Shown piece after piece: positions 1-64,000 of a stretch of 64,000 bases of DNA. The stretch is taken from positions 10,376 to 74,375 of the forward strand of contig JAPPOH010000008.1 in the NCBI GenBank assembly GCA_028818155.1, read 5' to 3'. Both the position numbers and the translations under genes were made by a program. The notes under the pieces were generated by a model. The model was not told the DNA's origin. It was given only the letters and a program-made list of their open reading frames with translations, and did not search any database. The first letter of the stretch is position 1. Each line of letters begins with the position of its first letter. This DNA comes from Candidatus Woesearchaeota archaeon. Its GTDB lineage: Archaea > Nanobdellota > Nanobdellia > Woesearchaeales > UBA525.

Positions 1-765
1 ATTCTTCTGTTTCAAGAGTTTTTTCGCGAGATGCACGTACTCGGGATTGAACTTTGATCTGCCAATCTCGTAGCCCATCGCTTTCAAGAAGTAGAAGATG
101 AGGACGCCGCCAACGAGGATCTTGTCAGCTTTTTTCGAGAGTTTCTTTATCAATGGTAACTTTGTCGACGCTTTATCCCCTCCCAAGAGGAAGACAAATG
201 GTTTCTTGACATTCTTGAAGTTCAGTGCATCTAGCTCATTCTGGAACAAGAAGCCAGCGAACGACGGCCGGTATTTTGGAATATCAACGATGGACGCGTG
301 TCCTTGGTAACTCCCAAAGGCGTCATTCACGTAAATATCTGCGTAGCTCGCGAGTTTTTTCGCGAATCGCTGGTTGTTCTGCTCTTCTCCAGGATGGAAT
401 CTGAGGTTTTCTAACAGCACTAATTTCTTTTTTGGAATGGAGTAGCTGATGCAATCTGGCACGAAATGGCAGTCGTATGCTAATTCATCTCTGAAATGCC
501 TCCAGACACCTTGGAGTGATTGCCTTCTGTCGTACGTGCCGTGCGGCCTACCGTGATGTGAGACGAGGATGAGTTGTTTCGCGCCCTTGTACAAGATATA
601 GTTGATCGTTGGGAGAATCTGCACAATCCGTTGGTGGTCACGCACGTTCCCTTTCCGATCGAGTGGTACGTTTACGTCCACGCGCATGAGGACGCGCTTG
701 CCTTTGAAATCCACATCCTTCACGGTGCGGTACTTTTTATTCTTTGTACGTGATCTCTTTTTCAT
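1..765 (-). CDS. pgk: phosphoglycerate kinase, N-terminal ~255 codons (3' end lies beyond the window edge)
   Basis: Absent from the ORF track because there is no stop in the window. My translation from ATG 765 downward reads MKKRSRTKNKKYRTVKDVDFKGKRVLMRVDVNVPLDRKGNV..LVSHHGRP..LLENLRFHPGEE..YVNDAFGS, the canonical PGK N-domain blocks. The start lies 29 nt inside the 3' end of the upstream gene. Confidence 0.85.
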   Translation of the reverse strand, partial: MKKRSRTKNKKYRTVKDVDFKGKRVLMRVDVNVPLDRKGNVRDHQRIVQILPTINYILYKGAKQLILVSHHGRPHGTYDRRQSLQGVWRHFRDELAYDCHFVPDCISYSIPKKKLVLLENLRFHPGEEQNNQRFAKKLASYADIYVNDAFGSYQGHASIVDIPKYRPSFAGFLFQNELDALNFKNVKKPFVFLLGGDKASTKLPLIKKLSKKADKILVGGVLIFYFLKAMGYEIGRSKFNPEYVHLAKKLLKQKN

Positions 766-1468
766 CGACTCTCCTCACTGGTTTTTCGTTTTCTTGTTCC
801 TCAACAGCATTCGCAACGAGACTTGGGAGGCGTGCAACGTAAAAGACGCCATTCCCTGCTTTTGTGGAAAAGCCCATCTCGCACAAGATAGCGGCGATGA
901 ACCCGTCAATATTCAATATAATTTTCTTTCCTTTTTGTTGCTCGAGTTCTTGTTCGATTGCGAAGGCAAGGTCAATAAACTTCGATTCGTATCCATGTTC
1001 CTTACACATGTCGTTGATTTGTGTAACTCTCGGATCTGCATCTTTGTGCACTTTATGACCGTAGCCGAAGATCACTTGCTTCTTCGCAAGGGATTCCTTG
1101 ACGAAACTCGCTGCTGCATCGTCATTTCCTGCCGCAACACACTGGAATTGTTGCATTGCTGCTGAGATCGCGCCGCCATGATACTTGCCGAGTGCTAAAA
1201 TGCCTGCAGCTGCTGCTGTGTTCAGGTCATTTCCTGTCGATGCAACAAACCTTGCTGCTTGGCTGCTCGCGACGCCCATGCCATGGTCGCAGCAACTCAC
1301 AAGAATGGCATTGAAGATCTTGGATTCTTGTTCGTCTGGCATTCGCTTGCCAAGGAGGAGAAAGACAGCATCACTGAACGATGCGTTCGCTGTGAGATCT
1401 GAGAGTGTTTCTCCTCGGATAATATGCTCTTCATCTTGGAGTTTGCTGATGCTCGTTGTGTAGTTCAT
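737..1468 (-). CDS. ccl: citryl-CoA lyase-like short citrate-synthase-fold protein (243 aa)
   Basis: Citrate-synthase-fold blocks KYHGGA, GYGHKVHKDADPR and NIDGF. At 243 aa it is too short for a full citrate synthase and is in the size class of citryl-CoA lyase or the C-terminal module of ATP-citrate lyase. The ATG overlaps the upstream stop by 4 nt. Confidence 0.7.
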   Translation of the reverse strand: MNYTTSISKLQDEEHIIRGETLSDLTANASFSDAVFLLLGKRMPDEQESKIFNAILVSCCDHGMGVASSQAARFVASTGNDLNTAAAAGILALGKYHGGAISAAMQQFQCVAAGNDDAAASFVKESLAKKQVIFGYGHKVHKDADPRVTQINDMCKEHGYESKFIDLAFAIEQELEQQKGKKIILNIDGFIAAILCEMGFSTKAGNGVFYVARLPSLVANAVEEQENEKPVRRVDEKEITYKE

Positions 1469-2349
1469 TGTAGTGCTTCCTGTACGAGTTCTGGAATTTG
1501 ATAGTGGTAATCTGCGACGAGAACGCCTGCGTCTTGCAGGATTCGTTTCTTCGCGTTCGCTGTATTCTCCTTGTCCACGATCGCCCCCGCATGGCCGAGT
1601 GCGAGACTCCTATTTAAAGTCTCTGCGAATTGGCCGCCAATGAAGGCGATGACGGGCTTGGTGAACTTCTTTTCATGTACATGCTGTGCGACGTGTTGTT
1701 CGTACCTTCCTCCGAATTCGCCGAACATGACGACAGCTGCTGTCCCTTCATCTTGTTCAAAATAGTCGAGCACGTCCGTGAAGGTTGTGCCAATGAGCAT
1801 ATCCCCTCCTATGCCGACAACAGTACTCTGGCCGAGGCCTGCCTGCGTTAAAATATTGGCTGTTTCTCCTGACATACCACCACTCTTGCTGATAATGCCG
1901 ATATTCCCTTTTGAGTAGGCTTCGTTCTGGCCTGGAAAGCCGATGCTGCCGATCTTACCAAGAGCGGTGTTCATGATCCCGATTGATGCAGGGCCGATGA
2001 CGCGTTTTCCATTCGTTCGTGCATGTTCGATGAGTTTCGCTGTGTCTTGTACGGGCACGTTCTCTGAAATGATGATGAGTAGTTCGATCCCGGCGTCCAT
2101 CGCTTCCATTGCAGCTCCGTACACGAAGAGTGGTGGCACGTACAGGACGGATGTGTTGATGGCTGGATCGTGCTCCTTCGCTTCTTGCACTGAGTTGAAG
2201 ATTGGTTTGCCGTGGACTTCTTGCCCGCCTTTGCCTGGTGTGACGCCCGCACTCAGAGTGATGCCTGACTCTATCATTAATTCGCTTGCGCGTGTGCCTT
2301 CTTTGCCAGTCATACCCTGTACTAAGACAACGGTCTCTTTCGTTAACAT
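1465..2349 (-). CDS. ccsB: CoA-ligase alpha-type subunit (citryl-CoA/succinyl-CoA synthetase small subunit family), 294 aa
   Basis: N-terminal VLVQGMTGKEGT CoA-binding block, phosphohistidine loop LGHAGAIV, and SKSGGMS / GIGGD blocks typical of SucD/AclA-type subunits. Overlaps both neighbouring genes. Confidence 0.75.
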   Translation of the reverse strand: MLTKETVVLVQGMTGKEGTRASELMIESGITLSAGVTPGKGGQEVHGKPIFNSVQEAKEHDPAINTSVLYVPPLFVYGAAMEAMDAGIELLIIISENVPVQDTAKLIEHARTNGKRVIGPASIGIMNTALGKIGSIGFPGQNEAYSKGNIGIISKSGGMSGETANILTQAGLGQSTVVGIGGDMLIGTTFTDVLDYFEQDEGTAAVVMFGEFGGRYEQHVAQHVHEKKFTKPVIAFIGGQFAETLNRSLALGHAGAIVDKENTANAKKRILQDAGVLVADYHYQIPELVQEALQ

Positions 2350-3467
2350 CCGGACACCTTCTCGACGATGATGTGTGCTGCTTTGCTCATCGGCATTTCC
2401 TCTCCGTACAATGTGAGGTCGATATTGTGTTTGTCTGCTCGCTCACGAAGCATAGCGAATGCTTCTTTGTCTCGTGGCCCAGCTCTCCTGATCACAATAG
2501 GATAGTCTGGTTTTTTCTCAACGATAACATCCATGAAGCCGCCAAGTGTTTCGTACACGTCTGTGAAGTTTGCCTTGCCGCCCACGACAATACAGCCTTT
2601 CAAGTTTTTCTGACTTAACGTAAGTTCTGTAAGTCTTGCGACTTTTTCTCGTGGTGGATTCCCAGAGAACTCTGTGTAGTTTGCTGGTTTCCCGCCCGCT
2701 TGGACGATTGCGTCCATGGATGTGAGAGAGGCGCCACCGCCAATCGCAATCACAGCAAGATCGCCATTCATCTCGACGAACGTCTTGCCAGCTACCCCCC
2801 TATGATCGTGTTCGTCAATCTTCCTTGCTTCCCGCTCTAAGTCCGTGAGGAATGATGTGTCTTCTTGGATATCTTTGAACGCGTCATGTCTTTTCAGTGA
2901 GGCATCATCGATCGTGATTTTTGCATCTCCTGCGTAGAGACCTTCTGCTGTCTTGATAATGGGATTGATTTCCAACTGGATGCAATCGTTTTCCTTGAAG
3001 CAGTCCACTGCTTTTGTGATGAGTTCTTGGAGTTCTTTATTTTCAGTGATTGTTGGCGGATCTTCTGATATAGAGAATGGATGCTTTGTTACGTTTCCTG
3101 TTTCCTCGATGTCAATCCCGCCCTCTTCTGAGAAGACAATCATGGGGCCGCGTGTATCTGTGTCGTACAGCACGCTCAGAAAGTATTCTGCTTGCACGTC
3201 AAGCGCGTCTTCGACTAATATACTTGTGACTGGTGCGTTGTTGTACGTCTTACTGAAGAACTCCTTTGCGATTGTCTCCGCTGCTTCTTGGTTCTCAGCT
3301 TTCGCAATCAGTCCTTGTTTTTTTCTCTTGCCGCCAACGACTTGTGCTTTGAGCATGACGGGCCCTGTAATATTCAGTTCTTGAGAATTTGTGATAACAA
3401 CGCCAGCGGGAACCCTGATGCCCGACTTCGTAAGCAGCTCTTTCCCCCTATACTCAACGAGCTTCAT
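2343..3467 (-). CDS. ccsA: ATP-grasp beta-type subunit of a citryl-CoA synthetase / ATP-citrate-lyase-like enzyme
   Basis: ATP-grasp N-terminus MKLVEYRGKELLTKSGIRVP. I prefer ATG 3467 over the track start 3527. The C-terminal GGKANFTDV block resembles the ACL/CCS ANFT(N/D)V block rather than the SucC GGI(V/M)RC block. Confidence 0.65.
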   Translation of the reverse strand: MKLVEYRGKELLTKSGIRVPAGVVITNSQELNITGPVMLKAQVVGGKRKKQGLIAKAENQEAAETIAKEFFSKTYNNAPVTSILVEDALDVQAEYFLSVLYDTDTRGPMIVFSEEGGIDIEETGNVTKHPFSISEDPPTITENKELQELITKAVDCFKENDCIQLEINPIIKTAEGLYAGDAKITIDDASLKRHDAFKDIQEDTSFLTDLEREARKIDEHDHRGVAGKTFVEMNGDLAVIAIGGGASLTSMDAIVQAGGKPANYTEFSGNPPREKVARLTELTLSQKNLKGCIVVGGKANFTDVYETLGGFMDVIVEKKPDYPIVIRRAGPRDKEAFAMLRERADKHNIDLTLYGEEMPMSKAAHIIVEKVSGC

Positions 3468-3552
3468 TCCTCTATGGAGGGCACTCTGACTGTTTAAGAA
3501 GGTTGTGGTTCTCGAGGATTTGTGCAAGAATTATGTTTGTGCTAGAATGCAG

Positions 3553-4557
3553 CTACAAAAGATTGTACTGCATTGGACTTCCTTTTGTCGTCATACGATC
3601 TTTGAGCATTAAGCCAATACTTCCATCTCGTGTAGTTGGATCGAATACGATTTTCGTTTCAACGTTGAGAGCTTTCAACCCGGCTTGTAATTCTTCAGTT
3701 CCAACGGATACTTCCCTGTACGCGGCGCTTGGATCAGCATTATCTCCCCAACGAAGGAGGTCTACCATCAAAACACCAGTATCAACAAGTTCTGTAGCTG
3801 CACCGTTTCGTAGTGTTGGAGTATCAACTGCGTCAAGAATAGTGGCTTTCACCCTTTCAGCACGTCTAGCTTTCTTTGCTTCTGGTAATGTGGGTCGTAC
3901 GTAGAGGACATCTGCATCGAAATCGACATCTACGTATCCGTTGTTCGCCCAAGGAGTAAGTGAAAAAACACAAGAAATACCATATGGTTCCCATGCCTTC
4001 GCAAGGGGTCCAAAGCGGGCAACGGCTTCTTGATACAATTCTGCTGGACGCTCATTACCATTCTCCCCGTACACCAATGAATGTCCTCCGTTCCAGACAA
4101 TATCACTTGCCCAATCGTATCGTGGATTGAAAACAGTCAATCGTGGTTTATCTAATGCTTGCTGGGCGTCTTGAGGAGGCATTACTTGCATCAATACCTC
4201 AGCTATTTGATCTAAACCCGAAGAACCTCTGTTCCTTCTTGCAGCTTGATTCGTGGTATTGATGAGTTGCACCGCATATGTATCATCACCGAGCTCCAAC
4301 TGACAATTGATACCGAGATCAGCCAACGCTGCTGCGAGTTCTTCTTGACCTGCTCTTGCTTCTGCTTCGCTTCCGTATCCTACAGTAGAACTGCCGTTCC
4401 AAGCGAGATTACTCGTATCCAATCTCACGTGTTCAGGAAGCGCTGCGGCTAACGCGGCTTCATGGCTGCACAACGTTGCAGATGCTTTTCGATCTCTTCG
4501 TTTCGCGTTCCTCCATAAACGCTGAACTTCAGTAGGTGCTACGCCTTCCAGAGCCAT
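3553..4557 (-). CDS. hypothetical protein (334 aa), no domain recognised
   Basis: Long ATG-initiated ORF with no competing frame. Its Ala/Arg/Gly-rich composition contrasts with the Lys/Ile/Glu-rich neighbours. Confidence 0.5.
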   Translation of the reverse strand: MALEGVAPTEVQRLWRNAKRRDRKASATLCSHEAALAAALPEHVRLDTSNLAWNGSSTVGYGSEAEARAGQEELAAALADLGINCQLELGDDTYAVQLINTTNQAARRNRGSSGLDQIAEVLMQVMPPQDAQQALDKPRLTVFNPRYDWASDIVWNGGHSLVYGENGNERPAELYQEAVARFGPLAKAWEPYGISCVFSLTPWANNGYVDVDFDADVLYVRPTLPEAKKARRAERVKATILDAVDTPTLRNGAATELVDTGVLMVDLLRWGDNADPSAAYREVSVGTEELQAGLKALNVETKIVFDPTTRDGSIGLMLKDRMTTKGSPMQYNLL

Positions 4558-4679
4558 TCTCAGGTGGAACCGATTAGCGTTTAAATGTTTTTCTCTCTTA
4601 ACTACTTAAAGATAAGTACGAAAAGAGCCACTGGACATGCACGCGCAAAGTATATAAGGAAGTACTGTTTCTTTGCAGT

Positions 4680-5135
4680 ATGAATGGGATGATAAGCGAC
4701 CTCAAACTGCAGCAAATAGAAAAACGACTCGATACACAATTGAAGGATTTTGGAAGTATGAAACAGCGAGCAGAAATATACATAGTTGTGTGCTCGCTTT
4801 TTATGACACTCCCGATAGCGAACATGACAGTATTTGTGCAGAGCACACTTAGTGAAATAGGGTTCTCAATCGGCCTTGTTCTGCTCCTGTTCAGTATTCT
4901 CCTTATTTTACGAGGTGTCAACGTTACGAAGCCTACAGACTTAGTAGGAGTAGACTCTCGCGCGAAAACGAAGAAGGCATTTGTGCAAGAACTCACAGAA
5001 AACTATAGATTTCACATACGGCGGAATACACAAGTACGAGCAAGAGGAGAATCATTCCTTATTCTTGCAGAAAAATTTATAATGATGAGTGTGTGTATGT
5101 TCGTTGCAAGCATGCTCATCGGAATGATACTATGA
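4680..5135 (+). CDS. hypothetical membrane protein (151 aa)
   Basis: Three hydrophobic helices (IYIVVCSLFMTLPIANMTVF, GFSIGLVLLLFSILLIL, FIMMSVCMFVASMLIGMIL). The overlapping antisense ORF 4598-4996 looks non-coding (Cys/Ser/Arg-rich). Confidence 0.4.
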   Translation: MNGMISDLKLQQIEKRLDTQLKDFGSMKQRAEIYIVVCSLFMTLPIANMTVFVQSTLSEIGFSIGLVLLLFSILLILRGVNVTKPTDLVGVDSRAKTKKAFVQELTENYRFHIRRNTQVRARGESFLILAEKFIMMSVCMFVASMLIGMIL

Positions 5136-5250
5136 AACAGAAAATGCCTTCACTCGGCTCATGGACAATTGGCGGAACAAAAAAACTCACGTGGGATGAC
5201 TGGAAAGTCTTCTTTGGATTGAAAAAACCGTAGAATTCTCGATTTCGCTA

Positions 5251-7485
5251 CTAAATCCTAACGAGATTCCCAGCGATGAATCCGAACATGACAATCGTCA
5301 CGGCGCTAATAATCACGTACAATGCTGGACTCCGAAGCAAATTCACACCCAATTGACTTTCTTCAGCTAACGAATCAGCACCATTCTCAATCCCGTTCAC
5401 CATGATCGTCAAGATATACGTGATCTGTACAACATAGATGCCAACAATCGCTTGAAAGTGAAACGTTGGGATCCCCCCAGCACCAAAGACTTCAAAAATC
5501 GCACCAGCACCGCCCGCAGCGGATAAATCACCAGTACTCCCCCCTAATTCTGTTAACTTCGCAGAGATTTTCCCAAGAAGAGAAGCAATCATGCTCGTAA
5601 TTCCAATCACAATACCCGCAATGACTGGTGTTAAGAACGCAATCTGCGATTTCATACTTGAGATCACGTCACTCATTAGATCTTTCAACCGCTCATCCAC
5701 ACGGTGCATTTGCTTAATGTACTCACTCACGTTAATCAGTGCCTGCGAAGCAATCAACGGTCCTTTCTTGGAACTTTCCGAGAGCACTTTCATGCTACTT
5801 TCAATGATACTGCTCGGGTAAAACAAAATAGCACCCCGTTCTCGATCAAACAACGCATCATCAACACTCATACCGAGCTTTGTAATATTCGTCGTCACAA
5901 TATCAAAGAACTCTCCAGTTTTCGTATCCTCAAGCACATCAGCAACTTTCGCAAAGGCGATCTCAGCAGGGATACCATCCCCTAACCTATTCCCGAGCTG
6001 GAACAACGCGGACGCAAACTCCTGCTCGAGTTCTTTTGTTTCATCTCGAATTTTGATAACGTTTCGTGCACGAGAAAAATAATAGATGCCGATCGAGACA
6101 CCGAGACCAAGCGGGATGAGTAAGCTCATCAGAATAGCGCCAATACCGTACGGTCCGTTCGTTCTATCAGAGAGAGGATCTGAAGGATTTTTCGGCCGAT
6201 AGTCGAGAAAAAAGAACGCTGCTTCTTTGTACAAGTCAGAATCGACGCGAGTTTCTAAGAGCGCTCCATCAATGAACACCCAATCATACTCTTGATTCGC
6301 GTAGTGGTACTCCAGAGGAAAAAACGCAACCAACAGCATGCCAAATAGAATAATACTACTCAATACGGCAGGAGAAACACGTACAATATCCTTCCCCCGA
6401 ATCGTCAGATTAAATGTCTTGTACCGCTTGAGCGCGGGATTCACCTCAGTGATATCTGTGTTCCCATACCCGGTCGGCCGTGTACTCAAAATTGATTTCG
6501 CGAGCACGTAGACAAGTCCAGGCAACGCAAGATTGTAGACGATCGCCATGTGAAACCATTTCACACCCTCAATGAAGTTCACCATTAACGGCAGGATCAC
6601 TAACCCTAGAATCGGCAAGATCACACCAAGCATATGCAACGCAGTTAACGGGGATTTCAAGTTGTGTGCGTAGTGCAACATTTTCTCATACGTTTCCTCA
6701 AGCATAACGTGCAACGATTTGTCTAGCATCTCTAATCGTCGCGCTTCAGAACCTTCTAAGAGCGATCCTTCTATCAAGTGCATGCTCTCAATGAATTCAG
6801 GATTCCACTCTTTCCATGTCTCGAGGTAAATATCCAAGCTCTCTTTCATGGAATCGTACTTGTCCGTCTCGATATCCCAGAGTATCTTCTTCATGTCCAA
6901 CGAGAGTGGCGGCCCAAGGTGTTCCCCAGCAAAATCAATCGCCAGTTCCAAATTGGACGTATGACGCATGTACGTCACAACATAAAACACACAGAGCACC
7001 ATTTGATTACTCGCACGCATCCGCCAATTATTCGCGAGATAAAACGGAAACTTCTGCAACGGAATGATGATGCCAAGCCCAACAATCACACCAAAGAGTA
7101 ACACGAACAATGATCCGTACGCAGCAGGTGCTTCCGCGCCCAGTGCTGACGCAATGAGTATTGGTCCGATAAAGCAAAGTAACGAAACCAGGATAATCAA
7201 CACGAGCGGGAACAAGATGGAGAATGCATACACACCACTTGGCGTCGTCGAAACATGACTCACGCGAAGTGCTTCTGTAAGTTTTTCACTCGTCGCAGGA
7301 TCCGGCTTCAGGCTGAGTACACGTTCACTCAGGTTACATACCTTTTCATACAATGACATGTGCTTTGGCATGTACTGCTCTTTAAACTCTCGATACTGGC
7401 GAGAGGAAAGCTGTACGTGTTCTTCACCAAGACCTGTTTTGATGCGATCGACGTACTTCTTTTTCAAATCATCAACAGAGGGCAT
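5251..7485 (-). CDS. polytopic platform protein of a type IV pilus-like machine (FlaJ/TadC/PilC class, two T2SS-F-like cytoplasmic repeats), 744 aa
   Basis: Alternating TM bundles and two helical cytoplasmic domains (..LELAIDFAGEHLGPPLSLDMKKILWDIE.. and ..FASALFQLGNRLGDGIPAEIAFAKVADVLED..). The ATG overlaps the stop of the upstream ATPase gene (TAATG). Confidence 0.6.
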   Translation of the reverse strand: MPSVDDLKKKYVDRIKTGLGEEHVQLSSRQYREFKEQYMPKHMSLYEKVCNLSERVLSLKPDPATSEKLTEALRVSHVSTTPSGVYAFSILFPLVLIILVSLLCFIGPILIASALGAEAPAAYGSLFVLLFGVIVGLGIIIPLQKFPFYLANNWRMRASNQMVLCVFYVVTYMRHTSNLELAIDFAGEHLGPPLSLDMKKILWDIETDKYDSMKESLDIYLETWKEWNPEFIESMHLIEGSLLEGSEARRLEMLDKSLHVMLEETYEKMLHYAHNLKSPLTALHMLGVILPILGLVILPLMVNFIEGVKWFHMAIVYNLALPGLVYVLAKSILSTRPTGYGNTDITEVNPALKRYKTFNLTIRGKDIVRVSPAVLSSIILFGMLLVAFFPLEYHYANQEYDWVFIDGALLETRVDSDLYKEAAFFFLDYRPKNPSDPLSDRTNGPYGIGAILMSLLIPLGLGVSIGIYYFSRARNVIKIRDETKELEQEFASALFQLGNRLGDGIPAEIAFAKVADVLEDTKTGEFFDIVTTNITKLGMSVDDALFDRERGAILFYPSSIIESSMKVLSESSKKGPLIASQALINVSEYIKQMHRVDERLKDLMSDVISSMKSQIAFLTPVIAGIVIGITSMIASLLGKISAKLTELGGSTGDLSAAGGAGAIFEVFGAGGIPTFHFQAIVGIYVVQITYILTIMVNGIENGADSLAEESQLGVNLLRSPALYVIISAVTIVMFGFIAGNLVRI

Positions 7486-9764
7486 TACATCTCCTTCCGC
7501 TTCAACAACTCACGCTGCAGCCATTCATTCCACGAAAAATAAATCTCATCAGCGTCCAATTTCCCTACACGCTCGCGAACTTCCTCACTGCACCTGTGAA
7601 ACGCATCGTTCGCAAGCACAACGAACGGCGCTTCTAGGAGGTCAAGATTCTCTTCAGCAACCTCGATGAGTCGTTCTTTTACCTTTCCACGGAGCATAAT
7701 GTTCTCCCAGACCGCTTCCCAATCACCCGCCCACTCACGAACGTTCCCGGCAATCGACTTGATAATATCAGAGTCACCATTCAACAGCGCGTCTGTCGGC
7801 TCGAGCTGATCTGTTGCCGCATTATACTTCATCAGGTCAACAAACCCATTTTCCTTGAGCGGATCCTTCTCCCAATCTTTTCGCACTTCGGTGATCTGTG
7901 TCACTCGTCGCGCACTGTGCAGGCCATCGGCGGACTTGACAGGGTTTGCGACAATAAGAATATCTGTCGCCTTGAAACTCGTTCGCGGTACACCGAGATC
8001 GTTCACCACGCGATCGAAGACACCATACGGACTATCACCGTGAATCGTTCCTGCAACAATATTAGCAAGTGCACCAACACGCATCGCTTCATACAATGCT
8101 TTGGCTTCCTTGCTGCGTACTTCTCCAATGACGAGGGCAGAGTCACCAAGACGCAACGTTGTTCGTATTCCTTCATCAGCGGGCACCTCACTCTCTCCTT
8201 TGCTGAGCGCACCAGCGACCTTCATTGGCTGAATGTTATAGCCGAGGTTCCTGAGTGCACGTACGGGCAACTCTAACGTATCCTCAATCGTGATGATCCG
8301 GTATTTTCGCATCACTTCCACCATGATGCTGCCAAGCAGACTCGATTTTCCAGCACTTCTCGTTCCTGCAATGAGCATCGTCCTGTTGCCGTCAATCAAG
8401 AAAGAAAGCAGTCCTGCTGCCATCGTTGTTAACATGCCATTCTTAATGAATAATGGGAGCGTCCACGGCTTATCTCTGTGTCTTCTGAATGCATACGCAA
8501 TCCCTGTCGGGTTCAGCGGTGGGGCAATCACACCAACACGCGCGTTCGCAATACTGGGGATCTCGATTTCCGTATCTAAAACGGGATCCGCTTCATCTAA
8601 CGGTCTCCCACTCATGATCCTGAGCTTTGTCGCCCATGACTCACCATCCTGGACAGAGGGAAAGATATTCGTTTTGCACTCGCCGAACTCTTCATGCACC
8701 ACATACATTGGGATCTGTCCCATCGGGCTATTCACGGTAATATCTTGCACTTTCGGATCTTCAAGTAAGACTTCAATCAGCCCGAATCCCACAGTATAGC
8801 GAATCAAAATGTGCGTGAGCTCTTCGAGCTCTTCTTCACGCAAGTGAATATGACGGATCCCAGCAAGCTCTTCGAGCAAGTCCTTGCCGACATTCACGAA
8901 CACCTCACGTAAGCGATCAGGGTTCGCGAGTTCATCCTTCTGCGGCTTGTGCTCCGCAAGAATATTCCTCGCCTGATCCAAGAGCTCATATCGATCTTCT
9001 CCAATTTGGAATTCAGGAGGCGTTACATGGTACAAATACTGAATGTCATCATCAAGTTGAAAGATAATCACGCTATTCTCGCCAACATGATAGCTTGCGA
9101 TCTCCCGCGCGCCGCGCGGTAAATTTGCCATTAACTTCGTGAACATGAAATCCGGCTTGATATTCGGACTGAAAACTCGCTTGTACACGTCCCTGTCGCC
9201 AATATGCAAACCTGGCAAGTGTGGAGATAATTTCGTAATGAGTTGTGTTTTCTCAAGAACCTCTGTGATATTCTCCAGGAGTTTGATGTACCTATGCTGT
9301 GCTCGCCGATCATCAGGTGCTGTCGTTTTCTCTAGTGCGATGCGTTCGCGCCTGATCGCTCTCTTTAAGAGGACAAATGCACCACCAGGATCCTTTCGTA
9401 GGCGGTGAGAAATAATGTCTTGTAGCTCAGCATACGCTCGCTGTGGATCAATCGTGCCGCCAAAACTCTTTAGCTTAACGAGACTGTACTGCTCACTGTG
9501 TTTGATGAATCGTGCGTACACACCTGCAATCTCTTGCAGGAGTTTTACCTGCGGATACTCGTACTCGTACTCTCTTCTCTGAGAGTAGACAATTTTTGTC
9601 GCATTCGGATTTTCAATGAGCAGATCAACTGCCATTGCCATGAATCGCTCCTCATCCTCAATACTGGGTACGATGGGAACCGATTCAGCGCTGATTCTGA
9701 TAACTGTCTCATCGCCTTCCCGTTGCACTTCTGTTGCAAGAACGTCGTTTGCTATCAGCCCCAC
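7485..9764 (-). CDS. type II/IV secretion-family ATPase (PilB/FlaI/VirB11 class) with a ~400-aa N-terminal extension
   Basis: Walker A GTRSAGKSS, Asp box RIITIEDTLEL, Walker B ALVIGEVRSKEA, His box GTIHGDS. The track start 9872 is a TTG lying upstream of the only TATA box. I prefer GTG 9764, about 30 nt downstream of that TATA. Confidence 0.8.
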   Translation of the reverse strand: MGLIANDVLATEVQREGDETVIRISAESVPIVPSIEDEERFMAMAVDLLIENPNATKIVYSQRREYEYEYPQVKLLQEIAGVYARFIKHSEQYSLVKLKSFGGTIDPQRAYAELQDIISHRLRKDPGGAFVLLKRAIRRERIALEKTTAPDDRRAQHRYIKLLENITEVLEKTQLITKLSPHLPGLHIGDRDVYKRVFSPNIKPDFMFTKLMANLPRGAREIASYHVGENSVIIFQLDDDIQYLYHVTPPEFQIGEDRYELLDQARNILAEHKPQKDELANPDRLREVFVNVGKDLLEELAGIRHIHLREEELEELTHILIRYTVGFGLIEVLLEDPKVQDITVNSPMGQIPMYVVHEEFGECKTNIFPSVQDGESWATKLRIMSGRPLDEADPVLDTEIEIPSIANARVGVIAPPLNPTGIAYAFRRHRDKPWTLPLFIKNGMLTTMAAGLLSFLIDGNRTMLIAGTRSAGKSSLLGSIMVEVMRKYRIITIEDTLELPVRALRNLGYNIQPMKVAGALSKGESEVPADEGIRTTLRLGDSALVIGEVRSKEAKALYEAMRVGALANIVAGTIHGDSPYGVFDRVVNDLGVPRTSFKATDILIVANPVKSADGLHSARRVTQITEVRKDWEKDPLKENGFVDLMKYNAATDQLEPTDALLNGDSDIIKSIAGNVREWAGDWEAVWENIMLRGKVKERLIEVAEENLDLLEAPFVVLANDAFHRCSEEVRERVGKLDADEIYFSWNEWLQRELLKRKEM

Positions 9765-9791
9765 CTCTCGACGATACAGCCTGTGGTAAAC

Positions 9792-9799
9792 TATATAAA
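9792..9799. promoter_or_regulatory. shared near-palindromic TATA box (TATATAAA) between divergent ATPase and coiled-coil operons
   Basis: This is the only TATA-like element in the divergent interval. The minus-strand GTG is at 9764. On the plus strand, GAGGTGAGG (9822-9830) precedes TTG 9833. Confidence 0.45.
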
Positions 9800-9832
9800 G
9801 GTTGCTCCGTCTAAGACCTGTGAGGTGAGGGG

Positions 9833-10198
9833 TTGGACGATCATTTATTCTCGAAACAACAACCGCAGGCAAACGTACAGCTAACGAGCGTTGCGACGCG
9901 TGTGAAACTCGCAGAAGATAGGTATAGGAATTTGCAGAAGCGGAGTCAACTCACAGAGGACGCACTCCTCCAGTTCGAGAAGGAGCTACGGGCACAACTG
10001 CGTGTCGTGACACAGCAAGTGTCTGGCATGAGGAAAAAACTCATGGAAATTAGCACGACTGTTGATGCAATGCAAGGTGAGCTCAAGCACGTCGTGCAAC
10101 GGCACGAACTCAAAGCGATCGAACGGTATGTAGATCTCTGGCAACCGGTTGACTTTATCACGAGAGATGAGGCAAAGAGGATGATGAAACATGGCTGA
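9833..10198 (+). CDS. coiled-coil protein (up to 121 aa; start uncertain, TTG 9833 or GTG 9902)
   Basis: Heptad-rich sequence (LQKRSQLTEDALLQFEKELRAQLRVVTQQVSGMRKKLMEISTTVDAMQGELK). The stop overlaps the next ATG by 8 nt. Confidence 0.45.
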   Translation: MDDHLFSKQQPQANVQLTSVATRVKLAEDRYRNLQKRSQLTEDALLQFEKELRAQLRVVTQQVSGMRKKLMEISTTVDAMQGELKHVVQRHELKAIERYVDLWQPVDFITRDEAKRMMKHG

Positions 10199-10700
10199 TA
10201 TACTGCCAAGAGTACAGGAAATGAAGCAACGAGGTGTTGGGAACAACCAAATCATCGAAACATTGAAGCATGAAGGGCACGCGAGCTCTGAAATCTTCGA
10301 TGCCCTCGGCCAGGTGCAAACACCCGCCCCGCCACCAGTGGAATTGCCACCGCAACAATTACCGCCACAAGCATTCGGCGCAGATAACGAAGAACTCATT
10401 GAGGCAATTATCGATGAGAAGTGGAACGATTTAATGAGCGATATCAACAAGGTTATCGCGTGGAAGGACACGACAGAGTCACGCATCACACGACTTGAGC
10501 AAGAGCTCACAGATACAAAGGAGCAGTTCGACAAACTGCACAAAGCAATCATTGGGAAAGTGGGCGAGTACGACGAACATATTCTGAGTGTTGGGGCAGA
10601 AGTGAAGGCAATGGAGAAAGTATTCTCAAAAGTCCTCCCTGTGTTCACGGAAAACGTGGCAGAACTGCAGCGCATTACTGACAAGGTCAAGAAGCGTTAA
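10191..10700 (+). CDS. coiled-coil protein with an N-terminal 36-aa helical module and a Pro-rich linker (169 aa)
   Basis: ATG start, PAPPPVELPPQQLPPQ linker, then a long heptad region (RITRLEQELTDTKEQFDKLHKAI..). Translationally coupled to the preceding ORF. Confidence 0.6.
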   Translation: MADILPRVQEMKQRGVGNNQIIETLKHEGHASSEIFDALGQVQTPAPPPVELPPQQLPPQAFGADNEELIEAIIDEKWNDLMSDINKVIAWKDTTESRITRLEQELTDTKEQFDKLHKAIIGKVGEYDEHILSVGAEVKAMEKVFSKVLPVFTENVAELQRITDKVKKR

Positions 10701-11359
10701 CTGATATTCTGTGTCAAGAAATATACGGCCAGTGAAGCTATGATTAACGTCACAATAAGACCGAGCACTTTCGGATGCACAAGCGTGTTTAAGAGATTCG
10801 TGCCATAGTCTGAGGTTGCTGTACTTCCTGGTTGTCCAGGCTGAATGACGCCACCTTGACCTTGTACGGGACTGCCGAGTTGTCCGCCAATGACAACCCC
10901 TCCTTCACTCGGACTGGAGAGTACGGGCGCCCCACCGCCTCCTGGCGTCAAGCCGGGACCGAATGAAAAGCCAAGACCCGCAATAATGATAACGACTGAG
11001 AAAATGATGATCCAATTGCGTATCATGGACCGTGGCCCCATCACCATCTGTGCTAACGAATTCCCGTCGATCTTCGAATCGGGCCCTACGCCGAAGAGCG
11101 TGAAGATGAAGAAGATCATGAACACCACGATGAACAAGATGATAAACCATGGGACGACGAACGCAATCAATGATCGCCCGGCGTCAGAGACGCTCACTAA
11201 GAGCGCAATCGCGAGCGCAGCAATCGCGTACGCACCCATCATCTTGTCGCCCATTGGCTTCTTCCATGAGAGGAGGCTGTAGACGAGAATAAAAACAAGA
11301 AGAAAAATAACGACGCCTGTGAACGCATCCACTAATCCGGCGTCGAGGATGCTCGCCAC
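10697..11359 (-). CDS. polytopic membrane protein, divergent third member of a tandem paralog trio (220 aa)
   Basis: GTG start immediately after the upstream stop (TAAGTG). Multiple TM helices plus a Gly/Pro-rich loop (GPGLTPGGGGAPVLSSPSEGGVVIGGQLGSPVQGQGG). Confidence 0.55.
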   Translation of the reverse strand: MASILDAGLVDAFTGVVIFLLVFILVYSLLSWKKPMGDKMMGAYAIAALAIALLVSVSDAGRSLIAFVVPWFIILFIVVFMIFFIFTLFGVGPDSKIDGNSLAQMVMGPRSMIRNWIIIFSVVIIIAGLGFSFGPGLTPGGGGAPVLSSPSEGGVVIGGQLGSPVQGQGGVIQPGQPGSTATSDYGTNLLNTLVHPKVLGLIVTLIIASLAVYFLTQNIS

Positions 11360-11962
11360 TTACTCTCCTCCGCCGAGGAGCTTGGCAAACTTGTCGCCGA
11401 ATTTCTCCTTCGTCATCCGTTCCTTGTCGCTTTCTCGAGTTACAAGCCAGATGACGATTGCGAAGACCAAGATAACGAGCACGAGCGCCAGTGTATCGGG
11501 GTTATTCAGCGAGCGGAGGAAGCCTGGAAAGGACCACCACCCTGCTTTGGAACCGAAGATGTACGCAACGATGACGAATGCGAGGAACGCAACCCACCCG
11601 CTGAGACTATTGTCGCCAAGGGTGATCCGCTTCCCCATAACGCCGACAATCAAGAGTGCCATAAGGATTGCAATCACAACGACTGAGATGTTCGGGAGCG
11701 CATTATTCATCACTTCAACAATATCAACAAGCCCGCTTGTGAGAATAGCGTCGGTTGGATCTGGCGTGCCCCACAAGACGTGCGGGAAGATTGTTGCCAA
11801 CCCGAGGACAAACGCGATCGTTCCGTTGATCTTTCGTTCGTCAAAGACTTTGACCTTGTCCATTATAGCGAATGTTACTGTAAAGACGAGGATGAATGGC
11901 AAGAGGATATCGTAGACACCGAAATCCTTCAAGCTGAGTAATGCGTTTTCAATTGCTGACAT
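11360..11962 (-). CDS. polytopic membrane protein, tandem paralog B (200 aa)
   Basis: The N-terminus MSAIENALLSLKDFGVYDILLPFILVFTVTFAIM aligns with paralog A. It has 4-5 TM helices. Confidence 0.65.
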   Translation of the reverse strand: MSAIENALLSLKDFGVYDILLPFILVFTVTFAIMDKVKVFDERKINGTIAFVLGLATIFPHVLWGTPDPTDAILTSGLVDIVEVMNNALPNISVVVIAILMALLIVGVMGKRITLGDNSLSGWVAFLAFVIVAYIFGSKAGWWSFPGFLRSLNNPDTLALVLVILVFAIVIWLVTRESDKERMTKEKFGDKFAKLLGGGE

Positions 11963-11971
11963 CGTACCACC

Positions 11972-12538
11972 TCATGTGCTTTCTGTTGTACCGTTTCCAT
12001 TTTTTTTCCCACCTGATGCATCTTTCGTGATGAACATGATAAATGCAATGATAATGATTAAGAGGAGGAGAATCCCCATAAATGTGCTATCCCAGTAACT
12101 TATGGCGTAATTCCACGCGAATCCCAGCCACCCCACACCGTCGAGGAAGATGAGGATCACTGCGATGACCACTACAGCGCTCAGCCATGCTTTTCCTTTG
12201 ATCTCAAATCCATGGTCGTCTTGCTGCTTGTGAAAGCTTGCGAGAAGCATCATAAGACAGATCAAAATAACGAGGATTAACGCAACTCTCGCGACAAGCA
12301 CGTTGATGAGCTCCACGAGCTGCGCAGAGGCCACAACGAAGAAGCCAGTAATGAACGCGACCATCGCGTTCAAGTTCTTTCTCGGTCTCGTTTTGTCGTC
12401 GGCAGATTTCTCTGTGCCGAAGATTTTGCTCTTTTCTAAGACGCCGAAGACGAGTGTGAAGACTAAGAGAAAGGGCAGGACAACATCATAGAGTCCTATC
12501 TGGTCGAAGAAGACTAAAGCTTCTCTGAAGACACTCAT
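11972..12538 (-). CDS. polytopic membrane protein, tandem paralog A (188 aa)
   Basis: N-terminus MSVFREALVFFDQIGLYDVVLPFLLVFTLVFGVL. A TATA-like TTTAAATA lies about 27 nt upstream of the ATG. Confidence 0.65.
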   Translation of the reverse strand: MSVFREALVFFDQIGLYDVVLPFLLVFTLVFGVLEKSKIFGTEKSADDKTRPRKNLNAMVAFITGFFVVASAQLVELINVLVARVALILVILICLMMLLASFHKQQDDHGFEIKGKAWLSAVVVIAVILIFLDGVGWLGFAWNYAISYWDSTFMGILLLLIIIIAFIMFITKDASGGKKNGNGTTEST

Positions 12539-12616
12539 GCATAGAATTTTGGGTCAGACGGTATTTAAAGCTTACGACGAGCAACACTTTTAAACAAATA
12601 AGCGTTTCTTTAGCAT

Positions 12617-13177
12617 ATGTCCGAATTCGAAACGTTACGAAAGGAACTTGCAGAATATGATGCTTTGAGAGATACAGTGATTAAAACTGCACGGGACATT
12701 GTCAAGAACAGCAAGCACGCGATTTACAGCTTGCACAGAAATGAAGTCAAGAAAGCAAAGGAGCAGCTCAAGGAAGCGGAGAAGATCACGAAGGAACTCG
12801 CTCCTGTGATCAAGAAGCATCCTTCCTTGCGACATGGTATGTTTTCCTCTGGGATGGAAGAGTACGCTGAGGCACGCGCATTCCTGCAATTCTTGGAGAA
12901 CGGAACGCTTGTTTCTTGCAAAGAGCTTGGCGTGACGGTGGACGAGTACCTCCTTGGCCTGTGTGATGTGACAGGGGAGCTGATGCGGTTCGCTGTACAT
13001 AAGGGCACGGAACGTGATACAAAAGCGGTGCAGGCAGCTCGTGATCTGGTCGATATGATTTTTGGTGAGTTGATGCAGTTCGACTTCCGGAACTCTGAAT
13101 TACGGAGAAAGTATGATTCGGTGAAGTATAATTTGCAGAAGATTGAGAAAGTGTTGTATGATTTAGCGCTACAGTAA
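12617..13177 (+). CDS. translin-family protein (186 aa)
   Basis: All-helical sequence containing EYLLGLCDVTGELMRFAV, which matches the translin/TRAX signature helix. Confidence 0.7.
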   Translation: MSEFETLRKELAEYDALRDTVIKTARDIVKNSKHAIYSLHRNEVKKAKEQLKEAEKITKELAPVIKKHPSLRHGMFSSGMEEYAEARAFLQFLENGTLVSCKELGVTVDEYLLGLCDVTGELMRFAVHKGTERDTKAVQAARDLVDMIFGELMQFDFRNSELRRKYDSVKYNLQKIEKVLYDLALQ

Positions 13178-13558
13178 GTCCTCTGGTTTGACGATTTTGA
13201 TACCTTCGTATTCTCTGATGTTGAGTAAGTGCTTATCAAAGGTGACTATGTAGTCTGCCTTTCCTGCTAGAGCACACGCGATGATGTGATCGTCATCCGG
13301 GTCATCATGCACAATTTGTGGAATGGTAGTTGGCTCGACGTCCTCTAAGAATGAGGCGAGTGCTTGTAATTTTTCATTCGCATCAGGGATACTATGATTG
13401 AATTTCCAAACGAGAACGTGCTTGCATTCTTCTTGTATTGTTCTCGACCAGTAGAACGTGAGAGTTTTTTCTCGGAGCAACTTTCGAGCAAGACTTGTTT
13501 TCCAAATGGCTGCGGATACTAAGATGTTCGTGTCCGGGACGCACGTTCGTACCTGTAT
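13169..13558 (-). CDS. vapC: PIN-domain ribonuclease toxin (VapC-like); initiation codon unresolved
   Basis: ..CVPDTNILVSAAIW..DDDHIIACALAGKADYIVTFDKHLL.. carries the PIN acidic residues. There is no ATG/GTG/TTG in frame upstream of the first catalytic Asp. The rest of track ORF 13169-14452 is antisense to aspS. Confidence 0.6.
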   Translation of the reverse strand: MQVRTCVPDTNILVSAAIWKTSLARKLLREKTLTFYWSRTIQEECKHVLVWKFNHSIPDANEKLQALASFLEDVEPTTIPQIVHDDPDDDHIIACALAGKADYIVTFDKHLLNIREYEGIKIVKPEDLL

Positions 13559-13806
13559 TCGAGTGCCATGTTGATCACGTCCTGCTCTGTGAGGCCAAGT
13601 TTTTCGAGCTCTCGCTGGCTTTTCGCCGCGGATTTGTCGAGCCGATCGTTGGCTCTTTTCCACTCTTCTTCTGTCATTCGTTTGACTTTCTTGAGAATGA
13701 TCATATCGTCCTCTCGTTGCACGGTGAACGCTGTTCCCGGATCGAGGTCTTCTCTGATTTTTCTCGGAATGACGACTTGTCCTTTTGTTGACATCGTTGT
13801 GATCAT
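13519..13806 (-). CDS. vapB: AbrB/SpoVT-type antitoxin (VapB/MazE-like), 95 aa
   Basis: MSTKGQVVIPRKIREDL swapped-hairpin motif. Overlaps the PIN ORF. Confidence 0.75.
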   Translation of the reverse strand: MITTMSTKGQVVIPRKIREDLDPGTAFTVQREDDMIILKKVKRMTEEEWKRANDRLDKSAAKSQRELEKLGLTEQDVINMALEYRYERASRTRTS

Positions 13807-13811
13807 GCTGA

Positions 13812-13830
13812 AAGTAAGATATTCTTACTT
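13812..13830. promoter_or_regulatory. palindromic operator candidate AAGTAAGA-TAT-TCTTACTT between the TATA box and the vapB start
   Basis: A perfect 8-bp inverted repeat read directly from the sequence. It sits 6 nt upstream of the antitoxin ATG (13806) and just downstream of the CCTATAAAAG-type box (minus-strand orientation). Confidence 0.5.
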
Positions 13831-13942
13831 TTATAGGTTTCGGTTGCATGCTCGTATGAATGAGAGGCGCATTAAGTGAGTGCTGCAGAGAAATCCGGAA
13901 AGGTTCCGGATGGGGCCGGAAATAATTCCCGTTTGCGTGAAC

Positions 13943-13951
13943 TTTTATATA
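13943..13951 (+). promoter_or_regulatory. TATA box (TTTTATATA) of aspS
   Basis: Ends 22 nt before ATG 13974, which implies a leaderless or near-leaderless mRNA. Confidence 0.55.
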
Positions 13952-13973
13952 CACCACGAGTTCCACGAGGAGT

Positions 13974-15671
13974 ATGCATAGAACACACACGTGTGGTGAA
14001 TTACGCAAGGAGCACGCTGGAGAAGAAGTAACACTCTCCGGCTGGGTCCACGTGATCAGAGAGCATGGCAGCAAGCAGTTTGTTGACCTTCGTGATAGGT
14101 ATGGTGTGACGCAAGTTGTTCTCGAAGAAAAGGCAGATATTCGTCGAGAGACTGTGGTAAAAGTAACTGGGAAAGTTGTCGAGAAGCCAAAAGCGAATGA
14201 AAAATTAGCGACTGGCGAGATCGAAGTGCAAGCATCCTCTTGCAAGATTCTCGGACCGGCCGACCCGATCCCCATGGAGCCGGAAGCAGAGAATACAGAA
14301 GAGACACGACTCAAATACCGATACTTAGACTTGCGACGGCCGGACATGCAGGCAAAACTCCAATTCCGAGATGATTGCGCGTCCAGTGTGCGGAAACACA
14401 TGCACGCACACGGCTTTACCGAAGTGGAAACACCAATTCTCATGAAATCCACGCCTGAAGGCGCGAGAGATTATATCGTTCCTTCTCGTCTGCACAAAGG
14501 AAAGTTTTACGCCCTACCACAGAGCCCGCAGATCTACAAGCAGATTCTGATGGTTGCTGGCATGGACAAATACTTCCAAATCGTCAAATGTTTTCGTGAT
14601 GAAGATTTGCGTGCTGATAGGCAGCCAGAGTTCACCCAAGTGGACGTGGAGATGAGCTTTGTCGAGCAAGATGATGTGATCGCGCTTGGTGATGAATTAC
14701 TGAAGAATGTGGTGAAGGATGTGCTCGGCAAAGATGTCAAAACGCCATTCCCACGATTGTCATATGCTGAAGCGATGGACAAGTACGGGATTGATAAGCC
14801 GGACGCGAGGTTTGAGCTATTCCTGCATACGCTGACTGAGCTTGTGAAGGATTCCGAGTTCAAGGTGTTCAGTGAAGCGCCCTGCGTTCGTTGCTTAGTT
14901 GCTCCCGCGCTTTCACGAAAGCAGATTGACAAATATACGGAATTGGCGAAAACCTACAAGGCGAAAGGCCTCGCATACTTACAGGTCACGAAAGACGGCG
15001 TTGACAGTCCGATCAAGAAGTTCTTGTCTGATGAAGTTGTGGATAAAATCGTCAAAGAGACTGGCGCGAAGCCAGACAGCACGATTTTGTTCGTTGCAGA
15101 TAAAGAAAAAGTTGCAAATGACGCGCTCGCACACATTCGAAATGCGTTGGGTAAGCAGTTTGAATTATACGATCCTGAAGAATTAAATTTTCTTTGGGTG
15201 TTGGACTTTCCGTTATTCGAATGGAACGAAGATACTAAAGACTGGACGCCCATGCATCACATGTTTACCATGCCACACGAAGAGCATCTCCAATACTTGG
15301 AGTCTGATCCTGGCAAGGTCTTAGCGCAAGCGCACGATATTGTGCTCAATGGAACAGAAATCGGTGGTGGTAGCATCAGAGTGCACCATAAGGACGTGCA
15401 AGAACGTGTCATGAAGGCGATGAACATTTCTGAAGAGGATGCAAAGAAAAAATTCGGCTTCATGTTGGAGGCATTCCAGTACGGTGCGCCACCACACGGT
15501 GGCTTCGCTCTTGGTTTCGATCGAATGGTTGCGTTATTCCAAGGTGAGACTGATATTCGCGAGTATATCGCGTTCCCGAAGAACAAAGCAGCGCAGTCGT
15601 TGATGGACGACGCGCCTTCTGATGTCGAGCAAGAACAGCTGGATGAACTTCATTTGACTGTGAAGAAGTAA
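13974..15671 (+). CDS. aspS: aspartyl-tRNA synthetase, bacterial type with insertion domain (565 aa)
   Basis: FYALPQSPQIYKQILMVAGMDKYFQIVKCFRDEDLRADRQPEFTQVDVEMSF is nearly identical to the bacterial AspRS motif-2 region. The 565-aa length requires the bacterial insertion domain, since the archaeal type is ~430 aa. Confidence 0.9.
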   Translation: MHRTHTCGELRKEHAGEEVTLSGWVHVIREHGSKQFVDLRDRYGVTQVVLEEKADIRRETVVKVTGKVVEKPKANEKLATGEIEVQASSCKILGPADPIPMEPEAENTEETRLKYRYLDLRRPDMQAKLQFRDDCASSVRKHMHAHGFTEVETPILMKSTPEGARDYIVPSRLHKGKFYALPQSPQIYKQILMVAGMDKYFQIVKCFRDEDLRADRQPEFTQVDVEMSFVEQDDVIALGDELLKNVVKDVLGKDVKTPFPRLSYAEAMDKYGIDKPDARFELFLHTLTELVKDSEFKVFSEAPCVRCLVAPALSRKQIDKYTELAKTYKAKGLAYLQVTKDGVDSPIKKFLSDEVVDKIVKETGAKPDSTILFVADKEKVANDALAHIRNALGKQFELYDPEELNFLWVLDFPLFEWNEDTKDWTPMHHMFTMPHEEHLQYLESDPGKVLAQAHDIVLNGTEIGGGSIRVHHKDVQERVMKAMNISEEDAKKKFGFMLEAFQYGAPPHGGFALGFDRMVALFQGETDIREYIAFPKNKAAQSLMDDAPSDVEQEQLDELHLTVKK

Positions 15672-16130
15672 TTAGGAGATTTTCGCGCGAATGTCTTTGA
15701 TTTCCTCGTCTGCTATAGTTTCAATGATGTCGCTACAAGTTGTACGTGTCGTAGATGCATTTCGCATCATAAGTCCATAGAACTGATTCGGTATATGTGT
15801 ATCAATGTCGTACTGTGCTGCAACTCGTGTTTTCGCAGCTTGACGAAAAAAATTGATATCTGCAGGCGTAAAGTATTTTTTTAGTAATACCTCGACAAAT
15901 GTAATAGTGCACGCATGGATTTCGCACTTGACACCGATGCGTACGAGAATTGCATAGAGTGAAAAATAGATTGCATAATAAGATGTAACGATTTTCCAAT
16001 CTTTCTCTGAAATTGCCTGTAGGGTTTGCAACGACGCTCGTGCTTTCCTGAGATAGCTTGTTGCGAGTGTTCTACTTGGTTTCGTGAGTTCGATACCGTT
16101 TGTTATCTTACAACATTTTTTGATGTGCAT
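15672..16130 (-). CDS. HEPN-domain protein (partner of the upstream nucleotidyltransferase), 152 aa
   Basis: Helical protein with SYYAIYFSLYAILV and AAKTRVAAQYD blocks typical of HEPN partners of MNT genes. The start overlaps the MNT gene end by 23 nt. Confidence 0.55.
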   Translation of the reverse strand: MHIKKCCKITNGIELTKPSRTLATSYLRKARASLQTLQAISEKDWKIVTSYYAIYFSLYAILVRIGVKCEIHACTITFVEVLLKKYFTPADINFFRQAAKTRVAAQYDIDTHIPNQFYGLMMRNASTTRTTCSDIIETIADEEIKDIRAKIS

Positions 16131-16710
16131 GGCCGTGCATCACTGCTCGAACGAAGTCTTCTGCTCCGCGGAGTATGATGTGGTCATTACGGATTTCGTG
16201 CAGTAATATATCAGTTCCGATGATTTTTCCGAAACGTTTCCGGCGGTACTCGAAAATTTGTATCTCTAGGTGATATATTTCGGAAATCTTCCGGATTTCC
16301 TCATGATCACATCTTCCCGCGACAAAAAGATCAAGATCTGAGGTCTTTTTTTCGCTTCGCTTTGCATAACTGCCAAAGATGAGAACGATTCCTTTGCAAT
16401 GCTCGAGCACTTCTTTAACAATGTGTTTGATGTGAGGTTTTTCTTTGTAGAACTGGAGTGTTCTGAGATGTTCGACTGCTGTGACGAATTGTTGCACTGA
16501 TTCTTTGTTGTCAAGATGTAAATGGTATTCTGCATTTCGTCCTTTTGTTGTTCTGTAGAGGAGATGCTCTTTTTCTAGCTCTTTGAGAATGTTCGCAACT
16601 GTTTTTTGGTTGAGGTTTTTTTCTTTCGCTATCTCGCTGCCAGTTAGTTTTTTGTCGTATTTTTTCGTGAATTCTTCAATGACGGCTATTCTTTTCTTAT
16701 CTAGTAACAT
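16108..16710 (-). CDS. wHTH-fused minimal nucleotidyltransferase (MNT), 200 aa
   Basis: N-terminal wHTH (LTGSEIAKEKNLNQKTVANILKELEKEHLL) followed by the GSYAKRSEKKTSDLDLFV nucleotidyltransferase G-S...D-x-D motif. Confidence 0.75.
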   Translation of the reverse strand: MLLDKKRIAVIEEFTKKYDKKLTGSEIAKEKNLNQKTVANILKELEKEHLLYRTTKGRNAEYHLHLDNKESVQQFVTAVEHLRTLQFYKEKPHIKHIVKEVLEHCKGIVLIFGSYAKRSEKKTSDLDLFVAGRCDHEEIRKISEIYHLEIQIFEYRRKRFGKIIGTDILLHEIRNDHIILRGAEDFVRAVMHGHAHQKML

Positions 16711-16785
16711 TTTACTTATATAAGTAGAAGGTTACTTATAAAGGTTGTCACTATGTTTTTAAACGATGCGCAGCTTCTTTGAGAA

Positions 16786-17256
16786 ATGATGTACCAGAAA
16801 ATCATTACGTTTCTCGATGAGCATGGCGTAGAATATGAGCACTTCGAGCATGAACACGTGCATTCATCTGCGGATGCCGCGAAGGTGCGCGGAACGAAGT
16901 TAGAAGAGGCTGCGAAAGCGCTGATTTTGCAATCAAAATCCGGAAAGATTTTCCAATGTATTGTTGCCGGCCACAGAAAGTTAGATTTGAAAGCGATCAA
17001 GAAATTAATAGGAGAGAAGAATATTTCTCTTGCACATCCTGATGTTGTTTTTCAGGAAACAGGATGTAAAGTGGGGACCGTGCCACCGTTTGGCAATCTA
17101 TTCGAGAAACCCTTGCAGGTGTACGCTGACAAAGAATTGTTGACAAGAGATCATGTTTGTTTTTCCGTCGCTTCCCACAATCATAGTGTGCGAATGAAAT
17201 CTGCAGATTGGGCTCGCTTAACAAATGCTGCCGTGCACGATATTGGAAAGGAGTAG
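16786..17256 (+). CDS. ybaK: YbaK/ProX-type aminoacyl-tRNA deacylase (156 aa)
   Basis: ..AAKALILQSKSGKIFQCIVAGHRKLDLKAIKK..GCKVGTVPPFG.. blocks typical of YbaK/EbsC editing domains. Confidence 0.7.
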   Translation: MMYQKIITFLDEHGVEYEHFEHEHVHSSADAAKVRGTKLEEAAKALILQSKSGKIFQCIVAGHRKLDLKAIKKLIGEKNISLAHPDVVFQETGCKVGTVPPFGNLFEKPLQVYADKELLTRDHVCFSVASHNHSVRMKSADWARLTNAAVHDIGKE

Positions 17257-17691
17257 CTATTCAAGCACGACCATTGTTTGTGTTTCCTTGACTGCATCGA
17301 TGTTTCTCAGCGTTTCAATAACGAATGTTTTGAGTGCGGTGATATCTGTTGCATAGACGCGCAGCACGATATCTGTTCCGCCAACGACAACGGCTGCTTC
17401 TGTCACGCCGTCCATTGCTTGTATTTTTTTGGCGATCTGTTCCTGGGTCAAGTTCTGTTGTTTTAACGTGTTGTAGTCGATGGTGACAAGAATGTATGCG
17501 CTCACGTTGAGGCCGATTTTTTTCTTGTTGAGTGTGACGGTGTACGTGTCGATGACCCCTTCTTTCTCGAGTTTCTTGATCCTGTGATGCACGGTCGTGA
17601 TGGGGATTCGTGTTTTCTTTGCGATTTTTTGCGTCGATAACCGTGCGTTTTCTTTCAGCGCTTCGATGATTTTTTCGTCTTTCTTGTCCAT
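17257..17691 (-). CDS. lrp: Lrp/AsnC-family transcriptional regulator (144 aa)
   Basis: MDKKDEKIIEALKENARLSTQKIAKKTRIPITTVHHRIKKLEKEGVI HTH followed by a RAM domain. The track ORF extends upstream with implausible sequence, so I use ATG 17691. Confidence 0.85.
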   Translation of the reverse strand: MDKKDEKIIEALKENARLSTQKIAKKTRIPITTVHHRIKKLEKEGVIDTYTVTLNKKKIGLNVSAYILVTIDYNTLKQQNLTQEQIAKKIQAMDGVTEAAVVVGGTDIVLRVYATDITALKTFVIETLRNIDAVKETQTMVVLE

Positions 17692-17715
17692 AGATGGAAT
17701 GAATGTTTCATTTTC

Positions 17716-17724
17716 TATATAAAA
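17716..17724 (-). promoter_or_regulatory. TATA box of lrp (TTTTATATA on the minus strand)
   Basis: Lies 24 nt upstream of ATG 17691. Confidence 0.5.
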
Positions 17725-17812
17725 GTATCTATTTATTGCAATATTTTTCAGTTTTTTAGGATTAAGTATATGAATAATGTGACTATTTCGAAGTGGTAAT
17801 TGGGCATGGAAC

Positions 17813-18976
17813 ATGGCGATACAAAACACAAAGCGACTCGCAGAAATTGTTGCAGAATCAAAAAAACAATTTCGAACATTTTTGGAAGACGAAATTGAAG
17901 ACCCAAAGCAGGTTGTAGACTGGACCCTCGGCAAACATACAAGGGACAGAGAAAAAAACAGAATACTTGTCCTTTACACAGGCGGGACATTAGGAATGGA
18001 GTACAGAGACGGTGCTCTTGTTCCGAGTCTCTCACTTGAGCAATTACTAGAGAAGGCAAACCACGTTGTTAACATCGAAAACCGCTATGAAATCGAAGGC
18101 TACCATATATCACACATAGACAGCACAGAAATCAACGTGAAAGTGTGGAAGAACATTGCCAAGACAATTAAAGAACGCTATCAAGACGTTGATGGTGTTG
18201 TGGTTTTGCATGGTACAGACACGATGTCGTACACAGCATCAGCACTTGCATTCATGATGCAGCGCCTGTCAATTCCAATCGTATGCACAGGCGCCCAAAT
18301 GATTATGGAGAAAGACGGTTCCGATGTTGTTTCAAATCTCACGGGAGCTTTAGCAGTCGCCGCATCTGACTTAGCAGAATCAACACTTTACTTCAACGGC
18401 AATATTTACAGAGGAGTTCGTGTAGAGAAAGATGATGACTCGCGATTGCATGGCTTCAAGAACTTAACAGGGGGACCAATAGGCCACTTGGGAGGACATG
18501 GCGTTGAATTGTATCCAGGAACGTTGTTACGAGGGACGTATACTCCGAGAGACTTGAAGATGCAAACAGACCTTGCAACAAGCGTCGTTGAAGTTGTAGT
18601 GAGCCCCCTTACATCTACAGATGAAGTAGCTTCGGCAGTGCAAGGAGGTGACTGTCGGGCACTTATTCTCAGATCGTATGGACCGGGAAACGTGCCAGGT
18701 TGGTATACACCACTCGTAAGATTCCTCACAAAAGAAGAAAAAATACCAGTCTTCCTTTCATCACAGTGTTCGGGCAGTGGTATTTCTCCCGAAGGGAGTG
18801 TGTATGCAGTTGGAAAAACGATCGTCGACGCAGGAGGCGTTCCTCTTGGAGACATGAGCCCATCAGCCGCAGTCACGAAATCAATGCATGTAATGGCGCA
18901 TCACACTAGCATGCGCAGGATCAAAGAAGAAATGATAGGCAAGAGCTACGTTGGAGAGATCACAATACCGAGGTAG
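17813..18976 (+). CDS. ansA: type I L-asparaginase with ~50-aa N-terminal extension (387 aa)
   Basis: ILVLYTGGTLGM (catalytic Thr loop), VVLHGTDTM, and PIVCTGAQMIMEKDGSDVVSNL. The GatD-specific GAQRSxDRPSSDA block is absent. Confidence 0.75.
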   Translation: MAIQNTKRLAEIVAESKKQFRTFLEDEIEDPKQVVDWTLGKHTRDREKNRILVLYTGGTLGMEYRDGALVPSLSLEQLLEKANHVVNIENRYEIEGYHISHIDSTEINVKVWKNIAKTIKERYQDVDGVVVLHGTDTMSYTASALAFMMQRLSIPIVCTGAQMIMEKDGSDVVSNLTGALAVAASDLAESTLYFNGNIYRGVRVEKDDDSRLHGFKNLTGGPIGHLGGHGVELYPGTLLRGTYTPRDLKMQTDLATSVVEVVVSPLTSTDEVASAVQGGDCRALILRSYGPGNVPGWYTPLVRFLTKEEKIPVFLSSQCSGSGISPEGSVYAVGKTIVDAGGVPLGDMSPSAAVTKSMHVMAHHTSMRRIKEEMIGKSYVGEITIPR

Positions 18977-18980
18977 GAAA

Positions 18981-20411
18981 ATGACAGAAAACAGTGTTGA
19001 TATTTTCAGAGATGTCTCTATAGGAAGGGAGTTAGCTAGGTTCTCAGGCTCTGGGCGCACTATTCGTCGCGATGATTTCTATCACAACGCACGTGGTAAA
19101 GCGAGATTCAATGACCTATTGACCCTCGGAGATGTCGCAGATGCAATCGAAGCTGGTATGTTCGGGAAAACCTCAATTTCTGCCGAGCAGGTCACTGCAG
19201 CATTTGAAAATCATTACACTCCTCGAACAAGTATGCTTGATCTAGAAGCGCTTCTATTCGAAAACTGTCCTACTGTGTATCGAGAGGCATCTAAGGCTGG
19301 CAACGCTCCTTTCGTCGATATTCCAGAACCTCCAGATGGCCTACATGCATTCGATTGGTATAAGGTGCAAGCGTTCGAACCGGCGCTCAGTTCTCACCTT
19401 CATGTGCACAACGGACTCAAGGACAGAAAACTCTTACACAAACTATCGGAGCGCCGAATTAGCGATGCACTCTTGCCACTTCTCACGTATCAAGGAGGTG
19501 GAGGTGATGCCGCACGTAAGTCGCCTGCAACGAAAGCATCACATCATACAGTGGTGCGCAGAGAAAACCACCCTGCAGGACCTGGAATTCCACAAGGATT
19601 CGCATACGATTCAGACACATTTCAAGTGAGTATAGGGCCATATGCTCTAGTAGATTCTTCTGGTATAGAGCTCGTAGTCGGAACACAGTATTACGATGGA
19701 GCTATCGCAACTCATTGGCAAAGATTCGTAGAAGGAATTCCGAGTACTAAGCATCACAGCATCTACCCGAACAGAACACTAGAGATAAAAAGATCAGAGA
19801 TCATCAATTCATCTGGAGTGGAGGTAGAGATACTAGGGAAAAATGTAGCACCTTTACTCCAAGCAGCTATTTTCAACAGCGTTTCAGAAACAGTGATATT
19901 TCCTAAAGGGTCAGGCATGGGTGATGCAGACGTCGACTTGTTCCTTGAACGATCAGAGGTGGAGGAAGGTGTTCTGACGATTGAAGAGGATCACAAGATA
20001 GGAGTAGTATATCATTGTATGGGATCCATACGTAGAAGACCGGAAACGGGTGTGGTAGTTCGTGTCAATGATAACAGCACAGTGCTACTTACGCCATACG
20101 AGATAGGTTCCTGGGCACAGGTGCATAGAGATAGTCGCTTAAACAAGCGAGGAAGGTACGTCGAAACAGGCGATATTGTAGACCTTGAAAAACCATTCCT
20201 CCATTTCGATGCGATGCTTATGTGTGATATCCGAACAACACCTGTCGTTGCTATGCCTGTTCAAGAAGCAAAAATACTACGAGCAGGATATGAACGGGCA
20301 TACCTTGAAGAAACTCCAAAACCAATACAGAATATTGGAAGAGTTCCAAAGTGTTGGGGATCTTCCATTCGGGGATATGTTCTTGGATCTAGAATAGAAA
20401 GAAATAGTTGA
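18981..20411 (+). CDS. hypothetical protein (476 aa), no domain recognised
   Basis: ATG 18981 is preceded by GGTAGG and lies 4 nt after the ansA stop. It is a long uninterrupted ORF. Confidence 0.55.
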   Translation: MTENSVDIFRDVSIGRELARFSGSGRTIRRDDFYHNARGKARFNDLLTLGDVADAIEAGMFGKTSISAEQVTAAFENHYTPRTSMLDLEALLFENCPTVYREASKAGNAPFVDIPEPPDGLHAFDWYKVQAFEPALSSHLHVHNGLKDRKLLHKLSERRISDALLPLLTYQGGGGDAARKSPATKASHHTVVRRENHPAGPGIPQGFAYDSDTFQVSIGPYALVDSSGIELVVGTQYYDGAIATHWQRFVEGIPSTKHHSIYPNRTLEIKRSEIINSSGVEVEILGKNVAPLLQAAIFNSVSETVIFPKGSGMGDADVDLFLERSEVEEGVLTIEEDHKIGVVYHCMGSIRRRPETGVVVRVNDNSTVLLTPYEIGSWAQVHRDSRLNKRGRYVETGDIVDLEKPFLHFDAMLMCDIRTTPVVAMPVQEAKILRAGYERAYLEETPKPIQNIGRVPKCWGSSIRGYVLGSRIERNS

Positions 20412-20688
20412 GTCAAAAGGTAAAGATTGCATGAACCAGAAACAGTCATTCAGGAGCGAGACTATCATTTCTGTGTTGGGAACATGAGTTGAAGCTGTAG
20501 AAATAAAATTCCATTTCTCAACTATAAATAGAATATTCATTCCATATTATTTCATTTTTATTGTATTTTCAGCAATATATGCAACAATTTGTTGAATAAA
20601 TTTATATATTACGTAGTATCTACCAATGAGATGACACGAACGAAATACACGCAGAAGCGATTGAATCGTTTGTAGATACTTCTCTCTT

Positions 20689-20774
20689 GGCTTCGTAGCT
20701 CAGTTGGTGAGAGCGTTTGGCTGTTAACTTTTGCAGGAACCAAAAGGTCGATGGTTCAAGTCCGTCCGAAGCCG
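20689..20774 (+). tRNA. tRNA-Asn (GTT) with a 12-nt intron at the canonical 37/38 position (20727-20738)
   Basis: Hand fold: acceptor GGCTTCG/CGAAGCC, D arm GCTC-AGTTGGTGA-GAGC, anticodon stem TTTGG/CCAAA interrupted after CTGTTA by ACTTTTGCAGGA, variable AGGTC, T arm GATGG-TTCAAGT-CCGTC, discriminator G. Confidence 0.85.
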
Positions 20775-20789
20775 TTCAAGGTGAATACA

Positions 20790-22373
20790 ATGTGTGGCAT
20801 AATAGGAATATTCGGAAAGCATAGGCGAGCACAGGCGCTCAGTATGGCAAAAGCAATCAGACATCGCGGTCCAGATCATACAGGTATCTACGAAGATGAT
20901 TTCTGCACACTCGTACACGAACGTCTCGCTATCATGGACCCAGAGCATGGCGACCAACCATTTATCGACAAAAAAACTGGGAGAGTACTCATCCTCAACG
21001 GCGAAATCTACAACATTGAGGAACTGAAGCAAAAGCTCAAGAAAAAGCACGAGTGGCAGAGCGCGGTACCAGATGAGGCACTCTTGTATTTGTACGACGA
21101 GTACGGAAAGGAGTTCATCGATTGGATAGATGGTATGTTCGCGTTCATCTTGTATGATCCGAAAACAAAAGAGTATCTCATTGCAAGAGATCACATTGGT
21201 ATCGTCCCACTCTACATCGGGCAGGATGAACACTGCACGTACATCGCGAGCGAAATGAAAGCAATCCCATGCGAGCATGTCGAAACATTCAGGCCAGGAC
21301 ACTACTACGCGAAAGACGGCTACGAGAAATGGTACGAGAAACACTGGATGACACAACACCCAGAAGGACATGCGACACACCTCAAAGAACACCTCGAGAA
21401 ATCAGTTAAGCAACAAATAGTGGCCGACGTCCCCTTCGGTGTCTTACTCTCCGGCGGACTTGACTCGTCACTCGTCGCGGCAATCGCACGACAATATGTT
21501 GCGGAACTCCACACATTCTCCATCGGACTGCAAGACTCGCCAGACCTCGCAGCGGCGAGGAAAGTCGCAGCTGCAATCGACAGCACGCACCATGAGTTCA
21601 CATACACAATCCAAGAAGGGCTTGATGCACTCTCGGACGTTATCAGACACATCGAAACATTCGATGTCACATCAATCAGAGCATCAACACCGATGTACTT
21701 GATGGCGAGAAAAATCAAAGCGCGAGGCTTCAAAATGGTACTCTCAGGAGAAGGCGCTGATGAGATCTTTGGCGGCTATCTTTATTTCCATATGGCGCCC
21801 TCCGCAAAGGAATTCTGGGAAGAGACAGTACGAAAAGTACTCGCGCTCAGTAAGTATGATTGCCTGCGCGCAAACAAATCCATGATGGCGTGGGGCGTAG
21901 AAGCGCGCGTTCCATTCCTCGGCAAAGAGTTCGTTGACTACGCAATGCAGATAGATCCAGAAGCAAAACGCTGCGTAGGAAGAATCGAGAAACACCTCCT
22001 CCGAGAAACATTCGAAGATCATCTCCCAGAAGAGATTCTCTGGAGACAGAAAGAGCAGTTCTCTGATGGTGTAGGATATAGATGGATCGATTCTCTGAAA
22101 AAACACGCAGAGGAAACAATCACAGACAGACAACTTGCGCGAGCGCACGAACGATTTCCGTACGCGACACCGCAAACGAAAGAGGCGTATCTCTATCGAG
22201 AGATTTTCGAGCAGCATTTCCCCAGCGAACATACAGCAAAGACAGTCCCTGGCGGCCCTTCCATCGCATGCTCAACAGCAACAGCATTCGAGTGGAGTAA
22301 ACAGTTCAAGAAAATGGGTGATCCCACAGGGAGAGCGGTGAGTGTACATAAAAAGGCGGTGCAAAAAATATGA
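20790..22373 (+). CDS. asnB: asparagine synthetase, glutamine-hydrolysing (527 aa)
   Basis: N-terminal MCGIIGIF (Ntn Cys2), the GEIYN block, and the SGGLDSS PP-loop. The track start 20751 lies inside the tRNA, so I use ATG 20790, which has GGTGA 6 nt upstream. Confidence 0.9.
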   Translation: MCGIIGIFGKHRRAQALSMAKAIRHRGPDHTGIYEDDFCTLVHERLAIMDPEHGDQPFIDKKTGRVLILNGEIYNIEELKQKLKKKHEWQSAVPDEALLYLYDEYGKEFIDWIDGMFAFILYDPKTKEYLIARDHIGIVPLYIGQDEHCTYIASEMKAIPCEHVETFRPGHYYAKDGYEKWYEKHWMTQHPEGHATHLKEHLEKSVKQQIVADVPFGVLLSGGLDSSLVAAIARQYVAELHTFSIGLQDSPDLAAARKVAAAIDSTHHEFTYTIQEGLDALSDVIRHIETFDVTSIRASTPMYLMARKIKARGFKMVLSGEGADEIFGGYLYFHMAPSAKEFWEETVRKVLALSKYDCLRANKSMMAWGVEARVPFLGKEFVDYAMQIDPEAKRCVGRIEKHLLRETFEDHLPEEILWRQKEQFSDGVGYRWIDSLKKHAEETITDRQLARAHERFPYATPQTKEAYLYREIFEQHFPSEHTAKTVPGGPSIACSTATAFEWSKQFKKMGDPTGRAVSVHKKAVQKI

Positions 22374-23023
22374 TAGCGCAAGAACTACCAGAAGAAGTCA
22401 AACCAACAGAAGTAGTGTCTAAAGAATATGAAGATTTAGAGCACATACCAGAAATTCGGTTCTTTAAGTGGGGGAGGAACATGAAACCACGTGAGCGGGC
22501 GCAGCAACTTGGTATACCTCCTGAGCATTCTACAAGAACAAGATATTTTCAAGTCTTCAAACAAGATAACTTTATATTGCAGTATGGTGCTCTTCTATCT
22601 GCAGTAGATAGATTAGATATGAACAAACTACGAACTGCAATTGCAGAGGTAGATGCGTTCTTTTCTACTTCCCATACCTTAAAGAAGGCACAAAAAGAGT
22701 ATCTTCCCAGGGGAATGGATTCTTTTAACTTTGCTCCATTTCTTCCCTACACGCTTTCGCCGAGAAACCAAGAAGCCGGTTTGAAGAGTGGAATTAGAGG
22801 TATTTTTGTCGATGAAAAACTTGGGCGAGGGCCGGTCGAAATTGGTGTTCCTGGAAGAAGAGACGCATCTATATATGTGCCAATAAGTGCAATTATAGAC
22901 AGCGACGCATTGCTAGAATATCATTTCGCGGATATCACTGGAGTGAGAAGAGATCACCCAAAGAAACACATTCCACGAAAGGAAGTCAGACACGCAGATA
23001 AAAGACTAGCATCCCATCGATAG
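22370..23023 (+). CDS. hypothetical protein (217 aa) wedged between asnB and asnS
   Basis: ATGA overlap with the asnB stop. No recognisable motif. Confidence 0.55.
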   Translation: MIAQELPEEVKPTEVVSKEYEDLEHIPEIRFFKWGRNMKPRERAQQLGIPPEHSTRTRYFQVFKQDNFILQYGALLSAVDRLDMNKLRTAIAEVDAFFSTSHTLKKAQKEYLPRGMDSFNFAPFLPYTLSPRNQEAGLKSGIRGIFVDEKLGRGPVEIGVPGRRDASIYVPISAIIDSDALLEYHFADITGVRRDHPKKHIPRKEVRHADKRLASHR

Positions 23024-23048
23024 CTATTAAAACGAACGAGGCATCCAC

Positions 23049-24344
23049 ATGACTATGACAATACAAGACGCAATCGAGCAAGGAACGGGAGACGCACAAC
23101 TCAGAGGCTGGATCTGGCGAGAGCGTGGCAGTAATAAGATGAAGTTCCTCGTCCTTAGAGATAGCTCGAACATCATCCAGTGCGTCTGTAAACGAGATGA
23201 TTTCTCTGATGAACAGTGGGATGCGATCGACAAACTCCAAGTGGAAGCTGCAGTGGAGTTAGAAGGAACACTCAAGAAAGACGACCGCGCACCAACTGGC
23301 GTTGAACTCACGGTAAAGAAACTCACGATCGTCGGAGCATCAGACACATTTCCGATCACAAAGGACCAAAGTACGGAATTCCTTGCAGATAACAGACACT
23401 TATGGTTGCGAAGTAGAAAAATGACCGCGATCCTAAAAATCAGAAGCACTGTCTTCGGCGCAATCCACGACTATTTCAGGAGCAACGGTTTCTACGAATA
23501 CCAAAGTCCGATCTTCCAGAGTGTCCAATGCGAAGGAGGCTCAACCCTATTCAACGTCCCCTACTTCGGACAAGAAGGTGTGTTCCTCGCACAATCATGG
23601 CAACTCTACGCGGAACCCGCAATCTTCTCGTTAGAAAAGATTTACACGATGGCACCCTCGTTCAGAGCAGAAAAGAGTAAAACATCGAGACACCTAACAG
23701 AATACTGGCACGCAGAGATGGAGATTGCGTGGGCAAACTTCGACGATGTTATTGATGTGGGGGAAGGAGTCTTGAAGCACATCACAAAAACGGTTCTTGA
23801 AAGAAACAAGCTCGACTTGGAAGTCTTAGAACGGGACATCAGCAAGCTAGAACCGGTCACAAAGAAACAATTCCCGAGGATGACGTACGACGACGCACTC
23901 AAAATACTGAAAGACAAATGCGACATGGATGTCGAGTGGGGCAAGGACCTGAGAACAGTCGAGGAAGACAAACTTTCAGAACTCTACGACACGCCAATCA
24001 TCGTCACACATTACCCGAAGAAGGTCAAGGCGTTCTACATGAAAGAAGCGCCAGACAACAAAGAAGTTGTCCATGGCGTTGATTTCATCGCGCCAGAAGG
24101 CTACGGGGAAATTATCGGCGGCTCAGAAAGAGAATCAGATTTAGAATCCATCAAAGAACGCCTTAAAGAGATGGGTGAAGATGTCAAAGAGTACGAATTC
24201 TACTTAGACACGAGAAAGTATGGCTCTGTCCCGCATGGTGGCTTTGGCATGGGTACAGAACGAGTCATCGCATGGATCTGTGGCGTAGAAAACATCAAAG
24301 ACACAATTCCTTTCCCGAGAACGATGCTGCGTTGGACGCCTTAG
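23049..24344 (+). CDS. asnS: asparaginyl-tRNA synthetase (431 aa)
   Basis: FRAEKSKTSRHLTEYWHAEME and YLDTRKYGSVPHGGFGMGTERV match the AsnRS class IIb motifs 2/3. Confidence 0.9.
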   Translation: MTMTIQDAIEQGTGDAQLRGWIWRERGSNKMKFLVLRDSSNIIQCVCKRDDFSDEQWDAIDKLQVEAAVELEGTLKKDDRAPTGVELTVKKLTIVGASDTFPITKDQSTEFLADNRHLWLRSRKMTAILKIRSTVFGAIHDYFRSNGFYEYQSPIFQSVQCEGGSTLFNVPYFGQEGVFLAQSWQLYAEPAIFSLEKIYTMAPSFRAEKSKTSRHLTEYWHAEMEIAWANFDDVIDVGEGVLKHITKTVLERNKLDLEVLERDISKLEPVTKKQFPRMTYDDALKILKDKCDMDVEWGKDLRTVEEDKLSELYDTPIIVTHYPKKVKAFYMKEAPDNKEVVHGVDFIAPEGYGEIIGGSERESDLESIKERLKEMGEDVKEYEFYLDTRKYGSVPHGGFGMGTERVIAWICGVENIKDTIPFPRTMLRWTP

Positions 24345-25027
24345 CGGAGAGATTTGACATCAGGGACTGAAGGACTCTGTCTATAAACGGACGTTCCTTT
24401 CGGAATCATAGATGCGACATTGCGTGATTGACAACCTCGCTTTCTCTTCGGAGGCTGCGCTCCTGAATGTGGATCGTATCGTTTCACTGTATTTCGAACC
24501 GTTTTTTTCGGGTCAATAAGCGAATACTCGAACGAAGGTTTTCGTGTGAGTTGTTCTACAATGGAAAGCTCTCGATTTGTTGCTCGAGGATCTACTTCCC
24601 GTTTTCCCTGCAGTTGCGCTCTCTCCTTCAATGCAGTGTATTCTTGTCGTCGGAAGAAACCATACACTGCTGCTCGGAACGCACCGCCACCTGTATCAAC
24701 ACCAGAACTGCTTGGTTTCGCAGTAACAAGATCGTCAATATGTGCTTGTTGTGCAACTCTGCCAGGATCGACTTTTCTTTCCTTCGAAAATGACGTGCTG
24801 CGTTTGTACGCATAGTCTCCCATATCGCGAAGATATTGGCTTACTCGTTTAATTCTCGTCGAGGCGTACTCGCTGGCTTTTTTGGGTGCAGTGCCGAGTT
24901 GCGCATAATAACTTGCAAGATGTTTTTCTCCTTGAAGTTTTGCTGCAAAGCTCGAAAGCTGCGCGCTAGGCGATCCAAGGACTGGCCCTGATAGGTTTGC
25001 TGGTTCCGGAAACGCGAATGAGCGCAT
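24341..25027 (-). CDS. hypothetical basic protein (228 aa)
   Basis: ATG-initiated ORF, convergent with and overlapping the asnS end by 4 nt. Arg/Lys/Ser-rich with no motif recognised. Confidence 0.45.
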   Translation of the reverse strand: MRSFAFPEPANLSGPVLGSPSAQLSSFAAKLQGEKHLASYYAQLGTAPKKASEYASTRIKRVSQYLRDMGDYAYKRSTSFSKERKVDPGRVAQQAHIDDLVTAKPSSSGVDTGGGAFRAAVYGFFRRQEYTALKERAQLQGKREVDPRATNRELSIVEQLTRKPSFEYSLIDPKKTVRNTVKRYDPHSGAQPPKRKRGCQSRNVASMIPKGTSVYRQSPSVPDVKSLR

Positions 25028-25098
25028 ACCACTGGCAAGTGACTATTTATTTATAAATGCTTCCAAACATATTTAAAAACGATTCACGACGAGTAAGC

Positions 25099-25500
25099 AT
25101 GCCTGGCGCACTTACACACCTCGGCGTTGCGCTCATCGCCGCAGGAATCGTGCATTTCATCCACTACAGAACAGAATTTTCTCTCGCTATCTTCCTTGGC
25201 AACCTCCTTCCAGATGCACTCAAATTCGGCTTCACGGCGGCAAAACAGCTCACACTGAGTATCTTCTCTGTCGAGCACGATAGCTTCTTCCACACAATAG
25301 CACAAATAACGGGTAGCTACACGAATTGGTTCACGCTCGGCTTCTTTCTCTTCGGAACACTCATACTACTCTACCATTTCCATTATATCAAGAAAAAAAC
25401 TATGGAAGAGTACGATGAACTGTATGTGTTCTTGCTTATTGGTATTATTACGCATTTAATCCTTGACGCTTTAATCAACGAAACCGGTCCGTGGTTCTAG
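25099..25500 (+). CDS. membrane-bound metal-dependent hydrolase-like protein (YdjM/DUF457-like), 133 aa
   Basis: MPGALTHLGVAL start motif, conserved His residues and 4 TM helices. AT-rich TATTTATTTATAAA lies upstream. The track start 25057 would sit too close to this box. Confidence 0.45.
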   Translation: MPGALTHLGVALIAAGIVHFIHYRTEFSLAIFLGNLLPDALKFGFTAAKQLTLSIFSVEHDSFFHTIAQITGSYTNWFTLGFFLFGTLILLYHFHYIKKKTMEEYDELYVFLLIGIITHLILDALINETGPWF

Positions 25501-25537
25501 TCGACACTTTTAAAAAGACGTCTTCTCGAGAATAAAC

Positions 25538-28500
25538 TTGGGTGTTTCGGTGGTACACAAGAGGATAACACTCGCGCTAGTCCTAGTGCTACTCCTGCCC
25601 TTTTTATACGCAGCAACCTCAACCACTATCACAACACCAACGAACAACACATTTCTCACAGGAAACACAGACATCAACGCCACGTTTAACGGCACGACAA
25701 ACATCACTATTCTCTACAATGATACAACACTGAACACATCAGTAAACGAATCAGGATCCTATTCCTTCACGTGGCCAACAAACAACGGCTCATTCCCTGA
25801 CGGGGTGTACAACCTCACTATCATTGTCGTGAACGAGACAAACCAATCGGATAACGACACAGCGTATGTCAGTAACCTCACAATTGACAACACCCCACCA
25901 ACAGTCACAACACTCACCGTCAACGACACAACACCGCTGAGCAACGATACAACGGTAAATTTCAGAGTCAATGTATCTGATACGAACAACGTCTCACTTG
26001 TACAACTCTCAAGCGGCGCAATCAACGCGAACATGACACGTATCGCAGGCGATGTCTTCAACGGCATGTACGAACTGAACACATCACTCGCAACGTTCGC
26101 CTGCGTGAACGAATCAGTCTGTACGCTCAGCGTCCTTGCTGATGATCTCGTCTCGAATAGGAACGACTCAGTCAACACAACCCAGTTCCCAGTCTTCACA
26201 GACAGTATCCCGCCACGGATCCTCTTCAACGGGACAAACGTCACAACAGCAGCAGCAGGAGACAATATCACGATCGCAGCACAATGGCAAGAAGTAGCAT
26301 TCATCAGCAACACCAGCTACACAGCCACGTTCGACAGATACAACGGCGCGGCATTCGCCTCAACACACCCATACCTCCAAGTATGGTCAAACAGCCTTCT
26401 AGAAACGAACTACACGAACGTCACGTACAACGTGAACGGTTCCGATGAAGGACAAACACTCACCTTTCGAGTAACACTAGAGGATACGAGCACATTCACG
26501 AACACAACTGAAAACCTCACCGTAACAATCAGCAATAGCTCCCCCACAGCAACGCTCATCTCACCATTCAACACCTCAACCATTGCGGACACAACAGGTA
26601 TTGTGCTCGAATTCTTCGACCAAGGAAGCGGCATCGATCTCACAACATTCACGATCAATATCACAAACGATGCCGTGAACACCTCAATAAACTATACGTC
26701 AAACAGCTCACTCTTCAGTTGCACAGCAAACACAACAACAATCACCGACAACCAAACGTGCACCGTTTCACTATCGCCATTCAGCGGCAATATAACACTC
26801 AACACACACGTCGAAGACCTTGTAGGGAACGAAGTGAACACAACACTCGCATACTTTATCGTGCAAGCACCCGACATCGTGAATATTTCCGCAAACAATC
26901 AATCGCTTGCAGTCACAACACCAGATGCGAGCATCAGCGCGTCAATCACAAACACGTCAAGAGAAATCACGCTCAACTGGAGTGTGGATGTGAACACAGC
27001 GGTGAACCAAACAACGATCGCTTTCGTGAACGTGACAGACCCGCAAGCAATAGTAAGAACAACGATACCTGCAGGCGTTCTCTATAACATTACCGCCGGA
27101 AAGAATTACCTTACTATTAACACAACACTGAACAACTCTCCAATCACAGAAACGGTTCAAATTAACTTGACCGCAAACGTCCCGCTCAACATCACATCGA
27201 TTGCAGCACAATACACAAAGGATATGGTGGTGAGCTTTAACGTCTCAGAGAACGGTATCGATATCACAAACGCGACGCGACAAGTCGACACAACGCTTGA
27301 ACTGCTCGTGAACGTGACGAACACAACATATCAGGCTGAGTTCAACTACACAGAAGTGAACGGTACAGCGGTCAGATGGAACGCATCCAGCGACGCATTC
27401 AATGCAGTCGCCGCAACTGGAGCACGGCTCTCAGAGCTCGGCAACAGAACATTCACGAACGTGTCATTCGTTATCCAAAGCGCCGGCCAGACAGAGTTGT
27501 TCTTCGACGAACAGCAGTACAGGGTGCACGTTGAGCTCAACGTCACACTGACGAACCTTACGCCATACTACACGTCAGATGACAACATATACCTCTTAGA
27601 GGCGTGTAGCGCAGCACCAACAACACCAATCAATGATTCAGACGCATGCTACCTGAACGGTACGAATACAACAATACTATATCTTCCGGCATTCGACAGT
27701 GGCGATGAACTATTCTTCGGCTCACCGAACGGCATTAACACAACACTCATTACCAATACGACAATCAATCAAAGCGTTATCCCACTCCACATCAGTGTCG
27801 CAACTATACTTCCAAACACAACATTCTGTACGTACAACGTGAGCTCTTACAACGTAACATCCGGAAACTCCACACAAAACGCAACAGCAACGCTTGGACC
27901 TGACGTGTTCACAATCAATGGGTTCCAATGGTCATACCAGCAAAATCTCACAGGATACGAAGACGGGTTATACAACTTCAGTCTCACGTGTGCAGAACAA
28001 CTTGGCAATACAGACACAGTGACAGCAACACTGAACATCACAGATACAACACCACCAACTATTTCACAAGTCACATCATCAAGTGTCGGACAAGACAGCG
28101 CAACCATTTCCGGTATCGCTGACGAAGTCGTCACCTTTACGTTGAAATACAGCACAGACGAGGACGATCTAAGCCTTTCAGAGGCAGGCACAACAGGCAC
28201 AGCAGAGAGTATCGACCTCGAGGATCTAAGTGCGGGTACAACATATTACTTTAACCTCACTGCATGCGACATAAACGGACGCTGTGGCACATCAGCAACA
28301 CTATCATTCACTACTGGAACACCATCTGTTAGTTCAGGAGGTGGTGGCGGTGGTGGTGGCGGAGGAGGAGGCGAAAAAGAGGTACTGGAAGGCACTATTG
28401 AAGAAACAGAAACTCGACTCTGGAATGCTGTCGCTTCAGGTCCTATCGAATACGATCCAATTGGTGTAGCATTCACATTCCTGAGCGTACACTTCGACAA

Positions 28501-29275
28501 AACAGCAACACGCGTTTCATTCACGATCAATCAGTTCGTCGGAAAACCAACATCGGTTGATCCAGCACCGAACACGATCTACAAGTATCTTGAGATCGAA
28601 CACAAAAACACAGATGACACGTCAAAACACATGCTTGAGTTTCGTGTGCCGAAGTCATGGCTCTTGGAAGAGCATATTATTGATGATACCATCGCCTTTT
28701 ATCGCCTCGAAGAAGACTGGAAGCAGTACAAAATAGAGAAAATCGAGGAGACTGACATCGAGATGCAGTACCGTGTCAAACTCCCAGGGTTCAGCTTCTT
28801 TGCAATCGGAGGGGAAGCTGACAAACCGGCTGTGGTGGTGCAGCAGAATCAGACAACGCCACCTACAAACACAACACTGGAAGTGGAAGAACCAGCAGCG
28901 CCTGTAGAAGAAGCACCTACGCCCTTCGTGTCCGCACTTGACAGAGAGGTGAAGAAGGGCATCCCGCCACTTCTTACTATTATTGGCGTCCTTGTCATAG
29001 TCACAGCGCTCGTTCTTCTGGGCCTCCAGCAGTACAAACTTCACCAAAAGAGAAAGAGCGACAATGAAGTCAAGCTACAAGAGGAGATCCAGGAACAACA
29101 AGGAAGAATCACGAAACCGCTTGACAGGCCAGCAGATCATGATCCAATGGCGCAACTGCACGCATATATCGTGCACATGCGTCAGAAAGGATTCCCAGAT
29201 GAGCATATCGAGAAGCGGCTAAAGCATATAGGTTGGGATGAAGTCATCATAAGTCAGGAGATGCTTCGAGACTAA
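25538..29275 (+). CDS. giant N-glycosylation-sequon-rich surface protein with FN3-like and PGF-pre-PGF-like domains, a C-terminal TM helix and a cytoplasmic tail (1245 aa)
   Basis: TTG start and a signal peptide (ITLALVLVLLLPFLYAA). I counted about 80 N-x-S/T sequons by hand. Also present: a Gly12 linker, ..LEFRVPKSWLLEE..YRLEEDWKQY..VKLPGFSFFAIGG, and the TM helix IPPLLTIIGVLVIVTALVLLGL. Confidence 0.75.
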   Translation: MGVSVVHKRITLALVLVLLLPFLYAATSTTITTPTNNTFLTGNTDINATFNGTTNITILYNDTTLNTSVNESGSYSFTWPTNNGSFPDGVYNLTIIVVNETNQSDNDTAYVSNLTIDNTPPTVTTLTVNDTTPLSNDTTVNFRVNVSDTNNVSLVQLSSGAINANMTRIAGDVFNGMYELNTSLATFACVNESVCTLSVLADDLVSNRNDSVNTTQFPVFTDSIPPRILFNGTNVTTAAAGDNITIAAQWQEVAFISNTSYTATFDRYNGAAFASTHPYLQVWSNSLLETNYTNVTYNVNGSDEGQTLTFRVTLEDTSTFTNTTENLTVTISNSSPTATLISPFNTSTIADTTGIVLEFFDQGSGIDLTTFTINITNDAVNTSINYTSNSSLFSCTANTTTITDNQTCTVSLSPFSGNITLNTHVEDLVGNEVNTTLAYFIVQAPDIVNISANNQSLAVTTPDASISASITNTSREITLNWSVDVNTAVNQTTIAFVNVTDPQAIVRTTIPAGVLYNITAGKNYLTINTTLNNSPITETVQINLTANVPLNITSIAAQYTKDMVVSFNVSENGIDITNATRQVDTTLELLVNVTNTTYQAEFNYTEVNGTAVRWNASSDAFNAVAATGARLSELGNRTFTNVSFVIQSAGQTELFFDEQQYRVHVELNVTLTNLTPYYTSDDNIYLLEACSAAPTTPINDSDACYLNGTNTTILYLPAFDSGDELFFGSPNGINTTLITNTTINQSVIPLHISVATILPNTTFCTYNVSSYNVTSGNSTQNATATLGPDVFTINGFQWSYQQNLTGYEDGLYNFSLTCAEQLGNTDTVTATLNITDTTPPTISQVTSSSVGQDSATISGIADEVVTFTLKYSTDEDDLSLSEAGTTGTAESIDLEDLSAGTTYYFNLTACDINGRCGTSATLSFTTGTPSVSSGGGGGGGGGGGGEKEVLEGTIEETETRLWNAVASGPIEYDPIGVAFTFLSVHFDKTATRVSFTINQFVGKPTSVDPAPNTIYKYLEIEHKNTDDTSKHMLEFRVPKSWLLEEHIIDDTIAFYRLEEDWKQYKIEKIEETDIEMQYRVKLPGFSFFAIGGEADKPAVVVQQNQTTPPTNTTLEVEEPAAPVEEAPTPFVSALDREVKKGIPPLLTIIGVLVIVTALVLLGLQQYKLHQKRKSDNEVKLQEEIQEQQGRITKPLDRPADHDPMAQLHAYIVHMRQKGFPDEHIEKRLKHIGWDEVIISQEMLRD

Positions 29276-29517
29276 AGTGATTCTTTAATCTCCTCTAACT
29301 GACCAGAAATGCCATATAATTGTGTCTTTACATAATTCGGGATATTGACGTCAGCACTAATATCCTCAACAAGCTCGAGCGCTTTCGCAATTTTCGTCTG
29401 CTCATCTCCTGACTCGCGCAATTCTTCCATCATGCGTCCGAGCTTCTCCTGTACTGTTTTCGGTGTTGTGCTATCCTCAAGCAGATAGTCCACTGTTGCT
29501 GCGACTTTCTCATACAT
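29272..29517 (-). CDS. UPF0147-family small helical protein (81 aa)
   Basis: ..DVNIPNYVKTQLYGISGQLEE.. resembles the conserved UPF0147 C-terminal block. It is the last gene of the r-protein/prefoldin operon. Confidence 0.5.
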   Translation of the reverse strand: MYEKVAATVDYLLEDSTTPKTVQEKLGRMMEELRESGDEQTKIAKALELVEDISADVNIPNYVKTQLYGISGQLEEIKESL

Positions 29518-29807
29518 TATGCATCACCAAGAAGTGCTTGTTGTTCTTTCTCAAGCTGCTGCTGCAGTTTTTGCTCTTGTTTCTCAATACTCGCGATCCT
29601 CGTTGTGAGTGATTGTTTTCGCTCCTGTAACTCTTCTTTGAGTTTCGCAGGATCCGCCTTCAGCATAATACTCCCGACAAGTTTGTATGCTTCTTCTTCA
29701 TCAGTCAGCTCGTGCAAAGCGCTCTCAGCCTCGTTGAGCTGTGCCATGTAGGACTGCTTCTGCACGACGTGTGTGTGCAATGCCCTTTCGATTTCTTCAA
29801 TTGTCAT
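29517..29807 (-). CDS. pfdB: prefoldin beta subunit (96 aa)
   Basis: Two coiled-coil arms around the hairpin ..EEAYKLVGSIMLKADPAKLKEEL... Confidence 0.7.
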   Translation of the reverse strand: MTIEEIERALHTHVVQKQSYMAQLNEAESALHELTDEEEAYKLVGSIMLKADPAKLKEELQERKQSLTTRIASIEKQEQKLQQQLEKEQQALLGDA

Positions 29808-30012
29808 TGGTCTGCTCGTACACGCTCAAGATGCTCGTGACACTGTTCATCGCTGCTCGAAGGGCGCGAACGTCCTTGGCCGTGATGATAAAGACACCAC
29901 CATCGTTGATTGTGATTGATGATCGCTCGTGCGTTCTCTTGAGTTCATCCTTGAAGAGTTCCCGCATGACCTCGGTTGACTGTCCTGTTTCTAGACGACA
30001 GGTGAGGTTCAT
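29797..30012 (-). CDS. pcc1: KEOPS subunit Pcc1-like (71 aa)
   Basis: ..ITAKDVRALRAAMNSVTSILSV.. matches the Pcc1 C-terminal helix. ATG 30012 forms an ATGA overlap with the rpoP stop. The longer track ORF (to 30078) overlaps rpoP. Confidence 0.6.
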   Translation of the reverse strand: MNLTCRLETGQSTEVMRELFKDELKRTHERSSITINDGGVFIITAKDVRALRAAMNSVTSILSVYEQTNDN

Positions 30013-30140
30013 TGCGCTCGGATTTTTACTGTAGCAGTGCGTGATTTGAAGACAATCCTGCTCCCGCAATACATACAACGTACACGCTTCTTAATCTGCT
30101 CTTCTTTGAGTTCTTTGTTACAGGAGAAGCACTTATACAT
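30009..30140 (-). CDS. rpoP: DNA-directed RNA polymerase subunit P/Rpo12 (43 aa)
   Basis: Below the ORF-track size cut-off. My translation is MYKCFSCNKELKEEQIKKRVRCMYCGSRIVFKSRTATVKIRAQ, with the CxxC...CxxC zinc ribbon typical of RpoP. It overlaps the rpl37ae stop by 8 nt. Confidence 0.8.
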   Translation of the reverse strand: MYKCFSCNKELKEEQIKKRVRCMYCGSRIVFKSRTATVKIRAQ

Positions 30141-30378
30141 CAGATTCCACCGCTCTACTCTTCACTGGTTCTGGCTTCGCGAGTTGGTATGCTTTGCTCG
30201 CAAACTTGGACTTACATTTTGTACAGTACCAGATACCTGCAGCAAGTCGCTTAACTGCTTTGTACGCACAGTATGGACATTCTTGCTTTCCTTGGTAGCC
30301 TGATTCTGCCTTTGCCAATCGTTCTCGGGTTGTACGCCCATATCGAGGACCGTACCGAGTAACAACTCGATTCGCCAT
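30133..30378 (-). CDS. rpl37ae: 50S ribosomal protein L37Ae (eL43), 81 aa
   Basis: RYGPRYGRTTRERL..CPYC..WYCTKC zinc-ribbon r-protein signature. Confidence 0.9.
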   Translation of the reverse strand: MANRVVTRYGPRYGRTTRERLAKAESGYQGKQECPYCAYKAVKRLAAGIWYCTKCKSKFASKAYQLAKPEPVKSRAVESDV

Positions 30379-30401
30379 AAGATCCCAGAATCCACAAGTG
30401 C

Positions 30402-30409
30402 TTTATAAA
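30402..30409 (-). promoter_or_regulatory. TATA box (CTTTATAAAG context) of the rpl37ae operon
   Basis: Lies 23 nt upstream of ATG 30378. The same decamer type is seen upstream of rps3ae. Confidence 0.55.
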
Positions 30410-30539
30410 GGTTGCTGTGGGCTCTCGACGTGCCTGTCCGGCGTACATATATATGCATACCACATGGGTGACGTACTGTGTACTCTGTATGCACATATGA
30501 TTATAGTATCCGTTCTCCGACTCGTTTGTGGTGGGGACT

Positions 30540-31442
30540 ATGAGAAGAAAAATTGTACAACACGGACCAAATACATTGACAATATCAATTCCAGCAGACT
30601 GGGTTCGTGAGCACGGAATGCAGAAAGGAGATGAAGTGAACGTTGAGCGTGTCAACCAAGGACTTCTTCTTACCACAGATAAAGGCGTCCATCTCCAAAA
30701 GAAAACGATCAATATCAAGGGAATCAAGCATGTTACCGCTGAGGCATTCGCAGCATTGTATAAGCGAGGCTATGACGAAATCGTCATCCAATATAGCACT
30801 CCTGAGGAGCGAGATGAAATCCACGCGATTCTCAGCAGAGGATACATGGGCTTCGAGATCATCCAAGAATCACCAAACGAAATGTACATCAGAAACGTTA
30901 CAGAGCCTTCAAAGAAGGAGTTCAAAACGCTCTTTCGGAGAATTTTCTACTTCTTACTCGCTATTTCAGAGGATAGTGTTGTTGCTATCAAAGAACATGA
31001 TGGGTATCAACGACTTATTCAGATGAATGACAACATTAAACGACTCACAGAGTTTTGTCGTCGTATGATCGCGAAGCATGGACAAAAGTCATATTCGAGC
31101 GATACGGCGATCTACTATATTCTTGAGCACCTTGAAAAAATCGCCATGACGTACACAGAGATCAATGAGCATTTGTCTCGTCGGAAGAAAAAAACTTCAG
31201 AGAAATACCATGAATTGTACATGGATGTCGATAAACTTTTGCGTGTGTATCAAGAATTGTTCTTCCAATTCACACTTGACAAGTCTGACGCGTTCGTTAA
31301 AATGCACAATGAAGCACAGAAAGGATTGCAAAAACATATGGAGAATGCAGAAAAGGACGACCTTGAGTTGTTACATCTTTTCGAAAAGACATCGAGACAG
31401 ATTTGTAGCCTCAACAACCCCACACTAGTCTTGCATTTGTAA
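30540..31442 (+). CDS. AbrB/SpoVT-PhoU fusion regulator (archaeal PhoU-type), paralog 1 (300 aa)
   Basis: MRRKIVQHGPNTLTISIPADWVREHGMQKGDEV swapped-hairpin domain followed by a helical PhoU-like region. Paralogous to 49472-50362. Confidence 0.7.
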   Translation: MRRKIVQHGPNTLTISIPADWVREHGMQKGDEVNVERVNQGLLLTTDKGVHLQKKTINIKGIKHVTAEAFAALYKRGYDEIVIQYSTPEERDEIHAILSRGYMGFEIIQESPNEMYIRNVTEPSKKEFKTLFRRIFYFLLAISEDSVVAIKEHDGYQRLIQMNDNIKRLTEFCRRMIAKHGQKSYSSDTAIYYILEHLEKIAMTYTEINEHLSRRKKKTSEKYHELYMDVDKLLRVYQELFFQFTLDKSDAFVKMHNEAQKGLQKHMENAEKDDLELLHLFEKTSRQICSLNNPTLVLHL

Positions 31443-31517
31443 CCATAATGTCATGTATATGTGGAAAAACACTTTATCCGACGTTTTTGAGAAGAGAAGT
31501 ACTCCGGTGAGGGATAC

Positions 31518-31781
31518 ATGGTACTAAGAAAAAGAGTGACAGCTAGAGTTGTTGAATGGTTTCTCTTTCTGTTGATGCTCTGCTTCGGAGCAGCAGGGGT
31601 GTTCATCTTCATATCTGCGGTCGAGCTCAGTAATCCTGATCCAATAGTAATCGTCATCGAACTCTTGCTTATCATACTTATCGCGATCCTCGCAATGAGT
31701 GCAGTACTTGTCAAATTATACGAACAGAACATTATACCTGGTTACAAGCAAGATAGAGCACTCGAGCTGGCAGAAAAATGA
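31518..31781 (+). CDS. small two-TM membrane protein (87 aa)
   Basis: GGTGAGG lies upstream of the ATG. ATGA overlap with the following archaellin gene. Confidence 0.45.
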   Translation: MVLRKRVTARVVEWFLFLLMLCFGAAGVFIFISAVELSNPDPIVIVIELLLIILIAILAMSAVLVKLYEQNIIPGYKQDRALELAEK

Positions 31782-32362
31782 ACAAGAAAGCAGTGATGGG
31801 AATTGGCATGCTGATCATCTTTATTGCTACAGTGCTCGTATCTGCAGTCGCAGCAGGAGTACTCATTAAATCTACTGGACTCTTACAGCAGAAAGCACTC
31901 ATCGTTGAAGAGTCGACACGAGAGCGTCTCGTGAACGGTGTGGAAGTTTTCGCAGTCTTTGGCACAGGAAACGTCTCAAATGAGAGCATTGCCGAGTTTG
32001 AGTTCCTCACACGTGTGAAGCCAGGATCAACGCCAGTGCAGATGAAAAATCTCGGTATTTCGTTCGTTTCAGGCAGCCTCGCATTCTCAGCTGAACTCAA
32101 TGACTCAATGATTGGAGACAGTTGCACATTCTCTAGTCTTATCGCAGAGACGCAATTCTGCTTCGACAATAGACTAGGAAACAACGACACAATCTTCGAA
32201 GAAGGCGAACTCTTCGCGATCAAATATAAAATCAATGCTTCCAACGCGCTTCCAACAGAAACAGACTTTGAAGTCACATTCCTACCGAAGAACGGCGCAC
32301 TCGAAGTGCAACTCCTCAGGACGCCACAACTCGTCCTCCAAAGTAAAATCCGCATACGGTAG
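31778..32362 (+). CDS. arlB: archaellin, divergent copy (194 aa)
   Basis: Class III signal peptide MNKKA/VMGIGMLIIFIATVLVSAVAAGVLIKSTGLLQQKA. Confidence 0.8.
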   Translation: MNKKAVMGIGMLIIFIATVLVSAVAAGVLIKSTGLLQQKALIVEESTRERLVNGVEVFAVFGTGNVSNESIAEFEFLTRVKPGSTPVQMKNLGISFVSGSLAFSAELNDSMIGDSCTFSSLIAETQFCFDNRLGNNDTIFEEGELFAIKYKINASNALPTETDFEVTFLPKNGALEVQLLRTPQLVLQSKIRIR

Positions 32363-32368
32363 TGCCCT

Positions 32369-33451
32369 ATGAAGGTACTCGACGATCTCCTCAAAAAAAT
32401 TACGGGCAAGTCTGACGAACCAGCAGAGCCAGAAGCACCTCCTGCTGACGGGGCTGAAGCAGCACCAAAAAATGAGCATACGCCTGAACAGGATGCACTT
32501 ACAGACGTATTGAAGCACCTAGATGATCTTTCTGAGAATGTTAACGGCAAAATCATGCAAGTTGACAATAAAATTAAGGAGTTTGAAACACGGTATGAAA
32601 AGAACAAAGAGATGCAAGAGCTCAGGGAACGTATAGAAAAAGTTGAAAAAACACTCGAAGAGTTCTCGGGGGTGTACGAGATGATTAGTAATCAGTACAA
32701 CCCATTCGTGAAGGACCAAAAACAGCAGCCTGACCCGAAGCCACCGCCAGCACCTACATCACCTCCTCCCTCTCAACCAACTCCACCACCAATTTCTCAC
32801 AAACAACCCACACCTCCTACGCATGATCTCCCAACATTGCCACAGCACCCTACACCAATCGCAAAAGACCATGCACTCCTGCCAAACCCGAAGATTTCTG
32901 TTCAGGAAGAGCGGAAGCGTCGCTTACACGAAAACAAGGCAGCACACGATAAAGTCAAGCATATCAAGGAGGTGGACGTTGAGGAAAAGATAAGCAAGCA
33001 GGTGCAGCGAGTCGGGAACATCCACGTCAATGAATCACTGCATGTCGAAGGTGTTGATGGTCCAAAGGAGAATGCACAACAGATGGAGATTGATACGCAT
33101 GATCCTGATCAAGTGAGTATCGCGATGGATAAGCTCACAGGAATAAATGACACGCTCAAGAAAGGGATTATCGATTCTATTCTTCTTCAAAAGAAAGAAG
33201 AGCCGACACTGACGAAAAGAGTACAGGACAAACAACGATTCGTTGCCGTTGGACACCATCCGCTCGCCACACTGGGAGAGCTTGCTATGGCGTTGAACAG
33301 CTCAGAAGCACTTTTCCGTGAGCACGTTGGCCCAAGAAAAGACCATTTCGCTGACTGGATCGAGCATGCAGTACAACACCCAGCACTTGCCGGAAAGCTT
33401 CGACACATCAAGGAGAAAGAAAAGTACATTCTGACGATCTTATATGCCTAA
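32369..33451 (+). CDS. arlC: ArlC/FlaC-like coiled-coil protein fused to a Pro-rich linker and an unassigned C-terminal helical domain (360 aa)
   Basis: The coiled coil ends in FSGVYEMISNQYNPFV, as I recall the FlaC_arch signature. It is followed by PDPKPPPAPTSPPPSQPTPPP. The C-terminal ~110 aa were not recognised as FlaD/E. Confidence 0.55.
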   Translation: MKVLDDLLKKITGKSDEPAEPEAPPADGAEAAPKNEHTPEQDALTDVLKHLDDLSENVNGKIMQVDNKIKEFETRYEKNKEMQELRERIEKVEKTLEEFSGVYEMISNQYNPFVKDQKQQPDPKPPPAPTSPPPSQPTPPPISHKQPTPPTHDLPTLPQHPTPIAKDHALLPNPKISVQEERKRRLHENKAAHDKVKHIKEVDVEEKISKQVQRVGNIHVNESLHVEGVDGPKENAQQMEIDTHDPDQVSIAMDKLTGINDTLKKGIIDSILLQKKEEPTLTKRVQDKQRFVAVGHHPLATLGELAMALNSSEALFREHVGPRKDHFADWIEHAVQHPALAGKLRHIKEKEKYILTILYA

Positions 33452-33467
33452 AAAGAAGGGGTGGGGC

Positions 33468-34073
33468 CTAATCTCGGCCCCGGTAGACTACCTTCTTCTC
33501 AAAGGGACAACGTTGAAACGCGGATGACACGGTGCGGGTGATGAATGAATCCCAGTTATTCAAAAGAAGCTCAACTCGCTCAAGCGGAATGTCTGTTTGG
33601 AGTGCAATCTCTTCTGCGGTATAGAATTTTGTCGCGTTCTGATTCAGAAAATCAACAATTTTCATCGTGGTTCTGCTGTCGACCCACAATCCTTGGAAGA
33701 ATTTTTCCATTTTCGCGCGTACATCAGCACTTTTGTGTACAAAGAGGACGTTTGGTGTGATGACTTTCTGTTTCTTGCCCTCGTAGATCATTTTTGTGGT
33801 GATAAGCTCTGCTTCTTCAAGCTTCTTGAGTGTCTCATGTAGTGTTGACATCGAGTGGCCAATTGCGTGTTTGAGTTCTGGGACGGACATCTGGCTCTTC
33901 TGTGAGAGTTGCATGAGTATTTTTCTTGGAATTTCTTGCGCCCACATTGTCATTATCTGCCCTTTCTTTGTCGCATCAGTGTTTGCAGGGAAAAATTCCT
34001 TTATTGTCTCAGTCTTTGCATGATAGTAGACCATCGGTCGCATCTCTTCCATGAGTGTTGGGGTAATTAGCAT
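33468..34073 (-). CDS. winged-helix transcriptional regulator (ArsR/TrmB-like), 201 aa
   Basis: ..MSVPELKHAIGHSMSTLHETLKKLEEAELITTK.. HTH, plus a second wHTH-like region at the C-terminus. Encoded antisense inside the archaellum locus. Confidence 0.6.
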   Translation of the reverse strand: MLITPTLMEEMRPMVYYHAKTETIKEFFPANTDATKKGQIMTMWAQEIPRKILMQLSQKSQMSVPELKHAIGHSMSTLHETLKKLEEAELITTKMIYEGKKQKVITPNVLFVHKSADVRAKMEKFFQGLWVDSRTTMKIVDFLNQNATKFYTAEEIALQTDIPLERVELLLNNWDSFITRTVSSAFQRCPFEKKVVYRGRD

Positions 34074-34183
34074 AGTTCTTATACGTTTCTCCTAATATTT
34101 AAATTTATCTATTTATTCGATAATTCCGAATTAATGGAAAAGTTTATATACGTTTTTGCCCGCTGCACAGTTGTGCAGTAACG

Positions 34184-34645
34184 ATGGGATTTGGCAGTAT
34201 CGCAACACAAATGGTTCTTTTTATCGCTATGGTAACCATAGCAGCAAGCCTTGTCATGCACATGAGAGTCTTCACAGGCCAAGCAACAGCATCCATTGCA
34301 GTGCAGAAAGACAGACTCGTTGAAGAACTCAAAACAGACGTCACAATCACATCGCTTTCATTCTCAAACCTCACAGATCCACACACAGCAACAATCTATG
34401 TCAAGAACACAGGAAAAATCAAACTGAAACTCAATGCAACAGACTTATACATTGATGGAAGCAGATATACAACGACAGAACGCAATATCAGCATTGAAAA
34501 CGACACAGAAGTGAACAACCCCTTAATATGGGACCCAAGTGAAGTTGTTAAAATCGAAGGATTCCGTAACCTCTCAGGAGGACTTCACACTGCACGAGTT
34601 GTGACTGACAATGGCGTGAGCGACGAAGACACATTCTCAACATAA
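34184..34645 (+). CDS. ArlF/ArlG (FlaF/FlaG) family protein (153 aa)
   Basis: N-terminal TM helix QMVLFIAMVTIAASLV followed by a beta-rich domain (TIYVKNTGKIKLKLNATDLYIDGSRY). Confidence 0.65.
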   Translation: MGFGSIATQMVLFIAMVTIAASLVMHMRVFTGQATASIAVQKDRLVEELKTDVTITSLSFSNLTDPHTATIYVKNTGKIKLKLNATDLYIDGSRYTTTERNISIENDTEVNNPLIWDPSEVVKIEGFRNLSGGLHTARVVTDNGVSDEDTFST

Positions 34646-35328
34646 TGTTCCGCATCGACCTCAAAGGAGATGAACTGCACAAAAAACTAGGGGGTGGAAT
34701 CCCTCGGAACGCGTTCGTTCTCATCGAAGCAGAGAACGCAATCGGAAAATCCGCGCTTGCACAACGATTCATTTATGGCGCGCTCACGAATAAACACACA
34801 GCAACATACATCAGCTCTGAAATGACACTCGTTGGTTTCATGAACCAAATGAAATCACTCCATTACGACATCAAATCAAAAATCCTCAACAAAGATCTCC
34901 TGTATATTTCACTCTTCCCCGCATTTAGCGACATCACATTCCGCGCACATCTCATCGAAACGCTCTTGGGAGCACAGCAACTCTTTGAGAAAGATATTAT
35001 CGTTTTCGACACCTTGAGCGAGCTGCTCGTCAAGCAGGAAATGTCGTTGCAAGAGTGCTTTGACTTCGCAAGCCACTTGAAGAAAGTTGCAGGAAAAGAC
35101 AAAGCAATCGTTTTCTGCGTCGATCCCAGCAGACTCAACGAAGCGCTTCTTTCGATGCTCAAATCAGTTTCTGACGTGTACATCAGTATGGGTTCAAAAG
35201 AGATCTACGGCAAAAGCGTCAAAGTCATGCGTGTACAGCGGTTTAACGGCGCAATGAATGATGTTGAGGAAGAAATCGCTTACAAAGTAAAAGCAGGCGT
35301 CGGTATCGTGCCAGAGCTCGCAGGTTAG
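34645..35328 (+). CDS. arlH: ArlH/FlaH RecA/KaiC-like ATPase (227 aa)
   Basis: LGGGIPRNAFVLIEAENAIGKSALAQRF and IIVFDTLS. Sits directly upstream of arlI. Confidence 0.8.
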   Translation: MFRIDLKGDELHKKLGGGIPRNAFVLIEAENAIGKSALAQRFIYGALTNKHTATYISSEMTLVGFMNQMKSLHYDIKSKILNKDLLYISLFPAFSDITFRAHLIETLLGAQQLFEKDIIVFDTLSELLVKQEMSLQECFDFASHLKKVAGKDKAIVFCVDPSRLNEALLSMLKSVSDVYISMGSKEIYGKSVKVMRVQRFNGAMNDVEEEIAYKVKAGVGIVPELAG

Positions 35329-35329
35329 C

Positions 35330-36967
35330 ATGGAAAAAACGGTTCGAGTAGCGGAAAAGACGAAAAATCTGAATGAAGCAACGCAGAAATTTCCACATCT
35401 TGCGAAATACATAGAGGAGCAGCAGAAGAAAAATATTCATCCAGAATTCTACGAAGAACTCAATAGAGACATGAGCTCAATGGAAACACCAAACCTCATC
35501 TATCCCGTAGGAGACCCTATTTTTATCCACATCTACAGAGAGAAAGGAAAAGAGACACACTACAACGTTATCGAACCAGAGATGACAGAAGAAGATGAAG
35601 TACTCTACAACAAAATCATGGATCTTATGATCGAAGTCGTGGACCAGGAGAAAGTACCTGATGACGTTTCACAGATCGAGGAAATTCTCAAGTCACTCTT
35701 CGATAAAGTCACACAAATCGGTGGCGGTGGCTTAGGGTTTCTCTCAGTTGACAAGAAAGTCAAGGTGACAAAAGTCCAGTACGATATGCTCAAGTACTAC
35801 TTGATTCGGGACCGCGTTGGGTACGGGAAACTTGAGGCACTTCTTTACGATCCAAATCTTGAAGATATTCACTGCACAGGTGTGGGCGCTATCACAACGA
35901 TCCACAAGGTCTTTGATCTCGTCCACACCTCTATTATTTTTGATGATGACAAGTCATTGAACAAGTACATTATCGACGTCACAGAGAGGGTTGAGCGCCC
36001 AGTAAGTGACGCACGTCCTGTTGTGGACGCAATCATGCCTGATGGTTCGCGTTCGAACGTCATTTACGGACGAGAAGTGAGTTTGGAAGGTTCAAGCTTC
36101 ACGCTCCGTAAGTTCTCGTCAACCCCTGTGTCCATTACCCAGATCATCAACTGGGGGACCATAAGTCTTGATCTCGCAGCATACCTGTGGCTTGCAATGG
36201 AGAATGGCATGAACATGTTTGTCTGTGGAGAAACTGCATCGGGTAAGACAACAACACTCAACGGCCTCTGCGTCTTCATCAAACCTGACGCGAAAATCTA
36301 TACTGTTGAGAACACACCGGAAGTGACGATGCCTCATAAAGTGTGGCAACACCTCGTGACGAGAGAAGCAGGAAAGGATTCTGACGTCACATATCTTGAT
36401 TTGCTGATCGCCGCACTGCGTAGCCGTCCAAACTATATCATCGTTGGCGAGATTCGTGGTGAAGAAGGAGCGATAGCATTTCAGGCAATGCAAACAGGAC
36501 ACCCAGTCCTCTCGACATTCCACGCAGGAAACGTGACTGCAATGATCCAGCGTGTGACTGGCGACCCAATTAACATTCCAATCACATCTGTGGACAACCT
36601 TAACCTCTGTCTGATTCAAATGGCAGTCTTCCGTGACAATAAGCCATTGCGACGTGTTCTTTCCTTAACAGAGTTAGAACGATACTACGAACCAGCGAAC
36701 AAGATGATCACACGAGAAGTGTTCACATGGGATGGTGTGCACGATGAGCATGTCTTTCGAGGCATGTTCAACAGCTATATTCTCGAGCAGAAAATAGCAA
36801 AATCACTCGGGTATGATGATCCACGCCGCATCTACTCTGAGATGGAATTGCGTGCAAAAATCCTCAAACGCATGATCGAAGAGGAGATTTTCGATTACTT
36901 TGCCGTCTGGGATGTCATCCGTAATTATTTTCACGGGGGGGCGGAAACGTTACCGTTTGAGTTATGA
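35330..36967 (+). CDS. arlI: ArlI/FlaI archaellum motor ATPase (545 aa)
   Basis: Walker A GETASGKTTTLNGL, IYTVENTPEV, IIVGEIRGEEG, LSTFHAGN. Confidence 0.9.
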   Translation: MEKTVRVAEKTKNLNEATQKFPHLAKYIEEQQKKNIHPEFYEELNRDMSSMETPNLIYPVGDPIFIHIYREKGKETHYNVIEPEMTEEDEVLYNKIMDLMIEVVDQEKVPDDVSQIEEILKSLFDKVTQIGGGGLGFLSVDKKVKVTKVQYDMLKYYLIRDRVGYGKLEALLYDPNLEDIHCTGVGAITTIHKVFDLVHTSIIFDDDKSLNKYIIDVTERVERPVSDARPVVDAIMPDGSRSNVIYGREVSLEGSSFTLRKFSSTPVSITQIINWGTISLDLAAYLWLAMENGMNMFVCGETASGKTTTLNGLCVFIKPDAKIYTVENTPEVTMPHKVWQHLVTREAGKDSDVTYLDLLIAALRSRPNYIIVGEIRGEEGAIAFQAMQTGHPVLSTFHAGNVTAMIQRVTGDPINIPITSVDNLNLCLIQMAVFRDNKPLRRVLSLTELERYYEPANKMITREVFTWDGVHDEHVFRGMFNSYILEQKIAKSLGYDDPRRIYSEMELRAKILKRMIEEEIFDYFAVWDVIRNYFHGGAETLPFEL

Positions 36968-38631
36968 ACCTCAAAAAAATAAGTCTTGTTGCAGGATATA
37001 AAAGCACAAAAGATATGTTTTTGCGGTTCATGGCACCGATGATTGGTGGTGCGATCATCGCGAGTGGCGCGATGTTTTTCTTCAGCAAGTTTATCGCATT
37101 GGCGCTCCTCATAGCAGGGTTTCTCCTCGCATTTCTCTATCCGTATGGAAAATTCTCAACGAAGAAGAGATCAATCGACGCATCATTACATCTTTTCATT
37201 ACGTATTCCGGCACGATCAGCACAATGAAGATCTCTCGGCAGCAATTATTCAAGAAAATTGCAGAGAAAGGGATGTTTGGCGAAGTCAGCAATGTTGCAG
37301 AAAAAATTCTGTATCTCTCGAGGGGATGGAAGCTCAGATTTTCAGAATCGTGTCGACGTATGGGTGCACGTGTTCCTTCACAGATTCTTGCTGACTTTTT
37401 CGACCGTTTTGCTGTCATGATGGACTTCGGACAGGACCTTGAGGTTTTCCTTGCAGAGGAGCAGATTGCGGTGTTGAACGATTACGGCACTGAATACCGA
37501 AAATCACTCGAGGTTATCAGATTCTTACAAGACCTGTTCATTTCACTTATCGTCGCACTCTCTTTTATTCTTGCAATCGCACTCTTGGCACCACTTGTTG
37601 TTGATATTTCCGTCGTGTTAATTGTGCAAGGTGCACTCCTTGCGTTCTTTGTGGTTGACGGTATCATCTTGTTCATGATTATTGGGTTTGTTCCACCTGA
37701 CAAGATCTTTCACGGTCTCAAAGAGAGCAATCCAGCACAAGAATGGATTAAACGATGGTTTATTATTGCTGTTATCATTGGAGCTATCGCAATTCCAGTA
37801 CTTGTCTGGCAAACAGAGTGGCCGTTCATGGTTTGTATTGTTGTTGGTATTCTTCCTCTTCTATTACCTGGCTATCTTGCTTCTCGAGAAGAAAAGAGCG
37901 TCCTTCGAAGAGATCGACTGTTTCCGGTGTATGCACGAACGCTCGGTGCTGCAGTCGAAGTGCGAAATGGAGGTGTTATTTCCGCACTCAAATCGACACA
38001 GATCCACGATTTTGGACTACTGAACAAAATGTCGATTGATCTTTATAGTAGATTGCGCCTTGGGTCTGACAAGTACAAATCATGGTATCGTTTCGCTGTT
38101 GATTCAGGAAGCCATTTGATCTACCACTTCAGCAGAATCTTCTCAGAATCTATCTACATGGGAGGAAATGCACACAAGATTGGCGATATTATCAGTGGAA
38201 ACGTGATGAAACTCCTCTCGCTTCGAACATTACGATTGCAACTTGCAGGGGGGATGCGTGGTGCATTCTACGGTTCACTTATCGGCCTTGGCTCTGTGAT
38301 GTATGTGACAGTTGAAATTTCACAGCAACTCGTTGTGTTATTTAGCCAGCCATTAGAAGGAACAGATGCATTTTCTTTCGTGAATTCGATTGTTCCGCAG
38401 GCAACAGACAGTGCTGATTTCGCTCGTATCGTGATGTTTATCGGTATTCTTCTTGTTGCACATGCAGGCGCGTCAGCGGCTATTCTCAAGTTTATTGACG
38501 GCGGCTCGCTTTACGCCGCGCTTATCGACTTTGTTCTGATGGTTGGCGTCTGTGCTGCAATGTCTCTCGTCATTCCAGGTATGACTGAAGGATTGTTGCC
38601 TGACTTCTCTGGCGTCTGGCAAGCAACGTAG
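36964..38631 (+). CDS. arlJ: ArlJ/FlaJ platform membrane protein (555 aa)
   Basis: ATGA overlap with arlI. Polytopic, with two cytoplasmic helical domains. Confidence 0.85.
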   Translation: MNLKKISLVAGYKSTKDMFLRFMAPMIGGAIIASGAMFFFSKFIALALLIAGFLLAFLYPYGKFSTKKRSIDASLHLFITYSGTISTMKISRQQLFKKIAEKGMFGEVSNVAEKILYLSRGWKLRFSESCRRMGARVPSQILADFFDRFAVMMDFGQDLEVFLAEEQIAVLNDYGTEYRKSLEVIRFLQDLFISLIVALSFILAIALLAPLVVDISVVLIVQGALLAFFVVDGIILFMIIGFVPPDKIFHGLKESNPAQEWIKRWFIIAVIIGAIAIPVLVWQTEWPFMVCIVVGILPLLLPGYLASREEKSVLRRDRLFPVYARTLGAAVEVRNGGVISALKSTQIHDFGLLNKMSIDLYSRLRLGSDKYKSWYRFAVDSGSHLIYHFSRIFSESIYMGGNAHKIGDIISGNVMKLLSLRTLRLQLAGGMRGAFYGSLIGLGSVMYVTVEISQQLVVLFSQPLEGTDAFSFVNSIVPQATDSADFARIVMFIGILLVAHAGASAAILKFIDGGSLYAALIDFVLMVGVCAAMSLVIPGMTEGLLPDFSGVWQAT

Positions 38632-38756
38632 TGGTTACTATACATATCATATTCTCTATGTGTATGGCACTGTTGCAAAAATTGAAGTAGCGTTTTCGTT
38701 AATGTACCAAATGCCTATACTGGCATCCATAAAACAGTGATCGAGGTGACTACATA

Positions 38757-39344
38757 ATGAAGCGGGCACGAAAAGGGGAGATGGGTATGGGTACACTAAT
38801 TATTTTTATCGCGATGATTTTAGTCGCGGCAGTTGCTGCATCCGTGCTTATTAGCACGACAGGCGCACTGCAAAACAAAGCTTTGGCAACAGGTAGAGCA
38901 ACAACCTCGGAGGTTGGGACGTCTATCCATGTCATGGAAGTCTACGCAGAAGATGGTTCGAATCAACAAGTGGATTACTTGTACGAATCTGTGAAATTAA
39001 GTGCAGGATCAGGTGCAATCAGGTTTTCTGACACACTCATGAGCTTGAACTTAAACGATCAAACTGCAGACTACGAATATAACTCGAGCGTCGATTGCAC
39101 GAATACGAGTACAACAACAGCAGGTGGAGACTTTGGTGTCGAGTATTTGATTAACGGATCAAACAACCAAGCAGGATATCTCGTAAAGGGAGATGTTGCA
39201 CGGGTTTGTATCCAATCGCCAAGAACAATTACAGAAGGCGAAGAAATCAAACTCAGCTTGATACCAATGGTTGGACACGCAGTCGTGACAGAGACATCAA
39301 CACCAGATTTGATGATCGACACACGCATTACGGTCTTCCCATAG
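38757..39344 (+). CDS. arlB: archaellin 1 (195 aa)
   Basis: [51 protein letters not shown] at 38744-38750. Confidence 0.9.
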
Positions 39345-39375
39345 ACAAGTGACAACATGGGTGAGGTGGCATAAC

Positions 39376-39963
39376 ATGAAAACAACAAGAAAAGGTGAAA
39401 TGGGTATGGGTACCCTAATCATCTTTATTGCGATGATCCTCGTAGCTGCAGTCGCAGCAGCTGTACTTATCAGCACTACGGGCGCATTGCAAAATAAAGC
39501 ATTGGCAACAGGTAAAGCAACGACAACGGAAGTGGGAACATCACTCTCTGCACTTGAAGTGTATGTGGAGAACGGCTCTGATCAGTCAGTAGATTATTTC
39601 TACGAGACAATCAAGCTTGGTGCAGGCTCTGACTCAATTAGATTCAGTGACACACTTTTAACGTTGAACCTCGACAATACAACGGCAGACTATGAGTACA
39701 GCTCAGGAGTTGACTGTACGAGTACAGGTTCCATGAGCGCAGGCGGCGACTTTGGTATTCAATACCAAATTGTTGGTAATAACAACCGATCAGGCTACTT
39801 AACGAAGGGCGATGTAGTGAAGCTATGCTTCCAAGCACCACGATCTGTGAACGAAGGTGAAGAATTCAAAGTTAACCTCGTTCCAATGGTTGGCAGCCCA
39901 CTCGTTGTTGAAGCAGCAACGCCTGACTTGATGGTGGATACCAGAGTTACAGTTTTCCCATAA
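39376..39963 (+). CDS. arlB: archaellin 2 (195 aa)
   Basis: [43 protein letters not shown] lies upstream. The track start 39349 adds a non-conserved extension. Confidence 0.9.
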
Positions 39964-39976
39964 GATTGTAGCATTC

Positions 39977-39984
39977 TTTTTTTT
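39977..39984 (+). terminator. T8 tract after archaellin 2 (possible partial terminator)
   Basis: An oligo-T run 14 nt after the stop. Archaeal RNAP terminates at oligo-T. Confidence 0.35.
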
Positions 39985-40014
39985 CCTACTTTTTAGGTAA
40001 CGGAGGAACTGACA

Positions 40015-40596
40015 ATGACAAGAAAGGGAGAAATGGGTATGGGTACCTTGATCATCTTTATAGCTATGATCTTGGTGGCTGCCGTTGCGGCTGCAGTATT
40101 AATCAGCACTACGGGTGCCCTACAGAATAAAGCATTAGCGACAGGTAAAGCAACAACGACAGAAGTGGGAACATCACTGACAGCAATCGAACTCTATGTA
40201 GAAGACGGCTCTGATCAGTCGGTAGATTATTTCTACGAGACAATCAAGCTTGGATCAGGCTCTGAAGCACTACGGTTCACAGACACGCTGGTGTCCTTGA
40301 ACTTAAACGATCAGACCGCTGACTACGAGTACAACGCAAGCGTTGACTGTACAAACACTAGCCTTATTATTGCAGGTGAAGAGTTTGGTATTCAGTACCA
40401 AATCAACGGTACAAACAACCAAGATGGCTACTTGACGAAGGGTGACGTAGTGAAACTCTGCTACAGAGCACCACGAGCAGTAACTGAGGGCGAAGAGTTC
40501 AAAGCAAGTCTTGTACCTATGACTGGTAGTCCGCTCGTCGTCGAGGCAGCAACGCCTGACTTAATGGTGGATACGAGAATTACAGTCTTCCCATAA
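40015..40596 (+). CDS. arlB: archaellin 3 (193 aa)
   Basis: [36 protein letters not shown] lies upstream. Confidence 0.9.
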   Translation: MTRKGEMGMGTLIIFIAMILVAAVAAAVLISTTGALQNKALATGKATTTEVGTSLTAIELYVEDGSDQSVDYFYETIKLGSGSEALRFTDTLVSLNLNDQTADYEYNASVDCTNTSLIIAGEEFGIQYQINGTNNQDGYLTKGDVVKLCYRAPRAVTEGEEFKASLVPMTGSPLVVEAATPDLMVDTRITVFP

Positions 40597-40601
40597 GACT
40601 A

Positions 40602-40618
40602 TTTTTTTTTTTTTTTTT
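40602..40618 (+). terminator. T17 tract terminating the archaellin transcript
   Basis: 17 consecutive T residues beginning 6 nt after the arlB3 stop. The last 2 nt overlap the stop codon of the convergent KaiC-like gene. Confidence 0.6.
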
Positions 40619-41351
40619 AGATATCCGTGAACATTGTCTGATCAGGATACACAACAACGCCATTCTCTGTGATCTTAAATAACCTGATTTCTTTATCATG
40701 GTTAGTTCCGCGCATCTTTTTGATTGCAATGCCAGGAATGAACTTTGCACCCTGCCTGACGCGGTATAATGCGATAACCCCGTCAGTAATGAACTCTTCA
40801 ATCCCGTATGTTGAGAGCTCTAATGATCCCTCTTTCGTCTCCGTAAGTAATAATGCAGTCACGCCAAGTGAGGAGAGCGTGTTACAGAGCATCGCAAGTG
40901 CTGTTCTCCGTTCTTCCTCGGTTTCAAGAAGCATTAGGAAAAGATTGAGTGAGTCGAGCACGAGCCGCTTCACGTTCTTTTCTTTCACAATCTCCTCAAT
41001 TTCTTTAATTAAGTGATGCACATTCGCGTTCACGTTCTTCATTGACTGTGTGATAACGGCAAGCGGTCCACCAATGAGGAGAAAGTTCCCTGTTTTTTCA
41101 AGTTCAGCGATATCAAGGTGCAGCTCGTGCATGTCTGCATAGAGCTTTTCTTTGCTTTCCTCAAGTGTCACATACATACTTGTCTCGTCATTCCGAGCTC
41201 CTTCACAAATGAATTGCACCGCAAGGGTTGTTTTTCCAATGCCTGCTCCTCCTGAAAGTAGGATATTCCTTCCATGTAGAAAACCGCCGTGCAGCATCTT
41301 GTCAAGGCCTTTACATCCTGTTGTGGCACGGTCTATACTCCCCGAAGACAT
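40617..41351 (-). CDS. single-domain KaiC/RecA-like ATPase (244 aa)
   Basis: TTGCKGLDKMLHGGFLHGRNILLSGGAGIGKTTLAVQF, Walker B RLVLDSLN, and ..KKMRGTNHDKEIRLFKITENGV... I use ATG 41351. The track extension to 41645 overlaps the rhomboid gene. Confidence 0.8.
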   Translation of the reverse strand: MSSGSIDRATTGCKGLDKMLHGGFLHGRNILLSGGAGIGKTTLAVQFICEGARNDETSMYVTLEESKEKLYADMHELHLDIAELEKTGNFLLIGGPLAVITQSMKNVNANVHHLIKEIEEIVKEKNVKRLVLDSLNLFLMLLETEEERRTALAMLCNTLSSLGVTALLLTETKEGSLELSTYGIEEFITDGVIALYRVRQGAKFIPGIAIKKMRGTNHDKEIRLFKITENGVVVYPDQTMFTDI

Positions 41352-41935
41352 CGATATTTCCTCCGCTGTAACACAGGCTGCAGTTTTCGTAGTGCAAGAA
41401 ATAAGAAACTTCCAACAAAGAGTCCAGATAGATGGAACAGACTCTGTATGAATGATGCAATGAATGTGTTCGTAACGTCGCCACGAAGTAACGAGAGCAT
41501 CGTAGGAAAGATAATGATAGCAATAATAGCAAAGAGTAACGTGTTCGTCTTCAAGTACTTCCGCGGAAGATTGTACGCAATGACGCCAAAACCACCATAC
41601 ACTGCTGAGGAAGCCCCGAGAATGGTCGCGTGTGTTACAAACCATATAGGAAGTGCTCCGACTATTCCAGTGAGAAGATAGACAACAACAAACATGAGTG
41701 GCAGCATGCCAATTTCATAGACAAGCACACCAAGAAGCATAAACCCTACAATATTCTCAAGCAGGTGTGAGAGATCAATGTGAGCAAACTGATAGGTGAA
41801 AAAACGCCACACCTCCCCTTGCTGTACATTCTCGTACACTAGGGAAAAACGATCAGCACTTGCAGGAATGTGAAACACACCGACGTACAGAACAACCATA
41901 CACGTCACGAAAGTTACAATTTGCCACTTCATCAT
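41333..41935 (-). CDS. rhomboid-family intramembrane serine protease (200 aa)
   Basis: WRFFTYQFAHIDLSHLLEN, GASSAVYG (catalytic Ser) and FHLSGLFVG (catalytic His), with 6 TM helices. Confidence 0.8.
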   Translation of the reverse strand: MMKWQIVTFVTCMVVLYVGVFHIPASADRFSLVYENVQQGEVWRFFTYQFAHIDLSHLLENIVGFMLLGVLVYEIGMLPLMFVVVYLLTGIVGALPIWFVTHATILGASSAVYGGFGVIAYNLPRKYLKTNTLLFAIIAIIIFPTMLSLLRGDVTNTFIASFIQSLFHLSGLFVGSFLFLALRKLQPVLQRRKYRCLRGV

Positions 41936-42114
41936 TTCCCTCGAAGAATATATCGTCTGAGTAATCGTTTCTCATGTTTCCAGAACAAGAAGAGAAGCAC
42001 ACCCACAAGTGCTGTTCCAACACCAAGGGATGCTCGAGAACCTTGCACAAAGAGCGGCACGCTCGCAATGATGAAAGCTAACCCACCTACACCCCAGAGC
42101 ACCCAACGACGCAT
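41932..42114 (-). CDS. small two-TM membrane protein (60 aa)
   Basis: ATGA overlap with the rhomboid start. AT-rich promoter region upstream. Confidence 0.4.
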   Translation of the reverse strand: MRRWVLWGVGGLAFIIASVPLFVQGSRASLGVGTALVGVLLFLFWKHEKRLLRRYILRGK

Positions 42115-42132
42115 ACGCTCTTTGTGCTGTTG

Positions 42133-42152
42133 AAATATTTAACATTATATAA
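42133..42152. promoter_or_regulatory. AT-rich bidirectional promoter region (AAATATTTAACATTATATAA) between divergent KaiC-type operons
   Basis: Two TATA-like elements in opposite usable orientations. The minus-strand ATG is at 42114 and the plus-strand ATG at 42210. Confidence 0.4.
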
Positions 42153-42209
42153 CCAGTCTTGACACAATACACGGAAAGAAGATTAAAGGGTATTTGGCGT
42201 AGTTCGTCG

Positions 42210-43862
42210 ATGAAGCAGGGGAGTCAAGAAGCGAGTACGCTTCGCTGTAGCTCGACGGGTGTTGAAGAACTCGATCATATTTTGCATGGTGGGTGGCCTA
42301 GTGGATCAGTTATTCTATTAACGGGCAAGCCAGGAACAGGAAAAACAATCCTTTCCTTCCAATGGCTCTTTAATGGCGTCAGTATGGGTGAGAACGGACT
42401 CTATATCACACTTACAGAGCCACTCTTTCGTACAGTGAAGAATCTCGAGAATATGCAATTCTATGACCGCGAAGCGATCGAAAGTGAAAAACTCAAGATT
42501 ATCGATATGCGACAGAAGGAAGCACGCACACCAGAACAAACTATCAAATTCTTGAGCAAACAAGTGATCGCAACAAAAGCAAAGCGACTATGCATAGATT
42601 CAATTACAGCAATTGCATACCAACTCGATGACAAGCAAAAAATCCGCTCATTCATCTTCGAACTCGGAAAAACGCTCGCGACACTCGGATGCACAACAGT
42701 ACTCACAAGCGAAGTAAGTGACAAAAACAAACTCTCTGTCTATGGCGTCGAGGAGTTCATTTCTGACGGCATTATCAGAATGGAGCAGGTGAAACATGAA
42801 GATACAATGCATCGAGTCATGCAAATCGTGAAACTCAGGGGTGTTGGTTATCGAGCAAGAGATATCACCTACAAAATAGGTGATAAAGGAATCATCCCAT
42901 TTCGCCACTATACACTCCCGTTAAGCTACAAGTCATCAGAACGTCGAGTCTCAACAGGCATGCCAATGCTTGACAAAATGATGCATGGAGGCATTTTCAA
43001 AGGTTCCTCAACATTCATTGCTGGCTCAACAGGAACCGGCAAGTCAGTTTTTAGTTTGCAGTTCATGCAGGCAGGCCTTACGAACGAAGAACGATGCTTG
43101 TATGTCAGCTTCGAAGAAAGCAGTAATCAAATCAGAAGAAATGCAATGCGCTTTGGATGGAACTTCGACGAAAAACAAGATCAACTCTTCCTCAGGTGTA
43201 TGTATCCTGATGAACGACTTCTTGACGAACATTTCGCAGATATCAAGAAAATCATCGACGAGAAGAAAATCTCCAGATGTGTAATTGATTCACTCTCATC
43301 AATCTCGAGTGCATTCTCAGAAAAAGCATTCGAGCGTTTCGTCCACACACTATATGCATATCTCAAGCTCATGAATGTAACAGCGGTCTTCACACTCGAA
43401 ACAGACTCAAATTCAGGTATGTCAGGCTTGACAGGCACGCAAGTATCAACGATCACTGACAACGTCATTCTTCTTCGCCATGTTGAGATGCAGGGACAAC
43501 TCAGGCAGTTCATGAACATCGTGAAAGTCAAGGGGGGATCACATAGCAGGGGACTCAGAGTATACAAAATTACCAGACATGGCGTAGAAATCGGCCAAAA
43601 AATGTCAGGATACGAAGGATTGATGACAGGTATTGGAAGGAAAGTATCTGATACAATCGAAGAGAAACTCGAAAACGAATTTTGCGAATTCCTCGGTCCA
43701 ATAGGCTCACAAGTATTCAACAAGATCCTTGAAACGGGTATCAATGAGCATAGTATCACAACGTACATCGACTCGCTCTCAGAAGAAGGCATTATCAAGG
43801 CCTCAAATGCTGAAGCGTTCAAAGTAGATGTGCTCAACATTCTTGAGCACAAGCAACAATGA
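42210..43862 (+). CDS. double-domain KaiC-like ATPase with ~80-aa C-terminal extension (550 aa from ATG 42210)
   Basis: Two P-loops (LLTGKPGTGKTILSFQ and IAGSTGTGKSVFSLQ) and two Walker B strands (LCIDSITAI, CVIDSLSSI). The track TTG 42159 sits only 7 nt from the TATA element. Confidence 0.85.
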   Translation: MKQGSQEASTLRCSSTGVEELDHILHGGWPSGSVILLTGKPGTGKTILSFQWLFNGVSMGENGLYITLTEPLFRTVKNLENMQFYDREAIESEKLKIIDMRQKEARTPEQTIKFLSKQVIATKAKRLCIDSITAIAYQLDDKQKIRSFIFELGKTLATLGCTTVLTSEVSDKNKLSVYGVEEFISDGIIRMEQVKHEDTMHRVMQIVKLRGVGYRARDITYKIGDKGIIPFRHYTLPLSYKSSERRVSTGMPMLDKMMHGGIFKGSSTFIAGSTGTGKSVFSLQFMQAGLTNEERCLYVSFEESSNQIRRNAMRFGWNFDEKQDQLFLRCMYPDERLLDEHFADIKKIIDEKKISRCVIDSLSSISSAFSEKAFERFVHTLYAYLKLMNVTAVFTLETDSNSGMSGLTGTQVSTITDNVILLRHVEMQGQLRQFMNIVKVKGGSHSRGLRVYKITRHGVEIGQKMSGYEGLMTGIGRKVSDTIEEKLENEFCEFLGPIGSQVFNKILETGINEHSITTYIDSLSEEGIIKASNAEAFKVDVLNILEHKQQ

Positions 43863-44356
43863 CAACACTTCAAGAAGCGCTACAAAAGAAGCACAAAATT
43901 TTGATGCTTGAGCTTCCCACAGAACACTATTTTCACCACAACCTTGCTACGTTGAGGGAACTGACAGCGCCAGGTATTTTTATCAGTACACAGCGTCCAG
44001 CAGCAAACGTCACAACACACTTCAAGAAAGAAAACATACATGACGTGCACATCATAGATACAACTGCAGACCAAGAACATGAGAGTTGTTCGTGTGTCAC
44101 CACAGATGTCGATGCGATTGTGGGTGCCATCAATGCACAATTAAATGATGAAACCAAATTTATTTTTATCGATTCACTATCAACAATAACACTATACAAG
44201 CCACTCTCAGAAATACTACGATTATCCGAGTTTCTTATCACAACAGCAAACACATCAAACGCCACAGTCCTTTTTGGTATTGCAAAAGATCTCAAGCATA
44301 AGAAATTCATCGAAGATATTGCGCTCCAAGTAGACAGCATAGTGAATGTCCAATGA
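43859..44356 (+). CDS. P-loop-less KaiC-derived (DUF835-like) protein, paralog 1 (165 aa)
   Basis: ILMLELPTEHYF replaces the Walker A motif. It retains FIFIDSLSTITLY followed by ..NATVLFGIAKD... ATGA overlap with the KaiC stop. Confidence 0.55.
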   Translation: MTTLQEALQKKHKILMLELPTEHYFHHNLATLRELTAPGIFISTQRPAANVTTHFKKENIHDVHIIDTTADQEHESCSCVTTDVDAIVGAINAQLNDETKFIFIDSLSTITLYKPLSEILRLSEFLITTANTSNATVLFGIAKDLKHKKFIEDIALQVDSIVNVQ

Positions 44357-44865
44357 TGCAACTCCCTATACGTGAGAATACTATACTCTTTCTTGAGACT
44401 CGTCCTGCGAAAGCAAATAACGCAACGCTTGAGATCGTGAAAGAAATGGCATCACATGCCCATGTCGTTGTTCTCTCTGTGAATAGGCCATACGAAAACC
44501 TCATGCAGACATATCAAGAGAACGGAGTAAATACGGAAAACGTGTTCGTTATAGATTGCATTTCAGCAAGCCAAGGCGCAGCAGCAACTGGAAAGAACGT
44601 GGTTTTTATCGAAGACGCAAATGAGCTAACGGAGATCGCAATAGCAATTGATGAGCATATGGAATCGTTCGTTTGTATTGATTCTATCACAACAATGCTC
44701 CTCTACAACAAACCTGACGTCTTCACAAGGTTTTTGCATAGTGTCTTGACAAAAATGCGCATCAATCACATAGGAGGTGTCTTCACGTCCTTGGTTGATG
44801 AGGGGAGCAAGGAAATACGTGCAGAAATCGCACAACTGTGCGATGAGGTGTTCACGTATGAATAA
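44353..44865 (+). CDS. P-loop-less KaiC-derived (DUF835-like) protein, paralog 2 (170 aa)
   Basis: ILFLETRPAKANNATLEIV replaces the Walker A motif. It retains FVCIDSITTMLLY followed by ..GGVFTSLVDEG... ATGA overlap with the preceding gene. Confidence 0.55.
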   Translation: MMQLPIRENTILFLETRPAKANNATLEIVKEMASHAHVVVLSVNRPYENLMQTYQENGVNTENVFVIDCISASQGAAATGKNVVFIEDANELTEIAIAIDEHMESFVCIDSITTMLLYNKPDVFTRFLHSVLTKMRINHIGGVFTSLVDEGSKEIRAEIAQLCDEVFTYE

Positions 44866-45484
44866 TCTTGTCATGATCCCAATTGCTGTTCTTGTTCTCT
44901 CGGGCTTGGGCCTGCAACTCAATGATATTGCACAAAAGGCATCAGGAAAGACAATTTCATTCGCTGACAATGCAGGCGAAGCAGTGGATTGCGCACTTCT
45001 TGGCATCGCTATTGAGGAATGTTCCCCAGACCTCCTCGAAGTAGCGTTCGAAGATGATTTACGGGAGTTTGAAGAATTCAACAGGGATTTTGCTGAGAAT
45101 CTTTCTGACAGCCAATCAAAGATACATCTTATTTTGGAAAAGGGAGAATCGTTCAAGGCAAGTCATAACAAAGAGTTTGTTATTCGCATTGATGATATCG
45201 ATGTGGATAATGAAATGATTGAGCTCATCGTTGTTGATCTTTCTGACGTTACGTCAGTCATGAGGATTCCATTCGGCTTTGGTGAAGAATTGAAGCTTGA
45301 TGTGAGTGATGATGGATTCTCAGACATCATATTACACATCTCTGCGCTCGATACGACTTCAGTTGATCTTTCAGTTGAGATCATTCACGGGGAAGTGACC
45401 CCATTAGATATTTCTGTCTTGCTACTCTTACTAACAACAGGCGTGCTCTTCTACGTTTTTTACACAGAAAAGGACGGTGACTGA
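44858..45484 (+). CDS. acidic exported protein with N-terminal signal/anchor and C-terminal TM helix (208 aa)
   Basis: MNNLVMIPIAVLVLSGLGL start and C-terminal ISVLLLLLTTGVLFYVF. 8-nt overlap with the preceding gene. The track start 44777 is in-frame read-through of the upstream gene region. Confidence 0.55.
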   Translation: MNNLVMIPIAVLVLSGLGLQLNDIAQKASGKTISFADNAGEAVDCALLGIAIEECSPDLLEVAFEDDLREFEEFNRDFAENLSDSQSKIHLILEKGESFKASHNKEFVIRIDDIDVDNEMIELIVVDLSDVTSVMRIPFGFGEELKLDVSDDGFSDIILHISALDTTSVDLSVEIIHGEVTPLDISVLLLLLTTGVLFYVFYTEKDGD

Positions 45485-48010
45485 ATGCGATTCCTGATCG
45501 CTCTTCTCTTCCTTCCTTCACTTGTTGCAGCTGCACCAGCGCTCTCTGTTGAGAAAATATCATATGAGTATGGCGAGCAAGTGCACGCAATTGCATGTGG
45601 TGATGATCCATCCCTTGCAGTAAGTTGCCTAAACGGCAAAATTCTTGAGGAGCAATGGTCTAGTGCATGCACAATATTTTTGTTTGATTCGTACGATCTT
45701 ACATGTCAAAAACCTATGCTTCGAGCATATGATGAGACGGGAGCAACAGAACAAACACTCGTGATTCGTCAGGACAAGAAAATTGTTGAACACGCAGTAA
45801 AAGAGAACACAACAGACCCGTACGAGATCGCAGTGCAGATCTATGCGTTTTCTCTTCTTGAAGATGAAGGGGAGATAGAGAAGTTACTTGATGTACTTAA
45901 AGAGCAGAGAGATGATGACGAAAAGTGTTGGCCGAGCGATGCATGCAGTATTGCAACAACAATCGACATTGCATATTTACTACACTTCGCAGAGATAAAC
46001 AGATCAAAGCGTGTGTATGATGATGCACTCTTGTGGATAGAGTCACATCAGAATCGCGTGATCGAGGATGCATGGTATGCTGAAATCAGAGCAGATGAAA
46101 CAACAGCATGTGTGCTGAATATTGACGGAGGCACAACATCATTTGCGCTTGACGACACAGAACTCAACACTGTGGATGTAACATACACGACCGACGCGTA
46201 CTTGAACTTGAGCTGTGATGACAGCTTCTGTATCGAAGTGTTCGATAGCTTTGATCGAGCCGTATTTGAAGATTGCGGCGATCAAAACTCAAACTCATCG
46301 TTTAAAATGTATGGGCCATGCTGGTCTTCTTCAAAGTGGTCCGAATGTGATCCACGACTCACAGCAAAAGCACTACTACTTGATGGGCTTTCCACTGAGG
46401 CGTACGATGAAGGCCGTACATGGATCAACGAGCACATCGTCACTGCAGGTACAGGTGGAAGTCATATCGAGCAGAGCCAGAACGTTCTCACGAACACATA
46501 CATATACAATGTGACACAGGATGCTGATATTCTCAAGTGGGTGCTTCACGCACAGAATAACGATGGCAGTTTCGGCGAAACGAGTGAAATGATCCTTTCT
46601 ACACTTGAAGCAACACGGATACTCACGTCACTCAAGGAAGAAGAATGGATTAGCGATGCTATTGAATGGCTTTCTCTCATCCGACCATCCACTGGCTGGA
46701 ACGATCTCCTACACGACACGTTGCAGTTCAACGTATTCATAACTGAGCATCCATTTCTCCGAACGAAACCACAGCTCATAGGAGATGGCCAATTCTCACT
46801 CCTGAGCTCAAAACCTTATGGCGTGCAGTACAACCTGTCGCAATCACTACAAGACATTATCACAGTCGATGCGCCAGCACTCGTCAATAACTCAAAGGGG
46901 AAAGTTCGGCTCATCACAACAAACGATGGCGTCTACACAGGGTATATCATAGCATACAACGAATCGTTCATGCAACACCTCCCTGTCCGTATAGAGCGCA
47001 CGCCAACATTCGCGCTTGACTTCAAAGAAACCCATTACCTCTTTGAGAATCCAGGCCAACTCTCAGTGCCAATACAAAAATCATCATCACTGCTTGATTG
47101 TGCATTCTGGTTCGACGAATTTTTTATGAATAACTCACATGAAATACTCGATGCTGCCTCCATTCGTTTCAAGTACGAACTTCCAAATGACGCAGAAGAG
47201 ACGATCCATGGAGGATATACATGTGCATCTCCACTTGGTGTACTTGAGGATACATTCTCGTTCAATGTGAAAACATTCTCCAACCCTCCATTTTCGCACG
47301 AAATCGACACAACAAGCATTAACGAGACACCGGCAAAACTAACAATCAAGAACGAACTCAATGAGCCAATTCCAGTGCGTCTTTCATGGTTGAAGGACGC
47401 GTCAGTGTACCCTGTTGCTCCACAATACACTGTAAAAGATACTGCAGTTATATATCTTTATCAGCAAGAACCCTCTGTCTTGAATATCACTGAAAGAAAT
47501 ACTCTCAGAATTGAGGCGTTCGGGTATACAGAAAAAATCCCTCTACTCATCACACTTGACGATACACCACATGAATTGCCGAAACCTAAAATATGGCTGA
47601 AGGTCTTACTCAGCATACTCGGCATTGTTGTTCTTGGCGCAATGTGCACTATACTCGTTAAACAGTATCGTTTGAAAAAAGAAGAGGAGCGTGTAAAGAA
47701 AGAACAAGAACAGCAGGAGAAGGAGCAGAAGAAACGGAAAAAGCGCAGAAAACCTCCGAAGCCGAAAAAGCCGAAATCACTTGTTGAAGTCGCTATCGCG
47801 ATCCAGCGATCCATGGGGAAAAAGGATGAACAAATTCTCAAGGATCTCCTCGAGAAAGGGTATAAGAAATCAGAAGTGACGCCCGCGATGAAGGGCCTCG
47901 TGAAAGATACGAAGCGGGTTGAGAAGGAACGAAAAGAGGAGAAAGCAGCTGAAGAGGAGAAAAAGGCAGCTGAAGAGGAAAAACATTCTGAAGAAGAGAA
48001 AAAAGATTAG
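45485..48010 (+). CDS. large exported protein with alpha/alpha-toroid-like repeats, a C-terminal TM helix and a Lys/Glu-rich cytoplasmic tail (841 aa)
   Basis: Signal peptide MRFLIALLFLPSLVAAA. Contains KWVLHAQNNDGSFGE and AIEWLSLIRPSTGWND (prenyltransferase/TED-like repeats). TM helix LLSILGIVVLGAMCTILV. The ATG abuts the upstream TGA. Confidence 0.7.
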   Translation: MRFLIALLFLPSLVAAAPALSVEKISYEYGEQVHAIACGDDPSLAVSCLNGKILEEQWSSACTIFLFDSYDLTCQKPMLRAYDETGATEQTLVIRQDKKIVEHAVKENTTDPYEIAVQIYAFSLLEDEGEIEKLLDVLKEQRDDDEKCWPSDACSIATTIDIAYLLHFAEINRSKRVYDDALLWIESHQNRVIEDAWYAEIRADETTACVLNIDGGTTSFALDDTELNTVDVTYTTDAYLNLSCDDSFCIEVFDSFDRAVFEDCGDQNSNSSFKMYGPCWSSSKWSECDPRLTAKALLLDGLSTEAYDEGRTWINEHIVTAGTGGSHIEQSQNVLTNTYIYNVTQDADILKWVLHAQNNDGSFGETSEMILSTLEATRILTSLKEEEWISDAIEWLSLIRPSTGWNDLLHDTLQFNVFITEHPFLRTKPQLIGDGQFSLLSSKPYGVQYNLSQSLQDIITVDAPALVNNSKGKVRLITTNDGVYTGYIIAYNESFMQHLPVRIERTPTFALDFKETHYLFENPGQLSVPIQKSSSLLDCAFWFDEFFMNNSHEILDAASIRFKYELPNDAEETIHGGYTCASPLGVLEDTFSFNVKTFSNPPFSHEIDTTSINETPAKLTIKNELNEPIPVRLSWLKDASVYPVAPQYTVKDTAVIYLYQQEPSVLNITERNTLRIEAFGYTEKIPLLITLDDTPHELPKPKIWLKVLLSILGIVVLGAMCTILVKQYRLKKEEERVKKEQEQQEKEQKKRKKRRKPPKPKKPKSLVEVAIAIQRSMGKKDEQILKDLLEKGYKKSEVTPAMKGLVKDTKRVEKERKEEKAAEEEKKAAEEEKHSEEEKKD

Positions 48011-49050
48011 CGTGCATGTTTGCTAAGCAAGCCGACATCACTTAAGCGCACCTTTGCTCGTCCCGCATGCCTGAGTGCAGCTCCAATCACCTGTTCTTGC
48101 TGTACTTCACTTACTGAGAGACCTAGCGGTACCGTTGCAGTGAAACAACGATTCTTCGGTTTGATCGTGCGAGGAATCGAAATGGTCTTGACACTTGCAC
48201 CACTCAAACCAGCATTATGCCGTGTGACGGTGAACTGTAACTGGTACGAAACCCAGTTGTTCTTCGGTGCTTCGACATAGAAAGTTGCAGCATTGATTTT
48301 TCCTCTGTTATAATCGAATTGCTTGTAATCAATGCTCTTTAACCCAAGCGCGTGCCCATTGTGGCTCGTGTACAATAACGTGCTTCCAGGGTCACATGCT
48401 ACGGGTTCCGTTCTCAATGTGCTATGCACAGTTTTTCGTAGATCGAGAAAAACATTTCCTGCAGATGTTGTCCTTGCAATATGTAACTGGTGTGGTTCAA
48501 GACCCTCTGGAATCTCAAACACAAGCACTCCAGTTCGTGTTTCATCTACATAGACTTGCTTGTTAAATTGAAACCTGTCGTCGTACGGTGCTCTGGCGAA
48601 GAGCGAGTGTTCTCCACCTTCGTGGTCAACTAACTTTAATGTTCGCGGATGTGAAAGATATTCTCTATGTTCACCTACGTTCTTCACTTCCAAGTCAACG
48701 ATAACAAATGATCCTTTCGTCGACCGCACCGGCCTGTTTGTGGATCGTGATTTTATCGTATCGACGATTTCAACATCAGTAACTTTGTACTGGAATCGCC
48801 CGAGCAGGACGCCTTGCGTAGCTTCGAATGATGGCGGAGGTGTGTGTACGCGCTTCCGCAGTGTCGAAATAGTGGTTATTTTGCCATCTGCTGGCCGTAC
48901 GATACGGGAGTATGCCGAATTCTCGTATTGATCACGAATGACATTGTCACCAGTGCCTGATGTGTACGTTGTCCTGAGATGTGTTGCTGCACCAAGCGGT
49001 ATAACAAGAAGTACGAAAAGAACTATACTGATGTACTGTGTTGTGTTCAT
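48007..49050 (-). CDS. exported protein with DUF4352-like Ig-fold domain (347 aa)
   Basis: Signal/anchor YISIVLFVLLVIPLGAA, then ..GSFVIVDLEVKNVGEH..LKLVDHEGGEH..TGVLVFEIPEG.., the pattern I associate with DUF4352. Confidence 0.5.
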   Translation of the reverse strand: MNTTQYISIVLFVLLVIPLGAATHLRTTYTSGTGDNVIRDQYENSAYSRIVRPADGKITTISTLRKRVHTPPPSFEATQGVLLGRFQYKVTDVEIVDTIKSRSTNRPVRSTKGSFVIVDLEVKNVGEHREYLSHPRTLKLVDHEGGEHSLFARAPYDDRFQFNKQVYVDETRTGVLVFEIPEGLEPHQLHIARTTSAGNVFLDLRKTVHSTLRTEPVACDPGSTLLYTSHNGHALGLKSIDYKQFDYNRGKINAATFYVEAPKNNWVSYQLQFTVTRHNAGLSGASVKTISIPRTIKPKNRCFTATVPLGLSVSEVQQEQVIGAALRHAGRAKVRLSDVGLLSKHAR

Positions 49051-49118
49051 TGTGACTTACCCCCTCGATACGCTACGGAATGTTGCTCCAATATAAAAGA
49101 GTATTCCTCTGCTTCCGA

Positions 49119-49191
49119 CGGGCCTACGCAGATTCGAACTGCGGTTACGAGGTCCCAAACCTCGTGTGATACCAGGCTACACTATAGGCCC
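49119..49191 (-). tRNA. tRNA-Pro (TGG)
   Basis: Hand fold of the reverse complement: GGGCCTA-TA-GTGT-AGCCTGGTA-TCAC-A-CGAGG-TTTGGGA-CCTCG-TAAC-CGCAG-TTCGAAT-CTGCG-TAGGCCC-G. A TATA-like CTTTAAAAAG lies about 30 nt upstream. Confidence 0.85.
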
Positions 49192-49471
49192 TTGACGCTC
49201 GTGAAACTGAAGATTCTTTTTAAAGCTTCTGAACACCGAGAATATGTGGATCGGTATGCTCATGTGTATCGCTTGCTTTTAAAGGCATATGTACTGGTAT
49301 GATAAAAATTGCAACTATGCCTCTCCTCGAGAGTGAGGCGAAGCGCTACTCCAAGAATACGTTTTCTCGTCGATGACAAAAAATTGTTGTATGTAAATTT
49401 TTTTTTACTACTTTTTTATATCATATGTGGATATAACCCACAGTACATATCAGTGCGAGGGGTGTAACCAT

Positions 49472-50362
49472 ATGAAGCGGAAAATCGTTCAACACGGGCC
49501 AAGTACGTTGACCATATCATTACCAGCAGATTGGGCACGTGAACATAATGTACAGAAAGGAGACGAAATAAGCGTTGAGCGCGTCAACCAAGGGCTTTTA
49601 CTAACATCGGAAAAAGGCGTGCGTCTCAAACAGAAGAAACTGAGTCTCAAAAGCATGAACGCTGCAATGATTGCACAACTTGTGTGCTCGCTTTATAAGC
49701 AAGGGTATGACGAACTGAAAATCATGTATGATGCACCTGAAGAAGCAGATGCTATATACGAACTTGTCCGTAAGGGAAGCTTGAATTTCGAGATCACGGA
49801 AAATACAAAGGACACGATAGAACTCCGCAACCTTATCGAACCGGTGAAAGGAGAATTCAAGACACTTTTTAGAAGAATCTTCTACTTTCTCTTGACCACA
49901 GCAGAGGAAAGCACCGAAGCAATCGAGAACGAAAACACTGAGTTATCGAGAGACATTGTCCGTAGACACGAACATGTGATTCGGATCGCAGCATTCTGCA
50001 CACGACTCATTGCGAAGTACGGCCAAGACGCGTACGAAAGCGACACGCTTGTCTGGCAGGTAATAGAAACGCTTGAGGGTATTAGCGCAGCATACGCTGA
50101 GCTCCATCAACTCATCCTCGATGATGTGGTGACATCTTCGGAAGTGCTCCACAACGCATGTGAACAACTTTCCATCTCATTGAGAGCATATGAGGCACTT
50201 TTCTTCCGATTCTCACTTGAGCGATCGACAGAATTCTTCAATACATACGAAGAATTGCACGCACGGGTTGCAGTATGTGAACCGTATGCGCAACGTATTT
50301 TGATGCAAGTAGCTCAGAAACTTCGCGATCTTTCCGCGATTACGTTCGCATTACAAGCATAA
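49472..50362 (+). CDS. AbrB/SpoVT-PhoU fusion regulator, paralog 2 (296 aa)
   Basis: MKRKIVQHGPSTLTISLPADWAREHNVQKGDEISVERVNQGLLLTSEKGV aligns residue-for-residue with 30540-31442. GAGGGGTG precedes the ATG. Confidence 0.7.
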   Translation: MKRKIVQHGPSTLTISLPADWAREHNVQKGDEISVERVNQGLLLTSEKGVRLKQKKLSLKSMNAAMIAQLVCSLYKQGYDELKIMYDAPEEADAIYELVRKGSLNFEITENTKDTIELRNLIEPVKGEFKTLFRRIFYFLLTTAEESTEAIENENTELSRDIVRRHEHVIRIAAFCTRLIAKYGQDAYESDTLVWQVIETLEGISAAYAELHQLILDDVVTSSEVLHNACEQLSISLRAYEALFFRFSLERSTEFFNTYEELHARVAVCEPYAQRILMQVAQKLRDLSAITFALQA

Positions 50363-50379
50363 AAAAAAAGAAAAGGTCG

Positions 50380-50574
50380 TTAACCACAAGGCCGAACGTC
50401 TTCAGGGCAGAACATTGCTGTTGTTCCTGAAGCGTCAACAGGACCTGCGACACCAGCAGCAACAAACGCAGGTGCAGAGACCGCTGTGCTCGTGCTTGCC
50501 ATGACAACTGCACCTGTACCAATAAGAGCTACAACTGCAAGTGCTAAGCAACCGATTGCTAAGAGTTTATTCAT
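50380..50574 (-). CDS. small exported Cys-containing peptide (64 aa)
   Basis: GGGGGGTGA lies upstream of the ATG. Hydrophobic N-terminus MNKLLAIGCLALAVVALIG and C-terminal FCPEDVRPCG. Confidence 0.45.
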   Translation of the reverse strand: MNKLLAIGCLALAVVALIGTGAVVMASTSTAVSAPAFVAAGVAGPVDASGTTAMFCPEDVRPCG

Positions 50575-50729
50575 AGTATTTCACCCCCCTAAGTTATAGA
50601 ATACTGTTGTTTTCTCTTAAGAAAAATTAGACGCCGATTTGGGTGTCACCAATTCAAAAATGCACGCATCCAAAAGTGATCACTCATGTTTATATACAAG
50701 GACTTTTTCACTCAAAACAGGGGTGTAAC

Positions 50730-51056
50730 ATGGGGTCGATTCTTCGATCTAAGCGATGCGAGAAAAGAAATAAGATAGTTGTTGAATTATTGTTAGACAA
50801 AGACGAATTTCGCCAGTTAAAAGGTGAAATGGACGATGTATACGTTTTTTCTGAGCGAGTAGCGCGCGTTCCCAGCAGGGTGTCGATGCGCGGCAGGAAT
50901 CATCGTACAAAGTATTTCTTGATTCCGAGACAGCTGCGAAGAAAACTCGCAGCAAGAGGTGGTGTGAGTTGCCAGCGTATTGACTGCGATGGGAAATCGA
51001 TGTTTGTGTATGTCCTTGACCCTTTTAGCGATCACGATTTTGCACAGGAAAAATAA
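50730..51056 (+). CDS. hypothetical basic protein (108 aa)
   Basis: AGGGGTG precedes ATG 50730 and a TATA-like GTTTATATAC lies about 35 nt upstream. The track start 50643 lies upstream of that box. Confidence 0.4.
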   Translation: MGSILRSKRCEKRNKIVVELLLDKDEFRQLKGEMDDVYVFSERVARVPSRVSMRGRNHRTKYFLIPRQLRRKLAARGGVSCQRIDCDGKSMFVYVLDPFSDHDFAQEK

Positions 51057-52005
51057 GAATAGCATCAGTCGAAGTTTCCTCTTGAAAGGCACGAGCACCT
51101 ACTGATGACAGCATTTTGTCAACTTTCGTAAGAAGGTTCCTATTGACACCTCCCCTGATTTTAATTTCGTACACATCTTCGAATCCCAAAGGTTCTCCAG
51201 AATTTGTAGTGGCAATGCGGTGTTCATATTTCCAACCAGCAACTTCCCTGCCTTCGAGATCGCCAAGCAAATTGAAAGTACTATCGAGGATAACTCTTCT
51301 TTCGTATAAACTGTAGTTTCTTGGTCTCACGCTAACTCTTCCTTTAATGCCAACAACAGTTGCGAGATACGATTCAAGATTGATATCTTCAGGGGAGTCA
51401 TGTATTTTTTCAACAGAGAGCAGTTGGTACCCGCCATATCGAGATACGTCACTCACCATCGCATGTACTCGAACCATTGTTGCTCCCACAAGAAGCTCTT
51501 GTGAAGATACTTTTTCATAGCCTGGAAAGAATTCGGGTACGGCAGAGCCTGTGGGGTCTCCCAAAATATCTTGTGCTTCTGGACTGGCATATCGTATCGT
51601 GTTTTTAGGATCATGTATGATGTAGGGTCCGGTTGTCTCAAAAGGTCGTTTTACATAGTCATTTTTCCCATCCCCTACGGTCAACTTATATATGAAAGGA
51701 CCAGTTTCAGCGCCAAAAATTCCAATAAACCCACGTCTGAGTGTTTCTTCAAGGGGTATCTGATCTGCAGAAACACCAAGTTCGTGCTCAAGAATATAGG
51801 AGAGTGCTTGTTCATTTTCTATGGGTGTAACTTCTCTACGTCTCCTATGCAAGGCAAGATTTCCTCGCTGGGTTCCATGCCTTGTATGCCCAGAAACTCC
51901 ACCACTAGCTCTTTCTTCAAGAGTTGCAAGAATGTCTGCTCCGTTACCTTCTTCAGTCATGAGCGCAGCTATCTCCTTGACTCTTTGTCCACCATCGAGT
52001 GCCAT
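51025..52005 (-). CDS. hypothetical protein (326 aa), no domain recognised
   Basis: ATG ORF with a TATA-like CATATAAAAG about 30 nt upstream. Divergent from the kinase-like gene. Confidence 0.5.
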   Translation of the reverse strand: MALDGGQRVKEIAALMTEEGNGADILATLEERASGGVSGHTRHGTQRGNLALHRRRREVTPIENEQALSYILEHELGVSADQIPLEETLRRGFIGIFGAETGPFIYKLTVGDGKNDYVKRPFETTGPYIIHDPKNTIRYASPEAQDILGDPTGSAVPEFFPGYEKVSSQELLVGATMVRVHAMVSDVSRYGGYQLLSVEKIHDSPEDINLESYLATVVGIKGRVSVRPRNYSLYERRVILDSTFNLLGDLEGREVAGWKYEHRIATTNSGEPLGFEDVYEIKIRGGVNRNLLTKVDKMLSSVGARAFQEETSTDAILIFPVQNRDR

Positions 52006-52101
52006 TAATCACTTCTAAGTGGTCTGTCTTTTATATGTCTTGCTCCATAAATGAAAACTTTTTAAACATACTTTCAGTCTCTATTACAGAGTAGAAATAC
52101 A

Positions 52102-54882
52102 ATGAGTTTTAGCCCAAAATTGAGAGAAATGATTCAACAGCAGCTAAGTGAACAGCTAGCTGAGCAACGAGAAAAACTCGGCAGCTCATATAGGCCACTC
52201 CCTGAGTTCACACTTGGCGATCTAGTATTCTTGGACGCAGAAGGGAATGATCTTACAACACCTCCTGGCACATATGCATTCAGCGGCGGCACAGCGGATC
52301 TACATTGGGTGCGACTCAGACGTGATACCAAAGGTATGGATCCTGAGATGCCGCTACTTTTACGAAAACTGAATCAAGCATTTCGAGATGAATTAATGCT
52401 ATCAGCAGCACTTATAGACACAGAAGGGGAAGAAAACAGGTTTAGCTATAGGATTAGTGAGTGCATTGAGCAAAGACTTGTTGGAGAAACACTAGAACAT
52501 ATTCGAAACAAAGGCCTTGGTACGAGTGTTGCAGGTGGGTTTGATGAGTACGGACTCCCAATGACCATTGAGGAAAGGTTCCCACCAATGACGCTGAGTC
52601 GATACATTGTGGAACATGGAAATGAACAAAATCATATTCTTTACTTACTTGGAACTGCGATGCGTACAATGTCTGTCGCAAGTGAAAACGGCCTCCTTCA
52701 CAGAGATCTAAAATGTGGAAACATGATAGTGACGCGTCCAGGCATCGAACAGCGATTCGATTCATTCGAAGAAGCACTGACATTTGATGAACACACACCG
52801 CTAACAATAGTAATCGATTTCCATACGTCACGCCTCGCAAACGCAGCAATTATCGAAAAGACAACAACATACGCAGGCGTGGGATTTTCTGAAGTATATG
52901 CACCTCGAGTCATGGAACCAAAAAACAGGACGGGCGATGAGTCCGTTTCTGTGTTTAGGCGACCAGAGATCGATGGATTCTCTGAAGGGGTGGGAGCATC
53001 TATTGCGATGGGTGCATTCACATTTCCAGCAACGTACAGAAGAGAGTTAAACCCCGATGACCCGGAATCTCCTCCAGAAGAATTGTTCGTTGATGAAACT
53101 GAAACTCCATTCAGCAGTTACCTTGAGAAAGGTGAAATCACAATACAGAATGCAAGTATGCTGAGATCACAACTCAGGAGAAGCGGTGTCCTCAAACAAC
53201 GAGCAAAAGCGATTGGTGTGACGTTTCTAGATAGAGTTGTTGAGAAAATGATGCAGGAACAATGTACGCCACAACAAGTATTTGATCTCTACAGAAGAGT
53301 GTTCAGAGGAACTCTCAGAGATAAAGCGTATGTGTATGCGCAAACGTGGCGAGCACACTTCAACAGAAAACGACCAGAAGAAGATTTCGGTAAAGTAGTA
53401 AGTCCTCGTGAACGGAGAATGCTTGGTGCTACAGCACTCACACTAACAGCTAGCTGGCTACTATACACGTATGTTTCTTCTCTACCAGAAAAACATATCA
53501 GGGATATACTAGATGCAGGAACAGCGATAGCAGAAACTGGAAATTTCAATTCTCCGATTTTCAACAACGGAATCGGACAACATTACAGAGAAGGACTCCA
53601 TTATATGACGATGGCGCTAATTAGCGAAGGAGAACCGTTTCATCTATACGAAGAACTACCGAACGCACCACCAGATAGAAGAATTAAGACGTATCCACAA
53701 TCAATACCTATGGCGGGTGATGGCATCACACGCGCAGCTGCAGAACAGCGGCTTTCTGGAATTGAAACATGCGATCTTATCGCTGCGATAAGCAATGACC
53801 TTGCACTTAAACCAGGCAGTATTAACCGAGAAGAAACAGAGCTGCAGACAGGAGATAAGGAGCGACTTCTCGCTCTCCGCAGATTCGAACAACTTGTAGA
53901 GACGGTTCCGGACGTACGCGTGAATCACCTTGGTTGCACGCAATACGATGCATTCGCAAACGGACATGTTGCAGCCACTGCTGCAATCGCTACAGTGGTA
54001 CGTTTGTTCAACGGAGAGTATTGGGACAAACCTGCAAGAATCATCGGTAATGACCCTGAACTTGACGCGTGGACTGACAGAGCAATAGCTGGTGTCCTCG
54101 CAAGCGGTCTGTACACCCCGAGTTTACAATATGTCTTTCGACCAGACGGCATAGAAGATCTCATAGATGACATAGGTGCCAATAGAAAACACGCAGAAAC
54201 TACGCTGGAGGTACTGCCTGCGTACGGTAGCCAAACACTCGACACGTATCTTGCGATGTTATATACGAGTGGCATTTTTATCGAGAACACACTTCTCGCG
54301 AAAGGAGCAGAGGACGGCACACTCGTGGATGGCGAATTCATCCCAGTGAGTGGGTATCGGCACATACGAGATCGCTCAGATCTCAGTCTCGCGTATGCAA
54401 AACGAGTAGAAGCACTCAGCTTTACACTCTCTACTCTAGGAAGCGAACATGAACGCGCAACAAGAATTGGGAAACGCCTCGCGGACACGTACGGCCAGGC
54501 ATGGTATGAACAACAAGCTGAGATCATACGAGAACACACAACACGTTCCCCTGAAGAACTCACGCCCTGGATGGAGCACATGTATGCGACGTTCTCCAGA
54601 ATAAATGCTCAACTCGTGCAAAACGCACGTGCGAATGGTGTGCTGACTGATCCGGAACACGGCCCAACATATTTAGGGCATGCAAGAATGGCATTGGCAC
54701 AACTGTATGCAGGAGAAAGCCCGCTTGAAGCAATGCGCTCGCTAGCTGGTAAAATCGATTTATCCTCTAGAACTGGCATATTTCCCCCTGAGAACAATGG
54801 TGATGGCTCAAAGGGACTTCTGCAGGAAGGAACAGCCACATTTCGCTTTTTGCAGACACAAATACCATACCTCCCCAACTGA
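52102..54882 (+). CDS. protein with divergent eukaryotic-type kinase core, central TM-like segment and large C-terminal helical domain (926 aa)
   Basis: Catalytic-loop match GLLHRDLKCGNMIV (52699-52722 encodes HRDLKCGN), Mg-loop VIDFHTS (DFH instead of DFG), YAPRV in place of APE, and the hydrophobic stretch LGATALTLTASWLLYTYV. Confidence 0.6.
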   Translation: MSFSPKLREMIQQQLSEQLAEQREKLGSSYRPLPEFTLGDLVFLDAEGNDLTTPPGTYAFSGGTADLHWVRLRRDTKGMDPEMPLLLRKLNQAFRDELMLSAALIDTEGEENRFSYRISECIEQRLVGETLEHIRNKGLGTSVAGGFDEYGLPMTIEERFPPMTLSRYIVEHGNEQNHILYLLGTAMRTMSVASENGLLHRDLKCGNMIVTRPGIEQRFDSFEEALTFDEHTPLTIVIDFHTSRLANAAIIEKTTTYAGVGFSEVYAPRVMEPKNRTGDESVSVFRRPEIDGFSEGVGASIAMGAFTFPATYRRELNPDDPESPPEELFVDETETPFSSYLEKGEITIQNASMLRSQLRRSGVLKQRAKAIGVTFLDRVVEKMMQEQCTPQQVFDLYRRVFRGTLRDKAYVYAQTWRAHFNRKRPEEDFGKVVSPRERRMLGATALTLTASWLLYTYVSSLPEKHIRDILDAGTAIAETGNFNSPIFNNGIGQHYREGLHYMTMALISEGEPFHLYEELPNAPPDRRIKTYPQSIPMAGDGITRAAAEQRLSGIETCDLIAAISNDLALKPGSINREETELQTGDKERLLALRRFEQLVETVPDVRVNHLGCTQYDAFANGHVAATAAIATVVRLFNGEYWDKPARIIGNDPELDAWTDRAIAGVLASGLYTPSLQYVFRPDGIEDLIDDIGANRKHAETTLEVLPAYGSQTLDTYLAMLYTSGIFIENTLLAKGAEDGTLVDGEFIPVSGYRHIRDRSDLSLAYAKRVEALSFTLSTLGSEHERATRIGKRLADTYGQAWYEQQAEIIREHTTRSPEELTPWMEHMYATFSRINAQLVQNARANGVLTDPEHGPTYLGHARMALAQLYAGESPLEAMRSLAGKIDLSSRTGIFPPENNGDGSKGLLQEGTATFRFLQTQIPYLPN

Positions 54883-54886
54883 AGCC

Positions 54887-54895
54887 TTTTTAAAT
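54887..54895 (+). promoter_or_regulatory. TATA box (TTTTTAAAT) of topA
   Basis: Ends 22 nt before ATG 54918. Confidence 0.55.
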
Positions 54896-54917
54896 CATTG
54901 AGAATCCCCAAGCATAC

Positions 54918-57134
54918 ATGGCAAAGAAAGCTGGTCGCTACGAACTCATCATTTGTGAGAAACCGAGCACAGCAAGCAAGATTTCTACAGCCCTTGCTGA
55001 TGGCAAGCCTGTGAAAAAGACAGCGAACAAAGTCTCGTACTACGAATTAAGTCATGACAAGAAGGATGTGGTCGTCGCATCTGCTGTCGGCCATTTATAT
55101 ACCGTCGCTGAGAAGGAAAAATCATTCAAGTACCCGAGTTACGATGTGGAGTGGCGCTTGTCAGCTGATGTGGATAAAAACTCAGCATTCTCAAAGAAAT
55201 ACGCAACATTGCTGAAGAAATTGGCGAAAGACGCATCTTCTTTTACCGTTGCGACCGACTATGATATCGAGGGCGAGACGATTGGCCTGAATATCGTGAA
55301 ATATCTCTGTAAGCAGGAGGACGCGAACAGGATGAAATTCTCCACAGTGACTGCCGGTGACTTGCAGGAAGCTTACAAGGAGAAGAAACACACCCTTAAC
55401 TGGGGTCAGGCGAACGCTGGGACGACGAGACACGTCCTGGACTGGTTGTACGGCATTAATGTGAGTCGTGCGCTTACAACAGCAGTAAAGACCGCTGGCG
55501 GGTACATGACACTCTCCACTGGCCGTGTGCAAGGCCCCGCGCTCCGCATTGTGGTTGAGCGAGAGAAACTCATCAAGGCGTTCATTCCTGAAGATTATTG
55601 GCAGATCGAGCTGAGCGGGGAGAAAGATGGGAAAACCTGGCTCGCTTCGCACCAGGCGGACAAATTTGATCACGATCCGAAAGAAATTATTGAGAAATGT
55701 AAAGGAAAAGACGCATCCGTTGAGAAGATCGAGAGTAAGAACTCGAAGCAACAACCACCGAACCCGTTCGACCTCGGTAGCTTGCAGCGAGAATCGTACA
55801 GAGCCTTCGGTATTAAACCGAGTGCCACGCTCCGTATCGCTCAAGAACTGTACACGAACGCGTATATCTCCTATCCTCGTACCAGCAGCCAGAAATTGCC
55901 TGCGAAGCTCGGCTACAGAAAAGTTTTGCAAGCACTTGCAAAGAATGAAGCGTATGAGGAACAAACGAAGCTCTTGTTGGATAAGAAACTCCTCACGCCA
56001 AATGAAGGAAAGAAAGATGATCCAGCACACCCTGCTATCTACCCGACGGGCGTCATGCCGAAAAGTCTTGAGGGCCGTGAACTCAAGGTGTACGATCTTA
56101 TCGTGAAACGATTCTTCGCAACGTTCGGAGTAGCAGCAACACGAGAAACGAACACAGTATCTATCGTGATTGTAGACGAACAGTTTATCTTGAAAGGCAC
56201 TCGTACTATCGATCCAGGGTGGCACACACTGTATGCGCCGTACGTTGACTTGAAGGAAGAAGAACTTCCTGTGTTCAAACAAAAAGAACAGGTTGAGTAT
56301 GACAGTCTCGAATCACTGAAGAAACAGACAAAACCACCCAAGCGCTATACGCCATCGAGCCTGATCACAGCACTTGAGAAGCAAGGCCTTGGCACAAAGG
56401 CAACACGAGCAGATATTGTTGAAGCGTTGGCAAAACGAAACTACGTGAAAGGCTTGAAAAGTTATGAAGTGACTGAGCTCGGGATGAAGATTTTCGATAT
56501 TCTTGAGAGCAGTGCGCCAGAGATCGTGGATCAAGAGCTAACGAGACATTTCGAAGAAGAGATGGAGCACATCCGTGCACAAGAAAAAACGCCAGATGAC
56601 GTGATTAAAAAAGCGGAAGAAACACTGACAAAATTACTGAAGAACTTTAAGAAAACAGAGAAAACAACCGGTGAGTCGCTCTTAGAAGCACGGAAGATCG
56701 AGCAAGACACTGTGAATACATTATCTCCTTGTCCGAAATGTAAAGAAGGTATTTTGCGTATCATGTTCAGCAGGAAGACAAAGAGGCGTTTCATCGGTTG
56801 TGGCAAGTATCCTGATTGTGATGCGATTTTTTCCTTGCCGCAAGCAGGTATGGTTGAGAAATCAGATAACGTGTGTGAACATTGCTCATTTCCCATGGTC
56901 GCTATTACACAGAAGAGACGTGGGAAGAAAGATGAATGTATTAACCCAGAGTGTCCAGTGAAGAAGAAGGCTGAGGATGAACAGAAGGCAAAGGCGAAAG
57001 AGGCAGGCGAAGGGAGCACGTGTAAGAAATGCAATGAAGGGACGATGGTGTTGCGGAAATCCATGTATGGAATGTTTTTAGGGTGTGATAAGTACCCGAA
57101 GTGCAAGACAATCGTGAAGATTCCGAAGGAGTGA
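54918..57134 (+). CDS. topA: type IA DNA topoisomerase with three C-terminal zinc ribbons (738 aa)
   Basis: TOPRIM ELIICEKPS, DYDIEGE, the ISYPRTSS active-site Tyr block, and C-terminal CPKC..CGKYPDC, CEHC..NPEC, CKKC..CDKYPKC. Confidence 0.9.
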   Translation: MAKKAGRYELIICEKPSTASKISTALADGKPVKKTANKVSYYELSHDKKDVVVASAVGHLYTVAEKEKSFKYPSYDVEWRLSADVDKNSAFSKKYATLLKKLAKDASSFTVATDYDIEGETIGLNIVKYLCKQEDANRMKFSTVTAGDLQEAYKEKKHTLNWGQANAGTTRHVLDWLYGINVSRALTTAVKTAGGYMTLSTGRVQGPALRIVVEREKLIKAFIPEDYWQIELSGEKDGKTWLASHQADKFDHDPKEIIEKCKGKDASVEKIESKNSKQQPPNPFDLGSLQRESYRAFGIKPSATLRIAQELYTNAYISYPRTSSQKLPAKLGYRKVLQALAKNEAYEEQTKLLLDKKLLTPNEGKKDDPAHPAIYPTGVMPKSLEGRELKVYDLIVKRFFATFGVAATRETNTVSIVIVDEQFILKGTRTIDPGWHTLYAPYVDLKEEELPVFKQKEQVEYDSLESLKKQTKPPKRYTPSSLITALEKQGLGTKATRADIVEALAKRNYVKGLKSYEVTELGMKIFDILESSAPEIVDQELTRHFEEEMEHIRAQEKTPDDVIKKAEETLTKLLKNFKKTEKTTGESLLEARKIEQDTVNTLSPCPKCKEGILRIMFSRKTKRRFIGCGKYPDCDAIFSLPQAGMVEKSDNVCEHCSFPMVAITQKRRGKKDECINPECPVKKKAEDEQKAKAKEAGEGSTCKKCNEGTMVLRKSMYGMFLGCDKYPKCKTIVKIPKE

Positions 57135-57190
57135 GACAGTTTTAGTAACATCCGAAGAAGATTTAAACGATATACAGTTCCGGAGAAGGT

Positions 57191-57466
57191 ATGAACATCA
57201 TCGAGAATGAGAACTACGATTTGCAGCTGGACGACGCCGTGAAGCAAATCAAGGATCAAGAAGCGAAACGAGTATTACTCCAGCTTCCAGACGGTGTGAA
57301 ACCATACGCAGATCAGATTCAAGCAGGAATAAAAAAGGAATGTCCAGACGTTGAGCTCTTGCTCTGGGCGGATTCATGTTTCGGAGCGTGTGACGCCCCT
57401 ATTCACGTGAAGCATCTGGGTGTTGATCTTCTCTTAGCGTTCGGCCACGCGCCGTGGCGATCTTAA
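57191..57466 (+). pseudogene. dph2: truncated diphthamide synthase Dph2 fragment (91 codons of ~330 expected)
   Basis: ..AKRVLLQLPDGVKPYADQI..ELLLWADSCFGACDAP..GVDLLLAFGHAPWRS* aligns with the first ~90 residues of archaeal Dph2 (AKRVLIQxPEGL..YGACD..LIHxGHS). No continuation is found in any frame. A convergent gene starts 4 nt inside its stop. Confidence 0.7.
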
Positions 57467-57909
57467 CCAAGCACTCTTCGCACAACAGCAGCGTTCTCTG
57501 CCGCGTGTGGAAAGTCGCCTGCCGCATCGAAATGGGTGAGTGCTTCTTGCAACGTTGCCACAGCCTGCATACCATTCGTTTCAACAAACCGAGCATGGGC
57601 GACAAGGTTCTGCGCTAAATCAAAGTGCCACGCTGCGCGATCTTCAACGGTTAACAAGTACGTAAGATGCGTCACAGCGAGCTCATACCACTCCTCTTGG
57701 AACGAGAGCACAGCAAGATTCTCCCGTGCTTTGATATATGAACTATCAAGCGCAAGCGCTTGCTCAAATGCTGCTTTCGCAGCCTCTTCGTGTCCTTCGG
57801 CAGCAAGATGGTAGCCGAGGTTGTTGAAAAACGCAGGATTCTCGATCGGTGTTGCTGTACCCAGCCCTACAATAAGTAAAAAAAGAAAAAGAAAAGCAAG
57901 TTTTTTCAT
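57463..57909 (-). CDS. exported TPR-repeat protein (148 aa)
   Basis: Signal peptide MKKLAFLFLFLLIVGLGTA, then TPR-like helices (AAKAAFEQALALDSSYIKARENLAVL). Confidence 0.6.
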   Translation of the reverse strand: MKKLAFLFLFLLIVGLGTATPIENPAFFNNLGYHLAAEGHEEAAKAAFEQALALDSSYIKARENLAVLSFQEEWYELAVTHLTYLLTVEDRAAWHFDLAQNLVAHARFVETNGMQAVATLQEALTHFDAAGDFPHAAENAAVVRRVLG

Positions 57910-57921
57910 GGTAACTCCCCC

Positions 57922-58869
57922 TTATAGCTTCACGAGTTTCGTCGCGCTAATCGTCTTATCATTGATTTTATCTCCCAAGCTGTCGTACAAGTACATGGAG
58001 ACGACAAAGTCATCGCCGACACTGTAGTCACCAGACTCTCGTACAGAGAACGTTCCATCTAATGATTCAGCTTCACTGATCGATTTCCCTGCTTTGACGC
58101 CATTCGTTGCAAACTCAGCATATGGGTCGTCGCAATCGGACGCTTCACCAAGTTGGTTAAGACAGTGTACGTTGCGCTTGTCGCGAAGAATAAGCTCTGC
58201 GCGGAAGTTACTGAAGTCTTCGCCAAGGCCATTCGTGATCGTATATGCGATCTTCGTCACTTTCGCGGTGCTGCCAACGGGCTCAGTCCACACTTGTGTG
58301 ATTTCGAGCTGCAGTTTTCCTGTGAGCTCAGGTTCCGCTTCATTCGTACACTTGCCGCTTGTACAGTATGCTGCCGAGCAGTCCAATGCTGTATCGCATG
58401 ACTCGCCAGCTGCGCATTTGCCACATGAACCACCGCAATCGACGTCCGTTTCGTCCTGGTTCTTCACGCCATCATCACACGAGTCTTCATTTGATGGTGC
58501 AGGGACATCTGCTTGTGCAGCGACTGCTGCGTCAATTGCATCTTGCAAAACGTCCATTTGCGCTGCGAGATCCTCAGCAGTTGCCTCATCCTCAATGAGT
58601 GTTTTCAGTGAGGCAAGTTCGTTTTCTAATGTTTCAACGACGTCAGCGCTAATTTCTCCTTGTACGTCCGTCACAAGGTCCTCTGCCACCGTAACGAGTG
58701 AGTTTGCTTGTTCGACTTCGACAGTTGCAGTCTCTGCTGTTTCGACAGTTTTCTCGTCGCTCGTCCACGCGAAGAACAAGAGAATCGCGAGTACCAGGAT
58801 AAGGACCCAGTAAATGATTCGTTCGATGTATATTGGCTTGATTGTTAGGGTAATACGGGCTTCGTCCAT
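57922..58869 (-). CDS. membrane-anchored surface protein with a Cys-rich CDDG..DCGGSCGKC module (315 aa)
   Basis: N-terminal TM helix IIYWVLILVLAILLFFAW, an acidic coiled region, SCDDGVKNQDETDVDCGGSCGKCAAGESCDTALDCSAAYCTSGKC, then a beta-rich C-terminal domain. Confidence 0.65.
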   Translation of the reverse strand: MDEARITLTIKPIYIERIIYWVLILVLAILLFFAWTSDEKTVETAETATVEVEQANSLVTVAEDLVTDVQGEISADVVETLENELASLKTLIEDEATAEDLAAQMDVLQDAIDAAVAAQADVPAPSNEDSCDDGVKNQDETDVDCGGSCGKCAAGESCDTALDCSAAYCTSGKCTNEAEPELTGKLQLEITQVWTEPVGSTAKVTKIAYTITNGLGEDFSNFRAELILRDKRNVHCLNQLGEASDCDDPYAEFATNGVKAGKSISEAESLDGTFSVRESGDYSVGDDFVVSMYLYDSLGDKINDKTISATKLVKL

Positions 58870-58872
58870 CGG

Positions 58873-59985
58873 TTACCTCTTTTTCTTTTTTTCGCCGAGA
58901 AGATCGGCAATGAGTTTGTCATCTTTTGTTTTCCTTTTTTTCTTTGGCTTCTTTTCTTCCACGACAACCACTTCATCAGGTTCATCATTCGCTGTCGTTT
59001 CTATAATTTCCGAGAGCATGTCAGCATCATGTTGTGTTTCTTCGGAGAGCGGCTCAATAGCAACTGGCGCTTCTTTCTTCTTGACCGTTCTGACAGGCGG
59101 TCGAGGTTCTTTTGTAGTGCCCGGCTCTGGTTGCTCATCAGCAACTTCCATATCTTCTCCACCGCGCTGGATCTTGATACTGAACAACCTACCACGCCGC
59201 TCCGCGGAGATCACTTTCGCGGGTGGCTCAGGAAGTTCTGTGACTTTCAAGCTGAGCTCAATCGCTTTGTCGCGTGTGATATGCAAGAGCTTCTTCGGAT
59301 TGTGATTCGCTTTTTTGATGAGCTTCTCGAGTTCTTTTTCTTTGAAAGGAAAGATACCCACACTCCCCGCACCTTCAATGCGGTACTTGATCATATCCAT
59401 GAGGTTCTCTTTTGTGTATTCTTTGATCGTCACTTTGAGTTTATCTTCAAACATCCCGCTGAGACCAAGTTTCTTGAGGTTAGCCTTCGTGTCAGCGAAC
59501 AAGATGTGTGTTGGTGTCTTCGTCATGATGCTCGCGAGTAATTGTGAAGCCTCTTTGCTCAAGTTCGATGCGTTATCAATCAGTAACACATGGTTGTTTT
59601 TCGCGAGTTTCACGATAAGTTTTTCGTACTTTGCCTCTGCAGGTTTTTTGAGGAGAGATGATCTCGTGAAGAAGGAAAAATTTTCCCTGACGAACGCGTC
59701 AAGCAGCTTTGTTTGTGTGCCATGGTACTTTGCGTTCAGATAGTGCGCTTTGTTCTTACCACTACGTTCGAGCTCTTCTGCGATCCACTCGAGAAAGGTG
59801 CTCTTTCCCATGCCTTCTTCAGCAGCTACTGTGCCGAATTGCTGGTTCTTAATGAGAAAGAGGTTGAACTTCTCCTGTACGGGCTTCGTGCCAACAATGT
59901 AATCTCGCACAGGGTGTTTTACTTCCTCTGCGAACGGATCTTCTGTATAGCCGAGTTTCTTCTTCCAGTCAAGGACTAATGCCAC
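58873..59985 (-). CDS. AAA-type ATPase with a Lys/Glu-rich C-terminal tail (370 aa)
   Basis: GTG start preceded by GAGGGGT. Walker A AAEEGMGKSTFL and Walker B HVLLIDNAS. The tail is ..EEKKPKKKRKTKDDKLIADLLGEKKKKR. Confidence 0.6.
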   Translation of the reverse strand: MALVLDWKKKLGYTEDPFAEEVKHPVRDYIVGTKPVQEKFNLFLIKNQQFGTVAAEEGMGKSTFLEWIAEELERSGKNKAHYLNAKYHGTQTKLLDAFVRENFSFFTRSSLLKKPAEAKYEKLIVKLAKNNHVLLIDNASNLSKEASQLLASIMTKTPTHILFADTKANLKKLGLSGMFEDKLKVTIKEYTKENLMDMIKYRIEGAGSVGIFPFKEKELEKLIKKANHNPKKLLHITRDKAIELSLKVTELPEPPAKVISAERRGRLFSIKIQRGGEDMEVADEQPEPGTTKEPRPPVRTVKKKEAPVAIEPLSEETQHDADMLSEIIETTANDEPDEVVVVEEKKPKKKRKTKDDKLIADLLGEKKKKR

Positions 59986-60046
59986 GTCTACCCCTCTACA
60001 CGTTCTTGACGAGAGTTTTTAAAGGTTTTGTAAGAAATCGAGGAGA

Positions 60047-60793
60047 TTATTCCTTCTTCTCGTCTTTTTTCGCCGCTTTCTTCTTTGCGGGCTTCTTCGG
60101 CGTTTCTTCATCAACGCTCGCGGCAGCAGCTGCAGATGCCATTTGCTCACGTTTCTTTTCTTCTTCTTGCACTTCCTTCTGCATGAGCTCTTGCATCTCC
60201 TGCGTGAGCGCTCTGTCTTCTGGAAGGACAACTATTTCTTTGATATCTGCCGTACGGACGGGATGCGTCTTGCTGCAAACATCTCTGAGGAGCTTTTGCG
60301 TTTTCATCTCAATAATATCTTTAATGATCGTGTCAAACTGCATCTTCTCATAGAGGTCTCGCAGCTGTTTTCTGACAGTAAGTCTGATCTCAGTCTGCGC
60401 AGCCTTACTCGTTCTGGTCTTCGTGACCAACATTGGCTTGACACGGACTAATCTGCCGCCAGCAATACGAAGGACAAAGCTATCCGCGATCTTATCGCGA
60501 TTTCTCCTGATGAGGCGTTTCGTCGCTTGCGGGTTCATACCCATCGCGATGACTTGGGTCTGAGCCTTGCCATCTTTCACGTCTGTGACGTCAAACCGGA
60601 CACTGTACCCTTGTTTTCTCGGATCATCTGTGAGCGTCATGAGATTGAGCGTGACGCTCTTCGTTTTGACTGCTTCAGAATCGGTGACGTGTGTCTCACC
60701 GAGGAGCGTGTGATTAAAAGAGGCTGGCGCATGAATTGGAAGCCAGTGCTTCTTCTTCGTTTTTGCCTTCTGCTTCGTCTGTACTTTTGCCAT
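60047..60793 (-). CDS. rps3ae: 30S ribosomal protein S3Ae (eS1) with a Lys/Ala/Glu-rich C-terminal extension (248 aa)
   Basis: KKKHWLPIHAPASFNHTLLGET..RFDVTDVKDGKAQT..RLVRVKPMLVTK, the typical eS1 blocks. The extra ~45-aa tail is ..EEEKKREQMASAAAAASVDEETPKKPAKKKAAKKDEKKE. Confidence 0.9.
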   Translation of the reverse strand: MAKVQTKQKAKTKKKHWLPIHAPASFNHTLLGETHVTDSEAVKTKSVTLNLMTLTDDPRKQGYSVRFDVTDVKDGKAQTQVIAMGMNPQATKRLIRRNRDKIADSFVLRIAGGRLVRVKPMLVTKTRTSKAAQTEIRLTVRKQLRDLYEKMQFDTIIKDIIEMKTQKLLRDVCSKTHPVRTADIKEIVVLPEDRALTQEMQELMQKEVQEEEKKREQMASAAAAASVDEETPKKPAKKKAAKKDEKKE

Positions 60794-60816
60794 TCATGCT
60801 CAGAATCCCCAGTTTG

Positions 60817-60824
60817 TTTATAAA
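60817..60824 (-). promoter_or_regulatory. TATA box (CTTTATAAAC context) of rps3ae
   Basis: Lies 23 nt upstream of ATG 60793. Confidence 0.55.
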
Positions 60825-60965
60825 GGTTGTGGGTGGCTGGCGACGATGCGAGGATGTTTGTTGGTGCAATTGCACAGGTGTGGCAGCACCGCACAACGTT
60901 CGCCTGCTGTTTGGCATCGCTCGAATACCACCCCAGGAAGATCGCTGGAAAAAGCAGCACAGTCC

Positions 60966-60973
60966 TTTTAAAC
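60966..60973 (+). promoter_or_regulatory. TATA box (TTTTAAAC) of the proCAB operon
   Basis: Ends 21 nt before ATG 60995. Confidence 0.5.
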
Positions 60974-60994
60974 ACAGCTCTATTCTCTTTTCGC

Positions 60995-61732
60995 ATGAAA
61001 CTCGGATTCATCGGCACGGGTGAGATGGGCGCTGCGTTGATTCACGCATTGTCAGACTACAAGATCTTCGCTTCTGATGCCTCCACTGAGAAATTGGCAT
61101 CCTTACCAGTCACGCCAGCAACCAATCAAGAAGTTGTGGACAAGAGCGACATCGTCTTTCTCTGTGTCAGGCCACAGAACATGGACGAAGTCCTCGATGA
61201 GATCAAGGTAGGAGAGCAAATCATTGTGTCGATCGCTGCCGCAGTTTCCCTCGATCATCTCGAGAAGAAGTTAGGGAAGAAAAAACTCGCACGTTTAATG
61301 CCAAACATCCCCGCTGCCGTGAAGAAAATGGCAGGCGGCCTCGCAGCAAGAAACCTTGCAGATGAAGATATCGAGAAACTCTTGCACATCGTACGCGCAA
61401 CAGGCACAGTTACGTATGTTGAGGAAGAGCAAATCAATAACATCATGACCGTTTCCGGATCCGGACCCGCATTTGTCGCAAAAATCCTTGATGAATACGC
61501 GAAAGCAGCGGTCGAAAACGGCATGTCAGAAGACCTCGCAAAGGAATTGACATTCGAAACATTCAAAGGAACAATAGAGTACTTAGAGCGAAAGAACATC
61601 ACCCCTGCCGAACTCGTAGAACATGTCTCAAGCCCAGGCGGCATCACAGTGGAAGCGATCAAAGAACTCACAACATCGTTCGACAAGGTGTTCAAACGAG
61701 CACTCGAGCGCACAAAGGAGCTCGAGCAATGA
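60995..61732 (+). CDS. proC: pyrroline-5-carboxylate reductase (245 aa)
   Basis: MKLGFIGTGEMGAAL Rossmann start and SSPGGITVEAIKEL C-terminal block. The track start 60827 precedes the TATA box. Confidence 0.85.
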   Translation: MKLGFIGTGEMGAALIHALSDYKIFASDASTEKLASLPVTPATNQEVVDKSDIVFLCVRPQNMDEVLDEIKVGEQIIVSIAAAVSLDHLEKKLGKKKLARLMPNIPAAVKKMAGGLAARNLADEDIEKLLHIVRATGTVTYVEEEQINNIMTVSGSGPAFVAKILDEYAKAAVENGMSEDLAKELTFETFKGTIEYLERKNITPAELVEHVSSPGGITVEAIKELTTSFDKVFKRALERTKELEQ

Positions 61733-62931
61733 AACAAGCAACGGAAGCGAGCGCAGCAGCACTCCAACTCGCAACATACAAAGAGAAAAACGCCGCGCTC
61801 GAAAGAATCGCGAAAGCGCTCGACACACAACGAGAAGCAATCGCTGCAGCGAACCAGAAAGACCTGGCGCAAGCAACAAAAGAGAACCTTGCAGATGTCC
61901 TTGTGAAACGATTAGCACTTTCTGATACAAAAATCGATGGACTCATCCAAGGGATCAAGGATCTCATCGCGTTAGATGATCCAATCGACAAAGAACTGGA
62001 CAAGATCCAGCTCGATGATGACCTTGTGCTCACCAAGAAAACATGCCCGCTTGGCGTGATCGGCATCGTCTTCGAGTCACGGCCAGACGCACTGGTACAA
62101 ATCGCAACACTCTGCATCAAATCCGGCAACGCAGTGGTGATGAAAGGAGGGAAAGAAGCGCTCGAAACGAACAAATGCCTCGCAACAATCATTGGAGAGG
62201 CCGCACAACTCCCAAGTGGATGGCTCCAACTCTTAGAAACGAGAGATGATGTGCAAGAATTACTTCGCTGCAGCGAGTACATCGACTTAATCATTCCTCG
62301 CGGATCGAATGCATTCGTGCAACACGTAATGAATAACACGAACATCCCAGTACTAGGGCATGCAGATGGTATTTGTCATATCTATATTGACAAAGACGCA
62401 GATTTGGATATGGCGGTACGCGTGTGTACAGATGCGAAGTGCCAATACCCTGCTGTTTGCAACGCCGTGGAAACTGTATTGGTGCATGAAGCGGTCAAAG
62501 ATGTCATTCCACAACTTAAAGAGGCAATGCCCGACGTGACGTTCGTAGAAGATCCTGCAAGCTGGGCAACAGAATACAATGATCTCACACTCGCAATCAA
62601 AACAGTTGCATCGGCAAGCGAAGCAATAGAACATATCAACACGTACGGAAGCAAACACACAGATGCGATTATTACAAACAATAAGGAAGCAGCAGATACA
62701 TTCTTACAAGAAATAGACACAGCAAACGCGTTTTGGAACTGCTCAACACGATTTTCTGACGGTTTCAGATATGGGTTCGGTGCGGAAGTGGGTGTCTCAA
62801 CATCGAAAATCCACGCGAGAGGTCCTGTCGGCTTAGATGGCCTAACGAGTTACAAATGGATTCTCAAAGGTACAGGCGACACTGTGAAAGAATATGCGGA
62901 GGGTGTGAAACAGTTCACACACAAACGATGA
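61729..62931 (+). CDS. proA: gamma-glutamyl phosphate reductase (400 aa)
   Basis: PLGVIGIVFESRPDA, MKGGKEA, and the CNAVETVLVH catalytic Cys block. ATGA overlap with proC. Confidence 0.9.
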   Translation: MKQATEASAAALQLATYKEKNAALERIAKALDTQREAIAAANQKDLAQATKENLADVLVKRLALSDTKIDGLIQGIKDLIALDDPIDKELDKIQLDDDLVLTKKTCPLGVIGIVFESRPDALVQIATLCIKSGNAVVMKGGKEALETNKCLATIIGEAAQLPSGWLQLLETRDDVQELLRCSEYIDLIIPRGSNAFVQHVMNNTNIPVLGHADGICHIYIDKDADLDMAVRVCTDAKCQYPAVCNAVETVLVHEAVKDVIPQLKEAMPDVTFVEDPASWATEYNDLTLAIKTVASASEAIEHINTYGSKHTDAIITNNKEAADTFLQEIDTANAFWNCSTRFSDGFRYGFGAEVGVSTSKIHARGPVGLDGLTSYKWILKGTGDTVKEYAEGVKQFTHKR

Positions 62932-63992
62932 GAATCGTCGTGAAAGTTGGGACAAATATCCTTACAAAAGGCAATGGGATTGACACCTCGTACATCGGAG
63001 AGATCGCAAAACAGATTGAGACACTGCATAAGGATGGACACCAAGTGATTCTTGTCTCATCCGGTGCAATTGGCTTCGGATGTATGGAACTCAAGAAGCA
63101 ACCATCACGCGATATCAAGATGCGACAAGCATTCGCTGCAGTCGGCCAAGGGTTACTGATGCATGAATACGCACAAGCATTCAACGACGTGCATGTTGCA
63201 CAAGTACTCGTGACATACGATGTGATTGAAGACAGGAAGAAATACCTGAACTTACGAAACTCAATCCGGAAACTATTGACGTTGGGTGTTATTCCTATCG
63301 TGAACGAGAATGACGCGGTCGCAGTGGATGAAATCGGCAGTAAATTCGGAGACAATGACTTGTTGTCCGCAATGGTCGCGCTCAAATCGAACGCAGACGC
63401 ACTCTTCATCTTGACAGATACAACAGGCTTGTACACAGACAACCCTGCGAAGAACGCAGATGCCCGCTTAGTACGAACGATTTCAGAAATCACACCCGCA
63501 GTAGAAGGATACGCAGGTAAAGCAGGCTTCACACACGGCGTTGGGGGTATGAAAGCGAAGATCAACGCAGCAAAACTCGCGATCAAAGGCGGCTGTACAA
63601 TGGTCATCGCGAACGGTCGTGAGGAAGACGTACTCCTTCGTCTTGTTGCGGGAGAACGCATTGGTACATTGTTTATTCCAAAGAAGAAGTTATCGAGTAA
63701 GCAACGATGGATTCTCTCAGGTAAGCCAAAAGGCACGATTCATGTGAACGAATGTGCTGACGATATCTTGCAGAAGGACACGGTAAATCTTCTCCCGATC
63801 GGTGTTGACAACGTTGAAGGAACATTCAAGAAAGGAGACGTTGTGATGATCAATGATTTCGCGAAAGCGATTGTTGAGTATGATGCGAAAACGATTAACA
63901 AGGTAAAAGGACTTGAGAGTGCAGCAGCTGCGAAAATTCTTGGTAAGAAACGTGCTGAAGTCGTGAAGCAAGAGTTGATGGTGTTTATCTAA
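62928..63992 (+). CDS. proB: glutamate 5-kinase with C-terminal PUA domain (354 aa)
   Basis: MRIVVKVGTNILT, VILVSSGAIGFG, VNENDAV, and the PUA-like tail ..GDVVMI... ATGA overlap with proA. The track start 62856 is inside proA. Confidence 0.9.
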   Translation: MRIVVKVGTNILTKGNGIDTSYIGEIAKQIETLHKDGHQVILVSSGAIGFGCMELKKQPSRDIKMRQAFAAVGQGLLMHEYAQAFNDVHVAQVLVTYDVIEDRKKYLNLRNSIRKLLTLGVIPIVNENDAVAVDEIGSKFGDNDLLSAMVALKSNADALFILTDTTGLYTDNPAKNADARLVRTISEITPAVEGYAGKAGFTHGVGGMKAKINAAKLAIKGGCTMVIANGREEDVLLRLVAGERIGTLFIPKKKLSSKQRWILSGKPKGTIHVNECADDILQKDTVNLLPIGVDNVEGTFKKGDVVMINDFAKAIVEYDAKTINKVKGLESAAAAKILGKKRAEVVKQELMVFI

Positions 63993-64000
63993 ATATCCAA

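Follow-up and report, generated by a model that had tools for sequence, protein, structure and literature searches.

A locus for Asp-tRNA and Asn-tRNA supply in Woesearchaeota-type DPANN archaea with a probably interchangeable asparagine module

Results

Gene content of the locus

The window, a stretch of 64,000 nucleotides from Candidatus Woesearchaeota archaeon (contig JAPPOH010000008.1), belongs to a DPANN, Woesearchaeota-like genome of 1.64 Mb, represented by a metagenome-assembled genome (MAG) of 17 contigs that is 87% complete. A locus of about 10 kb holds nearly all genes for making asparagine and loading tRNA-Asn:

12617..13177, + strand: Translin-family gene (Pfam Translin, E=2e-32)
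13974..15671, + strand: aspS, bacterial-type AspRS with GAD insertion domain (NCBIfam PRK00476, 816 bits, cut-off 443; Pfam GAD, E=2e-22)
15672..16710, - strand: pair of a HEPN-like gene (152 aa) and a wHTH+nucleotidyltransferase gene (200 aa) (Pfam HEPN, E=0.004; NTP_transf_2, Polbeta and MntA matches)
16786..17256, + strand: ybaK, YbaK-like aminoacyl-tRNA editing-domain protein (Pfam tRNA_edit, E=5e-29)
17257..17691, - strand: asnC, Lrp/AsnC-family regulator (Pfam AsnC_trans_reg and HTH_24, each about 1e-15)
17695..17710, unstranded: candidate AsnC box 1, TGGAATGAATGTTTCA, after the TATA box of asnC and before its ATG
17813..18976, + strand: type-I-like L-asparaginase-family amidohydrolase (Pfam Asparaginase, E=3e-50)
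18981..20411, + strand: orphan ORF of 476 aa, starting 4 nt past the asparaginase stop
20529..20544, unstranded: candidate AsnC box 2, minus-strand sequence TGGAATGAATATTCTA, forming inverted repeat I3 with box 1
20689..20774, + strand: tRNA-Asn(GUU) with a 12-nt intron and discriminator G73 (Rfam tRNA, 62.8 bits; our own tRNA-Asn model, 81.5 bits)
20790..22373, + strand: asnB, glutamine-dependent asparagine synthetase (PRK09431, 748 bits, cut-off 499; N-terminal MCGI)
22370..23023, + strand: 217-aa orphan ORF whose start overlaps the asnB stop (ATGA)
23049..24344, + strand: asnS, AsnRS (PRK03932, 507 bits, cut-off 414), the only AsnRS in the genome

Profile and Rfam matches confirm every gene named in the initial annotation (aspS, ybaK, asnC, asparaginase, tRNA-Asn, asnB, ORF and asnS), which had overlooked the 476-aa ORF and the HEPN/MNT-type pair. 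Its functional grouping of these genes for direct Asn-tRNA(Asn) supply is borne out by gene content and by recurrence in relatives.

Both asnB and asnS are single-copy in the source genome. The genome check proposed with the initial annotation came out as predicted: GatD and GatE are encoded, and neither GatA nor GatB was found in this 87% complete genome. There was also no match for AsnA or for a second, archaeal-type AspRS, the bacterial-type enzyme being the sole AspRS detected. AsnB plus AsnRS is thus the one route to Asn-tRNA(Asn) that can be detected, although a genome 87% complete does not prove that GatCAB or AsnA is missing. From gene content, asparagine is predicted to be made from aspartate and glutamine by AsnB and then loaded by AsnRS. 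In Woesearchaeota MAGs most amino-acid pathways are missing, and asparagine synthase is retained and expressed (PMC11606122).

A putative transcription unit headed by tRNA-Asn

The intron of tRNA-Asn lies at 37/38 (after position 37), the anticodon loop reads CU-GUU-AA, and the minimum-energy fold is a cloverleaf with a relaxed bulge-helix-bulge. Loop and fold led us to reject the ARAGORN call 'Val(aac)' for the same positions, a consequence of misreading the 12-nt intron. The acceptor stem GGCUUCG is common to this tRNA and the cluster-linked tRNA-Asn of relative L008, those of L004 and L056 being nearly the same, and a second tRNA-Asn, devoid of an intron, is encoded on another contig (C9:60836-60908).

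Only 15 nt separate the end of the tRNA from the asnB ATG, which is preceded by a Shine-Dalgarno sequence (GGTGA, 20779-20783), and the spacer between the 217-aa ORF and asnS is 25 nt. Since the 15-nt gap is too short for a promoter, we infer from spacing that tRNA-Asn, asnB, the 217-aa ORF and asnS would form one operon with a tRNA-mRNA co-transcript, from which processing would free the tRNA and leave an mRNA beginning just before the Shine-Dalgarno sequence. A tRNA-Asn likewise tight and co-oriented with the next gene occurs in L004, L056, L020 and G006. Promoter assignment is uncertain, as the strongest TATA box (TTTATATA, 20602-20609) would place the transcription start within an inverted repeat of 9 bp in the leader. 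Folding of the leader is not significant (z=-1.5), and an Rfam scan found no T-box or other non-tRNA family.

An AsnC-family regulator and its candidate box

The asnC gene converges tail-to-tail on ybaK, and on its other side the asparaginase gene is transcribed divergently. In at least 13 related loci an orthologue of asnC (35-43% identity) faces away from asnB, asnA or a gene of famX, a family distantly similar to YbaK. A palindrome, TGGAAC-N4-GTTCCA, is conserved at asnC promoters; box 1 occupies the position of this palindrome in eight related loci, L029, L032, L049, L058, L073, L074, L078 and L082. The AsnC-box pattern has three matches in the window versus 0.15 expected. Two copies of the box are present, the second upstream of tRNA-Asn/asnB and about 65 nt upstream of the strongest TATA box; its half-sites are imperfect. 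Conserved position marks the box as a candidate regulator site, and the AsnC-family protein would bind at its own promoter and at the second copy, so that one asparagine-responsive switch would cover synthesis and charging together with the adjacent asparaginase, comparable to the control of asnA by AsnC in E. coli.

Presumed lineage-specific insertions

The asparaginase-family protein carries a 48-aa N-terminal extension and scores below the cut-offs of both TIGR00519 (205 bits, cut-off 260.5) and the GatD model (193 bits, cut-off 310); its best PDB matches are type I asparaginases (about 1e-40). It is lineage-specific: nothing in 60 relatives exceeds 31% identity to it. For the 476-aa ORF no homologue was found in 5.8e9 proteins, nor by HMMER in 1.84e9 representatives; its codon score is positive in its own frame only, its GC3 is 0.35 and its AlphaFold2 pLDDT is 30. 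The 217-aa ORF likewise gave none in a homologue search and has a weakly positive coding score, in its own frame only (GC3 0.32, pLDDT 33). Alignment of this ORF to famX by hhalign gave a probability of 86% with 5 sequences and 22% with 29, and it is possibly a degenerate relative of that family. The HEPN/MNT-type pair (GC3 0.37-0.41) is missing at the same position in relatives and is probably a toxin-antitoxin insertion between aspS and ybaK, outside the asparagine theme. GC3 is 0.32-0.43 in these presumed insertions versus 0.52-0.59 in core genes, and no orthologues of the asparaginase or of either orphan were found in relatives. All of these, the asparaginase and the 476-aa ORF behind it as well as the 217-aa ORF and the toxin-antitoxin pair, would be later, lineage-specific insertions.

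Conservation of the backbone and exchange of the asparagine module

Among 80 related asnS loci from distinct genomes, 26 have a same-strand aspS upstream (12 of bacterial and 14 of archaeal type), with a YbaK-like gene between aspS and asnS in nine of these; even among close relatives the AspRS of this slot takes three forms. In more than 25 related loci the Translin-family gene stands upstream of aspS, either free or fused to ybaK, and it is a conserved neighbour in the clade. Directly upstream of asnS is asnB in 9/80 loci, with a divergent asnC in all four that have sequence further upstream, and L058 and L082 show the order asnC-asnA-asnS, bringing loci with asnB or asnA in this position to 11/80. 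In 10/80 loci a tRNA-Asn gene is no more than 10 kb away from asnS, versus about 1-2 expected, part of this being a single inherited arrangement.

In congener G006 the order is aspS-ybaK-asnC-tRNA-Asn(intron)-...-asnB-...-asnS, with the tail-to-tail ybaK/asnC junction in common with the window. Three other relatives have gatCAB at the locus: L004 (=G004, same genus) reads aspS-tRNA-Asn-gatC (1-nt spacer)-gatA-gatB-ybaK-asnS, L008 (=G007) reads tRNA-Asn-gatCAB-asparaginase(-)-asnS, and L026 reads aspS::ybaK-gatCAB-asnS. Directly behind the cluster tRNA-Asn stands gatCAB in same-genus relatives and asnB in the window genome and one congener. Across 61 genomes, GatA and AsnA or AsnB are mutually exclusive: GatA is found in 0/8 with AsnA or AsnB versus 30/53 others (Fisher p=0.0047). 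In L004, L008, L026 and L056, which encode AsnRS, aspS and gatCAB and neither AsnA nor AsnB, transamidation would therefore be the sole source of asparagine. The unit of tRNA-Asn and asnB takes the place of one made of tRNA-Asn and gatCAB, a relationship absent from the initial annotation. The AsnB and AsnC of the window resemble their counterparts in the congener no more than they resemble those of distant Woesearchaeota, so that common descent of the asnB arrangement within the genus is uncertain.

Alternatively, tRNA-Asn could be a mere integration target, at which mobile cassettes (asnC-asnB, asparaginase plus orphan, gatCAB) inserted in the manner of integrative elements, with no functional tie between the tRNA and its neighbours. 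The content behind the tRNA varies among close relatives, low-GC3 orphan genes adjoin it, the AsnB history is discordant with the flanks, and an imperfect inverted repeat of 20 nt lies on either side of the asparaginase/orphan cassette. That repeat, however, coincides with the candidate regulator box conserved in genomes lacking the cassette; no integrase or recombinase was recognised (ORFs 12617-25500 against Pfam) and no partial tRNA duplicate found (repeat search, 12000-26000). At each of at least five positions (before asnB, gatC or aspS, after aspS or asnS) the tRNA is tRNA-Asn and adjoins genes specific for Asn or Asp, and the 1-15 nt gap to the next start codon favours a shared transcript. 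We regard mere integration as unlikely.

The naive chance of four other specific single-copy genes falling within 10 kb of asnS is about (20/1640)^4, or 2e-8, which together with sub-arrangements recurring in many relatives means that the clustering around asnS is not chance. Although a 17-contig, 87% complete MAG invites the suspicion of chance juxtaposition or a mis-assembled bin, the same backbone and ybaK/asnC junction occur in an independent assembly (the UBA10207 contig of G006), and sub-arrangements in dozens of others; with the naive probability so low, such an artefact is extremely improbable.

Assembly of the cluster within DPANN

The initial annotation had raised co-acquisition from a common bacterial donor as a possibility, in which case the 7-10 kb block would be a self-contained module gained recently and whole. 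AspRS is indeed bacterial-type with a GAD domain, AsnB is of the E. coli type with its nearest non-DPANN relatives in Bacteroidota and Gammaproteobacteria (52-55% identity), and toxin-antitoxin pairs and low-GC3 orphan ORFs lie inside the block. However, the closest homologues of AsnRS, AspRS and AsnB are all from other DPANN (59-77% identity), and the three trees place the window beside different genomes: with L004, L005, L008, L009 and L020 for AsnRS (clade support 99), and nearest G006 and L020 for AspRS (100). In the AsnB tree, all DPANN sequences group in a single clade (99) separate from bacteria, and within it that of the window is a basal long branch and not sister to that of its congener (AU test p=0.0016). 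AsnRS occurs in 80/80 of the related loci fetched (68-77% identity) versus true AsnB in 3/61 genomes of the order. Codon usage of asnB, asnC, asnS and aspS is native-like (GC3 0.52-0.59), no compositional break was found, and asnC, asnS or ybaK accompany bacterial asnB or aspS in 0/160 loci. A single bacterial donor is thus highly unlikely and already largely refuted. The discordant trees, the DPANN-only AsnB clade, native codon usage and the bacterial loci lacking linkage strongly suggest that the cluster was built and re-shuffled within the DPANN lineage.

A YbaK-like gene that belongs with aspS

The YbaK-like protein falls under the cut-off of the YbaK equivalog model (TIGR00011, 70.5 bits, cut-off 153), and its best PDB matches are uncharacterised proteins (1e-13); in the family alignment (A4) K44 is invariant and accompanied by a GxVPPFG motif. 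Among 80 loci of the family, 34 carry in-frame AspRS::YbaK fusions (at least 34 genomes) and 22 a free ybaK with a same-strand aspS upstream, inside a 5-kb flank. The ybaK gene belongs with aspS, which had gone unnoticed in the first reading, and that of the window is the free-standing form of a domain elsewhere fused to AspRS. No description of such a fusion was found in the literature searched, and to our knowledge no editing domain is known for AspRS (class IIb). The YbaK-like protein would act alongside AspRS as a proofreading deacylase.

Discussion

In the divergent asnC-asnA pair of E. coli, AsnC activates asnA and asparagine counteracts it. The DPANN loci similarly combine an Lrp/AsnC regulator, a divergent asparagine synthetase gene and a palindrome in the shared promoter region, the partner being E. 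coli-type asnA itself in L058, L082 and L350. Unlike in E. coli, the DPANN operon adds asnS, often famX and, in the window, a tRNA gene; promoters are archaeal TATA-type; the asnC of the window is directly divergent from the asparaginase gene, with asnB behind a second box 2.8 kb away; and the regulator reaches 76.6 bits against the AsnC equivalog model, far under the cut-off of 227.

Lactobacillus bulgaricus has an asnS-asnA pair. The amidation genes of Clostridium acetobutylicum are T-box-controlled according to the title of a paper cited in PMC4206432. As in these systems, charging and asparagine-forming enzymes would here be under one control reflecting asparagine or tRNA-Asn status; there, a T-box leader RNA senses uncharged tRNA, whereas here there is a conserved candidate protein-regulator box and no T-box, and what heads the putative operon is a real tRNA-Asn gene instead of a leader that binds tRNA. 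Thermus thermophilus, Deinococcus radiodurans and Bdellovibrio have both routes to Asn-tRNA(Asn) (PMC4206432), and likewise L004, L008, L026 and L056 encode AsnRS and gatCAB. In contrast to these organisms, either solution can fill one position of a single locus in the same genus, the bacterial-type AspRS resides inside archaea, and the window genome has the direct route only.

A tRNA directly upstream of a same-strand coding gene, with no room for a promoter, recalls the E. coli thrU-tyrU-glyT-thrT-tufB operon, in which tRNA genes are co-transcribed with a protein gene; the tRNA of the window differs in being cognate to the downstream pathway and in its archaeal intron, and its co-transcript is a prediction.

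YbaK/ProXp trans-editing factors (INS superfamily) work with ProRS, a ternary complex being described in PMC3367201, which cites An and Musier-Forsyth 2005. The window protein shares with them the fold family, a conserved lysine and a Gly-x-x-Pro-Pro-Phe-Gly loop, and its domain, like the INS domain of ProRS, occurs both free-standing and synthetase-fused, but with AspRS as partner. The fusions resemble AspRS-GatC (NCBIfam NF009460), also a bacterial-type AspRS C-terminally extended by an Asn-tRNA pathway partner; however, DPANN and CPR proteins append a YbaK-like editing domain instead of GatC, and the window encodes the AspRS and the YbaK-like protein separately.

Taken together, the window likely holds one version of an Asp-tRNA/Asn-tRNA supply locus conserved in Woesearchaeota-type DPANN, in which the asparagine module is swapped between genomes. 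Its backbone would be translin, aspS, ybaK-like, an asparagine-forming module and asnS, with tRNA-Asn attached, and the module would be gatCAB behind tRNA-Asn (tRNA-dependent), asnC with asnB or asnA (tRNA-independent), or nothing.

A conserved locus for Asn- and Asp-tRNA supply

The genes surrounding asnS in the window constitute a real, conserved and regulated Asn/Asp-tRNA supply locus. All genes named by the initial annotation are present where it placed them, as seen by ORF listing and by Pfam, NCBIfam and Rfam searches, and it had overlooked a 476-aa ORF (18981-20411), which starts 4 nt after the asparaginase stop, and also, between aspS and ybaK, a minus-strand pair of HEPN and nucleotidyltransferase genes (15672-16710).

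Core genes of the locus (window positions)
13974-15671: AspRS, bacterial-type with GAD domain
16786-17256: YbaK-like editing-domain protein
17257-17691, minus strand: Lrp/AsnC regulator
17813-18976: type-I-like asparaginase
20689-20774: tRNA-Asn
20790-22373: AsnB (N-terminal MCGIIG)
22370-23023: 217-aa ORF (ORF217), its ATG overlapping the asnB stop
23049-24344: AsnRS

AsnRS membership was taken as a score above the curated equivalog cut-off together with an OB anticodon-binding domain and a class IIb catalytic core; the window protein scores 507 bits (cut-off 414) with PRK03932 and 450 (cut-off 343) with TIGR00457, and both Pfam tRNA_anti-codon and tRNA-synt_2 are found in it. For AsnB (PRK09431/TIGR01536; score above cut-off, a nucleophile Cys right behind the Met, GATase and Asn_synthase domains), PRK09431 gives 748 bits against a cut-off of 499, Pfam finds GATase_7 and Asn_synthase, and the obligatory N-terminal Cys (MCGIIG) fixes the start at 20790. 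AspRS is of bacterial type (PRK00476/TIGR00459; 816 bits with PRK00476, cut-off 443), with a GAD insertion domain in its catalytic core (residues 304-385, E=2e-22). A discriminating AspRS is defined by its kinetic preference for tRNA-Asp over tRNA-Asn, and we know of no reliable sequence signature that separates discriminating from non-discriminating enzymes of the bacterial type; the clade formed by the AspRS of the window and of two same-genus genomes (L020, G006) is found in genomes without GatA. The regulator belongs to the wider Lrp/AsnC family (Pfam AsnC_trans_reg and HTH_24) and lies below the E. coli AsnC equivalog PRK11179 (76.6 bits), a class that requires more than 227 bits and asparagine as effector.

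The tRNA-Asn scores 62.8 bits against 29 with the Rfam tRNA covariance model and has an anticodon loop CU-GUU-AA, a 3' end ...GAAGCC-G and discriminator G73. ARAGORN reported it as 'tRNA-Val(aac)', misled by the 12-nt intron that follows position 37, and its intron option missed all window tRNAs, so that Rfam and a self-built tRNA-Asn model were used instead. At minimum energy the tRNA folds into a cloverleaf, and its bulge-helix-bulge is relaxed: measured against the archaeal standard of a 3-nt bulge, 4-bp helix and 3-nt bulge around both splice sites, the intron is predicted to form the 3' bulge and a 4-bp helix (CUGU/GCAG), with the 5' side ending in an 8-nt loop without outer helix, which in this model is a relaxed form of the motif. 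Introns occur in many further tRNAs of this genome, and a second, intron-less tRNA-Asn lies on its contig 9.

Conservation of the arrangement

The window proteins were mapped onto 80 asnS loci, each from a distinct genome. Same-strand aspS is found upstream of asnS in 26 of them (12 bacterial-type, 14 archaeal-type), and stop and start codons frequently overlap there; in nine loci the interval from aspS to asnS contains a YbaK-like gene, asnB stands immediately upstream of asnS in nine, and asnC is divergent in all four asnB-asnS loci having sequence further upstream. An E. coli-type asnA replaces asnB in L058 and L082. With the self-built model, tRNA-Asn(GUU) was located within 10 kb of asnS in 10/80 loci, against ~1-2 expected from genome size. 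The same-genus genome G006 has the order translin, aspS, ybaK, asnC (minus strand), tRNA-Asn, orf168, asnB, two ORFs and asnS, with a 37-nt tRNA-Asn intron, and shares the tail-to-tail ybaK/asnC junction with the window. A translin-family gene (12617-13177 in the window) is also seen directly upstream of aspS or of a fused aspS::ybaK gene in more than 25 loci.

Searches of 80 bacterial asnB loci and 80 bacterial aspS loci found no asnC, asnS or ybaK nearby. Unrelated vertical histories of the genes, together with absence of the arrangement from every relative, would, according to the initial annotation, have meant chance juxtaposition; parts of the arrangement recur among the 80 asnS loci and in G006. 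Its recurrence in related loci and its absence from the 160 bacterial ones indicate, at the level of gene order, that it is real, selected and arose inside this archaeal group. No published account of the cluster was found in the literature searched.

AsnB and gatCAB alternate behind the same tRNA

The window comes from contig 14 of a genome of 1.64 Mb (17 contigs, 87% complete), and its closest AsnRS genes all come from Woesearchaeota/Nanoarchaeota MAGs (68-77% identity). The initial annotation read the cluster as a direct route to Asn-tRNA(Asn), leaving gatCAB, gatDE and a second, archaeal-type aspS to be looked for. In this 87%-complete assembly we found no GatA at E<=0.001, no AsnA and no archaeal-type AspRS; tblastn with the GatA, GatB and GatC of a congener returned GatE only, and one GatE and one true GatD are encoded on another contig. 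The tRNA-dependent Asn pathway, taken as gatA, gatB and gatC together, was thus not found in the 87%-complete genome, in which asnB, asnS and aspS are each single-copy, and within these completeness limits AsnB plus AsnRS is indeed the sole detectable path to Asn-tRNA(Asn).

Across the order, 30 of 61 genomes have GatA, and none of the eight that carry AsnA or AsnB does (Fisher p=0.0047; 61 genomes). By matching coordinates, L004, L008 and L020 were assigned to the same-genus genomes G004, G007 and G002. The same-genus locus L004 reads aspS, tRNA-Asn, gatC, gatA, gatB, ybaK, asnS, with one base between tRNA-Asn and the gatC start and with gatB overlapping ybaK; this run of genes (L004:6381-9963), in which gatA, gatB and the YbaK-like gene overlap at their ends, occupies the slot that holds asnB in the window and by gene content resembles a complete operon of the tRNA-dependent Asn pathway with the tRNA at its head. 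Another same-genus locus, L008, has tRNA-Asn, gatC, gatA, gatB, an asparaginase (minus strand) and asnS; L026 has aspS::ybaK, gatC, gatA, gatB and asnS; in L056, tRNA-Asn lies 23 nt ahead of aspS, with gatCAB further on; and in G011, from another genus, tRNA-Asn stands ~380 nt upstream of a co-oriented GatA match on one contig. The tRNA is therefore followed by the tRNA-dependent amidotransferase or, in the window's genome and G006, by asnB: whatever enzyme provides the amide has tRNA-Asn as its constant partner, and this alternation is the most informative result on why a tRNA sits in the cluster. One stop codon was noted within the GatA matches of several genomes of the order (TGA in G034, G035, G041, G045, G046, G048 and G055; TAA in G052 and G059), which could reflect alignment across the gatC/gatA junction or something else.

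A candidate operator and a putative tRNA-mRNA unit

A 16-bp palindrome, TGGAAC-N4-GTTCCA, is found between the asnC start codon and the TATA box in eight loci (L029, L032, L049, L058, L073, L074, L078 and L082), and the asnC/tRNA-Asn spacer of G006 contains TGGAATATTATTCCA. The window has two such boxes, TGGAATGAATGTTTCA at 17695-17710, positioned as in the asnC promoters of relatives, and TGGAATGAATATTCTA on the opposite strand at 20529-20544, ~65 nt upstream of a TTTATATA box that itself lies ahead of tRNA-Asn. Over 64 kb the degenerate pattern has three matches where 0.15 would be expected; the third match, TGGAACGGCAGTTCTA (4386-4401, minus strand), falls within an ORF and is probably due to chance. 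Through these candidate boxes the AsnC-like protein would control its own gene, the divergent asparaginase, and the tRNA-Asn/asnB/ORF217/asnS unit. The two boxes form an inverted repeat on either side of the asparaginase/orphan cassette, and because they flank it the cassette seems to have been inserted into an ancestral promoter region that ran from asnC to tRNA/asnB; G006 still shows the cassette-less arrangement.

Only 15 nt, including GGTGA, separate tRNA-Asn from the asnB ATG, ORF217 overlaps asnB and 25 nt lie between ORF217 and asnS; a tight, co-oriented spacing of tRNA-Asn to the next gene is repeated in relatives. With these spacers too short to hold an archaeal promoter, and with the spacing repeated in relatives, we infer that tRNA-Asn, asnB, ORF217 and asnS may be transcribed together. 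A structured leader upstream of the tRNA, at a 9-bp inverted repeat (20615-20680), was considered and dropped, its fold z-score of -1.5 not being significant and the analogous stem of the congener not being preferentially formed. At Rfam gathering thresholds the whole window yields two tRNA matches only, with no T-box or known leader RNA.

Core genes do not trace to one bacterial donor

The initial interpretation holds insofar as this is a conserved Asn/Asp-tRNA supply locus whose direct route is the only one detectable; its suggestion of a single block co-acquired from a common bacterial donor fails, as the AsnRS, AspRS and AsnB phylogenies place the window with differing genomes. The AsnRS tree groups it with L004, L005, L008, L009 and L020 (99% support), all without asnB, and the AspRS tree, the backbone of which is poorly resolved, with G006 and L020 (GAD-containing, 100%). 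DPANN AsnB forms a single clade, separate from Bacteroidota and Gammaproteobacteria, in which the window protein is a long basal branch and not sister to that of G006 (AU test on window/G006 AsnB, p=0.0016, the group having been named after the tree was seen); AsnB proper is found in 3/61 genomes of the order and AsnA in 5/61. Codon usage is native in aspS, asnC, asnB and asnS (GC3 0.52-0.59) and atypical in the toxin-antitoxin pair, the asparaginase, both orphans and the ORF after asnS (GC3 0.32-0.43). Discordant trees, patchy AsnB and native core codon usage thus leave a common bacterial donor unsupported; nor was a single donor phylum identified for AspRS or AsnB, the bacterial matches being 47-55% identical over many phyla. 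Trees and codon usage together argue that the core of the locus has been in place for a long time and is built of modules, and that the orphans joined it recently.

AspRS forms in the slot before ybaK-asnS
window 13974-15671: GAD-containing bacterial form
L004:4757-6208: GAD-less bacterial form
L005:7317-8795: GAD-less bacterial form
L009:466-2382: archaeal-like form, 638 aa

The three AspRS forms share this slot although the AsnRS genes of the carrier genomes are mutual closest relatives, and by position this looks like in-place displacement. Toxin-antitoxin-like pairs lie on both sides of aspS in the window (13169-13806, with a MazE/AbrB-type antitoxin at 13519-13806, and the HEPN plus nucleotidyltransferase pair at 15672-16710), and a paralogue of the latter is on contig 12.

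A YbaK-like domain linked and fused to AspRS

The YbaK-like protein scores 70.5 bits with the YbaK Cys-tRNA(Pro) deacylase equivalog TIGR00011, under its cut-off of 153, and is therefore not filed as YbaK proper. It belongs to the INS/YbaK superfamily editing domain PF04073, for which we required a match above the gathering score (101 bits against 25.5), a conserved lysine in the catalytic site and a glycine-rich loop; across 11 orthologues, K44 and GxVPPFG show no or almost no variation. Two superfamily paralogues in the same genome are 20% identical. A subfamily scan with the window copy gave 80 loci, in 34 of which aspS::ybaK is a single ORF of ~745 aa (OB, class II core, GAD, tRNA_edit), the YbaK-like domain being C-terminal to a bacterial-type AspRS in at least 34 Woesearchaeota/Nanoarchaeia genomes; counted over DPANN and CPR together, genomes in which the domain is fused to AspRS number at least 34. 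MAGs labelled Saccharibacteria and Patescibacteria contribute two fusions that lack GAD (615-629 aa). Domain make-up was confirmed by Pfam in five examples and L026.

AspRS::YbaK-like fusion ORFs
L295:3222-5459
L337:3216-5456
L328:3201-5456
L026:4499-6712
L296:3564-5453 (further fusion listed)
L344:609-2456 (further fusion listed)

Another 22 of the 80 loci have a free YbaK-like copy with same-strand aspS upstream, mostly directly adjacent, and the fusion loci are frequently preceded by translin and followed by gatCAB. Such fusions, together with conserved adjacency, are strong evidence, of a comparative kind, that the YbaK-like protein is a functional partner of AspRS. Released Asp-tRNA(Asn) is open to mis-incorporation, and overexpressed misacylating synthetases are toxic (PMC3367201), which makes Asp-tRNA(Asn) the obvious candidate substrate. 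We would go further only speculatively, to a rather improbable proposal: that the protein is a dedicated AspRS proofreader hydrolysing unamidated Asp-tRNA(Asn) or another AspRS error, and that famX, a small and distant YbaK-like family, perhaps does likewise for AsnRS. No description of an AspRS-YbaK fusion was found in the literature searched.

famX, orphan ORFs and the asparaginase

famX comprises 30 proteins, some named YbaK/EbsC by JGI, with PDB 1wdv at E=0.0025 and no Pfam match. It opens asnC-divergent operons of the forms famX-asnB, famX-asnA-asnS and famX-asnS.

famX-headed operons
L350:3449-6968
L348:3442-6224
L351:3506-6092

ORF217 may be a degenerate famX relative, a weak suggestion from profile comparison in which the hhalign probability went from 86% with a 5-sequence profile to 22% with 29 sequences; orf168 of G006, between tRNA and asnB, was rejected as famX-like (1%). 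The 476-aa ORF is coding by codon statistics, and a full HMMER search of 1.84 billion representative proteins found no homologue for it. For both orphans, word-based search, Pfam and NCBIfam returned nothing usable, as did single-sequence AlphaFold2 models (pLDDT 30 and 33).

The asparaginase scores 204.8 bits with the type I model TIGR00519 (cut-off 260.5) and 188-193 bits with GatD models, also under cut-off; both catalytic Thr motifs (TGGT, HGTDT) are intact, its best PDB matches are type I asparaginases, and no orthologue was found among 60 relatives (<=31% identity). We dropped the idea that the asparaginase and the 476-aa ORF are divergent counterparts of GatD and GatE, given that the orphan has no detectable GatE/GatB similarity and that true GatD and GatE are encoded elsewhere in the genome. 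In L008, of the same genus, a different, divergent 337-aa asparaginase (L008:4378-5394; 25% identical to that of the window) adjoins asnS, so that the asparaginase/asnS association recurs and has arisen at least twice.

Implications

Regulator/synthetase pairs, synthetase/biosynthesis operons and tRNA-mRNA operons are kinds already known. The leads here are an archaeal regulon with a conserved candidate operator, a likely tRNA-mRNA co-transcript joining a tRNA to the enzymes that feed it, and an AspRS-linked YbaK-like domain that may indicate a fidelity mechanism for Asp and Asn not described before. If the proofreading proposal were true, a class IIb synthetase would here have its first editing module. 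As a safeguard it would also let these reduced cells change between the tRNA-dependent gatCAB and the tRNA-independent asnB/asnA routes downstream of one and the same tRNA-Asn gene.

Asparagine supply belongs to the small set of amino-acid functions that reduced DPANN genomes retain, as has also been reported for Woesearchaeota MAGs (PMC11606122). How the tRNA-based route (non-discriminating AspRS plus GatCAB) and the free-Asn route (AsnA/AsnB plus AsnRS) replace each other has long been asked in the study of how the genetic-code machinery evolved. Among these close archaeal relatives both solutions, and the empty state, share one slot next to the same tRNA gene, so that replacement can be studied as a local gene swap; it is this in-place gatCAB/asnB alternation behind tRNA-Asn, together with the AspRS-linked YbaK-like domain, that carries the wider interest of the locus.

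Follow-up and report, generated by a model that had tools for sequence, protein, structure and literature searches.

UBA domains are protein-binding modules, three helices in size, that are appended to other proteins via flexible linkers. The N-terminal domain of Pex14 (PF04695), a eukaryotic and peroxisomal membrane protein, is a cytosolic bundle of three helices to which short peptide motifs dock, and RecX_HTH1 (PF21982) and Raf1_HTH (PF18579) are further small three-helix units with Gly-containing turns. At the archaeal membrane, the archaellum proteins FlaC/D/E (ArlC/D/E) and FlaX (ArlX) are coiled-coil cytoplasmic or membrane-associated components that are encoded with FlaH, FlaI and FlaJ and act as a scaffold around the motor (PMC4858521, PMC5019145).

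This article describes a domain of comparable size, taking as case study a window of 64,000 nt (the whole stretch of DNA analysed) from contig JAPPOH010000008.1 of Candidatus Woesearchaeota archaeon (GCA_028818155.1). Most DPANN archaea, among which this organism is counted, are uncultivated, and we know of no account of how the envelope and the cytoplasm are connected in them. Three proteins encoded in the window, of 1245, 841 and 169 aa, share what sequence comparison identifies as a genuine domain of ~40 residues and three predicted helices, which is conserved and has had no name so far. As in UBA domains (UBA PF00627, UBA_3 PF09288, UBA_2, UBA_DHX29), helix 1 of this ~40-residue unit ends in hydrophobic-x-x-Gly and a hydrophobic loop reminiscent of the UBA 'MGF/Y' loop, the second loop contains a Gly and a hydrophobic residue is conserved at the end of helix 3. 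Unlike in UBA domains, the second loop carries an invariant Gly-aromatic pair and helix 3 starts with acidic residues, both specific to the family, and no ubiquitin-like partner for the module is known to us here. With RecX_HTH1 and Raf1_HTH the module shares similar length and Gly-containing turns, and with RecX the occurrence of tandem copies, seen in distant members of the 841-aa family; in contrast to both, it has no RecA- or Rubisco-related context and is located in membrane-protein tails. In function, the N-terminal domain of Pex14 offers a good analogy, being borne on a membrane protein and docking peptides; no WxxxF-type ligands are known to us here.

Definition and Predicted Fold of the Module

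A first-pass annotation of the window had proposed a recurrent helical segment in four proteins. Its four peptides are exact translations of the DNA, all on the + strand, and they were correctly placed in the tail of the 1245-aa protein, the tail of the 841-aa protein, the N-terminus of the 169-aa protein and the C-terminal extension of a two-domain KaiC. The first three of these segments are retained here as module copies, with the following boundaries:

29141-29272, + strand: module copy 1, C-terminal tail of the 1245-aa protein, residues 1202-1245 (core first proposed at 29156-29263)
47777-47899, + strand: module copy 2, residues 765-805 of the 841-aa protein (core first proposed at 47783-47890)
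10200-10316, + strand: module copy 3, residues 4-42 of the 169-aa protein (segment first proposed as residues 4-39)
42159-43862, + strand: ORF of the two-domain KaiC
43713-43820, + strand: KaiC C-terminal extension, not a module copy

In the module, helix 1 is followed by a G/D/N cap and helix 2, after which an invariant Gly and an aromatic residue lead into helix 3. Column statistics of 94 independent modules of the 841-aa family gave the core pattern: a hydrophobic helix 1 with K/R, the G/D/N cap, I at +6, L at +10, the invariant G at +14 and then the aromatic residue, [EQD]-[IV] opening helix 3, and a hydrophobic residue at +24. This pattern fits all three copies of the window in one register. 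Most of the columns that had been listed as shared (basic residue at 9, I18, L22, G26, aromatic 27, E-[IV], hydrophobic 36) are the most conserved ones in the independent 841-family alignment, but G12 is not conserved: it is G in 41 of the 94 modules and otherwise mostly D or N, and D or N also occupies this position in homologues of the 1245-aa protein. The original label 'helix-Gly-helix-Gly' thus strictly holds for the second Gly only. Subfamily-specific signatures are also present (NNQII...FDAL, GKDDEEI and MR.K...GWD).

Structure prediction with AF2 returned a three-helix bundle for the N-terminus of the 169-aa protein (pLDDT 89.2; helices 5-13, 18-28 and 32-43). For the tail of the 1245-aa protein, modelled from a single sequence, helices 1 and 2 (PMAQLHAYIVHMRQK and DEHIEKRLKHI) fall in the same register, while the third helix is short and weak (pLDDT 69).

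The module behaves as a small discrete domain, as first proposed, rather than as low-complexity helix composition, being a conserved island within variable tails. Among close homologues of the 841-aa protein its identity is 37%, compared with 20% in the linker and 19% at the C-terminal end; in the 1245-aa family it reaches 44-51%, against about 31% overall. It is found in several protein architectures and, from the sequences gathered, appears to be either confined to Woesearchaeota and related DPANN archaea or at any rate much expanded there. A cytoplasmic location, also part of the original proposal, is predicted for every copy, each of which either adjoins a predicted membrane helix or starts a soluble coiled-coil protein.

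Profile Comparisons Among the Three Subfamilies

Within the window, the similarity between the copies was not significant by HMMs built from the three segments, by leave-one-out HMMs or by single-sequence phmmer; against the 1176 six-frame ORFs of the window, the left-out segment was found at E = 0.15, 2.9 and 0.0019. The window alone is therefore unable to settle the question. The common module found its support in independent family alignments.

Compared by hhalign as independent profiles, the N-terminus of the 169-aa family and the module of the 841-aa family matched at 96.9% (P 1.7e-10) over 37 columns, in the register first proposed. The score of this comparison was 42.2, whereas the controls, one reversed and 30 column-shuffled, which keep composition, gave 4.8-15.0. 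Searched against 6960 Woesearchaeota ORFs (785,070 residues), the 841-module HMM retrieved N-termini of the 169-aa family almost exclusively: at E < 0.1 these made up all matches except one (L018), itself module-like.

The tail of the 1245-aa protein represents a third, divergent subfamily whose second loop carries GW. Its hhalign probability was 75.6% as a single sequence; the profile of three sequences reached 91.5% (P 8.6e-7) against the 841-family module and 82.8% against the 169-aa family, the score climbing with each homologue added (22.5, 26.3 and 28.4), and the best of sixty shuffles gave 11.8 against the observed 28.4. HMMER family profiles did not match this tail significantly (E 4.8-9), and when all window proteins were scanned with a sliding window this tail ranked third (22.3), barely over an Lrp/AsnC HTH segment (20.9). 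The local alignment of HMMER with the 841-family profile was shifted by one helix and was rejected, as it leaves no helix 1 and the region upstream is Pro-rich; the register first proposed was kept because hhalign, the homologues and AF2 all favour it. A regular expression of the most conserved 841-family columns does not match the 1245-aa tail because W replaces F, Y or L and H occupies one core position. With a five-column expression about one random match is expected per window proteome, so pattern matching lends no support to membership. A bridging sequence is the tail of another protein, L085, which carries a clear module and scored 90-95% to both family profiles (95.3% to the 169-family profile).

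The KaiC C-terminal extension, put forward as a weaker fourth copy, was dropped: its hhalign probabilities against the two family profiles were 9.5% and 1.3%, which is noise level, and it was absent from all HMM match lists and did not rank at the top when the window proteins were scanned.

Nearest Known Families

By sequence, the nearest families appear to be UBA-like and HTH-like three-helix domains, with scores around or below Pfam thresholds. The UBA_3 threshold (20.4) was passed by two of ten tested N-termini of the 169-aa family (22.1 and 21.2) and one came near the UBA threshold (21.3 against 22.4); any UBA-family match was obtained for 1-2 of 52 modules of the 841-aa family, and the three copies of the window had none at E < 1. 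The most frequent near-match in Pfam at E < 1 was DUF7626 (PF24625), found with 40 of 46 N-termini of the 169-aa family and 20 of 52 modules of the 841-aa family (best E 1.1e-7; one relative at 27.2 bits, the threshold being 27). It aligns to helices 1 and 2 only (profile positions 9-32 of 55), and on the copies of the window it gave 19.5 bits for the 1245-aa tail, about 13.5 for the 169-aa N-terminus and no match for the 841-aa tail. As DUF7626 has no known function, membership would explain nothing. RecX_HTH1 was the commonest near-match of the 841-family modules (32 of 52, best E 9.8e-5, below threshold) and Raf1_HTH that of the 169-aa family (43 of 46, at most 21.3 against 27.3).

Searches of the PDB by sequence and by fold returned no significant natural neighbour. 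De novo designed helical miniproteins led the sequence search with the module profile (31 bits, E 1.4e-6), and the best natural match was the Pex14 N-terminal domain (E 1.2e-3, not significant). The same domain was the best natural match by fold, at a Foldseek TM-score of 0.69 (query-normalised) and an rmsd of 3.0 Å, with a Foldseek E of 5.5 that is not significant. Foldseek, which has low power for domains this small, gave 18 matches at E <= 10, none at E <= 0.001 and no UBA structure among them.

Carriers and Their Gene Neighbourhoods

Two of the three carriers are encoded with machines that, from their predicted components, are of archaellum or pilus type. The first is the 841-aa protein:

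45485-48010, + strand: ORF of the 841-aa membrane protein of the archaellum locus
47591-47776, + strand: membrane helix at residues 703-725 of this protein, then a low-complexity linker rich in K, E and P at residues 726-764
34184-40596, + strand: archaellum operon, with the KaiC genes and the 841-aa gene downstream of it (Pfam Arch_flagellin, KaiC/ATPase, T2SSE)

An HMM of 94 modules from other members, the window sequence being excluded, retrieved its module at E 2.2e-10. The family counts 139 homologues and is predicted to combine an alpha/alpha-toroid-like ectodomain of about 700 residues with a single membrane helix and either one or two modules; the module follows the membrane helix in at least 71 of the 138 other members, once in 48 proteins and twice in 23 (94 copies in total), at a median distance of 48.5 residues from the helix. 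The operon encodes an Arch_flagellin-like minor component (153 aa), FlaH (227 aa; 34645-35328), FlaI (545 aa; 35330-36967), a FlaJ-like protein (555 aa; 36964-38631) and three archaellins. In six of seven informative contigs, the homologue of the 841-aa protein is likewise encoded within an archaellum operon (P0123, P0124, P0128, P0136, P0126 and P0139), while the distant two-module relatives P0147 and P0168 have no filament genes nearby. The protein had been assigned to a KaiC operon, and KaiC paralogues (40617-41645, 42159-43862 and 43859-44865) are indeed encoded close by, but from the neighbourhood in the window and in its relatives it is better described as an archaellum-operon protein. 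It represents a new family of such proteins and, being consistently encoded in these operons, a candidate lineage-specific component of the archaellum or of a stator.

The second is the 169-aa protein, which lies in a cluster separate from the archaellum operon and with no recognisable archaellins:

10191-10700, + strand: ORF of the 169-aa soluble coiled-coil protein
10383-10697, + strand: coiled-coil region, residues 65-169 (alignment A3, many invariant residues)
5251-12538, mixed strands: conserved gene cluster of FlaI type (type-IV-filament-like) that surrounds the 169-aa gene

The - strand of this cluster encodes a membrane protein of 744 aa, a FlaI/TadA-like ATPase of 795 aa (7485-9872; NCBIfam FlaI E 2.4e-34, Pfam T2SSE) and three polytopic membrane proteins of 220, 200 and 188 aa, and the 169-aa gene is on the + strand. 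Homologues of the 169-aa protein number 719, and hundreds of Woesearchaeota proteins share the conserved N-terminus. Over 80 loci the gene is accompanied by the three membrane proteins in 73, by the ATPase in 51 and by the 744-aa protein in 41. A Pro/Gln-rich linker connects the module to the coiled coil, which contains invariant residues (e.g., AMEKVFSKVLP) and for which Pfam gave generic coiled-coil matches only. Standing beside a FlaI-type ATPase, the protein is a plausible functional analogue of the archaellum accessory proteins. Its coiled coil weakly resembles a FlaC_arch protein (hhalign 38.8%); no claim that it is FlaC is made, the Pfam FlaC_arch match being found in 0 of 48 members.

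The third carrier is the 1245-aa surface protein, whose family has no filament machinery encoded nearby:

25538-29275, + strand: ORF of the 1245-aa surface protein
28484-28810, + strand: PGF-pre-PGF domain, residues 983-1091 (TIGR04213, E 3.6e-17)
28961-29026, + strand: membrane helix predicted from sequence, residues 1142-1163

A signal peptide stands at its start, and many N-x-S/T sequons occur upstream of the membrane helix. The TIGR04213 domain, predicted to be extracellular, scored 62.8 bits (NCBIfam cut-off 28). The tail would lie in the cytoplasm because a basic charged linker follows the membrane helix, in keeping with the positive-inside rule. PGF-pre-PGF domain, membrane helix and module also occur together in L004, L081 and L085, where TIGR04213 reached 37.6-41.2 bits. 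The 1245-type tail is kept in two homologues (L004:17856-18905 and L081:1-1758); L004 came from a blastp of the window proteins against ORFs of the loci gathered for the 169-aa family and L081 from a second metagenome scan with a two-sequence alignment as query. When the C-terminal 300 aa of the 1245-aa protein served as query, a first metagenome scan gave 217 pattern matches, none confirmed, and a word-indexed search 1341 candidates, none at E <= 0.1.

Proposed Role and Alternative Explanations

The reading that we favour, and regard as probable, is that the segments are copies of one small three-helix domain that folds independently and has a cytoplasmic docking or oligomerisation function. 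In the single-pass surface proteins the module would be held on a flexible charged linker, a median of ~50 residues past the membrane helix, as one or two copies in the 841-aa family and as a single copy in the PGF-pre-PGF proteins; in the 169-aa protein it would head the coiled coil. Most likely it would be a protein-protein docking or oligomerisation domain of UBA-like or Pex14-N-like kind, through which envelope proteins, by their cytoplasmic ends, and the coiled-coil protein would be presented to a partner in the cytoplasm. In two of the three families this partner could plausibly be part of the archaellum or type-IV-filament motor platform (the FlaI, FlaH or KaiC-like ATPases) or another module. 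Since the 1245-aa family and P0147 and P0168 are encoded away from filament genes, a single shared motor partner cannot be general. The adaptor role that was first proposed, in which the module would join its carriers into one network, is a putative one, suggested by fold class, position and gene neighbourhood.

That the three subfamilies descend from a common ancestor is likely, if not proven. The similarity could instead be convergent, unrelated short helical hairpins or bundles having arrived at the same generic elements (a Gly C-cap, an F/Y/W staple, an S/T/D N-cap and an acidic first turn) with no function in common. In its favour, the module profile matches designed miniproteins above any natural protein in the PDB, which indicates that part of the pattern (L-x3-G-[FY]-S-x-E-E-I) is a generic helix-cap and loop solution; pairwise and leave-one-out similarity is insignificant within the window, each subfamily has a signature of its own and HMMER misses the 1245-aa tail. 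However, the match spans 37 columns, takes in helix 1 and both loops and has identical spacing, and the 841-module HMM is highly specific among Woesearchaeota ORFs; all copies moreover share a predicted cytoplasmic placement by a membrane helix or linker as well as a lineage, and the L085 tail provides a bridging sequence. Convergence is on this evidence considered unlikely. A stronger form of the same doubt, that amphipathic, low-complexity charged helices resemble one another by chance and no domain exists, could draw on the K/E/D-rich tails and the weak statistics of the window alone. It is already effectively refuted and seems hardly credible given a conserved island between low-complexity linkers, composition-keeping shuffled and reversed controls of 5-15 against 42 and 28, hundreds of conserved family members and a confident AF2 model.

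A different function for the same fold would be DNA binding through a helix-turn-helix, the carriers then being membrane-tethered or coiled-coil transcription regulators. Sub-threshold Pfam matches to Raf1_HTH (43 of 46 members), HTH_68, MerR_1, HTH_38 and the three-helix repeats of RecX point in this direction, as do the non-significant top ranks of Foldseek, which include CI repressor, Tn3 resolvase and a response-regulator HTH, and the automatic JGI name 'DNA-binding transcriptional MerR regulator' given to some members of the 169-aa family. Yet these names can be explained by a coiled coil beside a small helical head, and family thresholds are hardly ever reached, the segments of the window scoring 13-20 bits against 27 (HTH_68, 19.5 against 27). 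The modules are acidic or neutral and offer no basic surface, with mean net charges of -3.4 in the 841 type (94 modules; minimum -19), -0.9 in the 169 type (117 modules) and -1.3 in the 1245 type, and those of the surface proteins lie ~50 residues from the membrane and are often in tandem. A role in DNA binding is thus judged very improbable.

A bolder extension of the docking reading would be a lineage-specific docking code, in which the copies in surface-protein tails bind the copy of the 169-aa protein, homotypically or via a shared partner, and thereby FlaI/FlaH/KaiC-type platforms. Adhesins and envelope would in this way be coupled to archaellum and pilus machines, and the 841-aa family would be an unrecognised structural component of the archaellum. 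This scheme is speculative and distinctly doubtful; if true, it would provide an inside-out link relevant to the attachment of episymbionts to their hosts and to sensing. Should the module prove to be merely a generic UBA-like spacer, the outcome would be a useful annotation and no surprise.

Being small and soluble, the module offers a handle for finding what underlies the membrane at these machines. With the present definition, the unnamed domain of hundreds of 'hypothetical' Woesearchaeota proteins gains boundaries, a consensus and a predicted fold, and the second FlaI-type cluster of the window adds a conserved coiled-coil protein, the 169-aa product.

Carrier Proteins

The module, a segment of about 40 residues, is a three-helix domain on the cytoplasmic side that is conserved, tethered and acidic to neutral, and there is very little doubt that it is real. 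By its homologues the window (46% G+C) comes from the Woesearchaeota or Nanoarchaeota, both DPANN archaea. Translation reproduced exactly the four peptides from which the first-pass annotation had proposed three copies and a weaker fourth. They belong to the following proteins:

10191-10700 (+), 169-aa protein: N-terminal head, Pro/Gln linker and coiled coil, without a membrane helix
25538-29275, 1245-aa protein: signal peptide and N-x-S/T-rich ectodomain, PGF-pre-PGF domain (residues 983-1091), membrane helix (residues 1142-1163), then an 82-residue C-terminal tail
42159-43862 (+), two-domain KaiC, 567 aa
45485-48010 (+), 841-aa protein: signal peptide, ectodomain, membrane helix (residues 703-725)

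The ectodomain of the 841-aa protein gave a borderline match to the alpha-macroglobulin TED (PF07678, 22.6 bits against a cut-off of 22), and a Lys/Glu/Pro-rich linker opens its tail. The 1245-aa protein carries a run of 12 glycines (28337-28372) between an fn3-like region and the PGF-pre-PGF domain; since its relatives in two fetched loci (L081, L082) have Gly runs at the matching place, the run is no assembly artefact but a hinge that is flexible and conserved. The 169-aa gene is covered entirely from the opposite strand by a longer ORF of 234 aa (9986-10690, -). The genuine gene is that on the + strand, because 719 homologues of its product are detectable, and gene calling by longest ORF would misannotate the locus.

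The Module in the 169-aa and 841-aa Families

Relatives of the 169-aa protein were confirmed in GTDB species genomes (184 in all), and the N-terminal 40 residues of the family are highly conserved, with the consensus IPLxRIQEMKxQGLSNNQIIQTLQRDGYSSTQIFDALxQ. AlphaFold2 on the family alignment gave a confident three-helix bundle (pLDDT 89.2; helices 5-13, 18-28 and 32-43). For the 841-aa protein, 139 homologues came out of an exhaustive HMMER search. Of the 138 other than the window protein, at least 71 carry the module beyond their last membrane helix according to jackhmmer seeded with the window segment alone: 48 have one copy and 23 have two tandem copies (consensus LIEDLIKIMKSLGKDDDEIRKRLKQEGFSEEEIDEALKEL). 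The most conserved columns, namely I, L (92/94), G (88/94), F/Y and I/V, are those that had been listed as shared from the window segments; the first Gly does not share this conservation, its column holding G in just 41/94 modules and mostly D/N in the others. Identity across close homologues is 37% in the module, 20% in the linker, 19% at the C-terminal end and 15% in the membrane helix, and the module is a conserved island within the tail, at a median distance of 48.5 residues from the membrane helix.

In distant two-module members (P0147, P0155, P0159, P0164, P0165 and others) the copies lie about 15-20 residues apart and the second is devoid of the first-loop Gly (consensus ...VLxxLKxxxDxxxDVxxKLKxxGFSExxI); another homologue, P0123, has a possible degenerate second copy. 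The module also ends the product of a 383-aa upstream neighbour gene in loci L085 and L086 (cf. L085:3655-6564).

Judged inside the window alone, the three-way similarity is no more than chance. An HMM of the three segments found no further members there, the next match being an Lrp/AsnC regulator (E 0.05), and among 1176 six-frame ORFs, leave-one-out HMMs brought back the segment left out with E values of 0.15, 2.9 and 0.0019. As these statistics are insignificant, independent family alignments were needed to settle the matter. With the window sequences excluded from both sides, hhalign aligned 117 N-termini of the 169-aa family with 94 tail modules of the 841-aa family over 37 columns (96.9% probability, P 1.7e-10, score 42.2) in the register of the first-pass annotation, while the controls, one reversed alignment and 30 shuffles of the columns, stayed at 4.8-15.0. 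In addition, an HMM built only from 841-family modules retrieved almost exclusively 169-family N-termini (best E 2.7e-6) from 6960 ORFs (785,070 residues) of 80 Woesearchaeota loci. From the match, the control scores and this retrieval it follows that the 169-aa and 841-aa copies are one sequence and structure family.

The Tail of the 1245-aa Protein

The tail of the 1245-aa protein is the weakest member of the set, although it very likely belongs to the family. HMMER family profiles did not detect it (E 4.8-9), whereas hhalign with the single sequence gave 75.6% (P 2.4e-5) in the same register. Among 1410 fifty-residue windows from all proteins of the stretch it ranked third behind the other two copies, with a score of 22.3, just above an Lrp/AsnC HTH segment (20.9). 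A 349-aa homologue (L004:17856-18905) has the PGF-pre-PGF domain, membrane helix and tail, and adjoins UPF0147 and prefoldin genes as the 1245-aa gene does; a metagenome homologue is encoded at L081:1-1758. Their tails (DPLATLQHYVMKMRAKDMHPDEIRERLLAVGWDPIIVEQEMMR and DPMAELHSYISRMRAKNKGDNEIRDKLIAAGWDETIVDLELLR, respectively) are 44-51% identical to that of the window protein, against about 31% overall. When these homologues were added stepwise, the hhalign score rose from 22.5 to 26.3 and 28.4 against the 841 modules (91.5%, P 8.6e-7) and from 18.4 to 22.4 and 26.5 against the 169 family (82.8%); the maximum of 60 column shuffles was 11.8. A fourth protein of this architecture (L085:2409-3557; TIGR04213, E 2e-9) ends in KRFVEYQKNQGLTDNQIEDVLANVGFSSDDIKRVSG, which gave 95.3% against the 169 profile and 90% against the 841 profile. 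Single-sequence AlphaFold2 of the window tail (pLDDT 69) placed helix 1 (PMAQLHAYIVHMRQK) and helix 2 (DEHIEKRLKHI) so that they flank the two loop positions exactly, with a short, low-confidence third helix. The L082 relative stops directly after the membrane helix, thus the tail is optional.

The similarity first noticed in the window was essentially right for three segments and failed for one of the four, the C-terminal extension of KaiC, which gave hhalign values of 9.5% and 1.3% and was absent from every hit list. As an isolated peptide, this extension (43713-43862, about 50 residues beyond the second KaiC domain) weakly matches an MCM C-terminal winged helix (E 0.0086). Other architectures in the fetched loci include that of a 91-aa protein in L018, where the module comes after a membrane helix, and that of a 169-aa protein in L075, which begins with the module and continues into a membrane helix and an ectodomain rich in Cys; the module lies on the predicted cytoplasmic side every time.

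Relation to Known Domains

Within the common UBA-like, HTH-like three-helix class, the module is a variant that is new and has no name, and so far it has been seen in DPANN archaea only. A Pfam scan of the window copies found no family above threshold; family members scanned singly gave many near-threshold matches to small three-helix domains. In the 169-aa family these were Raf1_HTH (43/46), DUF7626 (40/46), DUF1699 (22/46), UBA_3 (19/46), RecX_HTH3 and UBA, and a few N-termini just reached the thresholds of DUF7626 (27.2 against 27) and UBA_3 (22.1 and 21.2 against 20.4); in the 841-aa family they were RecX_HTH1 (32/52), DUF7626 (20/52) and DUF494. Binding of DNA by the module is argued against by its acidic or neutral character. 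Foldseek found no significant neighbour in the PDB, the best TM-score (0.69, not significant) being that of the Pex14 N-terminal three-helix bundle.

In a profile search of PDB sequences the top matches were de novo designed helical miniproteins (8skx_A, 8vl3_A, 8vl4_A; E 1.4e-6), followed by Pex14, RecX and CBL UBA domains at E 1e-3 or weaker, so that no solved structure of a natural protein fits the natural profile as well as designed three-helix miniproteins do. Part of what the copies share would thus be an idealised helix-cap and loop solution, and for this reason convergence onto such a solution, instead of common family membership, is retained as a real rival, albeit an improbable one. 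The designed-protein matches also call for caution when homology is claimed for helical domains as small as this. The module junction, L-x3-G-[FY]-S-x-E-E-I, is essentially the ideal helix-loop-helix connection of protein designers.

Gene Neighborhoods and Possible Function

Filament machinery is encoded alongside two of the three carrier families. The 841-aa gene follows a standard, complete archaellum operon and KaiC paralogues:

34184-40596 (+), archaellum operon: Arch_flagellin-like 153-aa minor component, FlaH, FlaI, FlaJ-like protein and three archaellins
34645-35328 (+), FlaH, KaiC/RecA superfamily
40617-41645 (-), single-domain KaiC, 342 aa
43859-44356 and 44353-44865 (+), two short proteins with weak KaiC-related matches only (DUF835-like, DUF7504-like)

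With the two-domain KaiC, these make five KaiC/RecA-superfamily genes within a 10-kb span that reaches from the archaellum operon towards the 841-aa gene. Homologues of the latter lie inside archaellum operons in 6/7 informative contigs, directly 3' of flaJ (L090, L093) or beside archaellin genes (L083, L088, L089, L092); the genes of the distant two-module homologues P0147 and P0168 are located elsewhere. The 841-aa family has the look of an archaellum-associated component, specific to the lineage and so far undescribed.

The 169-aa gene belongs to a second, very conserved FlaI-type cluster (5251-12538). Across 80 loci its adjacent partners are three polytopic membrane proteins (73/80), a 795-aa ATPase with a long N-terminal extension (51/80) and a polytopic 744-aa protein (41/80). 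The three proteins of about 200 aa showed neither a Pfam/NCBIfam match nor a pilin-like N-terminus, and no pilin gene was recognisable in the cluster. In archaea, type IV filament loci are known to be accompanied by KaiC-like ATPases and coiled-coil proteins (PMC4858521), and the cytoplasmic motor complex is formed by FlaX, FlaH and FlaI (PMC5019145). No filament-machinery genes were found near members of the 1245-aa family.

The adaptor domain put forward in the first-pass annotation is a reasonable proposal, and with moderate confidence we infer a docking or oligomerisation domain. Through the module, a partner in the cytoplasm would be connected with the cytoplasmic ends of envelope proteins and with a coiled-coil scaffold. 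In archaellum-linked carriers the partner would probably be found at a FlaH, FlaI or KaiC-type platform, or be another copy of the module. The module is chiefly of value for annotation and as an entry point for experiments on the DPANN archaellum and envelope.

Elsewhere in the window, two proteins of about 305 aa (30528-31442 and 49427-50362, both +) share an N-terminal MazE/AbrB-type (SpoVT-AbrB) domain, followed in both by some 250 residues with no family match. Two class II tRNA synthetase genes of the Asp/Asn/Lys type are also present (13974-15671 and 23049-24344, both +), one product having 565 aa and the GAD insertion domain of the bacterial-type AspRS architecture and the other 431 aa without GAD.
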